A stretch of DNA of 40,790 nt, taken from the NCBI GenBank assembly GCA_035559535.1, contig DATMBG010000037.1, forward strand, positions 196,475 through 237,264, in the 5' to 3' direction. Both the position numbers and the translations under genes were made by a program. This stretch comes from Candidatus Limnocylindrales bacterium (GTDB lineage Bacteria > Moduliflexota > Moduliflexia > Moduliflexales > JAUQPW01). The stretch's first letter is position 1. The number at the start of each line of letters is the position of its first letter. The notes beneath the pieces are model-generated. The model did no database searches and had not been told where the DNA came from. It worked only from the letters and a program-made list of their open reading frames with translations. This document shows, piece after piece, positions 1-40,790 of the stretch.

Positions 1-314
1 ACGGCCAAATAGCCTAATTTGGCAAGGCGACGGCAGACATCTTTGATGTATTCATGAACCCCAAAAATTTCTTGAACAACCAACACAACGGGGAATGGCC
101 CTCCAGAGGAAGGCATAGCTCTGTACGCAGGGAATTCACCATCTGCAGTAGGAATCTTTACCTCTCCTGCCGTTAACCCGGTGGTATCGGTGGTAATTGT
201 TTGTGCGGAAACCGGCTGCACTGCCAGAGCAAATCCGGTTGCCAACGTAGTGACTACAAACTCCCTCCTCGTAAACTCTGTCTTCGGCATCAAACTTTTC
301 AAATCTTCATGCAT
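1..314 (-). CDS. Dienelactone hydrolase family protein (Tat-exported), 5' part; runs off the window start
   Basis: Manual translation: [43 protein letters not shown]...[45 protein letters not shown]. The [17 protein letters not shown] motif is typical of DLH, with a twin-Arg signal and an AGGAG RBS upstream. Not in the ORF track. Confidence 0.88.
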
Positions 315-404
315 CGTACTTTCTCCTTCCATACATAACATATCCTAAAACGGATCTATACTCTACTTTTACAGTTTTTAAAGGTTTATCCCTGAAGGGG
401 TCAA

Positions 405-470
405 AAGTATGGGAGTATGGGAGTATATTCTCCCACACCTCCCTACCTCCACACTTCCATACTTTCACAG
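405..470. repeat. Short 8-mer tandem repeat arms (GTATGGGA / TCCCACAC-like) forming an imperfect hairpin
   Basis: gtatgggagtatgggagta...ctcccacacctccctacctccacacttccatac; same repeat type as 14700-14857. Confidence 0.6.
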
Positions 471-621
471 TCCTTCGCGGATAAAAATGCAAAAGTGTAG
501 ATCTATACTATTTAGGATTTAAACGGGTTGTTAACCAATCGTTTCGATCCTGTCAGGATAATATGTATTACCCTATTCCAGAGAAATACTTTTAAGCAAG
601 TACAATTTTTTTTCCCTCTAG

Positions 622-749
622 TACACTGTTTACTTAATTTTAGCCTCATAGGGCTACTTTCACTCCCCAGCTCCCCTCTCCCGCAGCGTGGGAGAGGGGC
701 CGGGGGTGAGGGTCCCTTAAAAGTCAAGCAAAACTAAGTAAACAAAGTA
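622..749. mobile_element. 128-bp MITE-like element, copy 1
   Basis: Terminal inverted repeats tacactgtttacttaatttt / aaaactaagtaaacaaagta, flanked by CTAG on both sides (618-621, 750-753), with an internal GC-rich hairpin. A near-identical 128-bp copy lies at 34467-34594. Confidence 0.8.
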
Positions 750-908
750 CTAGGATACTTACCGTATTTCTTTAAAATTGAACCTTCTCGTTCTCAGGTA
801 TAACACCAATTCAATATAGAAACCTGGCCTAGATGGTAGGGACGAGGGGACGCGGGGACACAGCGACGCGGAGACCCAACCCTTCCCTAGGGAAACCTGA
901 CCTAAATG

Positions 909-971
909 GTAGGGGCAGCCCTCTGGGACTGCCCTATTTAAGGTCGATCCCATCGGGGTCATCGCCTCTAC
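909..971. repeat. Inverted pair of GTAG-type REP-like palindromes (REPIN-like)
   Basis: gtaggggcagccctctgggactgccct on + and gtagaggcgatgacccc...gatcgacct on -. Nested within caccaattc...gaattggta inverted ends (~804-1003). Confidence 0.45.
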
Positions 972-1526
972 ACATAATGTGACATCTTTATGGAGAATTG
1001 GTATAATCTGGGAATGAGGCAGGAACGGAAGTTTATATAAAACTACAAGGATATAGCTACCTACAGATTTGATAATTTTTTCATAACTTTTGCTCCCGAC
1101 AAGACCATCAACAGCTTTTTCTTGTAAAGGCGCTCTCCAGGTATCTAGGTAAGAGATTTGCCGAGATGCTCCAACAGGTCTATGACCGGCGTAAGCCCTC
1201 TGAGACACCTCCCTTGTGGCTTCAAACGGACTCGACATTAAGGGTTTCTAGCCCTGGGCTGTCGTACCGAATCACTTGAACTTGCCATAAAGTTGCTCAA
1301 TATTGCTGCACGGGTTATTGTGGGGAGCCTGGTTCAAATGGCCTGTGATCCACAGACCAAAACCGAAAAAAATTCTTGACATTTCTTAACATTTAAGGAA
1401 ATATTATCATTCTAACGAAAACATAACAAGTCTGAACATGACCTTGCTCTCCCCACCGGAGTATTGAAATTCTGCCAGAGGACTAGGGTTTATAAAGAAA
1501 AAATTAGTAGCCGGAAGACTTTTATT

Positions 1527-1779
1527 TTGGAACCTGAAAAATCCGCCAAACCAAAATTTCTGGATCAGGTGCGTACAGCCTCGTACCCGGCATTACAGTC
1601 AACGCACCGAAGAAGCGTATGTGAGTTGAATTAAGTGCTTTATTCTATTCCACAACAAGCGCCATCCGGCAGAGATGGGTGCCAAAGAGATCTTCGAAAG
1701 ATCCACTTTCCGGAGTAAGACGAAGGTACCACTTAGGCGAATGGACATTACAGTGTGCCGTCAAAGAGGCTCGGCAAGA
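1527..1779 (+). pseudogene. intI: Integron integrase pseudogene (frameshift, nonsense codon, large internal deletion, 3' truncation)
   Basis: Reads KPKFLDQVRTA/(frameshift)RTRHYSQRTEEAYVS*IKCFILFHNKRHPAEMGAKEI, the IntI N-terminal domain with W->TGA at 1627. From 1694 it reads SKDPLSGVRRRYHLGEWTLQCAVKEARQ, matching the IntI-specific insertion (S.DPRSG..RRHH...LQRA.K.A). Confidence 0.88.
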
Positions 1780-1855
1780 ATTTTATCGCTATTTCCCGTA
1801 GGTAGTAGCCGTAAGAGTCGGTGAGGGGGAGAAGGCAAGAAGGAAGGGGGATTTT

Positions 1856-1956
1856 GCCTAACTTGGCTTGTAGTTGACCGAGGGTGGCGGGCGGGGGGAG
1901 TGGTTGACTTTGAAGACCTGTTCGCCCCCTCGGCAACTGAAGCAGGATCGTTAGGC
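1856..1956 (+). mobile_element. Integron attC site 1 (101 bp)
   Basis: Inverse core GCCTAAC at 1856 and core GTTAGGC at 1950. gctt[g]tagttg[a]ccgaggg pairs with ccctcggcaactgaagc leaving two unpaired bases, as expected for attC. Confidence 0.85.
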
Positions 1957-2025
1957 CTCAACGCCGAGAGCGAATTGCGCAAAGGTAGCGCGTTCACCTT
2001 CACGCTGCCACTTGACCAGAAATGA
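1957..2025 (+). pseudogene. C-terminal fragment (22 aa) of a histidine kinase HATPase domain
   Basis: LNAESELRKGSAFTFTLPLDQK* begins immediately after the attC core and matches the terminal (V)ESxxGKGSTFTFTLP motif. No start codon. Confidence 0.7.
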
Positions 2026-2026
2026 A

Positions 2027-2100
2027 ACCACGAAAGACACGAAATGGACGCAAGGGGCCGACCTGTCTTTCGGTTTTCGTATCTTTCGTGTATTCGTGGT
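2027..2100. repeat. Intergenic inverted repeat ACCACGAAAGACACGAAA ... TTTCGTGTATTCGTGGT
   Basis: Near-perfect arms of 17-18 bp between the kinase fragment and the hybrid kinase. This repeat type is not seen elsewhere in the window. Confidence 0.6.
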
Positions 2101-2109
2101 GAGCCTCTC

Positions 2110-5100
2110 ATGAAAGCTAGAATCCTCCTGATCGAAGCCAACGAGCAGAACCGTTACCTCGCCACGTTCCTGTTGGAGAAGCACGGCTTCACCGTGGTCC
2201 ACGCGCCCGACGGCCCGGCTGGCATCGCGCGCGCCAGGCAGGAGCGGTTCGATCTCATCCTGCTCGACATTCAATTGCCCGATATGGACGGCTATGAGGT
2301 TGCGCGCGCGTTGCGCGCCGAGCCGGCGCTGGCCGGAGTGCCGATTGTCGCCGTGACCTCCTACGCGATGGTCGGCGATCGCGAGAAGGCGTTGGACTCG
2401 GGTTGCACCGGCTACCTGGAGAAACCCATCAACCCGGACACGTTCGTCGCGGAAGTCTGCCGCCATCTGCGACCGCCCGGTGGAGAAAGCGAGGAAGCAA
2501 TCGTGCTCAAGGAATACAGCGAAACACTGGTCCGCAAACTGGAGGAGAAAGTCGCCGAACTCGAACAAGCCAACCGCGCGTTGCGCGAGAGCGAAGCGCG
2601 CTTCCGGGCGATTTTCGAGAGCGAACCGGAGTGCGTGAAGCTCCTGGCAGCCGATGGCTCGCTGCTCGCCATGAATCCCGCCGGATTGCAGATGCTCGAA
2701 GCTGATTCGTTCGAGCAGGTCGAGCGCCACTGCATGTATCCGCTTGTGGTGGAGGAACACCGCTCCGCCTTCCGTGAACTGACGGAGCGGGTGATGCGCG
2801 GGGAGTCCGATACGCTTGAATTCCAGATCGTCGGCCTCAAGGGTGGACGCCGCTGGTTGGAGACCCACGCCAGCCCGCTGACCGACGCGACCGGGAGAAT
2901 CGTGGCGGTGCTCGGCATCACACGCGATATCACCGAGCGCAAGCAGGCCGAAGCGGCGCTCCGCGAGAGTGAGGAGCGCTTTCGCCTGCTGGTGGACCAT
3001 GCGCCCGAGGCGGTGGTGCTGCTCGACGTGGAGACCGGCCGCTTCGTGCATAGCAATCCGGCTGCCGAAACGCTCTTCAAGCTGCCCGCCACCGAGCTGG
3101 CCCGGGTCGGCCCGGTCGAGCTCAGCCCGCCAGTCCAACCTGACGGCCAACCTTCTGAAACCAAAGCCCGTGCGCTCATTGCCGCCGCGCTTGCCGGCGA
3201 GAAACCCGTCTTCGAGTGGATGCACCGCGACGCCACCGGCCGCGACATCCCCTGTGAGGTACGGTTGCTGCGGATGGAACTAGGGGGGCGGACGATCGTG
3301 CGCGGCAGCGTGCTGGACATCTCGGAGCGTAAGGCTGCCGAGGCGCGCATCGGCCAGCTCAGCCGCACTTACGCGGTGCTGAGCGGTATCAACCAGGCCA
3401 TCGTCCGCGAAAAAGACCCACAGGCGTTGCTGACCAGCGCCTGCCGCATCGCCGTCGAAAAAGGCGGCTTTTGCCTGGCCTGGATCGGTTTGGCCGGGGC
3501 GGACGGGTGGTTGCGGGTCACGGCCCACGCGGGGGCAACGCCGGAGACGATCGAAGTGGTCCGTGCCTTTGTGGAAGGCCCGCAACCGGACTGCGCCTTC
3601 ACCTATCACGCGCTGCAGCAGGGCGAGCGGGCTGTGTGCCTGGACATCGCCAGGGACGAGCGGGCGCGCAACTGGCGTGACGCAGCACTGGCGCGCGGTT
3701 GCCGTGCGATGGCCTCCCTGCCGCTGCAGGTGGGGGACCGCACGGTAGGCACGTTCAACCTTTACGCGAGCGTGGCGGGCTTCTTCGACCAGGAAGAACT
3801 GCACCTGCTGGACGAGCTGGCGGCGGACATCGGGTTTGCCTTGGAGGCGCACGAGCGGGAACGCGAGCGGCAACGCGCCGAGCAGGCCTTGCGCGAACTC
3901 ATCCGTACGGTGGACGGCATCGTGTGGGAAGCCGATCCCGACACATTCCACTTCACCTTTGTCAGCTCGCACGCCGAGCGGTTGCTGGGCTACCCGGTGG
4001 AACGCTGGTTGAACGAGCCGGACTTTTGGGCTAGCCACCTGCACCCGGACGACCGTGAACGGGCCGTCAACTTCTGTGTTGCCGCCACCCGCGCCGGAAA
4101 GGACCATCAGCTCGAATACCGCATGCTGGCCGCGGATGGGCGCGTGGTGTGGCTGCGGGATCTGGTGACGGTAGTCGTCGAGGACGGCCGCCCGGTGAGG
4201 TTGCGCGGCATCATGGTGGACGTGACAGCGGCCAAGGAAACCGAGGCGGCCCTGCGCGCCAGCGAGGAACGGTTCCGCGAAATCGCCGAGACCATCGAGG
4301 AGGTTTTCTGGGTCACAAACCCGGAGAAAAACCGGATGCTTTACGTCAGCCCGGCCTACGAGCGCATCTGGGGTCGCAGCACGCAGAACCTGTATGCCTC
4401 CCCGCGCGACTGGCTGGAGGCCATCCATCCCGACGACCGCCCGCACGTGCTGGAAGCCGCCACCACCCGGCAGACCACAGGCGAGTATGACGTCGAATAC
4501 CGCATCGTCCGGCCCGACGGCCAGGTGCGCTGGATTCGGGACATGGCGTTTCCCGTGCGGGACGAGTCGGGTCGTGTGGTACGCATCGTGGGCGTGGCGC
4601 GGGACATCACCGATCGGCGGCTGGCCCAGGAGCGTTTCCGCCTCCTGATCGAGAATGCGCCGGACATGATCCACGTGATCGACAACCAGGGGTTGCTCTG
4701 TTTTCAAAGTCCTTCGGTGGAACAAATCCTCGGCTACACCGAGGAGGAACGGCTGGGCCGCAGCGTCTTTGATCTGGTGCATCCAGACGACTTGGCTGCT
4801 GTCCGGGCAGCGCTGGGGCAGGCCGTGGCTCAACCTGGCCAGTCCGTGAGGGTGGAATGCCGGTTGCGGCACAAGAACGGCCAGTGGCGGCTGCTCCAAG
4901 CGGTGGGCCGCAGCTTGCCGGAGCAGGCCGCCGAGGGGTTCATCGTGCTCAACTCGCGCGACGTGACCGACCAACGCCGGTTGGAGGAGCAGTTTCGCCA
5001 GTCGCAGAAGATGGAGGCGATCGGGCAGTTGGCCGGTGGCGTGGCGCATGATTTCAACAACGTCCTGACCACGATCATCATGCAGTCCGAGTTGCTGGAC

Positions 5101-6132
5101 ATGGACGAACAAGTGAGTCCGAAGATCAAAGACGGCCTGCGGCAGATTCGCGCCGCCGCCGGGCGGGCGGCGAATCTCACGCGGCAGTTGCTGCTGTTCA
5201 GCCGCCGCCAGGTGATGCAGCCACGCGACGTGGACCTGAATGAGGTCGTGACCAACCTGGCCAGGATGCTGCAGCGGATCATCGGCGAGGACGTGCGCTT
5301 ACAACTGCACCTGAACCCAATGCCGCTGTGGACACACGCGGACCCCGGCATGTTGGATCAGGTCTTGATGAACCTGGCCGTCAACGCCCGCGACGCCATG
5401 CCCGAGGGCGGTCAGTTGCGCATCGAGACGCTGACCAGAACCGTGGACGAAATGCTCGCCCGGCAGCACGGCGATATCTTACCCGGCGACTACGTGGGCT
5501 TGCGCGTGACCGATACCGGCTGCGGCATTGCGCCGGAACACCTGGCCCGCATTTTCGAGCCTTTCTTCACCACCAAAGAACCGGGCAAAGGCACGGGCCT
5601 GGGGCTGGCCACTGTGTTTGGAATCATAAAGCAGCACGGAGGCTGGATCGAGGTGGAAAGCCAGGTGGGACAGGGAACGACGTTTGAAGCGTATCTGCCC
5701 GCTCTGTCCAAGCCCGCCGCGGCTGCGGCGGTAGCCCGAGCGGTTGCCAGACCGCCGGGAGGCACGGAAACCATCCTGCTGGTCGAAGACGACGAGGCTG
5801 TGCGGCTGATGACGCGTGCGGTACTGGAACGGCACGGGTACCGGGTGATCGAAGCCCCGGACGGGCTGGCCGCCCTCGAACGCTGGGAACAACATCGCGC
5901 GGAGGTGGCGTTGCTGCTGACCGACATGGTGATGCCGCGCGGGATCAGTGGCCACGAGCTGGCCCGGCGGCTGCAGGCCGACCGGACCGATTTGAAGGTG
6001 CTTTATATGACAGGTTACAGCGTGGAACTCGCCGGCCGGAAATTGATACCGCAACCGGGCCAGAATTTTCTCCAAAAGCCTCTTCAAGCCGACGTGCTGC
6101 TGGCCGCCGTGCGGCGGTGCCTGGACGCGTGA
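2110..6132 (+). CDS. Cytoplasmic hybrid sensor histidine kinase/response regulator: REC-PAS-PAS-GAF-PAS-PAS-PAS-HisKA-HATPase-REC (CckA-like transmitter)
   Basis: N-terminal REC (ILLDIQLPDMDG, YLEKP), repeated PAS/PAC motifs (RDITERK, HPDD), GAF (SLPLQVGDRTVGTFNLY), H-box GGVAHDFNN, NLAVNARDAM, FFTTKEPGKGTGLGL, and C-terminal REC (LLTDMVMP). Start placed at MKARILL; the ORF is open from 2044. Strongly GC-rich codons. Confidence 0.95.
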   Translation: MKARILLIEANEQNRYLATFLLEKHGFTVVHAPDGPAGIARARQERFDLILLDIQLPDMDGYEVARALRAEPALAGVPIVAVTSYAMVGDREKALDSGCTGYLEKPINPDTFVAEVCRHLRPPGGESEEAIVLKEYSETLVRKLEEKVAELEQANRALRESEARFRAIFESEPECVKLLAADGSLLAMNPAGLQMLEADSFEQVERHCMYPLVVEEHRSAFRELTERVMRGESDTLEFQIVGLKGGRRWLETHASPLTDATGRIVAVLGITRDITERKQAEAALRESEERFRLLVDHAPEAVVLLDVETGRFVHSNPAAETLFKLPATELARVGPVELSPPVQPDGQPSETKARALIAAALAGEKPVFEWMHRDATGRDIPCEVRLLRMELGGRTIVRGSVLDISERKAAEARIGQLSRTYAVLSGINQAIVREKDPQALLTSACRIAVEKGGFCLAWIGLAGADGWLRVTAHAGATPETIEVVRAFVEGPQPDCAFTYHALQQGERAVCLDIARDERARNWRDAALARGCRAMASLPLQVGDRTVGTFNLYASVAGFFDQEELHLLDELAADIGFALEAHERERERQRAEQALRELIRTVDGIVWEADPDTFHFTFVSSHAERLLGYPVERWLNEPDFWASHLHPDDRERAVNFCVAATRAGKDHQLEYRMLAADGRVVWLRDLVTVVVEDGRPVRLRGIMVDVTAAKETEAALRASEERFREIAETIEEVFWVTNPEKNRMLYVSPAYERIWGRSTQNLYASPRDWLEAIHPDDRPHVLEAATTRQTTGEYDVEYRIVRPDGQVRWIRDMAFPVRDESGRVVRIVGVARDITDRRLAQERFRLLIENAPDMIHVIDNQGLLCFQSPSVEQILGYTEEERLGRSVFDLVHPDDLAAVRAALGQAVAQPGQSVRVECRLRHKNGQWRLLQAVGRSLPEQAAEGFIVLNSRDVTDQRRLEEQFRQSQKMEAIGQLAGGVAHDFNNVLTTIIMQSELLDMDEQVSPKIKDGLRQIRAAAGRAANLTRQLLLFSRRQVMQPRDVDLNEVVTNLARMLQRIIGEDVRLQLHLNPMPLWTHADPGMLDQVLMNLAVNARDAMPEGGQLRIETLTRTVDEMLARQHGDILPGDYVGLRVTDTGCGIAPEHLARIFEPFFTTKEPGKGTGLGLATVFGIIKQHGGWIEVESQVGQGTTFEAYLPALSKPAAAAAVARAVARPPGGTETILLVEDDEAVRLMTRAVLERHGYRVIEAPDGLAALERWEQHRAEVALLLTDMVMPRGISGHELARRLQADRTDLKVLYMTGYSVELAGRKLIPQPGQNFLQKPLQADVLLAAVRRCLDA

Positions 6133-6495
6133 GACGATGGCATCAACGGACGAGTCTTGCCGTGCGGGACACCGGCCGCATGTTCCGCAACCTCTAAAGT
6201 TGCGGGATGGTGGCACACGCGTCTCGCGTGTCGGTTTCATGTCACTCGACCGATGTATTCGGCGAGACCTCGGACACAACGTGCTCCGCCACGATGAAAA
6301 GCGAACTCGCCTTGCCCCGTGAGATAGGCGACTTTCGCCGGCTGAGAGGTTGCGATCCTGGCAGTGTTATCTCACGGCGCAAGGTAGCACACTCGGTTTA
6401 CCGGCGCACGAGAATTGGACAGATCAGTGAATGTAATCACGCTGCGGCGTTGATTGCTTCGTCGTGAACTGAGATGGAGGCAATCTTGTGAAGTG

Positions 6496-6589
6496 GTCTG
6501 ACAACCAGCTGAAGCTGCCGGCGCGTAGAAGGACCCAGGCGAAGGTCCCCGCGGTCCTCGTGTGCCGTAGCTTAGCCGGAGCGTTAGGC
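6496..6589 (+). mobile_element. Integron attC site 2 (94 bp; inverse core degenerate, GTCTGAC)
   Basis: GTCTGAC...ccagct[g]aagctg[c]cggcgcg pairs with tgtgccgtagcttagccgg, ending in gcGTTAGGC (6583-6589). GC content drops after it. Confidence 0.78.
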
Positions 6590-6619
6590 AGGTATATACC
6601 CGCAAACAAGGTGTAGAAC

Positions 6620-6664
6620 GATGAAGATGTGGAGGGAATGGATTGTCTCGGACCCTAAAGCGTG
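6620..6664 (+). pseudogene. Possible remnant of a DUF433-type antitoxin cassette gene
   Basis: MKMWREWIVSDPKA* about 30 bp after the attC core resembles DUF433 N-termini (WxxRIxxDP). Very short. Confidence 0.3.
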
Positions 6665-7137
6665 ATACAGCCCCCTCAGCATGCATAGAGCAGATGACAA
6701 TGGGTTGCAGGAAAACTGCCTGCTGGGATCTATACGGGGCGGCTGGGTAACTCGTCCTACCGCGATGGCCGAACCACGTACTTCTGAATAATATCCCTTG
6801 TTTTAACATACCTGTGAATCTTAATCTTATCTGAAAGTGAAATGGGTCGAGTATACTTTCTAGCCCTATTTGTATGGAAGTACCGTCCAATGGTCGGATT
6901 CATCATTGGGCATTCATTCCAGAAGTAGGTAAGTATTTACGGGTTGTCACGAAACCAGATGGGGAACCTGTACATAAGGCATTCTTTGACCGTGGCTTTA
7001 GACCATAGCCTGAGGAGTAGACCCTATGAAGTTTCGATAGGACTCAGACACCGACAGGGGCTTAGAAAAGCATTTGAAAAAAGACAACTTAGTGGTACGG
7101 ACTCAACTTTTAACTACAAAAGGAAAGGAGAAAGTTT

Positions 7138-7767
7138 ATGGCCGAACCTGCAATTCTTGAAGTATTCTCAGACTATGTTTGACCCTGGTGCTATTTCAGT
7201 ACGGGACGTATTGAGGAACTACGAAAAAACTATGAGGTAGAAATTAAATGGAGGGCTTTTCCTCTTCATCCCGAAACTCCAGAAGAGGGACAGACCCTGG
7301 AAGAACTTTTTGCGGGCCGTTCTCTGGATCTCGCCATCATGATGGCTCGCCTGAAGCAAGTAGCCGCCGTTGAAGGATTACCCTTTGGGGAACGTAGAAT
7401 GACCTATAACAGTCGTTTAGCCCAGGAATTAGGTAAATGGGCAGAATCCCAGGGTAAGGGCGATGAATTTCATAGGGCGGTTTTTCGAGCTTATTTTGGA
7501 GAGGGTAAGAATATCGGAAAGATTCCAGTACTCATAGATATAGCCCGATCTGTGGGTCTTTCAGATAAAGAGGCTCAGGCTGTGCTTGAGGAAAGAACCT
7601 TTAAGGAAGCCGTTGATTCCGATTGGCACCGCTCTTATCTTATGGGAATCACAGGGGTTCCGACTTTCGTAATCAACAGGCAAGGAGTTGTGGGCGCGCA
7701 ACCCTATGAGGTGCTGGAATTACTGATGAAGGCAGCGAATGTAAAAAAGCGTCAACCCGATCAGTAA
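7138..7767 (+). CDS. DsbA/FrnE-family thiol oxidoreductase, selenoprotein (UxxC; TGA at 7180-7182 read as Sec)
   Basis: RBS AAGGAG precedes ATG 7138. MAEPAILEVFSDYV-TGA-PWCYFSTGRIEELRKNYEVEIKWRAFPLHPETP is in frame with the 7339-7767 ORF, which carries the GITGVPTFVI cis-Pro loop. The TGA sits at the first Cys of D-x-x-C-P-W-C-Y. Confidence 0.88.
7196..7214 (+). promoter_or_regulatory. Putative bacterial SECIS hairpin
   Basis: TCAGTACG-GGA-CGTATTGA: 8-bp stem with one G.U pair and a G-containing loop, starting 13 nt after the in-frame TGA. Confidence 0.6.
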
Positions 7768-7875
7768 AACCTCCCATTTTCCTCTACAGGTTGAGAAAGC
7801 CAGTCTCAAATCCAGGAAACCTTCTGTTCCCTTACCGTTGGTTTTCATAAAGTAGAGTTTTCCATTAAATTTTTA

Positions 7876-7907
7876 TTGACAAACCTTCCTCGGATAAATG
7901 ATATAAT
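7876..7907 (+). promoter_or_regulatory. Putative sigma70 promoter of the cytochrome operon
   Basis: TGaTATAAT extended -10 (7899-7907). A TTGACA lies 20 bp upstream of the -10 (non-canonical spacing). Confidence 0.45.
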
Positions 7908-8074
7908 TAAACATAATAAGCCTTTATAAGGTACTCTCCCTTCAATTAGAAATGATCCAAAGGGATACCCCTCGAGTTTACAAGCGATCTTAAAAGCGTT
8001 TTAACCCGTTTGATCTTTGAACAGTAGGAGGAAATATTTACGTGAGTTAACTAACCTTAGGAGGTGGATGTGTT

Positions 8075-9097
8075 ATGAGAGTAAGGATTTTCGCCGGGGT
8101 TCTTGGGACTACTATAGGTATAACGCTATTACCAACCAATCTTTTTGTTTTAGCCCAACAGGCTCCTATTCCCGTTGAATCTATCAAAGTGGATATGGCT
8201 CCGAAGGTAGATGGGGATGGGAGTGATGAGGTCTGGCAAAAAGCTAAAGAGGTTAAAATTCAAACAAAAGATGGTCCGGAGGCGAAGCTTAAATCGGTCT
8301 ATACAGACAAGGAAATATTTTTCTTGATTACCTGGCCAGACCAGACAGAATCCATTAATATGGATATGTGGGTTTTCAAAGATGGGGCCTGGTCCATTAA
8401 GCAGGAGCCTCGATATGGAGGAAGTCAATCCTGGGATGCGGATCAAGATCGTTTGGCCTTTCAATGGAATATTAAGGACTCTGTTACTGGATTTAATGAA
8501 AAAGGTTGCGTGGCTCTCTGCCATGTTGAAGAGAGGGAAGATCGCATGCACACTAACGGTCCCGGGCAATATACGGATATCTGGCAATGGAAGGCAGCTC
8601 ACTCCAATCCGTTGGGAAAGATCGACAATGGTCACCTGGACAATACGGTGGTCAGTAAAAAAGATCAGCCGGACGAGGAAAAACGTCTCTATGCCGCTCA
8701 TAAATGGGATGGGACCGGGGATGAGCCCTTTGTAAGAAATATCGAAAATAACGCCCCTAAATGGATGCCCAAAGGGGGGCCCAATAAGGAGCCTTTCTTG
8801 ATGAAAGGTAACGAAGTTCCCCTGGATCCCAGCGTTGTAAAGTCAGGGGATACTGTTCCGGGTTGGGTGATAGGACCCCTTCCCAAAGGCCGGGATGTCA
8901 TCAATGCTAAGGGGGTTTATAAAGAGGGTACCTGGACTTTAGAAATCGGTCGGGCCCTGGTGACCGAGAACAAAGATTTTGATATTCAGTTTGAAGATCT
9001 CAAAAAACCTTATTATTTTGGGATGGGTATTTGGGAGAATGACCGCTTGTTTGCTCATATGCGTGCAGATGGGCCGTATATGTTGACCTTTAAATAA
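8075..9097 (+). CDS. Periplasmic ethylbenzene dehydrogenase gamma/DMSO reductase type II heme-binding (EB_dh) domain protein
   Basis: Signal peptide, PKVDG..D..W, IFFLITWPD, DRLAFQW, DIWQWKA, and GVYKEGTWTLEIGRAL..DIQF. Contains an atypical CVALCH motif. Confidence 0.8.
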   Translation: MRVRIFAGVLGTTIGITLLPTNLFVLAQQAPIPVESIKVDMAPKVDGDGSDEVWQKAKEVKIQTKDGPEAKLKSVYTDKEIFFLITWPDQTESINMDMWVFKDGAWSIKQEPRYGGSQSWDADQDRLAFQWNIKDSVTGFNEKGCVALCHVEEREDRMHTNGPGQYTDIWQWKAAHSNPLGKIDNGHLDNTVVSKKDQPDEEKRLYAAHKWDGTGDEPFVRNIENNAPKWMPKGGPNKEPFLMKGNEVPLDPSVVKSGDTVPGWVIGPLPKGRDVINAKGVYKEGTWTLEIGRALVTENKDFDIQFEDLKKPYYFGMGIWENDRLFAHMRADGPYMLTFK

Positions 9098-9180
9098 GGG
9101 TCCTGGAGGGAATTTGAGTGAAAAAATTTACAATAGAGAGTCTCGTTTTCTGCTGGAAAGCGTGAGTCTCCAATTGCTTT

Positions 9181-10977
9181 ATGAGGAAAATAAATCGTAA
9201 AGTTTTTTTCATCTTTTCTCTGCTTTTCTTTGTGATCCTGATAGGTTCGGCGTTTGCCCAACAACCTGCCGGTGATCAACCTGTGGAGTATCGGGCATTT
9301 CCGTATATAGGAAGCCGACAAATCATGTGGATTGCAGCACAATTACACCTGATGTTTGCAGCCTTTATTTTAGGTGTTCCTATTTTTGCAGTGATTGTGG
9401 AGTTTATCGGATTCTATGCCCGAGACCCCTTGCAAAAACTACGTTACGACAGACTGGCCAAAGAGTTTACCAAGCTTCTATTAATCGCGTTTTCTGCAAC
9501 GGCTATCTGGGGAGCCATCCTTACCTTCTTATTTATCACCCTTTATCCCAAGTTTTTTAATTACTTATCGAACATCTTCTCTCCCACCTTATGGATTTAT
9601 CCTTTTCTCTTTTTTGGAGAAACTTTCACCCTTTATCTTTATTGGTACGGCTGGGAGTGGTTACAGGGGGAGAAGAAAAAATTCCATTTGGCCTTAGGGG
9701 TACTTCTAAATCTCTTTGGGATTGCCGTCCTTTTTATTACCGATGCCTGGACGACCTTTATGATGAGTCCCAGTGGAGTGGATGAAAAAGGTAATCTGGT
9801 TAGCCTCTGGAAGGCGATTAACAATCCGTTGTGGATGCCTTTAAATATTCATCGGCTGATCGCCAATATCGTTTTTGGAGGTTCCATTGCGGCGGCCTAC
9901 GCGGCTTTTCGATTTTTATCTTCTAAAACCGAGGAAGAAAGAGCCCATTACGATTGGATGGGATATATTGGGAATTTTATAGCCATTCAAGCCTTTATTG
10001 TTCTTCCCTTTGCCGGGTATTGGTTTGGTCGAGAAATTTATGCCTTTGATCAACAACTGGGAATCACCATGATGGGGGGTTTTCTGTCCTGGCTCTGGAT
10101 TATTCAGGCGATCCTTATCGGAATTATTTTCCTGGCAAGTAATTACTATTTGTGGATCGGTATGGAGCGGATCCCAGGGGCCGAAAGATATCGACTGTAT
10201 ACCCGGCTTATTTTGTTGGTTTTAGTTGTTGGTACACTGGTTTGGGCAACTCCCCATAGCCTGGTGGCCAGTCTGGAAGAAGCGAGAAAAATGGGTGGCG
10301 CTCACCATCCTCTTTTGGGAGTTCTGGGGGTTATGTCCGCTAAAAATACCGCGGTCAATATCATGATTCTGAGTACTTTTCTTAGTTTTTTGTTCTATCG
10401 GCGGGGCAATAAAATCTCCAGGGTTTCCTGGGCTAAGACCGGTGTGGTTCTTCAAGGGCTTATTCTCTTCCTGGCGGCTTTTATTGTAGTCTTTTACGGA
10501 GTTCGTGGTTACTTTGTAGAAGCCATCGTGCGAATTGGATATTCGGTTTATCAGGTTTTAGCCGTATTGAGCGCTATTATCCTGACCATGATCCTGGATA
10601 TCTTTATGCTCCGTAATGCAGAAGAGATCGGACCCATTCGGTGGGGAAAAATGCCACCCCGTTCTCAATACGCGCTTTTCCTCGTTGCCATTACATTTAC
10701 CTGGCTTATGGGACTCATGGGATATGCCCGGTCGGCCATTCGACAACACTGGCACGTTTATGGAGTTATGCGTGATACTTCCCCCGAAGCTTTCTCCCCG
10801 ACATTGGGCTTTGCAGCCGATATGGTTTCCATTTGTGTTCTTCTGTTTTTTGCCCTCGTCTTCTTTATCTTCTGGATTGGTCATCTTGGAGAAAAAACAA
10901 AGATCCTTGAGGAACAGGTTGAGGAGGAAGTAGAAGGAATAACCACTGCCAAGCTGAAAGGGGGTTATACAACATGA
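9181..10977 (+). CDS. Cytochrome bd-like oxidase subunit I (CydA-like; Nitrospira/Nitrospina/anammox type)
   Basis: Polytopic membrane protein with QLHLMFAAFILGVP (His19 equivalent), TFMMSPSG, NPLWMPLNIHRLIAN (His186 equivalent) and GLMGYARSAIRQHWHVYG (variant of GW..AE.GRQPW). No Q-loop. Confidence 0.85.
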   Translation: MRKINRKVFFIFSLLFFVILIGSAFAQQPAGDQPVEYRAFPYIGSRQIMWIAAQLHLMFAAFILGVPIFAVIVEFIGFYARDPLQKLRYDRLAKEFTKLLLIAFSATAIWGAILTFLFITLYPKFFNYLSNIFSPTLWIYPFLFFGETFTLYLYWYGWEWLQGEKKKFHLALGVLLNLFGIAVLFITDAWTTFMMSPSGVDEKGNLVSLWKAINNPLWMPLNIHRLIANIVFGGSIAAAYAAFRFLSSKTEEERAHYDWMGYIGNFIAIQAFIVLPFAGYWFGREIYAFDQQLGITMMGGFLSWLWIIQAILIGIIFLASNYYLWIGMERIPGAERYRLYTRLILLVLVVGTLVWATPHSLVASLEEARKMGGAHHPLLGVLGVMSAKNTAVNIMILSTFLSFLFYRRGNKISRVSWAKTGVVLQGLILFLAAFIVVFYGVRGYFVEAIVRIGYSVYQVLAVLSAIILTMILDIFMLRNAEEIGPIRWGKMPPRSQYALFLVAITFTWLMGLMGYARSAIRQHWHVYGVMRDTSPEAFSPTLGFAADMVSICVLLFFALVFFIFWIGHLGEKTKILEEQVEEEVEGITTAKLKGGYTT

Positions 10978-11981
10978 ATGGATCCAATCAATTTATCGGG
11001 CTTAAAGTTGTTTTGTTTACGCTGATTGTTATAGGTATTTTTACCTATTATGCCAATAGTATTCCGCAACTGGAGTCAAGACCTCCCAAGGAGCTTTCTC
11101 TAAGTAAAGAGAACCTCACTCCAGAAGCTCTGGTTCAGGCTGGTAAAGATATTTTTTATGGAAAAGGAACATGCGCACTTTGCCATGCCATCGGCGAAAA
11201 AGGACCCCGAGCTCCTGATTTAGCAGGAGTAGGAGCCAGAGCCGCCACACGTGAGCCGGGAAAATCCGCTAAGGAATACTTGATAGAATCTCTTATTAAT
11301 CCCACCGCCTATGTGGTGGAAGGGTATCCTCCCATTATGCCTGCGGTTAATAAACCTCCCATTTCTTTAAATCCAACGGAGATTTTAGCCGTTGTAGCAT
11401 TCCTCGAAAGTCTGGGGGGGACGGTCGATGTTAAACCCTCGGATATCCCTTCTGAAGCCTCTGCTACCGCCGCTTCTGCGACTCCTGCAGCACCTGCTCC
11501 CTTGAAACTCCCAGGAAATCCTGAAGCCGGAAAGGCCGTAGCAGAAGTGTGTGTTCAGTGCCATATTATCCCAGGTGTCGGTAAACCCAGAAGACCCAGG
11601 GCTCCAGATCTTTCAGCCATTGGAGCTATTGCTACACCCGATTATATTATGGAATCCATTCTGGATCCCGATGCAAAGGTAGTAGCCGGATATCCTGCCG
11701 GATTAATGCCTAAAGATTTTGGGGAGAAACTGAAAGCCCAAGAATTTATGGATCTGGTGGCTTTTCTTATGACCTTAAAAGGAGGATCGCCGGAGAGTGG
11801 TGAACCGGGTAAAGGAGCTCAACCTGCTGAAGGTCAAAAGAAGGAAGGGGTCCAGGAGACAAAGGCTTCTTCCGTACCGGTCCCCGAAGCTAAACCGGCA
11901 GAAACCGAGAAGAAGGAAGGAACCGAATCCCAGGGTAGCAAAAGCCCAACCGCAGGTTCTGAACAGAATAAATCTCAGTAG
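10974..11981 (+). CDS. Membrane-anchored diheme cytochrome c
   Basis: N-terminal TM helix, CALCH and CVQCH, each followed by PDL...ES..P.A.VV.GYP...MP. Low-complexity C-terminal tail; ATGA overlap with the upstream gene. Confidence 0.9.
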   Translation: MNGSNQFIGLKVVLFTLIVIGIFTYYANSIPQLESRPPKELSLSKENLTPEALVQAGKDIFYGKGTCALCHAIGEKGPRAPDLAGVGARAATREPGKSAKEYLIESLINPTAYVVEGYPPIMPAVNKPPISLNPTEILAVVAFLESLGGTVDVKPSDIPSEASATAASATPAAPAPLKLPGNPEAGKAVAEVCVQCHIIPGVGKPRRPRAPDLSAIGAIATPDYIMESILDPDAKVVAGYPAGLMPKDFGEKLKAQEFMDLVAFLMTLKGGSPESGEPGKGAQPAEGQKKEGVQETKASSVPVPEAKPAETEKKEGTESQGSKSPTAGSEQNKSQ

Positions 11982-12013
11982 GGTCATACCTATTTGTAAT
12001 TAAACGAGTAGCA

Positions 12014-12137
12014 TGTCATTGCGAGCCCTTCGATACCTGCAGGTAAATTCCGCGAAGCCATCCCTTGACTTCAAGGGATGGCTTTGTCCCCTTTGCTTTA
12101 CCCTGAGCTTCGGCTCATATCGCCCCTTGCAATGACA
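12014..12137. repeat. Palindromic intergenic repeat (TGTCATTGCGAG ... CTTGCAATGACA) with internal hairpins
   Basis: 12-bp inverted ends; internal gccatcccttga-ct-tcaagggatggc perfect hairpin. Confidence 0.6.
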
Positions 12138-12251
12138 AACTCTTACTCCATTTGAAAGAGCCTTAACGATGAGTTATCAGGATAAAACGTAAAACATAAG
12201 ACCTGAAGGCCTCCAGAGGCGCTTTGTGTTTTATGTCTTCCGTTTTAATAT

Positions 12252-12995
12252 ATGTCTATTCTGAAAAGCTCTTTTATACATGCCATTCTACTCCTTGTTA
12301 TCGCTATTCTTATTTTTAAATACGGGATTCACCCTCCCATTCCCCAAAGCTTATTTTTGCTTTACCTGGTTATTACCCTTTTCGGAATTTTCCTCTTTGT
12401 TTCTTCCAGTGAGGAGACCTGGAAAAGCTTCCTGAGTCCCATCCATGCAACGCTTTATGATCCCAGGTTTAGGGGAATTCGAGCGATTATCTTTATCATC
12501 CTTCCCATACTGGCAACTTACCTGGTTTACCTGAGAGTTCAACCAAAAATAGAACCTCCGGCAGAACTACGAACCATTCACCCGGCCCCTCCGGATACCA
12601 TTAGTTTTCGTAATGGAACCATTAAGCTTCAAGGGTTAGGAAATCCCTTGAGGGGCGATAAAGAGCATTTCCAGGAGCACGTAAATAGAGGCAAGGCCAT
12701 TTATTTTAAAAATTGTTTCTACTGCCATGGAGATGGGTTAAACGGAGAAGGCCATTTTGCCGAGGGACTTAATCCGAAGCCTGCAAATTTTACCGATGTG
12801 GGGACCATTGCACAGCTTCAAGAATCTTATCTTTTTTGGAGAATCGCCAAGGGTGGACCCAATCTTCCAACAGAAGCAACTCCCTGGAATTCTGCGATGC
12901 CAGCCTGGGAAAACTATCTCACAGCGGACGACATCTGGTCCGTTATTCTTTATTTATATGAAGCCACCGGTTATCAGCCCAGGAAGTGGGAGTAA
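12252..12995 (+). CDS. Membrane-bound monoheme cytochrome c
   Basis: Three N-terminal TM helices, CFYCHGDGLNGEG, PKPANF, SAMPAWE. Confidence 0.88.
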   Translation: MSILKSSFIHAILLLVIAILIFKYGIHPPIPQSLFLLYLVITLFGIFLFVSSSEETWKSFLSPIHATLYDPRFRGIRAIIFIILPILATYLVYLRVQPKIEPPAELRTIHPAPPDTISFRNGTIKLQGLGNPLRGDKEHFQEHVNRGKAIYFKNCFYCHGDGLNGEGHFAEGLNPKPANFTDVGTIAQLQESYLFWRIAKGGPNLPTEATPWNSAMPAWENYLTADDIWSVILYLYEATGYQPRKWE

Positions 12996-13012
12996 GGCCA
13001 ATAACATAACCC

Positions 13013-13080
13013 AGGAGTCAGAAGTCAGGAGTCAGAAGTCAGAAGCAGTTTTAGTTTTTGACCTCTGGCTCCTGGCTTCT
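13013..13080. repeat. 7-mer tandem repeat (AGTCAGA/G) with inverted arm
   Basis: aggagtcagaagtcaggagtcagaagtcagaag ... tttgacctctggctcctggcttct. Confidence 0.6.
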
Positions 13081-13100
13081 GTTACGTTTTACGGGACTAA

Positions 13101-14678
13101 ATGAAAAAGACACTTAACTTCTACGGTTGGATTTCTGTGGTACTCCTGATTTTTTTTCTCAATCTAAACTTTGTTCATGCCGGAGAAGCGCAACCTCCCG
13201 AAAAAAACCTCGAAGTAGGTAAAGCCCTCTATCAAAAAAATTGTGCCCAATGTCACGGGGATAATGGAGAGGGAAAGGGAGTATCAGAACCCTTCGTATT
13301 TCCAAAACCTCGAGATTTTACAGCAGGTCTTTACAAGATCCGAACCACCCCCGGTGGGCAACTTCCTTTAGATTCAGATCTGTTCCGAACCATCAGCTTC
13401 GGGATGCCGGGATCTTCCATGCCGGCCTGGCAACAACTGAGCGAAGCGGACCGCTGGCAATTGGTTCACTATATTAAAACTTTTTCTCCTAAATTTGCTT
13501 CGGAAACCGCAGAGAAAGTGGCCACAACGCCGAAACCTGCCAAACCTGATCTCGAGAAAGGACGGCAGCTCTTTCAGGATATAGAATGCTGGAAATGCCA
13601 TGGACAGGAAGGGCGAGGTGATGGTCCTTCGGCCCCGGAACTTAAGGATAACTGGGGATTCCCTATAAAACCTGCCGATCTGACAAAAAACTGGACTTTC
13701 CGAGGGGGTGGTTCGGTGGAAGATATCTATATGCGAATCATAACAGGGATCAATGGAACTCCCATGCCTTCCTTTTTGGATTCCTTTGAAAAACCAGAAG
13801 ATGCCTGGGATCTGGCCTATTATGTAAGATCTTTATCCCCTGAAAATAAACCCGAAGTTACTGTGCTCAGGGCAAAGCTTATCCCGGGTGAACTACCCAC
13901 AGAACCTGAAGACCCACGATGGAATGAGCTACCTGCTTACTACTTTCCACTTTCCGGCCAGATTACTATAGAACCCCGATTATTCACGCCTTCCCTTGAT
14001 TCTATCTTCGTAAAGGCTGTACATAATACTAAGGAAATTGCTTTCCTGGTTATGTGGAATGATAGAACCCAAGATCCTTCCCCTCCGGGTGCTATCCCAC
14101 AAACTGCATCGGCAGAAGGTCAACAAAGTCAATCTGCTTCTCAACAAGGTAACCCTTCAGCCCCTCAACCAGGAAGTCCCCAAAAATTCAGCGATGCCAT
14201 TGCTATCCAATTCCCTGTCAAGCCAGATCCCGGCGGTTTCATAAAGCCATACTTTATTATGGGCGATTCAGAAAGACCGGTCTATTTATGGACATGGAAA
14301 GCCGAATGGCAGGGTGTTAAGGAATCCAATGCCAGTGGCCCATTCAAAGAAACCCTACAAAGTCAGGAAAGCCAGACCCTTCAAGGTAAAGGTATCTATA
14401 AAAACGGTCAATGGAAGGTCCTTTTTAAGCGAGCTTTAACCACCCAGGATAAAGACCATGACTACCAATTTGAAATTGGAAAGTTTATCCCCATCGCTTT
14501 TTCTGCCTGGGACGGCTCCAATGGAGAAACCGAACTGAAAAGATCCCTCTCAACCTGGTATTATCTGTTCCTGGAAACACCCCGGCCCATTAGCCAGTAC
14601 CTTTATCCCATCACAGCCTTTCTACTTATAGCCGGAGCGGAAGTCTGGTTCTTGAAACGAAACAGCCGAAGGCAGTAA
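13101..14678 (+). CDS. Diheme cytochrome c fused to EB_dh heme-b domain with C-terminal TM anchor (alternative NxrC-like architecture)
   Basis: Signal peptide, CAQCH, CWKCH, PKPRDFT, then FSDAIAIQFP, PYFIMGD, VYLWTWKA, GIYKNGQWKVLFKRAL, IAFSAWDGSNGE and a C-terminal hydrophobic helix. Confidence 0.88.
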   Translation: MKKTLNFYGWISVVLLIFFLNLNFVHAGEAQPPEKNLEVGKALYQKNCAQCHGDNGEGKGVSEPFVFPKPRDFTAGLYKIRTTPGGQLPLDSDLFRTISFGMPGSSMPAWQQLSEADRWQLVHYIKTFSPKFASETAEKVATTPKPAKPDLEKGRQLFQDIECWKCHGQEGRGDGPSAPELKDNWGFPIKPADLTKNWTFRGGGSVEDIYMRIITGINGTPMPSFLDSFEKPEDAWDLAYYVRSLSPENKPEVTVLRAKLIPGELPTEPEDPRWNELPAYYFPLSGQITIEPRLFTPSLDSIFVKAVHNTKEIAFLVMWNDRTQDPSPPGAIPQTASAEGQQSQSASQQGNPSAPQPGSPQKFSDAIAIQFPVKPDPGGFIKPYFIMGDSERPVYLWTWKAEWQGVKESNASGPFKETLQSQESQTLQGKGIYKNGQWKVLFKRALTTQDKDHDYQFEIGKFIPIAFSAWDGSNGETELKRSLSTWYYLFLETPRPISQYLYPITAFLLIAGAEVWFLKRNSRRQ

Positions 14679-14699
14679 ATTTGGGACACGAAGACCAGG

Positions 14700-14857
14700 G
14701 GACGCGGGGAAGTATGGGGGTATGGGAGTAGGAAGATGTGGGAGTAGGGAAGTAGGGGAATATAGGAGAACATACTCCCATACTCCCACACCCTCACACC
14801 CCCATACCCCTATACCCCCATACTCCCACGCCTCCATACTCCCACACCCCCATACCT
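14700..14857. repeat. 8-mer tandem repeat array in inverted arms between convergent genes (possible bidirectional terminator)
   Basis: (gtatggga/g)n followed by (ccccatac/ctcccaca)n. Confidence 0.7.
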
Positions 14858-14859
14858 CT

Positions 14860-15630
14860 CTACAAAATCAGGTAGACACCTAGACCCACCAAACCCACTC
14901 CGACTATCCGACCGAGGATCATGCCATAGCGGCTGACTTTCTCAATGAAAATAATTAAAGTTAGAAGACCCATGGCGGTAAGGTTCATCAAACCTACCGC
15001 AAACAGGACAAGCATGAGACCCCAGCAACAACCCAGGCAGTAAGCACCATGGTATAAACCCATTCGCAAAGCACCTGCTATTCCTTCACGCCAGTGCTGA
15101 GCAATGAATCCCAGTGGAGATTGGCAATGGCGCAGGCAAGCTGTTTTGAGGGGACTAAACTGATAAAGCCCCGCCAGTATCAGCAGAATCCCCTGACCGA
15201 CCCGAATCGGTTGGAGCAAGTATCCATCGGATATTCGAGTACTCCCTGATTGCACGATCCAGATTACAAAATAGGCAATTACTCCAAAGGCCGTCCAGAT
15301 CACAAGATATCCGGCTACAAAGACCCATGTCGGTACAAAGGCCTGACCCTGAGACTTCCTTTGACGGACAAGACGGCTAAATAGCAGGATCATGGGAGCC
15401 GCTGAAGGAAACATCATAGCGACCATCATACTGAGCCACATAAACAAGAAGGCCACGAAAGTGGGCCAGTTTCTGCTCATCGAATCGGGAGAACCAGCTG
15501 ATCCGATCATGGTTATTCCGCCTGGCATCTTCATCGAAACGGTTATAAGCCAGGCCAGGAGGGTAGATATGGCCAGGACCCCTCCGGTGATGAGCTGCTC
15601 GCGGGGCAGAGAAGTGAAACGTTGATTCAT
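14860..15630 (-). CDS. DUF2182 family predicted metal-binding membrane protein
   Basis: MMVAMMFPSAAPM, YQFSPLKTACLRHCQSP, YCLGCCWGLMLVLFAVGLMNL. Confidence 0.92.
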   Translation of the reverse strand: MNQRFTSLPREQLITGGVLAISTLLAWLITVSMKMPGGITMIGSAGSPDSMSRNWPTFVAFLFMWLSMMVAMMFPSAAPMILLFSRLVRQRKSQGQAFVPTWVFVAGYLVIWTAFGVIAYFVIWIVQSGSTRISDGYLLQPIRVGQGILLILAGLYQFSPLKTACLRHCQSPLGFIAQHWREGIAGALRMGLYHGAYCLGCCWGLMLVLFAVGLMNLTAMGLLTLIIFIEKVSRYGMILGRIVGVGLVGLGVYLIL

Positions 15631-15645
15631 AAAGAATATTCGTTT

Positions 15646-16290
15646 CTATTTTTGATTAGTCCATTCTACAAGGGCATAAATCCCGTTTTGACCCGGGTAT
15701 TCGAACTGAATGTTACTGTAGTTGATACTCATGATCTCGGTTGTGGCGGCATCTCCATCATTCCAGATTAATCCGCCCCGCGGAAGAACGATATGAACTT
15801 CATGTTCTTCACCCGTGACCGGATTTTTGAGGGGAGTTAAGCGGACTTCCAGTATACCCGGAATTCGAAAATAGGACCGACGGCCCTCGACCTTCATTTC
15901 AATGGGTTTGAGGATAGGTCCTTCCGCCACCTCAATAGTAGGGGCAAGAACTTCCCAGGGCATCCCTCCGGCTCTACCCGATAGAATTCTTTTGATCGAT
16001 TTGACCTGTTCGGGACTGGCAGATTCATCGATAAACAGGACCGATCGTCCATGACCTTCATGAAGGGCTCCTGGATACTTCACGGCAAATACGGTACGGA
16101 CACCCGCAAGATCCACTTCGCCGTAGTGTCCTTCAATGACCTCTATACCCACAATGGTGTGGCAAGAACCATGATCTGGGAAACCTCCAAAATTGCAGTT
16201 ACAACCAGGGTCACAGTTGCAGGTTTCAATCCAATGCCCTTTGAGCCAATACGGAGTTCGAGTAGTTGGATTGGGTGTTGCTTGAGTCAT
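15646..16290 (-). CDS. DUF1326 domain protein
   Basis: ETCNCDPGCNCNFGG.P.HGSC, GHYGEVDLAG, IDESASPEQ...ILSGRAGG. Typical partner of DUF2182. Confidence 0.9.
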   Translation of the reverse strand: MTQATPNPTTRTPYWLKGHWIETCNCDPGCNCNFGGFPDHGSCHTIVGIEVIEGHYGEVDLAGVRTVFAVKYPGALHEGHGRSVLFIDESASPEQVKSIKRILSGRAGGMPWEVLAPTIEVAEGPILKPIEMKVEGRRSYFRIPGILEVRLTPLKNPVTGEEHEVHIVLPRGGLIWNDGDAATTEIMSINYSNIQFEYPGQNGIYALVEWTNQK

Positions 16291-16328
16291 AACCTATTCT
16301 CCTTAACTTTGGACAGGATAGAGGTTCT

Positions 16329-17714
16329 TTAACTTCCATTATCCCTACGCAAATGCTTTAAAATAAGATCATAAACCTCTGTTGCATCTATGGATCTTTT
16401 ATCCAGTAAGTCTCCTTGTTGGGTGATAAAAAGAGGACCTTCAACCGGTGAATCTGTTACGCGGCCATGAGATCCCTTTACGAGGGAAGGATCCAGAGGT
16501 ATTACGTCCATCAGGTATCGAAATCCGAGTCGTTTCTTGAGAAGGATCCACCCTACCTTTAACGGAAGGAACTTAATGGCAGGGTCGGTAAATAACTCTA
16601 CAGGGTCATAACCGGGTTTACGGTGAATATCCACGGTTCTGGCAAAATCGGGTGCCCGTCCATCATCGAGCCAGTAATAATAGGTAAACCAGGCATCTGA
16701 TTGGGAGATAGCGATGAGATCTCCGGCTCTGGGATGGGTCAGATGGTACTTTACTTTTCCGGCTTCATCAAGAATCTGCTCGATCCCTTCAGTTTCTTCT
16801 AGAATCTTTCGTACCTGTTGGGTTTTAGATGGATCGTTGATATAAATATGGGCAATTTGATGATCAGCGACGGCAAAGGCGGTGCTCGCTCCGGCATCTA
16901 AAAGTTCTAATCCCCGCTCCTCACGGATGGCGATCAAACCCCTCTCCCGGAAGATTCGATTAAGTGAAATGGCCCTGGAAACATCTGTAATGCCGTATTC
17001 CGAAAGTACAATAATCTGAGCTTCATGGGCCTCATAGTACTCGATTAAATCCCCACAAACTGCATCAATTTCCTGAAGATCCTTGTGAATGGATGGATGG
17101 TGAGGACCAAGGCGTTGCAGGTTGTAGTCGAGGTGCGGCAGGTAGATCAAGGTCAGGGTTGGATGATATTTTTGATCGATCCGTTTAGCCGATTCGGCAA
17201 TCCACCGGCTGGAGCGAATGGAAGTCTGGGGACCCCAAAAGTCAAATAAAGGAAAGGTACCTAATTGATTTTGTAGCTCGATCCTTAGTTCAGCGGGACG
17301 TGTATAGATATCCGGGATCTTCCGTCCGTCTGCCAGATAGATAGGTCGGGGAGTCACGGCGTAATCTACCGAGGAATACATGTTATACCACCAGAAAAGA
17401 TTAGCACAGGTAAAGGTGGGATCGAGGGTACGAGCTATCTCCCAAACCTTCGGTGCCTGAACCAGTTTGTTGGATTGGCGCCAAAACTTGATTTCACATT
17501 CATCGCGAAAATACCAGCCGTTTCCGACAATGCCGTGTTTATCGGGATACTTTCCGGTTAGATAGGTGGCCTGGGCCGTACACGTTACGGCAGGGGTAAC
17601 AGCTCCTATGGTTGCTATCTTTCCTCGCTGTGCCCAGGTACTCAGGCAGGGAGTGTGAGGTCCTAGCAGCTCGGAAGTTAATCCGACAACATTCATTACG
17701 ACGGTCTTATGCAT
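16329..17714 (-). CDS. eboF: Alkaline phosphatase superfamily nucleotide pyrophosphatase, EboF
   Basis: PAVTCTAQATYLTG, HGIVGNGWY, YLPHLDY, VADHQIAH, PDFARTVDIHRKPGYDPVELF, KGSHG. Start at MHKTVV. Confidence 0.92.
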   Translation of the reverse strand: MHKTVVMNVVGLTSELLGPHTPCLSTWAQRGKIATIGAVTPAVTCTAQATYLTGKYPDKHGIVGNGWYFRDECEIKFWRQSNKLVQAPKVWEIARTLDPTFTCANLFWWYNMYSSVDYAVTPRPIYLADGRKIPDIYTRPAELRIELQNQLGTFPLFDFWGPQTSIRSSRWIAESAKRIDQKYHPTLTLIYLPHLDYNLQRLGPHHPSIHKDLQEIDAVCGDLIEYYEAHEAQIIVLSEYGITDVSRAISLNRIFRERGLIAIREERGLELLDAGASTAFAVADHQIAHIYINDPSKTQQVRKILEETEGIEQILDEAGKVKYHLTHPRAGDLIAISQSDAWFTYYYWLDDGRAPDFARTVDIHRKPGYDPVELFTDPAIKFLPLKVGWILLKKRLGFRYLMDVIPLDPSLVKGSHGRVTDSPVEGPLFITQQGDLLDKRSIDATEVYDLILKHLRRDNGS

Positions 17715-17782
17715 CTTAGGGTTAAAGGGTAAAATCCAAAATCTGAGGTCATAGGGATAAAATGACCTTAGACTCCGGACTT

Positions 17783-18664
17783 TTACGTTACATATAAAAA
17801 CCTGGCAATCTGCACGGCAGGAATCCACAGAGCTAGAACCAGTAAACCCAGGAGGAAGCCGGCAAATCCGGCTGTAAAGTAGGCGTCGAGTAGAATAATA
17901 GAGAGGACGAGGGTTTTAACGGCCGTTTTAATGTTGTCAGGGGTTGCTTCCAGCAGAACCCCTACTAACGGTCGAAGGGTTACGACAGTAAAGAGGATTA
18001 AGAAGATAAGAGGCGTAAAACCGGTCAGAATCCCTTTTAACCATATGTAAAAGCAACCCAGGATAACCAGTATAACCCCTATGGTAGCCAGTTGTTGCCC
18101 TCGCTGCTCTCCCCCTATTACCTCTCCCTTGCTGAGCGTCGTTATGGAGATGACATAGAGCATAACCAGGAAAGCAATGGTAATTTTAGAGGAAATTTGC
18201 CCGGGAATTATACTCATTCCTAATAAAACATTTAGAAAACGACAGCTACCCATATTAAGAGAGCCTAAAATCGGAATGTTTTTGGTAATCCCATCATAGG
18301 AGAGAATAGCACCCGTCAGAAGCACTGCAAAAACAAAACTTTGGATTCCTACAAATCCTGCAGAAAGAATCCCCAGGAGGATGGAGCCAATACCTATAAC
18401 CACAGCCGTACGAAGGCTGATTTGTCCAGAAGGAAGAGGGCGTTGGGGACGCTCTTTCAAGTCTACTTCGTAATCGAAACAGTCATTGAAGACAATTCCT
18501 GCCGTATAAAGAAAAGAGCTTGAAAGAAGGAGAAAGATCAGGTATTTGATCTGTCCTGGATGGAACTGTGTCGCTGCGAAGTATCCGGCAAAGATATCCG
18601 CCATAGCAGTGAAAACATTGGGGATCCGCATGAGTTGAAGATAAGGTTTCACAGTCTTTAACAT
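17783..18664 (-). CDS. eboC: UbiA-family prenyltransferase, EboC
   Basis: LMRIPNVFTAMADIFAG, NDCFDYEVDLKERPQRPLPSG, MGSCRFLNVLLG, IILLDA. Confidence 0.9.
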   Translation of the reverse strand: MLKTVKPYLQLMRIPNVFTAMADIFAGYFAATQFHPGQIKYLIFLLLSSSFLYTAGIVFNDCFDYEVDLKERPQRPLPSGQISLRTAVVIGIGSILLGILSAGFVGIQSFVFAVLLTGAILSYDGITKNIPILGSLNMGSCRFLNVLLGMSIIPGQISSKITIAFLVMLYVISITTLSKGEVIGGEQRGQQLATIGVILVILGCFYIWLKGILTGFTPLIFLILFTVVTLRPLVGVLLEATPDNIKTAVKTLVLSIILLDAYFTAGFAGFLLGLLVLALWIPAVQIARFLYVT

Positions 18665-18762
18665 AAAGTTTCCAAAACCCTGGTATCCTCTGTAGTTAAA
18701 AAACGAGAAAATACCAGGAAGGTGCCCAGGACATCAAAAAGATTTTTCAAGAACCTCTCAGA

Positions 18763-20091
18763 CTAGCTTCTGCAACGGAAACCCTTTTCTTCCAGAACCC
18801 TCCGAACATACTCTAATTCGTTTGCTATATTTGTACTAAGATCGCCAGTGCCTGTACCTGCTTTATGGGCGATCTGCTCGACCCACGTATAGGTTTCGAT
18901 AATGAGGGGAACTTCTTCCCCAAGGATTTTGGAGGAAGGGTTATCCCCAGGGTCTGGGAGAAAAATAAACTCCCTTAGAAAGTTTTTAAGTTCTTGAATA
19001 GTGGTCTGAATACCGGCCTGAGGGTTTTCAAATACGGGTACATGATAGTGGGTTCTCAGTTGTGTGACCCCTCGTCGAGCGAGTTCATTCTTTCCCTCTG
19101 GAGTAAAAAGATAAGGCAAATCCAGAGAAAAAATAACCGGTTTCCTTTCTGCATTAATACCTACCACCTGATGCAAAAACCTGGAGTTCATAAAGTATTT
19201 TTCAATGACCTCCATGTCTTCGACCTTCTTTAAGGGGTTATCAACTTGAATGGCATTGGAGACTTGTACCTTAAAAATTTTAATCCTGGATTGTTGAAGA
19301 AACTGAACAGATTGGATTAAATCCTCATATTGCACCAGTTGATGGCAGGTATCGAAGGTAACTCCCAGGAATTGGTGGATCACATTCTTAGCTTCTTCGA
19401 GACGTTTGGAATCCTTGGAGAAATCAGGTTCCTGGTTCGATCTTTGTCCGGCCAGAAATTCAGCTCCAACCCGATCCACGTAGTTTGTGAAAAACTCCCT
19501 GACTTCCGGTATGCGTTCATAGGTCAGGCCCGGTTCCGGTTCCATTCCGATTGCACATCGTTTTCCAGTTTTACGCTCTGTTTCATACGCGTGTAAAACA
19601 CACCGGGTCATATTGACGGCTATTTGGGAATGGATCTGATCTTTGTTGGTTTCTGTGAGATAGGTTTTGAGAATACCCCCGGGAACACTAAGAGAAACAA
19701 AGGTTTCATCTTCCGGAGCCAGAAAGGCTAAAATGTCGATACATGCCTTGGTAAAGGTGACCCGTTCTTCCCCCTCATGCCAGTTGGGCAGGTAAACCCT
19801 TTCCTTGACGTAACCTTCATGAAAAGTTAAAGGAACAAAGGCGTTGAGGGTAATTAAAGCCAGATTGTGTTGGAAGAGAAAATCTCGAAGTTCCTTTAAA
19901 ATTCGGTCACTACCGGCCAGTTCGTCTACGATTTTCTGGGATAACCTCAATTCGATATAAAATTTATCGTCTCCGAAAACCCTTTTCTTAATTTCCGGAA
20001 CTTTATTTTTGAGGACATCCCACATTCCATCTAGAGTTTCATAGGGAAAAGCATTCAGGGCATAGCCGAGTCGGCAGGTTCTTTGATGCAT
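18763..20091 (-). CDS. eboE: Xylose-isomerase-like TIM barrel metabolite traffic protein, EboE (divergent)
   Basis: TLNAF..FH...VKERVYLPNW, MEPEPG, FDTCH..V.YED, KVQVS, RFLHQV, RTHYHVPVF, IETYTW. Confidence 0.82.
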   Translation of the reverse strand: MHQRTCRLGYALNAFPYETLDGMWDVLKNKVPEIKKRVFGDDKFYIELRLSQKIVDELAGSDRILKELRDFLFQHNLALITLNAFVPLTFHEGYVKERVYLPNWHEGEERVTFTKACIDILAFLAPEDETFVSLSVPGGILKTYLTETNKDQIHSQIAVNMTRCVLHAYETERKTGKRCAIGMEPEPGLTYERIPEVREFFTNYVDRVGAEFLAGQRSNQEPDFSKDSKRLEEAKNVIHQFLGVTFDTCHQLVQYEDLIQSVQFLQQSRIKIFKVQVSNAIQVDNPLKKVEDMEVIEKYFMNSRFLHQVVGINAERKPVIFSLDLPYLFTPEGKNELARRGVTQLRTHYHVPVFENPQAGIQTTIQELKNFLREFIFLPDPGDNPSSKILGEEVPLIIETYTWVEQIAHKAGTGTGDLSTNIANELEYVRRVLEEKGFRCRS

Positions 20092-20200
20092 GTGCAGGAA
20101 TCTGGAAGCATAGGAATATAAGAAGAGGAAAGTAAGGGTTATCAGCCGATAATCCTTCTATTATATTCCGCACTCTCATATTCCGTATAGGGTTCCTGAA

Positions 20201-21109
20201 TTAGTCTTCTGTGGAAGGTTCTGTCTGGCCTGTCTGTCCTCGAAGAACAGAATTTCCTGCAAATAAAGTCTGCTGGTCAATGTTTTGAGGTACTAACCAG
20301 TCGGATTCTTTGATCTGTCCACTTTGACCATACGCTTCCAGGGCATTGGCATAGCAAATTTTATGTACATCTTTGGGTTCAATCCCACTCTCCAGCATGA
20401 GGCGGGCGACTTTAGGTACCGATAAAGGATCTGAATATCCCCAATCTGCACTGGAATCCACAATAATACGCTCACTGCCGTATTTACGAGCAATTTCCAC
20501 CATTCGGGCTTTACCCATTTTGGTTTTAGGATAGATGGTAAATGCCGCCCAAAACCCCCGTTCGAGAACCTCCTCAACGGTTTCTTCGTTATTATGATCG
20601 ATCACCACTTTCCTGGGATCAAGACCATGTTCCAGGGCTATTTCCATACTTCGCAGGGTACCTTGTTTTTTATCCCGATGGGGGGTATGGACCATGACGG
20701 GTAAATCCAATTCTCTGGCTAACTCCAATTGGGCTCGATAGTATTTCTCTTCCATGGGAGTTTGATCATCAAAGCCAATTTCACCTATTGCAATGACCCG
20801 CTCCTTGCAGGCAAAACCGGGTATGATTTCCAGTACTTCCTCGGCCAGGCGTTCATTATTAGCTTCTTTGGCATTGAGCCCGATGGCACAGTAATGCTGA
20901 ATGCCGTATTGGGATGCACGAAATCTTTCCCAGCCGATCAAACTGGAGAAATAATCGATAAAAGTACCTACGTTCGTTCGAGGCTGACCGAGCCAAAATG
21001 CAGGTTCTATCACCGCAACAACACCGGCTTGAGCCATCCGGACATAGTCATCGGTAGTCCTGGAGGTACAATGAATATGAGGATCAATGAATTTAAGTTC
21101 ATGTGCCAT
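20201..21109 (-). CDS. eboB: TatD-family hydrolase, EboB
   Basis: IDPHIHCTSRTTDDY, EPAFWLGQPR, GEIGFD, VHTPHRDK, IDHNNEET, DSSADWG.SDPL. Confidence 0.92.
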   Translation of the reverse strand: MAHELKFIDPHIHCTSRTTDDYVRMAQAGVVAVIEPAFWLGQPRTNVGTFIDYFSSLIGWERFRASQYGIQHYCAIGLNAKEANNERLAEEVLEIIPGFACKERVIAIGEIGFDDQTPMEEKYYRAQLELARELDLPVMVHTPHRDKKQGTLRSMEIALEHGLDPRKVVIDHNNEETVEEVLERGFWAAFTIYPKTKMGKARMVEIARKYGSERIIVDSSADWGYSDPLSVPKVARLMLESGIEPKDVHKICYANALEAYGQSGQIKESDWLVPQNIDQQTLFAGNSVLRGQTGQTEPSTED

Positions 21110-21944
21110 AATAGAGCTCCTTTAATGTTTCCCAGGTTGCACCCGGCGTCATGGGGGCAATCCTGTTTAATTGATCTAAATATTCTGAATAAGAAGGTAA
21201 ACGGGCATTGCGGCGTAGAAGTAGGTGGATGGCATCTCGGGTATGGCCGTGGGTTATCAAAAAGTAGTCGTAAATAGTTTTCCAATGGGATTCTTCTAGA
21301 TGACCCCCTATTGCCCTAAATAATTCATAATGGACTACCCGTTTGGCTGCAATTCGTTCCCGCATATAATCGATAAGCATTTGGGCCAGGCGAGGATTGG
21401 CCCTTTCATCTAAACCCTGAATGGGCCATAAGGGACTTTCGATGAATAACGCCTTGAGAACCATTTGATTAAAGGCAGGCTCCCGAAGACCGGTTCGTGT
21501 ATAAGGATTAAAATGGGCCAGGGACTCGAATACGGGTTTTATATTGGTACGAAGGGATTCGGTGGCAATGTCGTGGAGGGCATCAGAGCCTTTTAAGTAA
21601 GGTAAACTGTAATTTACAGCCCAACGTTCTTCAGCATCGGCAGTTATGAGGAGTTTCTGTAGTAAAGATATAAATTCTTTATCCAATACCTGTTCTGCAT
21701 AAAGCAATAATACCACACGAACTAGATCCAGAATACGCCAGTGATCGGGAATAATAAACCGATTTGCCTCCGTCAAGGTAAGGCGAGATTTTGGATAACG
21801 CCGGGAAGCCAGAGCAAACATACGGATAAACTGTGAGGGGTTTTCCAGGGTAATTGACGCTATATCCCGTGACCATTGAGCTTGACCCTTGGCATCCAGT
21901 AAGGACATCAGCCCCGTTTTGAACTTGTTTAATATCTCGGTCAT
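21099..21944 (-). CDS. eboA: EboA domain protein
   Basis: LRTNI..VFESLA..NPY, FNQMVLKALF, GLDERANPRLAQMLIDY..ER.AA.R.V. First gene of the ebo operon. Confidence 0.88.
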   Translation of the reverse strand: MTEILNKFKTGLMSLLDAKGQAQWSRDIASITLENPSQFIRMFALASRRYPKSRLTLTEANRFIIPDHWRILDLVRVVLLLYAEQVLDKEFISLLQKLLITADAEERWAVNYSLPYLKGSDALHDIATESLRTNIKPVFESLAHFNPYTRTGLREPAFNQMVLKALFIESPLWPIQGLDERANPRLAQMLIDYMRERIAAKRVVHYELFRAIGGHLEESHWKTIYDYFLITHGHTRDAIHLLLRRNARLPSYSEYLDQLNRIAPMTPGATWETLKELYYGT

Positions 21945-22074
21945 ACCTTCCAGAAATGAGAAGCTATTCTTTTTAAGGGATGGTTGACTTAAGATCAGTA
22001 TAGATGATTATTTAATTCCCCTCATTTTTTTGTCAAGGTAAATTTAGGATCACAAGCAGAAACAGGGTTCACTT

Positions 22075-23403
22075 TTAGTGTTCGTGATCTCCATGCCCAT
22101 GCTGTCCGCCAGATTCTTTATGACTACTGTGCGTGCCGGGTTCCTGTTTTGAGGTCTCTTGAGAATCCAGAGTCATCAGGTAGGCTGTGATAGCCGTAGC
22201 TTCTTCGTTAGAGAGGCGAAACCCTGGATGTCGGGCACCTGGATGGGGTTTGTATCCGGTTGGATAAGTCTGGATAGCCGTAGGATTCAGCAGGTAGTGG
22301 GTTAACCAGCTTTCATCGGGAACAAATTCTCTGATTCCTAAAAGGGGAGGTCCATTGGGTACTATATCCGGTGGAAATCCTCCGATCCTATGGCATCCGG
22401 TGCAATTTAAATTACCTATAAGCATCCGACCTTTCTCTGCCGTCGCTTTAGGGAACCGGGCTTTTGCCAGACTATAGCCATCGGTGGCTTCAGGCCCTAA
22501 ACTGAAAATATAATCCCTAAGGGCTGCAATTTGTTTCCATCTATTCCCCTCCAGGATATTTTCCGGTCCGGACTTTTCCTCCGGGAAATAGGTCGGCATT
22601 TTAGTACCGGGTTGAATCTTTTGAGGATCCAAAAGCCAGCGAACAACCCAATCTGGGTTGAGACGTTGCCGGGCTAGGGAGAGGTCAGGCGCCCATTCCT
22701 CGGGGCGGCCTTCCGGCTTTTTATCACCCTGCGGGTGGCATTTGAAACAGGCTAGATACTCCGGGCCGGCTAAACGTGCTCCGGCTTCTATACTCTCCTC
22801 CGTTGGATAACCGTTAAACTTAAGTTCTTTAGGAAGTGGAGAAGCCTTGGGATCTTTAAGCGTCATAAGATACTCGGTAATTGCCAGGGCTTCCTCATCT
22901 GAAAGCCTGAAGTCCGGCATTCTTTGTTGAATACCCGGACGCAAAGGATAGGGTTGCTTGAGAAAGGAAAATAACCAGGAGGCCTGGACCTTATCACCTT
23001 CAAAATAAAGCTCAGGAAAGTTATGGATATGACCGGTATGCCCATGCCTTGCCTCTACGAGATGGCATCCGGCACAATGTAACTGATCCACCAACTCTTT
23101 ACCCCGGACCTGAAGATTTGTAAGACCCCGGGTTGAGCTGTGGGCCTGTTCTTCAGTCTTATGGGGATGCCCTTCGTGAAGTTCCCGGGAGGAAGTCATA
23201 GGTTGTGGCTCGGTGGGTATTTCCTGCAGATGCCCGACTTCACCTTGATGTTCTTGGTGGGAAGAGGTTGGTTGTTGCGGCTGAAGTGGTGATCCCTGTT
23301 GAGGGGGGGTAGAATGAGGATGTTCCTCATCGGCCAAAAGTAACGATAAAAATCCCCAAATGAAAAAAGAAATCCCCAGGAGAATAAAAGACATTCGTTT
23401 CAT
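22075..23403 (-). CDS. Exported triheme cytochrome c with His-rich N- and C-terminal segments
   Basis: Signal peptide; CAGCH, CFKCH, CTGCH; RMPDF and KMPTY distal Met motifs; C-terminus QHGHGDHEH. Confidence 0.85.
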   Translation of the reverse strand: MKRMSFILLGISFFIWGFLSLLLADEEHPHSTPPQQGSPLQPQQPTSSHQEHQGEVGHLQEIPTEPQPMTSSRELHEGHPHKTEEQAHSSTRGLTNLQVRGKELVDQLHCAGCHLVEARHGHTGHIHNFPELYFEGDKVQASWLFSFLKQPYPLRPGIQQRMPDFRLSDEEALAITEYLMTLKDPKASPLPKELKFNGYPTEESIEAGARLAGPEYLACFKCHPQGDKKPEGRPEEWAPDLSLARQRLNPDWVVRWLLDPQKIQPGTKMPTYFPEEKSGPENILEGNRWKQIAALRDYIFSLGPEATDGYSLAKARFPKATAEKGRMLIGNLNCTGCHRIGGFPPDIVPNGPPLLGIREFVPDESWLTHYLLNPTAIQTYPTGYKPHPGARHPGFRLSNEEATAITAYLMTLDSQETSKQEPGTHSSHKESGGQHGHGDHEH

Positions 23404-23657
23404 AGGATTTTCTTTCTCTTTTATATAAGATAAGGAACGATAACCTTAAAATTGCAAATCAAATCTGGAAATTCCCTATCTATCAGAATTTTTCGAATTA
23501 AATGGATGTTACGATGTATGTTATGTTAGGGTGGTACTTACCTGTGAAGGCAAACCTTTCTAAGGTTTGCTTTTTAAATGGTAAGATTCACCACAGTTTT
23601 GACAAATTGGACTTGCGAAAGTTCCGATAAAATTTCTTTTGCAGTTCCCTGTATTTT

Positions 23658-24593
23658 TTACTTTGTTGGAGGGAAAGGAGGATAATAGGGAACCCCATAT
23701 TTGGCCATAATAGACTGAATCGTTCCGTTTTGGGTTAAAAGGGTCAGGGCTGCGTTGATAGCTTCTTCCAGATCTTTGTTAGTCTTATTCACACCCATCA
23801 CGACATTCCATCGAAGTTCTGGTTCTGGAACATAGCCTTCGGGAACTTTAATAGGCGCATCGGGATGTTGTTTAAGATACCAGCCGACTGCAGCGGCTGT
23901 GACGACTGCCGCTTGAATTTCCTTGTTGGCCATAGCCTCTATAATATCTTCTTGGGTCACATAAGGGGTTACGGTAAAACCCTTTTTATGGGTAAGGATA
24001 TAATGGGCCCACGAACCGGGTTCAATGCCTATCTTCAAATTTTTATCGAGGTCATCGATACTTTTTATCCCTTGAGCTTCTTTAGGAATCACCAATACAT
24101 TGCCGGTGCCATAGTAAGGCTTGCTTGTAAAGAAACGTCCCCGAGAGTTTTCTTCCTCATCTTCAGGTTGAATAACGCCCATCAAGAAGTCACATTCTGC
24201 GTAATCTCGAGGACGATAAGCCCGAAGATATTCGACTCTTATATTGATCCCCAGAATTTTCCCTACCTCCTTTCCAATCTCCAGTTCATAACCCGGCATG
24301 TCCAGATCCCGGCTGGAATAAGGTAAACTATTGGGACTCGCACAGAGATAAAAGGTTCGTTTCTGGCGGGTTTCTTTAGGGAGAGTTTCAGATTGAGAGG
24401 CAGGTAGCTGAGGTTGAGCCGGTTGAGCTTTTTCTACAACTTGAATGACCGGAGGATGAGGCAGCAGGAGTTCTTTAAAGGAGGAAGTTTCTATGGCACT
24501 TAAGAGCGAAGGGAACAAGGCCCAGGACAAAAAGCATCCTAAAAGGACACTCCCTATAGAAGGGAGTTTTTGCCTGATATCAGGGTATTGCAT
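23658..24593 (-). CDS. MxaJ/XoxJ-like periplasmic substrate-binding protein
   Basis: LCASPNSLPYS, GYELEI, CDFLMGV, TSKPYY, IMAKYGVP. Adjacent to a PQQ dehydrogenase. Confidence 0.82.
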   Translation of the reverse strand: MQYPDIRQKLPSIGSVLLGCFLSWALFPSLLSAIETSSFKELLLPHPPVIQVVEKAQPAQPQLPASQSETLPKETRQKRTFYLCASPNSLPYSSRDLDMPGYELEIGKEVGKILGINIRVEYLRAYRPRDYAECDFLMGVIQPEDEEENSRGRFFTSKPYYGTGNVLVIPKEAQGIKSIDDLDKNLKIGIEPGSWAHYILTHKKGFTVTPYVTQEDIIEAMANKEIQAAVVTAAAVGWYLKQHPDAPIKVPEGYVPEPELRWNVVMGVNKTNKDLEEAINAALTLLTQNGTIQSIMAKYGVPYYPPFPPTK

Positions 24594-24666
24594 AATTTAA
24601 CTTTCGTTTATTCCTTATAAAGGCCATAGGGTAACTTCTCTGAGTTGCCCTTCTTATCCTGTTTCT

Positions 24667-24784
24667 TATACCAATTTTTGGTTGAAACTGACCCTTAACT
24701 TTCCTGTTCCCTCTAAGCTTGTTGAAGGAAGAAAAGGAGAGGAACAAGATCGTTTAGGGCATATTTCAGTTTGAAACTGGTATT
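24667..24784. repeat. Imperfect inverted-repeat element (TACCAATTT ... AAACTGGTA ends)
   Basis: taccaatttttggttgaaactgacccttaac versus gtttagggcatatttcagtttgaaactggta. Confidence 0.4.
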
Positions 24785-24985
24785 ACGTGAAGTCATGTTA
24801 ATTACACCCCGTTCGTCCGGAGCAGGTTGAAGGGCGCAGGGGGTACAGGGAGGGGTTTCCCTGGCGGACATTTCAAAACAGAAAGGATGTTAACTGCAAA
24901 ACCCCTCTTTGCCGTTTAAAAAAGAAGAGGGAATAGAGTATAGAACTCCACCCCCTTTTGAGGACTACCCGGGTTAGACGTTAAA

Positions 24986-26686
24986 TTATCTTTTTAAACC
25001 ATAGATAAATAAGGTTGCACTGTTTTTCCAGTTTTCGGTCTCCGGCCAGAGTTGTGGATAGAGGCCGACCACTTTAGAACCCCATCCCGAGGGGATGGCC
25101 ACATACTGGATTCCTTTAACGGTATAGGTAACAGGTCCTCCGCGATGTCCCGAACCGGCGTTGAAGCTCCATAAGGTCTCTCCGGTGTCCTGATCCAGTG
25201 CTTTAGCGTTCCCTTCTGCATCCCCATAGAAAATGAGGCCTCCAGCAGTAGCCAGGAAGCTGCTGAGGGTAGGATATTTCTCTTTCACACGCCACTTGTT
25301 TTTACCGGTTAGAGGATCCCAGGCGTCTATATGTCCACCTGTTTCACCCTTTACTGCAGGTCTGGCAATCAGGTCTGCACTAAAAAAGGTTTGGGCCTGG
25401 GGTACTGTGATAGGGCTTTCTTTACGAACGGTAGTTTCCTGACACCACTCAATTCCGTTGGTAAACCAGATTCCCGTCTTGGGATTATAGGCCCCGGCGT
25501 TCCAGGATCTACCTCCTCCCGTAGAGGGACAGTTAAAGAATTTCTCTCCGAGTTTCGGAGCCCGGACGTTCAGGAGTCTTCCATTCTTATCTACACCACT
25601 AAACCAGTCCAGGTTGTCGATCATTGCAAAGCCACTGATATACTTTCCATTAGTTCGATCTAAAACATTCACCCAGCCTCCCTTATTGGGATGGACCAAA
25701 AGTTTTCTTCCATCTTTTGTATCAATCAAAACACTTTCCCAGGTGCTATCGAAATCTAAGGGATCGTGGGGATTTTCCTGGAAATACCACTTCAATTTCC
25801 CGGTATCGGGGTCCAGGGCCAGAATACTACTTGTGTAGAGGTTATCCCCGGGTCGGGCTTCCCCCCAGTCATAATCCGGGGCCGGGTTTGCGGTTCCCCA
25901 ATAAACCAGATTCAATTCAGGATCATAAGACCCTGTCATCCAGCCCCCTCCACCACCCGTCTTCCAGGAGTCACCTCCCCAGGTCTCACTGCCGGGTTCG
26001 TTCTTGCTTTTATCGGGGATGGTGTAGAACCGCCAGGCCTCTTTTCCATCTTTGAGATAGTAAGCTGCAATAAATCCCCGAATCGGCAGCTCTCCCCCGG
26101 TGGTCCCCACGATTACCTTGTCCTTTACAACCAGAGGGGCTCCGGTAATGTTATTCCCGTTTTTGGTCCAGTCATCAACCTGAGTCTTCCATACTTCTTT
26201 ACCATCCTCCATACTCAGCGCAACCAGATAACCATCAATGGTACCCATAAAAATTTTGCCGTCTCCAATGGCTACACCCCGATTGTAAGGAATAAAGAAG
26301 GTGTTGATTTCCTTGGGATATTTGTAGAAATAACTCCAGATGACCTTACAGGTGGAAGCATCCAAAGCGTAGACCCGATTCCAGGAGGTGGAGAGATAAA
26401 GAATCCCTTCATAGACAATGGGTGTTGCTTCTAAACCTTCATCGATGGCATTTCCTCCGGGTTGAAAGGCACAAACAGGAACCAGATCCTTAATGTTAGC
26501 TTTATTGATTTGATCCAGTTCACTATAACGCCAGGCAGCATAATTACCATGATAATGTAACCAATGATCTTTACCAGGGTTGAGAAGCTCTTGAGAGGTT
26601 GGTTTTCCCTCGGCACCAAAACTTATGGGTTCTAAAACTAAAACTCCGGCTATTAAATAGGCCATCAATTTGAGAACTTTATTCAC
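24986..26686 (-). CDS. PQQ-dependent dehydrogenase, methanol/ethanol family, with lanthanide-type D-x-D motif
   Basis: Signal peptide, RYSELDQIN, EATPIV, NRG, GGE, SYDPELNLVYWGTANPAP, WYFQENPHDPLDFD, Trp-docking repeats, PVTYTVKGIQYVAIPSGWG. RBS AAGGAGG with GTG start. Confidence 0.93.
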   Translation of the reverse strand: MNKVLKLMAYLIAGVLVLEPISFGAEGKPTSQELLNPGKDHWLHYHGNYAAWRYSELDQINKANIKDLVPVCAFQPGGNAIDEGLEATPIVYEGILYLSTSWNRVYALDASTCKVIWSYFYKYPKEINTFFIPYNRGVAIGDGKIFMGTIDGYLVALSMEDGKEVWKTQVDDWTKNGNNITGAPLVVKDKVIVGTTGGELPIRGFIAAYYLKDGKEAWRFYTIPDKSKNEPGSETWGGDSWKTGGGGGWMTGSYDPELNLVYWGTANPAPDYDWGEARPGDNLYTSSILALDPDTGKLKWYFQENPHDPLDFDSTWESVLIDTKDGRKLLVHPNKGGWVNVLDRTNGKYISGFAMIDNLDWFSGVDKNGRLLNVRAPKLGEKFFNCPSTGGGRSWNAGAYNPKTGIWFTNGIEWCQETTVRKESPITVPQAQTFFSADLIARPAVKGETGGHIDAWDPLTGKNKWRVKEKYPTLSSFLATAGGLIFYGDAEGNAKALDQDTGETLWSFNAGSGHRGGPVTYTVKGIQYVAIPSGWGSKVVGLYPQLWPETENWKNSATLFIYGLKR

Positions 26687-26809
26687 TGGTGATTCCTCCT
26701 TTATGGTTATTTAATCTATTCTATCTATTATAAAGATTACCTGCTTCTTACTCCAAGATTCCTAGCTTACCAGTCTCCCGTAATTTATAACCGCTCTATT
26801 TATCCTGAC

Positions 26810-26833
26810 AAGGTTAAATCGGGTTTTAACCTT
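26810..26833. promoter_or_regulatory. Perfect 9-6-9 inverted repeat, candidate operator upstream of the PQQ dehydrogenase operon
   Basis: AAGGTTAAA-tcgggt-TTTAACCTT abuts a minus-strand TTGTCA...TATAAA promoter-like pair. Confidence 0.4.
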
Positions 26834-26922
26834 AGAAGCTCCGTAGCCCGCGGTAGGCAGGAGCAAACAGGTCCTTTCTTAGCTTTGGTGGCAAGCGATC
26901 TATTCCAACAGGTTACTCCTCC

Positions 26923-27633
26923 TTATTTAGGAGTATAAAGTGTACCCGTTTGGGCATCTAAAAATAAAATCTCATCGGCCACCTGCCTTGCGAACTCCTC
27001 ATCCAGAGTTACGATAAAAGCAGTGAGGGCCATCTTTTTGTTTATTTTCCTTATCAATTTTCCTATGTTTCTCGCAGCTCTTGCATCTAAACCCAGGGTT
27101 GGCTCTTCATACAAAAGGATTTTAGGTTCATAGGCCAGGGCCCGGGCCACCTCTACCCGTTTTCTTGCTTCCTGTTCCAAATCGGAAGGAAACTTGATTG
27201 CATATTCAGAAGACAATCTGACTTTTCTCATCAAATCTCCGACCCTCCTGGCGATTTCCTCCTCGCTGAAAAGTCGGTCTATCCTTAACTTTAGAGGCAA
27301 GGCGATATTCACGCCTACGGTCAGATTATTGAAGAGTAAGGAACGTTGGGAGACCAGACCAAAATTCTCCAGAAACTTATGCCAGTCTGCATCATCTTTA
27401 AGATCCCGGGTATCTATTCCCAGGACCCGGACTCTTCCCGAGTCTGGAAGGGAAGCCCCATTAATTAAGTTCAATAAAAGCTCCTTTCCACTATGGGGAG
27501 GTCCGACAATCGCAAGACTCTTACCGTGCTGGACCTGGAAACTGATATCTTTTAGAATCTCTCTACCTTCAAAAGATTTGGTTACATTTTGCAATTCTAT
27601 TTCGATAATGGGGGCTTTTTTAAAACCGAACAT
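26923..27633 (-). CDS. MlaF/Mkl-like ABC ATP-binding protein with degenerate catalytic motifs
   Basis: GPPHSGKE (Walker A), LFNNLTVGVNIALPL, LEQEARKRV (signature), ILLYEEPTLGLD, VTLD (H-loop). Confidence 0.8.
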   Translation of the reverse strand: MFGFKKAPIIEIELQNVTKSFEGREILKDISFQVQHGKSLAIVGPPHSGKELLLNLINGASLPDSGRVRVLGIDTRDLKDDADWHKFLENFGLVSQRSLLFNNLTVGVNIALPLKLRIDRLFSEEEIARRVGDLMRKVRLSSEYAIKFPSDLEQEARKRVEVARALAYEPKILLYEEPTLGLDARAARNIGKLIRKINKKMALTAFIVTLDEEFARQVADEILFLDAQTGTLYTPK

Positions 27634-27850
27634 GCTTTTATTTTATATATAAATAGATAAGGTTGTCAATTTAAATTTTATAAAGATTACTCTACATAAC
27701 TACCTTTAAATGAAGCACTTACACAAGATTACCTCTACAAAATCTATTTCCTTTCAACTTGACCCGAGTACCTCTTTGGATGTATACTTACTTTTACGTA
27801 ATTGTAATCTTAACCCAAGTTAAGAAAGTTCTATGATAGGAGAAGCTAAA

Positions 27851-28678
27851 ATGGTAAAAACCGAAGAGAAGTATCAGCGTCTGAAACAAATTTTAAAAGA
27901 CATGGAGGGGGTTTTGGTTGCTTTCTCGGCCGGGGTGGATAGTACTTTTGTACTTAAAGTTGCACATGATGTCTTAGGAGAGAAGGTTCTCGCGGTTACG
28001 GCGCGTTCTGTTACTTATCCCCTTGCAGAATTAGAAGAAGCCAAGCAATTAGCCTCTTCTTTAGGGGTGAGGCATCTTATTGTTGAGTCTAAGGAGATCA
28101 ATGTTCCCGGATTTAGTAACAACCCGCCCAATCGTTGCTATTATTGCAAAACCGAGTTATATGATATACTGACCGAGATAGCCCGTCGGGAAAATATCCC
28201 CTATGTTGTGGATGGAACCAATTACGATGATATCCAGGATTATCGTCCGGGCATGAAGGCGACAGCGGAACATGGTGTAAGAAGCCCTTTAAAGGAGGCC
28301 GGACTTACCAAGGAAGAAATCCGATATCTTTCCAGAGAATTGGGTCTTCCAACCTGGGATAAGCCTTCATTTGCCTGTTTATCCTCTCGATTTCCTTACG
28401 GGGACCAGATTACAGTTGAAAAGTTACAGAGGGTGGAGGCTGCCGAAAACTTTTTGCGGCAGTTTAAGTTTAAGCAATTACGGGTTCGTCATCATGATAA
28501 AATTGCACGTATTGAATTAACCAAAGAAGATATGGTTCGAGTGGTTACAACTGATATCGGCGATAAGATCGTGGCTAAATTTAAAGAGTTAGGTTATGCG
28601 TATGTTACTTTAGATCTTCAAGGATATCGGACCGGAAGTATGAATGAGGTCCTGTTGAAATTAGAAATGGTCAACTAA
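27851..28678 (+). CDS. larE: ATP-dependent sulfur transferase LarE (nickel-pincer nucleotide biosynthesis)
   Basis: VAFSAGVDS, NPPNRCYYCK, DYRPG, WDKPSFACLSSRFPYG, LRVRHH, YVTLDLQGYRTGSMN. AGGAG before ATG 27851; alternative start 27833. Confidence 0.93.
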   Translation: MVKTEEKYQRLKQILKDMEGVLVAFSAGVDSTFVLKVAHDVLGEKVLAVTARSVTYPLAELEEAKQLASSLGVRHLIVESKEINVPGFSNNPPNRCYYCKTELYDILTEIARRENIPYVVDGTNYDDIQDYRPGMKATAEHGVRSPLKEAGLTKEEIRYLSRELGLPTWDKPSFACLSSRFPYGDQITVEKLQRVEAAENFLRQFKFKQLRVRHHDKIARIELTKEDMVRVVTTDIGDKIVAKFKELGYAYVTLDLQGYRTGSMNEVLLKLEMVN

Positions 28679-28679
28679 T

Positions 28680-29441
28680 ATGGATATCGAAAAGTTAAGA
28701 GCGCTACTTGAAGGAGTCCGGGAGGGTTCTTTAAGTATTGATAGAGCTTTGGAGAGGTTAAAAAGCCTCCCTTATGAAGATCTCGGTTTTGCTAAGGTTG
28801 ACCACCATCGACATCTCCGTAAGGGGACTCCCGAGGTTGTCTTCTGTCAGGGAAAAACGGTCGAACAGGTCGTCAAGATTGTAGAAAGACTGATCAAGAC
28901 TGGAGAATCCAATATCCTGGCGACTCGAGCTTCCGAGGAGGTCTATCAGGGAATCAAACAGGTTATCGGAACGGTAGAGTACCACTCTATGGCCAGAGTG
29001 GTTGTTGTCTGCCCTAAACCGACGAATCCTCAGGTAGGATGTATCGCCCTTATAAGTGCGGGAACGGCAGACCTTCCGGTCGCAGAAGAAGCCGCTGTAG
29101 TAGCCGAAACGCTCGGAAACCGGGTGGAAAGGATTTACGATGTGGGGGTAGCCGGTTTACATCGTCTGCTGGATAATCTTAAACGAATTGTAGAAGCCAA
29201 TGTCATTATCGTTGTGGCCGGGATGGAAGGAGCTCTTCCCAGTGTTGTGGGGGGTTTAGTCGATAAGCCGATCATTGCAGTTCCCACCAGTGTGGGATAT
29301 GGAGCCAGTTTCCATGGGCTGTCAGCTTTGCTGACCATGCTTAATAGCTGTGCACCAGGCATATCAGTGGTTAATATCGATAACGGATTTGGTGCTGCTT
29401 ATCAGGCGAGTTTAATTAATAAAATGTGTGCTAAGTCGTGA
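28680..29441 (+). CDS. larB: Nickel-pincer cofactor biosynthesis carboxylase LarB
   Basis: FAKVDHHR, PEVVFCQGK, AGTADLPVAEEA, DVGVAGLHRL, VAGMEGALPS, PTSVGYG, VVNIDNGFGA. Confidence 0.95.
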   Translation: MDIEKLRALLEGVREGSLSIDRALERLKSLPYEDLGFAKVDHHRHLRKGTPEVVFCQGKTVEQVVKIVERLIKTGESNILATRASEEVYQGIKQVIGTVEYHSMARVVVVCPKPTNPQVGCIALISAGTADLPVAEEAAVVAETLGNRVERIYDVGVAGLHRLLDNLKRIVEANVIIVVAGMEGALPSVVGGLVDKPIIAVPTSVGYGASFHGLSALLTMLNSCAPGISVVNIDNGFGAAYQASLINKMCAKS

Positions 29442-29467
29442 AGCCGAAAAACCACATATTTTCTCCT

Positions 29468-30127
29468 ATGGCACGTGGGTTATTTATAACCTTTGAAGGG
29501 ATTGAAGGCAGTGGTAAAACAACCCAGGCTACTCTCCTGGTTGAGTATCTAAAATCTAAGGATATTCCGGTTTTATATACCCGTGAGCCGGGTGGTACCC
29601 CCATTGGAGATCAAATCAGAAAAGTTTTATTAAATACTGAAAATCATCACATGACAGGACTTACAGAGCTTTTACTCTACGGTGCAAGTCGAGCCCAGCA
29701 TGTTGAGCAGCTTATTCGTCCGAGTTTAGAAAAGGGTGTGATGGTGGTCTGTGATCGGTATACCGATGCTACCCTCGCTTACCAATGGGCCGGAAGGGGA
29801 CTTGACCGAAAGGCTGTTGAGATGGTCAATGGGCTGGCAACCTCAGGACTTTATCCTGATCTTACCATCTTGCTGGATGTACCTGTAGAACTCGGCCTGG
29901 AACGGGCTAAAAGCAGAAATTTGAAACTAAATTTACAAAATCGAGAAGGGCGATTTGAAGAAGAAAGTCTTTCCTTTCACCACCGGGTTCGAGAAGGGTA
30001 TCGGAAGTTAGCTGCTGGTGAGCCGGATCGGATTTATTTAATCGATGGGACCCAAGATATACAGACCATCCATGAAGAAATCAAGCGGATTGTCCTTGCA
30101 AGAAGGACTGATAAGAGTGAAGGGTAA
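29468..30127 (+). CDS. tmk: Thymidylate kinase
   Basis: FITFEGIEGSGKTTQ, TREPGGT, CDRYTDATLAYQ, PDLTILLD. Alternative GTG start at 29438. Confidence 0.96.
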   Translation: MARGLFITFEGIEGSGKTTQATLLVEYLKSKDIPVLYTREPGGTPIGDQIRKVLLNTENHHMTGLTELLLYGASRAQHVEQLIRPSLEKGVMVVCDRYTDATLAYQWAGRGLDRKAVEMVNGLATSGLYPDLTILLDVPVELGLERAKSRNLKLNLQNREGRFEEESLSFHHRVREGYRKLAAGEPDRIYLIDGTQDIQTIHEEIKRIVLARRTDKSEG

Positions 30128-30134
30128 GGAATAA

Positions 30135-31172
30135 ATGTCCTTTTCAACCATCATAGGCCAGGAAGAGGCCGTCCATTTAATCAGAAAGGCTCTGGCTAGA
30201 AACCGGGTACCCCATGCTTATCTCTTCACAGGACCCGAAGGGATTGGAAAAAAACTCACAGCCCTGACTCTGGCTAAAGCTTTGAATTGCCTGGTCGCAT
30301 CCGATGATGCCTGTGAGACCTGTAAGTCTTGTTATAAGATTCATAAAGGATGCCACCCGGATGTAGAAATAATCGAAGCCGAAGGCCAGTTTATTAAAAT
30401 CGATCAGATTCGAGAGTTACAAAAACAGGTCGGTTATAAACCTTTTGAGGGAAGAAAAAAAGTTAGCATCCTTAATAACGCAGAAAAGTTAAACCTGGAG
30501 GCTGCCAATGCTTTATTAAAAACTTTAGAAGAGCCCCCTCCTGATACGGTGTTTATCCTGATAAGTTCAAGCCCCAGTGCTCTGTTGCCGACTATTGTTT
30601 CTCGATGTCAATCGATACGGTTTAGTCCCTTAGGCCTCCAGCATACGGAGCAGTTTTTGGTAGAGAAAGGAGTTGCAACCGGTCCAAAAGCTCACTTATT
30701 GGCTGCTTTATCTGAAGGAAGACCTGGAAGGGCTTTAAATATGGACATAGACAGGATCCTTTCCCTTCGGGAACAGATCCTGGAGCTTATGGATTTGATG
30801 ATCCCCGATGGGGGTTTGAGGACCGATCTGCAGCCTAACAGGACACAGGTTTTGTCTTTGCCCGATTCCGGGATAAAAGTTTTACTGGGCAAAATCGAAG
30901 AGTTTACACGGGATCGGGATCAAACCGAAGAGCTTTTAGACTTTTTATTGGTTTTTTATAGGGATCTGCTCCTGTTATCTGAGCAGGGAAATCCCGGCTT
31001 CCTGGTAAATCAGGATCTGATTTCATTCTTAGAAAGATATAAAACCCGCATATCTTCTCAGAAGATTTTGAAGATTTGTCAGGATATCTATCAAACAAAA
31101 GTTAACTTGCAACATAACGCAAATCTCCAATTGGCCTTGGAAGACCTGTTCTTAAAGATCATGGAAACTTAA
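30135..31172 (+). CDS. holB: DNA polymerase III subunit delta'
   Basis: HAYLFTGPEGIGK, C..C..C..C zinc module, HPD, AANALLKTLEEPP, TIVSRCQ. Follows tmk. Confidence 0.95.
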   Translation: MSFSTIIGQEEAVHLIRKALARNRVPHAYLFTGPEGIGKKLTALTLAKALNCLVASDDACETCKSCYKIHKGCHPDVEIIEAEGQFIKIDQIRELQKQVGYKPFEGRKKVSILNNAEKLNLEAANALLKTLEEPPPDTVFILISSSPSALLPTIVSRCQSIRFSPLGLQHTEQFLVEKGVATGPKAHLLAALSEGRPGRALNMDIDRILSLREQILELMDLMIPDGGLRTDLQPNRTQVLSLPDSGIKVLLGKIEEFTRDRDQTEELLDFLLVFYRDLLLLSEQGNPGFLVNQDLISFLERYKTRISSQKILKICQDIYQTKVNLQHNANLQLALEDLFLKIMET

Positions 31173-31239
31173 ATGTGATTATTTAGCTCCAAAAGGATAA
31201 AGAAAGTAAACCCAGAGATGTGGAGTAATTTCTTCGTTT

Positions 31240-31457
31240 CTGATACGTTATAAAGTTAATTCTATGTAATTCTCGGCCTTTACCTCGGCCTCTTTCCCGA
31301 AGCTTCGGGGGAGGGGTCGGGGGGATGCGGGCCAGGATAAGAAGGTTAGCCCCAGCGGGGCGACCTGGGTCTAGCCCCTGGCGTATTATCCTGGCGCGGA
31401 TGGGGGTCGGGGGTGAGGGCCGAGCGGTTAGTTAGAGTTAACTTTACAAGGTATCAG
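31240..31457. mobile_element. MITE-like element with ~25-bp terminal inverted repeats
   Basis: ctgatacgttataaagttaattcta ... tagagttaactttacaaggtatcag with GC-rich internal hairpins. Ends resemble the 622/34467 family. Confidence 0.65.
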
Positions 31458-31528
31458 ATCTTTGTTCTTCATATCTTTTAAAGAACCTTTGTAGCTAAAT
31501 AATTATAACCCTATTTTGTAACTTAAAA

Positions 31529-33529
31529 ATGGCTGACTTAAAAAAATTTTATATTACAACCCCCATATATTACGTTAATGATGTGCCTCATATTGGTCAT
31601 GCGTATACGACCATTGCCTGTGATACACTGGCCAGATACAAGAGGTTGACCGGATATGATGTATTTTTTTTAACAGGTACCGATGAGCATGGGCAAAAGG
31701 TAGAGCGTACGGCGAAGAAAAATAACGAGACCCCCATTCAACTGGCGGATCGTACCATGCAGCGGTTCAAAGACCTGTGGAAGCGGCTGAGAATTTCCTA
31801 CTCGGATTTTATCCGAACCACAGAACCTCGCCATATTGCTGCGGCCCAGAAACTCTTCCAGGCGGTTTATGATCACGGCGATATTTACCTGGGGGAGTAT
31901 GAAGACTGGTACTGTACGACCTGTGAGCAATTCTTAACGGAACTCCAACTGGTAAATGGACGATGTCCTAATTGTGGACGTCCTGTAGAAAAACTGAAAG
32001 AAGAGAGTTACTTCTTCAGGATGTCCAGATACCAGGAGCCGTTACTCAAGTATATAGAAGAGCATCCGGATTTTATTCAACCCGAGACCCGGCGAAATGA
32101 GATTATCAGTTTTATTAAAGGAGGACTGCGGGATTTAAGTATCAGCCGGACTTCCTTTGATTGGGGAATTAAGATACCGATTAATCCCCGGCATATTATG
32201 TATGTTTGGTTTGATGCCCTGACCAATTACCTGACGGCCGTGGGTTATGCCGAGGATCCCCAAAAATTTGAGAAATACTGGCCTGCCGATATTCATGTGG
32301 TTGGGAAAGATATCCTTCGGTTTCATACGGTTTACTGGCCTACCTTCCTGATGTCTGCCGGATTGCCTTTACCGAAAAAGGTTTTTGCACACGGTTGGTG
32401 GCAAGTGGAAGGTCAAAAAATGTCCAAGTCTCTGGGAAATGTGGTGGATCCGAATCAAATAATCGATGAGTTTGGGGTAGATCCTTTCCGCTATTTCCTT
32501 CTTCGGGAAGTTTCGTTCGGTTTAGATGGGGATTTCTCCAGGCAAGCCTTGATTCAGAGAATCGATAGTGATCTGGCCAATGATCTGGGGAATCTCTTTA
32601 GTCGTTGCCTGACGGTTATTGAGAAGTATCAAAATGGAATTGTACCGGAGCCTGTTGGATCTACAGAGCGAGAAAACCGATTGGCAGCTCAGCGTGCTGA
32701 AACTTTGATCAAAATGGATCAATCCATGAACGAACTGGCCTTCCACCAGGTACTCAAAGATATCTGGGATTACATCAACGAAGTGAATCGCTACATTGTA
32801 GATACCGCCCCCTGGATGTTAGTCAAAGATAAAGCCAAACAGGATAGACTTTCGACCGTACTCTATAGTCTGGCAGAAGCTTTGAGGGGGATTGCCCTGT
32901 TGATCGCTCCGTTTATGCCGGAAACCTCCGAAAAAATGTGGACCCAACTGGGATTACCGGATAAACCAGGCCCAGAGGACTTTGCCTCCCTGAAGGTTTG
33001 GGGTGGATTCCCCAGTGGGATCCAAATTCATAAGGGGGAGCATCTCTTCCCACGCATCCATTCTAAGGGTGCAGACCTGGAAATCTCGGGAAGAACCGCT
33101 AAAGAGGCCTCTCAAAAAGACACTTTAACGCTCGACGAAACAAAAAAAGATCCTGTACAACAGACCTCTGAACTCAGTTCAGGACAAATAACAGGTAATG
33201 AACAAAATCTGATTACCCTTGAAGAGTTTGCCAGGATCGATCTTCGGGTGGCTGAGATCCTGGCTGCCGAGAAAGTTAAAGGATCTTCTCGTTTAATCAA
33301 GCTCCAGGTCGACCTGGGTACAGAAAAACGAACGGTCGTGGCAGGTATTGCAGAAAGCTATACTCCTGAAGAACTCATCGGACGTAAAGTTATATTGGTT
33401 GCTAACCTAAAACCCGCCAGACTTATGGGAATCGAATCCCAGGGTATGATTCTGGCTGCTGTAAAAGATAAAAAGGCTGTCCTCCTTTCCTTGGATCGAG
33501 AAGTTGAGATAGGAACTAAGGTAAAGTGA
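31529..33529 (+). CDS. metG: Methionine--tRNA ligase with C-terminal tRNA-binding domain
   Basis: YITTPIYYVN, PHIGHAY, GTDEHG, YVWFDAL, KMSKS, C-terminal DLRVAEI...GIESQGMIL. Confidence 0.97.
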   Translation: MADLKKFYITTPIYYVNDVPHIGHAYTTIACDTLARYKRLTGYDVFFLTGTDEHGQKVERTAKKNNETPIQLADRTMQRFKDLWKRLRISYSDFIRTTEPRHIAAAQKLFQAVYDHGDIYLGEYEDWYCTTCEQFLTELQLVNGRCPNCGRPVEKLKEESYFFRMSRYQEPLLKYIEEHPDFIQPETRRNEIISFIKGGLRDLSISRTSFDWGIKIPINPRHIMYVWFDALTNYLTAVGYAEDPQKFEKYWPADIHVVGKDILRFHTVYWPTFLMSAGLPLPKKVFAHGWWQVEGQKMSKSLGNVVDPNQIIDEFGVDPFRYFLLREVSFGLDGDFSRQALIQRIDSDLANDLGNLFSRCLTVIEKYQNGIVPEPVGSTERENRLAAQRAETLIKMDQSMNELAFHQVLKDIWDYINEVNRYIVDTAPWMLVKDKAKQDRLSTVLYSLAEALRGIALLIAPFMPETSEKMWTQLGLPDKPGPEDFASLKVWGGFPSGIQIHKGEHLFPRIHSKGADLEISGRTAKEASQKDTLTLDETKKDPVQQTSELSSGQITGNEQNLITLEEFARIDLRVAEILAAEKVKGSSRLIKLQVDLGTEKRTVVAGIAESYTPEELIGRKVILVANLKPARLMGIESQGMILAAVKDKKAVLLSLDREVEIGTKVK

Positions 33530-33590
33530 TGGAGGAGAAAATGGGAGAGTGGGTAAGACCTTTTCCCATTCCTCCTCCTTCTCTTCTAAA

Positions 33591-33866
33591 ATGAATGGTT
33601 GGTTAATTTTCGGTTTATTCGGACAATTAATGTTTTCCATGCGGTTTATTGTCCAATGGATTGTCTCTGAAAAAAGAAAGGAAAGTGTAGTACCTATTCA
33701 ATTTTGGTACTACAGTCTGGCAGGAAGTTTAACTTTACTCCTTTATGCAATTCATCGAAAAGATCCTGTGTTTATCTTGGGCCAATCTCTAGGAACCTTC
33801 ATTTATATTCGTAATCTAATCCTCATCTATCGTAAACAGGCCGAGATCTCTAAAAGTATTCCGTAA
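33591..33866 (+). CDS. Lipid-A-disaccharide synthase N-terminal (LAB_N) domain small membrane protein
   Basis: GLFGQLMFSMRFIVQWIVSEK..ESVVP..FWYYSLAG...LLYAI...DPVFILGQ...FIYIRNL. Confidence 0.9.
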   Translation: MNGWLIFGLFGQLMFSMRFIVQWIVSEKRKESVVPIQFWYYSLAGSLTLLLYAIHRKDPVFILGQSLGTFIYIRNLILIYRKQAEISKSIP

Positions 33867-33952
33867 GCCTGAGAGTCGGTACCTTACCTTTTTATGGATT
33901 TATGGAATGAGTCGGTATTGTCGCCTCGCTCTCTTTTCCGTCTTATACCAAC

Positions 33953-33976
33953 CATCAAACGAGACATTTAACCTAC
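33953..33976 (-). repeat. GTAG-type REP, degenerate copy
   Basis: Minus strand gtaggttaaatgtctcgtttgatg. Confidence 0.55.
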
Positions 33977-34207
33977 TTTTCTACCCCCCAAAGTATTTTT
34001 ATTAATGTATCTTCTCTTCTAAGACCTGGGTTTCCCGCATAGCCATGACGATATTCGAAGCTTCAGGAATTTTTCTTGCCGGATCTTGATCTTCCTGAAG
34101 GGTTGTAAAATGACAGGCGGGACGCGCTTATCCTGCTGGTGCCCCGGACATCTGGGTTTCATGGAAAAAGGCCCTGTCCTAACAAACGGGCGATTAGCCA
34201 CCAGGCA

Positions 34208-34231
34208 CATCAAACGAGACGTTTAGCCTAC
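34208..34231 (-). repeat. GTAG-type REP copy
   Basis: Minus strand gtaggctaaacgtctcgtttgatg. Confidence 0.6.
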
Positions 34232-34272
34232 TGATAAAACAGCTCCTATGAAGAACATGGTGTCACCAGACT

Positions 34273-34432
34273 TAACGGTTTAATTAGTTTTGTTTGATTT
34301 TTAAGCGGTCCTCACCCCTGACTCTCTCCACCCCCACCCCTTCCCTCCCCGTCCAGGGGGAGGGTGAGGGAGGGAGAGAGACCTGGGGTGAGAGGGGGGA
34401 AGCGAATAACCCAAAATTAACTTTACAAAGTA
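34273..34432. mobile_element. Diverged, inverted member of the 128-bp MITE family
   Basis: Left end gtttaattagttttgtttgatttttaag matches the reverse complement of the right end of 622-749; ends aaaattaactttacaaagta. Confidence 0.6.
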
Positions 34433-34456
34433 GTAGGTCAAACGTCCCCGTTTGAC
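34433..34456 (+). repeat. GTAG-type REP (GTAG-GTCAAACG-TCCC-CGTTTGAC)
   Basis: GTAG foot plus perfect 8-bp palindrome; identical copy at 34598-34621. Confidence 0.75.
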
Positions 34457-34466
34457 ATCAAAGTAG

Positions 34467-34594
34467 TACACTGTTTACTTAATTTTGGTCTCATAGGGCT
34501 GCTTTCACTCCCCAGCTCTCCTCTCCCACAGCGTGGGAGAGGGGCCGGGGGTGAGGGCCACTTAAACGTTAAACAAAACTAAGTAAACAAGGTA
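34467..34594. mobile_element. 128-bp MITE-like element, copy 2
   Basis: Same length and near-identical sequence to 622-749. Confidence 0.8.
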
Positions 34595-34597
34595 GGA

Positions 34598-34621
34598 GTA
34601 GGTCAAACGTCCCCGTTTGAC
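34598..34621 (+). repeat. GTAG-type REP
   Basis: gtaggtcaaacgtccccgtttgac, identical to 34433-34456. Confidence 0.75.
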
Positions 34622-34663
34622 CTCACAGGTTATAGTTAATTTTATCCTGGAAGGGTGTCAGGC

Positions 34664-35716
34664 TTATGAGAACCATCTCAGGATTCGAAGAGCCCCTTCC
34701 TTAACGGGAGATCGATGGGTAGAAGCAACGGTAGAGGTTTTAATTTGCTCCCGGTGGGCCAGATACCATTCATAGGAATCGATCAGCATGTCGATATTGC
34801 CCCATTTGGGCTGCCAATTCAATTCCTGTTTGGCACGGGATATATCGTAGTAGGATTCTTTTCCATACGTAAGGTAGTGATAGGGTGCCAGCGGGACCAG
34901 GCGTAGTGCAGAGAGTAATTTCATCATAGTCACGGCTGGTAGAACCGGTAGGGATTTTACCCGACTCCCTGTTTTAGCATGGGCAATCAATCCTTCCAGG
35001 GACTCTCGCAAGGTACCGAAGCGCTCGGCACCCAGGTTATATACGGCGAAACCAGGCCGCTCAGATGCCTTTATACAAGCCTCTATGACGTCTTCAACGT
35101 GGACAAATTGATAAAGATTATCTCCCTTACCGAGTACATAAACCGTCCGCCCTTCGGCAATCCAATCAAAAAGAATCTGAAAAATTCCCAGGCGACCTCG
35201 TCCTACCATGGCTCTTGGGCGAATAATGGTAATATCAAGACCCTTTTCGAGGTATTGTCGACATAATTTCTCTCCTTCCAGCTTGGTTCGCCCGAAATCT
35301 TCGTGGGGATGTGGCTCTACGGTTTCATCTATGGGATTCCTGGGGGGTATCCCGAATACCGCCGTGGAGGAGATGTAGATGATTTTTTTGACTCCAACTT
35401 CTTTAGCCGCTTTGAGTAAATTTTCCGTACCGTTCCGATTAACACTCCAAAAGAGTTTTCGATCCCGTGCTAAGGGTACCTGGGCTACTGCATGGAAAAT
35501 AACCTCGACTTTTTCACAGGCCCGACGAACCAAGGGATAATCTCGAATATCCCCTTGAATAAAATCAACTTGCCGGGGTCGATCCAGGTCATCTACAAGA
35601 TCAAAGACCCGCACCCTGGCTCCCAGATTGAATAACCTGCGAACCATTAAAGAACCAAGATATCCTGAACCACCAGTCACTAAGTAGGTTAAACGTCTGG
35701 TTTGAATAGTAGACAT
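34664..35716 (-). CDS. Extended SDR / NAD-dependent epimerase-dehydratase (3-beta-HSD-like); catalytic Tyr replaced by Phe
   Basis: LVTGGSGYLG, GDIRD, YISSTAVFG, FGRTK at the YxxxK position, IIRP, QFVHVED. Confidence 0.88.
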   Translation of the reverse strand: MSTIQTRRLTYLVTGGSGYLGSLMVRRLFNLGARVRVFDLVDDLDRPRQVDFIQGDIRDYPLVRRACEKVEVIFHAVAQVPLARDRKLFWSVNRNGTENLLKAAKEVGVKKIIYISSTAVFGIPPRNPIDETVEPHPHEDFGRTKLEGEKLCRQYLEKGLDITIIRPRAMVGRGRLGIFQILFDWIAEGRTVYVLGKGDNLYQFVHVEDVIEACIKASERPGFAVYNLGAERFGTLRESLEGLIAHAKTGSRVKSLPVLPAVTMMKLLSALRLVPLAPYHYLTYGKESYYDISRAKQELNWQPKWGNIDMLIDSYEWYLAHREQIKTSTVASTHRSPVKEGALRILRWFS

Positions 35717-36769
35717 TTAGATAATAATCCCCTTCTCCAGGCACCATCGGATGGATCTTCGCATCCCCTCTTCCAAATCAATTTTTGGATCGTATCCTAA
35801 TTCCTTCTGGGCTTTGAGAGAGGAGCAAACAATGTTTTTATTCATCTCCGATAATACGTGGATTTTCTGGTTATAGAAACCCATACGTTGAAGTAATCCA
35901 TCACAAAGTTGCGCCACCTCACCGACTACATGGGGCAAGTGGAGTCGCCTGTGGGCAACCCGGATCCCGAATTCTGTTTCCAGTAAGTGTTCAATAGTAG
36001 CCACGATTTCATTCAGAGTATAGGGTCGTCGATCTGCTATCCAATAAGTCTGGCCGTTGGCTACCGGACTCTGTTCACTCAGGAGTAATCCCTGGCAAAT
36101 ATTATCCACATAGGCCATGGAACGTCGATTTTCTCCATCTCCTACTATGGGGACTGTACCCTTTTTAATCATCTTAAAGAAGAGGGTCTGACGGGGGGGT
36201 TGGTCGGGACCATAAAACCAGGGGGGACGGATAATCACCGTCTCCAATTTGTTCTGGGCTTGATATTCGCGTACTACCTCTTCCATGAGCATTTTGGAAC
36301 GGCCATAACCCATGTAAGGATTATAGGGGGAACTTTCGGTAAAAAAATGATTTCGATGGGGATTTGTCCCGATGGGAGAGTTAGATGATACGACCACAGC
36401 CCGGCGTACGCCAGCTTCGGCTGCGGCCCGGAGTAGATTACGTGTCCCATCTACATTTACTTCAAAAAACTCCCGCACACGTCGGACCGGATGAATAACC
36501 CCTGCACAATGAAACAGCGTAGCTCCCTCGGCTCCTTGACAGAAGGACTTCATCGCTTCAAAATTACGTAAATCTCCTTCGAAGATCTCTATCCGTTCTG
36601 AAATGGTTCGAATCTCGGAGATGTCGGATCCGGGTAAGACCAGGCACCGTATCTGTCGGGATGGGTGATTTTCCCATAAAGATGGAACCTCGGGAAGACC
36701 GGTAACCAGCACCCGAACCAGCCGGGTTCCAAGCCAACCGGGTACTCCGGTGACTAGGGTTAGAGGCAT
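35717..36769 (-). CDS. Extended SDR / NAD-dependent epimerase-dehydratase
   Basis: LVTGVPGWLG, VNVDGTRNLL, VSSNS, YGRSK, IIRPPWFYGP, RSMAYVDN. Confidence 0.9.
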   Translation of the reverse strand: MPLTLVTGVPGWLGTRLVRVLVTGLPEVPSLWENHPSRQIRCLVLPGSDISEIRTISERIEIFEGDLRNFEAMKSFCQGAEGATLFHCAGVIHPVRRVREFFEVNVDGTRNLLRAAAEAGVRRAVVVSSNSPIGTNPHRNHFFTESSPYNPYMGYGRSKMLMEEVVREYQAQNKLETVIIRPPWFYGPDQPPRQTLFFKMIKKGTVPIVGDGENRRSMAYVDNICQGLLLSEQSPVANGQTYWIADRRPYTLNEIVATIEHLLETEFGIRVAHRRLHLPHVVGEVAQLCDGLLQRMGFYNQKIHVLSEMNKNIVCSSLKAQKELGYDPKIDLEEGMRRSIRWCLEKGIII

Positions 36770-36847
36770 AGATTAAAACCGCAAATAAGAAGAGACAGGC
36801 AGTAGATCGTGAAGGTAGAAAAAGACAGGAAATCTTAAACGATTGAT

Positions 36848-36871
36848 GTCAAACGGGGACGTTTGGCCTAC
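36848..36871 (-). repeat. GTAG-type REP overlapping the GMC stop codon
   Basis: Minus strand gtaggccaaacgtccccgtttgac; its TAG is the stop of 36868-38379. Confidence 0.7.
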
Positions 36872-38379
36872 AACCTGCCCTTCTCTTCTAAGAAATGTCT
36901 GACGTTACGTAAAGCAAGGGCCATAATCGTGCCTTGCGGATTAACACCGGGTGAATCCGGGATCAAGCTGGCATCTGCGATATAAAGATTCTCAAAACCA
37001 TAAACTTTACCGAAGGAATCTGTGGCACAGAGGGCGTCATTTTCTCCCATAGGGCAGGTACTGAAGGCATGTACGGTCGTTAAGCTCATGGCCGATATGG
37101 GTATCGGTTTTTCCAGAAGCATCCGGCACTCGGCAAGGGAATTGAGTACAGAGGGTGCCTGCAGGGCCGGATAAAGTTTACGGGCGCCACCAGCAAATAA
37201 AACTTCACCCAGGCGAGCCAGTCCTATACTCAGGTTCCTCTGGTCCTGACGGGATAATCGATAACGAACGATGGCTTCATGGGTGAAGGGAAATACCCGC
37301 ACGGTCCCTTGATTAGAGCCGCGACAGGCCGCATAATAGAGGGCCATTTGTCGCCAATTCCGCATAGCTTCTTGATTCTCAGTCCAATTTTCTGAAAGGG
37401 TCAGGGCCAGAAATCCCGGGGTAAACACAGACCCGCCTAAGGTAATATCCGGCCAGAATTCCTTTACCTGATAAATAGGAAGGGCCGTATGATGACTATC
37501 CAGAGGCTCATCGAATAAGGCTGCTACCTTTAACATGGGATGAATCCGCAGGTTATTGCCGATATTTCGCTTAATGCCGCTGGAACGCAGGAGTACAGGG
37601 GTCTGAATGGCTCCGCCACAGACAAAAACGAACTCTGCTTCGATGAGTACGTTGGATGTATAATACCTCTGAGGACGGCCCCATAAATTCCTCTCTCGGG
37701 CGGGCCTCTTAAGGACTCCAGAGACATGAGAGACACGCCCTCGCCGGTGATGAAGCCGTGTAATATGACAGTTGGATAATAAACGGGCACCGGCCCGCAA
37801 CGCTCGAGGAATATAGGTTCGGGACATGGAGCGCTTCGCATCCGGCGCATAGGCGCTACCTCCCAGGTTTGTAGTCTGTGCCCGTGGCACTTCTTCAATG
37901 AGCCATCCCAGTTTTTCAGCCCCATACTTAAATCTGGCCGAGCTGGGAGGAAGCTCGTCTGAGTTAAGAAAAGAGATCCCTAACTCGATTTCAATCTCTT
38001 TAAAAAGTAACTCCAATGCTTCAACCGACAAATCCCGAACTCCATATATTTTTTGCCAGCGATGAACGGCCTCCGGCGGGGTATGAAGCCAGAAGGCACT
38101 GTTGATCTCCGTACTACCCCCTACACAACATCCTTCGACAAAGGCAATGTTGGTATTTCCCAGGATCGGAGATAATCCACCATTCCGATAGAGAAGTTGC
38201 ATGGCTCGAGGGGTATGAGTAGCCATACCACTCAGATTAACCTCAGGACCTTCTTCGGCAATAAGCACAGAATAACCGGCTTCAGCCAGTGTAGCCGCTG
38301 TAATGGCACCCCCTGCCCCAGATCCAATCACCAGAACTTGGGTGGTAAACTTGTGCCTTGGGTTATTTGCCATGTCCAC
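36868..38379 (-). CDS. GMC family FAD-dependent oxidoreductase
   Basis: VLVIGSGAGG, GCCVGGSTEINS, GAIQTPVLLRSSG, GNNLRIHP, VHAFSTCPMG, NLYIADASLIP..PGVNPQGTIMALA. Confidence 0.92.
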   Translation of the reverse strand: MDMANNPRHKFTTQVLVIGSGAGGAITAATLAEAGYSVLIAEEGPEVNLSGMATHTPRAMQLLYRNGGLSPILGNTNIAFVEGCCVGGSTEINSAFWLHTPPEAVHRWQKIYGVRDLSVEALELLFKEIEIELGISFLNSDELPPSSARFKYGAEKLGWLIEEVPRAQTTNLGGSAYAPDAKRSMSRTYIPRALRAGARLLSNCHITRLHHRRGRVSHVSGVLKRPARERNLWGRPQRYYTSNVLIEAEFVFVCGGAIQTPVLLRSSGIKRNIGNNLRIHPMLKVAALFDEPLDSHHTALPIYQVKEFWPDITLGGSVFTPGFLALTLSENWTENQEAMRNWRQMALYYAACRGSNQGTVRVFPFTHEAIVRYRLSRQDQRNLSIGLARLGEVLFAGGARKLYPALQAPSVLNSLAECRMLLEKPIPISAMSLTTVHAFSTCPMGENDALCATDSFGKVYGFENLYIADASLIPDSPGVNPQGTIMALALRNVRHFLEEKGRL

Positions 38380-38929
38380 TCCTGGCCTGATCCGACTCCA
38401 GTTGAGCTGTAACCAGGGGATGATCTAAATAGTAAAGCAGCACACAACTCCGAATTAACTTCACAAAGTCTCGTATCATTCGGATACGACTGTTAGACCA
38501 GGCAAGTATATACCTTTGTTGCCTGTTCGCGTCCAACTGAGTATACCAGCGACCATATCGAAATATGGCCAGCCAGTTAAACCCCTGCAAAGCAATTTGG
38601 TAAGGTATCCGTAAAAAGCTGGGCATGGTAGTTAGCTGGGTTGCTACAAAATCCACAACTTCCTGTTCGATCTTGACCCGCTGAGTTGCGTGAAGGTATG
38701 GCTCGTTGGGAAGTAACGCCCGAACTAAACAGGTAAGCAGGTTATAGTTGCTATAATCGATTAATCTCAGCCCAACGGCCACCTCTACGGTTGTCTTTGC
38801 CCATTCAGATGCTTCTTGTAGTAGTTCCATCTCAATCGGTGTTAAGTAGCCATCCCTGAAAGAGAAGCCCTTTGCCCGGAAACATCTCTTCCAGGATAAC
38901 CTTGGGGAGTAGAATTTATCTTGCAGCAC
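38363..38929 (-). CDS. Hypothetical protein, probable GMC partner subunit (gluconate 2-dehydrogenase subunit 3-like C-terminal region)
   Basis: Overlaps the GMC start. YTQLDANRQQRYILAW...IRSCVLLYYLDHP resembles the F..L....R...L..W...LR..L..YY..P segment of GMC-associated domains. Start uncertain. Confidence 0.6.
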   Translation of the reverse strand: MLQDKFYSPRLSWKRCFRAKGFSFRDGYLTPIEMELLQEASEWAKTTVEVAVGLRLIDYSNYNLLTCLVRALLPNEPYLHATQRVKIEQEVVDFVATQLTTMPSFLRIPYQIALQGFNWLAIFRYGRWYTQLDANRQQRYILAWSNSRIRMIRDFVKLIRSCVLLYYLDHPLVTAQLESDQARSGHGK

Positions 38930-39137
38930 TCCTGATCGGATATGAAATTATCTTGATGAAATCATAGAGCTTATCTATGTTGATGTTTTTAATTCTTATG
39001 GGACATGGCCTTTTAATCGGCAAAGTTTTCAAACAACACCTAAGAAATATGATTGCCAAAGTCCAAGGTGTCAACAAAAAAAAATGAATTCTGTTTAAGG
39101 TTCAGTTCCTTACTAAGGGGTTCTATTTAGTCTTTTT

Positions 39138-40106
39138 ATGAAAAACAGAAAACCTTTTTGTCGGAGTGTTCTCCCCTGGGTTCTTATCCTGGCAGGGGTA
39201 GGATTCTTATACTTAAGCATAAAAGGGTTCTCTCTCATTTCCTTGACCCTCTCTCTCCGAGATCTTCTGCTGACCCGATTCCATCCTACCTTCCCATATA
39301 CCTCCCAAGAAATTGAATTCAATCATGGGGACTTGAAGCTTAAGGGATCCCTTTATATTCCCCAGGGAAAAGGTCCCTTTCCGGGTGTTGTGATTGCCCA
39401 TGGAGGAACCAAACTCGGGAGAAAGTTGGCCCTTTATGTGATCATGGGTCAAAAACTAGCCGAAAAAGGCTATATAGTCTTAAGCTTTGATTTTAGAGGC
39501 TTTGGGGAGTCCGACGATCCGCCTAAGATTAAATCTCCGGAGGATCTGGATTTTGTTGGAGATTTAACCCAGGCCGTGTCTACGCTGACTACGATAAAAA
39601 ATCTAGACCCCCATCGTATTTATTTGATCGGCCATTCCTTTGGAGCCGGAGTCGTTATCCAGGAGGGTGTAAAAGACCAGCGGATAAAAAAAATCGTCTC
39701 TATCGCTCCAGGACGACGAACCTTTGAACGATTTTTTGGAGAGAATGCTCCAGATAAAGACTGGCCTCAGATTCGTATTTCCCACGATATGAAATTACCC
39801 TATCTCATTCCCAAAGAGATCCTCTACCCGATCCTGATTTCCTTTATAGCCGAGTCTATTTTACAGTTTCCTCAACATCCTCCCCTGCTATTTGTCGATG
39901 GAAGCCTGGAAGACCCTGAGGATCAAAAGTTTCTTAAAAATGTCTATCTTAAAACGACAGAGCCTAAAAGTTATGTAACCATCCCAGGTGCAGATCATTA
40001 TTTTGGAACCCGAAAAGATGAGTCCGGATTTGGGCAAACTCCCTTTTATGAGGAGAAAGTGGTTCGGGAATTTATAGATACCCTGGATAGGTGGCTAAGA
40101 AAATAA
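39138..40106 (+). CDS. Membrane-anchored alpha/beta hydrolase
   Basis: N-terminal TM helix, VIAHGG, FDFRGFGES, nucleophile elbow GHSFG, DGSLED, GADHYF. Confidence 0.9.
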   Translation: MKNRKPFCRSVLPWVLILAGVGFLYLSIKGFSLISLTLSLRDLLLTRFHPTFPYTSQEIEFNHGDLKLKGSLYIPQGKGPFPGVVIAHGGTKLGRKLALYVIMGQKLAEKGYIVLSFDFRGFGESDDPPKIKSPEDLDFVGDLTQAVSTLTTIKNLDPHRIYLIGHSFGAGVVIQEGVKDQRIKKIVSIAPGRRTFERFFGENAPDKDWPQIRISHDMKLPYLIPKEILYPILISFIAESILQFPQHPPLLFVDGSLEDPEDQKFLKNVYLKTTEPKSYVTIPGADHYFGTRKDESGFGQTPFYEEKVVREFIDTLDRWLRK

Positions 40107-40283
40107 AGGCGAGGAGCTGAGGAACAGGGAGATGCTGGAGCCGGGGGGCAGAGATTATCGAAGAATGGTGAATGGCGAATAGGGGGATAATAAAATACAG
40201 AACCAGGGGACACGGAACCCTTCCCTTGATCCTAACAGGTTCCGTGTCATAGGAGTTTCATGGAGGTAGGGGGATCCTCCTTT

Positions 40284-40790
40284 TCAAGAGTTACCGGAAT
40301 CTAATTCCACTTCTGCGACCTGACTTTTAAAGAAACGTCGGATGTAGTCTTGGAGGGTTTTATCTAACCGGGATTCTTGACGGTTGGAAATCAAGTTGCG
40401 CAAAGTTTGAATTAATCGCCAGGGACGTAGGAGATATTGAGTTCCGTAGAATCCCAGAAGGCCGAACATACGTAAGAAATTTAGTTCTTTTGAGGATATA
40501 TTATCTGTCCACGATATTGCCCGAGCCATATCCGTATAGGCGGTAAGAGATAAAAAGTATTCATCTGAAAAAGTTTTAATCTTACCCTGTTCCAGCAGTT
40601 CTGAAAATAACTCTGAACCGGGATAAGGAGAAAACATGGAGATGGAGACATCATGCACACCGATTAAAGCCATCATAAACAAAAACCTAAGGGTCTGCCA
40701 TACCTGCCACCGCGTCTCATCAGGAAATCCAAAAATAATGTTGGCCTTCACATTTAAACCACTCCGGACCGCCCCTCGCATCGAAGTCAA
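40284..40790 (-). CDS. C-terminal part of a (B12-binding) radical SAM protein; begins beyond the window end
   Basis: G(L)NVKANIIFGFPDET...TLRF and FSPYPGSELF are typical class B radical SAM C-terminal motifs. Confidence 0.78.
   Translation of the reverse strand: MTSMRGAVRSGLNVKANIIFGFPDETRWQVWQTLRFLFMMALIGVHDVSISMFSPYPGSELFSELLEQGKIKTFSDEYFLSLTAYTDMARAISWTDNISSKELNFLRMFGLLGFYGTQYLLRPWRLIQTLRNLISNRQESRLDKTLQDYIRRFFKSQVAEVELDSGNS

Follow-up and report, generated by a model that had tools for sequence, protein, structure and literature searches.

A D-x-D quinoprotein dehydrogenase without the vicinal Cys-Cys, encoded beside a MoxJ-like protein and a triheme cytochrome c

Results

Gene content and arrangement of the locus

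Three minus-strand open reading frames make up the locus in the window (the whole 40,790-nt stretch of DNA that was analysed), and their bounds are exactly those given in an earlier note, which had read the region as a candidate new lanthanide-PQQ oxidation system. They encode a dehydrogenase (DH), a protein here called J and a cytochrome:

24986..26686, minus strand: DH, 566 aa, GTG start, hydrophobic N-terminal signal-like segment; predicted periplasmic eight-bladed PQQ-type dehydrogenase
24928..24956, minus strand: terminator-like hairpin, a 12-pair stem followed by a T-run, beginning 30 nt past the DH stop codon
23658..24593, minus strand: J, divergent MoxJ/XoxJ-like protein of the solute-binding fold, 311 aa, signal-like N-terminus and Pro/Gln-rich linker
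22075..23403, minus strand: triheme class-I cytochrome c, probably membrane-anchored, 442 aa, His-rich N-terminal linker and C-terminal tail

Signal-like N-termini are common to DH, J and the cytochrome. On the shared strand DH and J are separated by 392 nt, J and the cytochrome by 254 nt. Three-frame translation of the 392-nt spacer revealed no remnant of the small cytochrome gene that is typical for the clade of DH (see below). The hairpin folds with −18.3 kcal/mol (z −2.1) and is weak, since 9 of 200 shuffled sequences were equally stable. Due to the two spacers and the terminator-like hairpin after DH, an operon of three genes is not established. The order DH, J, triheme cytochrome was confined to a pair of genomes from a single genus, the source genome and its sister L028, both with the 254-nt spacing, and its conservation therefore lends no independent support. 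A cluster of bd-like oxidase, haem b and cytochrome c genes lies 7–14 kb away within the window.

Family and active site of the dehydrogenase

DH scores 519.2 bits against TIGR03075 (cut-off 480.05) and 239 bits against Pfam PQQ, and the profile matches of both DH and J have E-values far beyond chance. Its best solved relative is PedH, by sequence (6zcv; 347 bits, E 1.4e-102 in a HMMER alignment) as well as by fold (TM 0.85, 34% identity for the AF2 model), while structures of XoxF reach merely 268–296 bits. Alignment to PedH bore out the residues that the earlier note had picked: GGELPIRG aligns to GGEFGVVG (Glu199), ANPAP to GNPAP (Asn267), and PHDPLDFDS to PHDGWDFDG, which retains the catalytic Asp311 together with the extra Asp313 two residues on. 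The same holds for the replacement of the vicinal cysteines ahead of the NRG motif, as T129-F130-F131-I132 of DH aligns to P-C-C-D and Phe130-Phe131 stand opposite the Cys-Cys of PedH. To our knowledge, the vicinal Cys-Cys lies on PQQ in all characterised methanol and ethanol dehydrogenases. Other key residues of DH are R136, W249 and K335, and a conserved pair is formed by C386 and C415. The AF2 model is least confident at the active-site loops 128–133, 199–201 and 268–277, with pLDDT <50 at 128–133.

Among DH and its 120 best homologues, N267, D311, D308, W249 and K335 are present in 121 of 121 sequences, D313 and hence the D-x-D motif in 120, and R136 in 119. The ligand at position 199 is an Asp in 98 of the 121 sequences and a Glu in the other 23. 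By alignment, essentially no variation is thus seen in the clade at the catalytic Asp, the +2 Asp, the metal ligands Asn and Glu/Asp or the cofactor-pocket residues Arg, Trp and Lys, whereas Cys-Cys occurs in 0 of the 118 close homologues that cover the site. Position 131 is Tyr or Phe in 119 of the 121 sequences. Bulkier aromatics at the Cys-Cys site argue that the space is filled rather than opened, and the previously proposed more open active site finds no support.

In the phylogeny, the clade without Cys-Cys comprises 45 of 56 rows (SH-aLRT 100) and stands apart from the XoxF and the PedH-like paralogues of the same genome, as expected for the uncharacterised D-x-D clade without the disulfide that had been suspected. 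Its members come chiefly from Acidobacteriota and soil metagenomes and number thousands in the database (7999 of 8000 scored candidates were significant). No curated NCBIfam model names the clade, and our literature search found no biochemistry on any member; a 2026 preprint counted 15 predicted lanthanide-type eight-bladed clades. The locus is real, yet it belongs to a widespread group and is not a new kind of system, all the more as the combination of a missing Cys-Cys with DYD or DXD is already in print for thaumarchaeal quinoproteins, as far as their description in PMC7300363 goes.

PQQ supply and metal dependence

The source genome (95.76% complete) carries 13 PQQ-dehydrogenase paralogues. 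One is a true XoxF (G000 contig C44), which scores 801 bits against the SolV enzyme 4mae and keeps its Cys-Cys; it is followed by MoxJ_2 (306 bits, cut-off 212) and then by a protein of 327 aa that has two CxxCH motifs, so that the statement that lanthanide enzymes typically use monoheme cytochromes was too strong. In the search for pqq genes that the earlier note had suggested, neither pqqB nor pqqC was found and pqqE has just a weak radical-SAM match (129.7 bits vs 381). One PqqU-like TonB receptor is encoded next to another PQQ-dehydrogenase paralogue, together with ExbB/ExbD/TonB. pqqC likewise turned up in none of 9 genomes from the phylum, while 12 of 201 Acidobacteriota genomes exceeded the cut-off as a positive control. 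PQQ scavenging is documented (PMC12124388), and the absence of pqqB and pqqC, the weak pqqE match and the single receptor together point to imported PQQ. According to a 2026 preprint, however, lanthanide receptors have been misannotated as PqqU, which makes the one receptor ambiguous.

The lack of PQQ synthesis genes would also fit an "empty" propeller without PQQ and with a non-redox role, in line with the NCBIfam name "acido-empty-quinoprotein" for some relatives whose host organisms lack PQQ synthesis, and TIGR04528 is the second-best NCBIfam match to DH (387 bits). We regard this as highly improbable, because TIGR04528 stays far under its cut-off of 650 both for DH and for each of 10 clade relatives scored, the residues of catalysis and of the cofactor pocket hardly vary among the 121 sequences, cytochrome genes adjoin DH across the clade, and the genome encodes a PqqU-like importer.

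By experiment, XoxF1 and ExaF need the extra Asp to bind lanthanides and to function, and Ca-dependent solved enzymes have Ala, Ser or Thr at this position (both from the preprint 10.1101/2020.02.25.964783). Lanthanide dependence of DH is suggested by this one residue, which is necessary in XoxF/ExaF and putatively sufficient outside XoxF/ExaF/PedH. DH might instead work with Ca2+ or another divalent metal despite the D-x-D motif. For such a use speak the remodelling of the metal site indicated by Asp in place of the Glu ligand in most of the clade, and the outcome of the proposed search for lanthanide uptake genes: no dedicated gene for lanthanide uptake or binding was recognised in the genome. 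Nevertheless we consider a divalent metal rather unlikely in view of the near-universal D313, the small residues of the Ca-dependent enzymes at this site, and lanthanide-dependent PedH as top match in both sequence and fold; moreover, the true XoxF means that the organism must handle lanthanides anyway and presumably acquires them.

The J protein

Profiles agree with the former description of the middle gene as XoxJ-like. J matches TIGR03871 with 73 bits (cut-off 212), TIGR03870 with 46.9 bits (cut-off 258) and Pfam SBP_bac_3 with 39 bits (cut-off 26.4), and is a weak but specific MoxJ relative that falls far under the MoxJ family cut-offs. Since MxaJ is a PQQ-insertion chaperone (PMC12276312), J may by analogy load PQQ into DH.

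Gene context and the triheme cytochrome

At 102 related loci both DH and an ORF downstream of it were called. Among these, a same-strand cytochrome with the atypical C(x)xGYCH haem motif lies within two ORFs of DH in 48, and a J homologue follows DH in 29. The usual gene just downstream in the clade encodes this PedF-like cytochrome, sometimes followed by J. In these PedF/XoxG-like cytochromes the haem site is CX3CH or CX4CH (..GYCH). The F-J-G-like order noted before does exist here, but with a triheme cytochrome it is limited to the one genus, and elsewhere the PedF-like cytochrome occurs with or without J. The clade-typical dedicated cytochrome is absent from the whole source genome, in which only one 70-aa frame with a similar motif was detected. 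Some replacement acceptor is therefore needed, and the triheme cytochrome is the nearest candidate.

The cytochrome contains exactly three CxxCH motifs in three class-I cytochrome c domains (CAGCH at 110, CFKCH at 219, CTGCH at 334), corresponding to haem sites C110/C113/H114, C219/C222/H223 and C334/C337/H338. The earlier view that the dehydrogenase has an unusual cytochrome as its neighbour is supported. Met162 and Met269 are conserved, while the Met that 22 of 26 relatives have at position 392 is replaced by His. Alignments indicate a truncated member of a four-haem family, which occurs in 39 of 121 Methylomirabilota genomes. In the source genome, the gene of a 962-aa paralogue comes directly after those for a Rieske protein and a split cytochrome b.

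It is quite conceivable, if less than an even bet, that the genes are neighbours rather than one unit. DH and J would then reduce a small soluble PedF-like cytochrome or another carrier, and the triheme protein would be a general respiratory component placed between DH-J and the ebo genes. The spacers and the hairpin, the occurrence of its family in Methylomirabilota with a PQQ dehydrogenase adjacent in 0 of the 5 contexts examined there, the Rieske/cytochrome b position of its paralogue and the oxidase cluster of the window favour such a separation. So do the small partner cytochromes with one CxxCH each, at least four in number, that the genome encodes beside other PQQ-dehydrogenase paralogues. 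The closest relatives with known context differ in their neighbours, with the order DH-J-DH in L108 (79% identical) and DH plus a CX4CH cytochrome in L109, which counts against the joint reading of the three genes. Against a separation stand the adjacency on the same strand kept in both genomes of the genus and the need for a replacement acceptor.

The ebo genes (eboA-B-E-C-F) begin 130 nt past the cytochrome gene on the same strand, and a second DH-J locus (L110, 56% identical) has eboA/B/E-like genes within 5 kb. As the ebo cluster has been linked to the export of intermediates to the periplasm (PMC6282210), DH could act on a periplasmic product or intermediate of this pathway and both clusters could form one larger unit. 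This is very unlikely, since ebo genes lie near just 2 of 160 related loci, one being the sister genome, two opposite-strand genes intervene in L110, and a promoter-like site (11/12) precedes eboA. Furthermore, a 2026 thallusin preprint on ebo genes contains 0 occurrences of PQQ, quinoprotein or cytochrome.

Discussion

We propose that DH, J and the triheme cytochrome function together as PQQ/lanthanide dehydrogenase, chaperone and stand-in electron acceptor, a joint reading to which we assign a probability of about 0.55. DH would bind PQQ taken up from outside, J would insert the cofactor as MxaJ does, and with a trivalent lanthanide the enzyme would oxidise some alcohol, polyol or aldehyde in the periplasm. 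Reducing equivalents would leave via a c-type haem. For most clade members the acceptor is probably the dedicated PedF/XoxG-like cytochrome, whereas here its place is most likely taken by the triheme protein, which is related to the multihaem c subunit found in Rieske/cytochrome b complexes but truncated, and which would pass electrons to the membrane respiratory chain.

DH shares with PedH/ExaF, the lanthanide-dependent type I quinoprotein ethanol dehydrogenases (PDB 6ZCV/6ZCW), the eight-bladed propeller, the Glu and Asn ligands, the catalytic Asp and the +2 Asp. Both are periplasmic and cytochrome c-linked, which for DH is predicted from the genes. DH differs by its low identity (34–35%), Phe-Phe for Cys-Cys, its own tree clade and another neighbouring cytochrome, and it has Lys335 where PedH has Arg (DRNG vs NKGG). 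The gene logic of dehydrogenase, MoxJ-like protein and c-type cytochrome and the D-x-D motif recall XoxF-XoxJ-XoxG clusters; unlike in those, J is below cut-off, the cytochrome is unrelated to XoxG and the Cys-Cys is missing. Like MxaJ and XoxJ, J has a solute-binding-protein fold, its gene adjoins a PQQ dehydrogenase and it weakly matches TIGR03870/TIGR03871, but compared to these proteins (PMC12276312) its scores are sub-cut-off, it carries an extra N-terminal Pro/Gln-rich linker and its chaperone role is putative. The quinoproteins of heterotrophic marine Thaumarchaeota likewise lack Cys-Cys and keep DYD or DXD, a likeness drawn from the printed description only; they are archaeal, mostly predicted to be membrane-associated, and uncharacterised (PMC7300363).

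The triheme cytochrome resembles the unnamed four-haem class-I family of NC10, Binatia, Rokubacteria and others in that the first three domains align throughout, with haem sites and Met162/Met269 invariant, and the likeness extends to the multihaem c subunit of Rieske/cytochrome b complexes through the 962-aa paralogue. It departs from this family by the loss of the fourth haem domain, shared with its three closest relatives, by the Met to His change at 392, and by the gained His-rich N-terminal linker and C-terminal tail. That an eight-bladed quinoprotein can function without the vicinal disulfide is known from membrane-bound PQQ glucose dehydrogenase, to whose model TIGR03074 DH scores 162 bits (cut-off 833). 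Ubiquinone is the acceptor of glucose dehydrogenase, which carries a membrane domain at its N-terminus, whereas the clade of DH is soluble and adjoins cytochrome genes.

Organization of the locus

The dehydrogenase (DH), the MoxJ/XoxJ-like protein J and the triheme cytochrome are encoded on one strand, and each carries a hydrophobic signal-like segment at its N-terminus:

24986..26686, reverse strand: DH, open frame of 566 aa
23658..24593, reverse strand: J, open frame of 311 aa
22075..23403, reverse strand: triheme cytochrome, open frame of 442 aa

The spacers measure 392 nt between DH and J, 254 nt between J and the cytochrome, and 130 nt between the cytochrome and eboA. A hairpin of 12 pairs with a T-run begins 30 nt past the DH stop codon (−18.3 kcal/mol, z −2.1); since 9 of 200 shuffled sequences were equally stable, it is suggestive at most. 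Promoter-like and terminator-like sites in the scanned region did not exceed the shuffled expectation, and a search of the whole window against Rfam at gathering thresholds returned no match. No gene in the neighbourhood of DH points to a substrate. An orphan ABC-transporter ATPase gene (26923-27633, reverse strand) lies 236 nt upstream of DH and has no neighbouring permease gene; its match to the ATPase model of a 'PQQ-dependent alcohol dehydrogenase system' is weak (95.6 bits, cut-off 302).

An active site without the vicinal disulfide

DH scored above the cut-off of TIGR03075, the methanol/ethanol family of PQQ-dependent dehydrogenases (519.2 vs 480.05 bits), and matched Pfam PF01011 with 239 bits, as a PQQ-type eight-bladed propeller. 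The AF2 model, built from a 15-row alignment, is an eight-bladed beta-propeller as well (pLDDT 73.3, pTM 0.80). Its top 29 Foldseek matches were all PQQ ADH/MDH structures (TM 0.72-0.85), the best of them PedH (TM 0.85, 34% identity). Since pLDDT falls below 50 exactly at residues 128-133, 199-201 and 268-277, the model is silent on active-site geometry, and the residues were assigned by alignment.

In the HMMER alignment with PedH (6zcv; E 1.4e-102), P-C-C-D-V-I-N-R-G of PedH stands opposite T129-F130-F131-I132-P-Y-N-R-G of DH, GGEFGVVG opposite GGELPIRG, GNPAP opposite ANPAP, and PHDGWDFDG opposite PHDPLDFDS. DH thus keeps Glu199, Asn267, Asp311 and the extra Asp313, while F130-F131 takes the position of the Cys-Cys pair. 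The pocket residues R136 and W249 are also present in the alignment, together with the catalytic D311 and the predicted metal ligands E199 and N267. The solved XoxF, ExaF and PedH members share at most 35% identity with DH. Experiments on XoxF1 (D320A) and ExaF (D319S) showed the extra Asp to be needed for La binding and function, and this position is occupied by Ala, Ser or Thr in solved Ca-binding enzymes (10.1101/2020.02.25.964783).

The earlier note had described a D-x-D dehydrogenase with a replaced Cys-Cys pair next to a J protein and a triheme cytochrome. The PedH alignment, the profile scores and the three CxxCH motifs of the cytochrome bear this description out.

DH belongs to a large Cys-Cys-less clade

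The protein search with DH returned 7999 significant relatives among 8000 scored candidates. The four closest share 95, 77, 80 and 75% identity with DH and the remainder of the best 120 listed 50-56%; named organisms among this remainder belong to Acidobacteriota (Bryobacterales, Terriglobia) and Nitrospinota. Not one of the 118 listed homologues covering the site has the Cys-Cys pair. Position 131 is usually Tyr, and the other active-site positions are nearly invariant except for an Asp/Glu choice at position 199.

Residue counts in DH and its best 120 listed homologues (n=121)
Position 131: Tyr 96, Phe 23
R136: 119
Position 199: Asp 98, Glu 23
W249: 121
N267: 121
D308: 121
D311: 121
D313: 120
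K335: 121
W395-N396: 121

A quick IQ-TREE tree was calculated from 56 rows, comprising DH, 12 paralogues from the host genome (G000), the DH of the related locus L108, and 42 of the 120 listed homologues (P0001, P0002, P0004 and then every third from P0005). It placed 45 of the 56 rows in one clade (SH-aLRT 100), apart from the XoxF and PedH-like paralogues of G000. Within it, a subclade with support 100 unites DH, P0001, P0002, L108 and P0004; its sister group includes the G000 paralogue on contig C58. DH did not fall within the XoxF or ExaF/PedH clades, which the tree represents by the host's own paralogues. Tree-building had been proposed in the earlier note, and the result places DH in a separate clade. 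The interpretation offered there stands as far as a Cys-Cys-less D-x-D group apart from XoxF and PedH is concerned; the locus itself, however, is not a new system but one member of a large clade.

NCBIfam holds no model specific to this clade. TIGR03075 was the sole model passed by nine of ten clade relatives tested, and P0059 reached 476.6 bits vs 480.05. An assignment to TIGR04528 (acido-empty-quinoprotein group A) was rejected, since DH scored 387 bits and all ten relatives 348-449 bits against a cut-off of 650. When the most divergent Cys-Cys-less paralogue was compared with the PDB to look for solved relatives without the pair, PedH again came first. Our literature search on Cys-Cys-less PQQ enzymes found a single passage on quinoproteins of heterotrophic marine Thaumarchaeota that lack the Cys-Cys motif yet have DYD or DXD (PMC7300363). 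A 2026 preprint divides the eight-bladed enzymes predicted to be of the Ln type into 15 clades (10.64898/2026.07.10.737718).

Gene context across the clade

Contexts were collected for 80 genome-contig loci and 80 metagenome loci, and DH with at least one downstream ORF was called in 63 and 39 of them, respectively. No DH ORF was called in 13 of the 80 genome loci and 35 of the 80 metagenome loci, and a further 4 and 6 stop at DH. On high-GC contigs, DH or its small neighbours had been displaced by longer spurious frames on the opposite strand. As these 58 loci were dropped before counting, the context counts are lower bounds.

The gene directly after a clade DH usually encodes a c-type cytochrome with a haem motif ending in GYCH. 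Such an atypical C(x)xGYCH cytochrome was found on the same strand within two ORFs downstream in at least 33 of 63 genome and 15 of 39 metagenome loci (48/102). Examples from loci L029-L107 and L108-L187 are:

L029:8578-9357, GYCH-motif cytochrome
L040:8642-9622, GYCH-motif cytochrome
L123:2354-2785, GYCH-motif cytochrome
L109:1706-2290, GYCH-motif cytochrome

In Acidobacteriota-type loci, 38 of 40 downstream cytochromes have a seven-letter CX4C[HK] site followed by CXXCH; the CX4CH plus CXXCH proteins are 229-364 aa long, with two cytochrome c Pfam domains in all four tested. Soil contigs carry a CX3CH cytochrome of 129-144 aa, usually followed by J. The small cytochromes typical of the clade match the PedF-like partners of other G000 paralogues with 26-39% identity, and the triheme protein is unmatched. 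None of the papers listed in our search links such GYCH-type motifs to PQQ enzymes, which does not establish that the link is absent from print.

A J homologue occurs in at least 3 of 63 genome and 26 of 39 metagenome loci. Elsewhere, its combination with a three-CxxCH cytochrome was seen only in the sister genome G006 of the same genus, whose locus L028 is 98% identical. Among the close relatives, L108 (79% identity) has DH and J followed by a second DH copy, and L109 (75% identity) has DH followed by a CX4CH cytochrome of 194 aa. No C(x)xGYCH cytochrome is present in G000, where a similar motif appeared in one 70-aa frame on contig C26 only. The possibility that the DH-J spacer retains a small-cytochrome pseudogene was considered and rejected, as three-frame translation revealed no remnant and tblastn no match there.

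L109 further encodes a polytopic membrane protein of 455 aa (L109:3964-5331, reverse strand) near its DH; it has no Pfam match and by eye resembles NRAMP-type metal transporters. A 2024 paper describes NRAMP genes close to XoxF3 in Acidobacteria (PMC10875860).

The triheme cytochrome resembles respiratory-chain proteins

The triheme protein consists of three class-I cytochrome c domains with exactly three CxxCH motifs, at 110, 219 and 334. It is matched by neither of the cytochrome cL/XoxG/PedF profiles TIGR03872 and TIGR04494, and it is not a single-haem protein. Its family comprises 315 significant members out of 3199 candidates, with named members from NC10/Methylomirabilis, Binatia, Rokubacteria and 'Deltaproteobacteria', and homologues occur in 39 of 121 sampled Methylomirabilota genomes. 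The protein is homologous to an unnamed four-haem class-I family (E down to 1e-104), yet truncated: among 26 aligned members, 22 possess four CxxCH domains, and those that have lost the fourth are the window protein and the three relatives closest to it (full-length identity 65-87% in the 26-row alignment, 74-90% by BLASTP). The same four proteins have His-rich N-terminal linkers and C-terminal tails, and in the 26-row alignment position 392 is His in these four and Met in the remaining 22, with Met162 and Met269 unchanged throughout.

None of five examined contexts of triheme homologues contains an adjoining PQQ-DH, and five Rokubacteria/Methylomirabilota genomes with DH-J loci yielded no match to the triheme cytochrome. 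Its G000 paralogue, a multihaem cytochrome of 962 aa, directly follows genes for a Rieske protein and the N- and C-terminal parts of cytochrome b:

G000:C51:238100-243865 (L194:2105-7865), bc-type complex of Rieske protein, split cytochrome b and 962-aa multihaem cytochrome c

Because of the family contexts free of PQQ-DH and this Rieske/cytochrome b paralogue, the triheme protein is best read as a respiratory-chain cytochrome, either recruited to the DH-J pair or merely placed beside it. A complex prediction of DH residues 27-566 with cytochrome residues 95-425, each entered as an alignment, speaks neither way (score 0.00, mark 0.32).

J protein, paralogues and PQQ supply

J has a periplasmic solute-binding fold (SBP_bac_3, 39 bits, cut-off 26.4). 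In NCBIfam it comes closest to the two MoxJ models but stays far below both cut-offs (TIGR03871, 73 vs 212.15; TIGR03870, 46.9 vs 258.1), unlike the XoxJ of the host's own XoxF cluster, which reaches 306 bits with MoxJ_2 (cut-off 212). Cryo-EM and reconstitution have identified MxaJ as a PQQ-insertion chaperone (PMC12276312).

The genome G000 (5.6 Mb, 58 contigs, 95.76% complete) encodes 13 PQQ-DH paralogues; 11 of the 13 have D-x-D, and nine of the 12 other than DH have Cys-Cys. One cluster (G000:C44:68900-72752, L023) contains a true XoxF (801 bits against 4mae, the SolV XoxF structure), the MoxJ_2 protein (306 vs 212) and a two-CxxCH cytochrome of 327 aa. The cytochromes beside the other paralogues have one CxxCH (135-180 aa) or two (220-319 aa). 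The phylum is small, and of its nine species genomes covered, PQQ-DH genes (E<=1e-50) were confined to the two from this genus; the paralogues as a set thus look as if acquired specifically in this lineage. At 27833-29441 the window carries larE and larB, genes for the nickel-pincer cofactor, and a LarA-family racemase gene (L022:3803-5059) and an aldehyde dehydrogenase gene adjoin a further PQQ-DH paralogue.

The genome search for pqq genes that the earlier note had suggested went against endogenous PQQ synthesis: pqqB and pqqC were not found in G000, and the best pqqE-like match reached 129.7 bits vs 381. Likewise, pqqC was found in none of nine genomes of the phylum and in none of five complete acidobacterial genomes with clade members. 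In the positive control within Acidobacteriota, 12 of 201 genomes scored over the pqqC cut-off and 26 of 201 at E<=0.001, the unpublished G037 included. The sole PqqU-like TonB receptor of G000 (484 bits vs a cut-off of 1200) is encoded directly upstream of a PQQ-DH paralogue, with a radical SAM/SPASM gene on the other side and ExbB, ExbD and TonB downstream:

G000:C37:22882-24804 (L026), PqqU-like receptor

PQQ scavenging via PqqU is documented (PMC12124388). Since a 2026 preprint warns that Ln receptors are misannotated as PqqU (10.64898/2026.07.10.737718), the ligand of this receptor could be PQQ or a lanthanide chelate.

Other genes of the window

Further genes noted in the window are:

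16329-21944, reverse strand: ebo cluster, directly downstream of the triheme cytochrome gene
21099-21944, reverse strand: eboA
20201-21109, reverse strand: eboB, TatD-like
18763-20091, reverse strand: eboE
17783-18664, reverse strand: eboC
16329-17828, reverse strand: type I phosphodiesterase, eboF-like
14860-16290, reverse strand: PpoB2 copper-chaperone-family protein (256 aa) and DUF1326 protein (214 aa), between the ebo genes and the oxidase-like cluster
8075-14678, forward strand: redox cluster of an EB_dh haem-b-like protein (340 aa), a cytochrome bd subunit I-like protein (598 aa), cytochromes c of 335 and 247 aa, and a cytochrome c-EB_dh fusion (525 aa)
2044-6132: PAS-rich hybrid histidine kinase (1362 aa), within the high-GC stretch

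No eboD was recognised in the ebo cluster of the window. Thallusin biosynthesis has been connected with ebo genes in a 2026 preprint, and ebo-like genes also lie near the DH-J pair of L110. The redox cluster may represent a terminal oxidase module of an unusual kind; in L193, a comparable cytochrome c plus EB_dh protein lies near a triheme cytochrome homologue. The stretch at about 1900-6700 has 59-68% GC vs a background of 41-47% and is essentially missing from G006, which gave four matches of 54-116 nt only. This stretch must then be a recent insertion or else a chimera created during assembly or binning.

Discussion

Judged from its sequence, the locus is a lineage-specific variant inside a widespread quinoprotein clade that is probably lanthanide-dependent. 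The analysis establishes the genes present, the active-site residues, the clade placement, the neighbourhoods and the lack of PQQ synthesis genes, whereas the way the parts work together is inferred. By analogy with MxaJ, J would assist in loading imported PQQ into DH, and a lanthanide would be held by E199, N267, D311 and D313 together with PQQ. An aromatic side chain may take the place of the disulfide ring, and electrons would leave to a c-type haem, here probably to the anchored triheme protein and from there to the membrane chain.

The more interesting lead is the clade-wide pairing of a Cys-Cys-less dehydrogenase with a cytochrome of atypical haem motif. A bolder reading, with a probability of about one in four, is that the clade consists of Ln-PQQ dehydrogenases with an aromatic residue for the Cys-Cys ring, which co-evolved with a CX3CH/CX4CH (..GYCH) cytochrome, that this genus lost that cytochrome, and that its enzyme became coupled instead to a membrane-anchored triheme cytochrome descended from a subunit of a bc complex, with one haem perhaps bis-His. 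The locus would add one case of partner replacement, and through the clade, predicted rare-earth-dependent carbon oxidation would reach abundant soil lineages lacking PQQ synthesis of their own. The clade is widespread and common in Acidobacteriota and soil metagenomes, and until biochemistry is at hand it is one more uncharacterised quinoprotein clade.

To our knowledge, all characterised cytochrome-linked PQQ methanol/ethanol dehydrogenases have a strained Cys-Cys ring. The role of this ring is disputed, the proposals being electron transfer to the cytochrome, stabilisation of the semiquinone, or retention of the cofactor. A ring-less clade that stands beside cytochrome genes and has a lanthanide-type ligand set would allow a direct test of this role and, if the bolder reading is right, would amount to a natural experiment on the long-debated vicinal disulfide. 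The triheme protein would then provide a direct electron route from periplasm to membrane, which has not been described for any quinoprotein.
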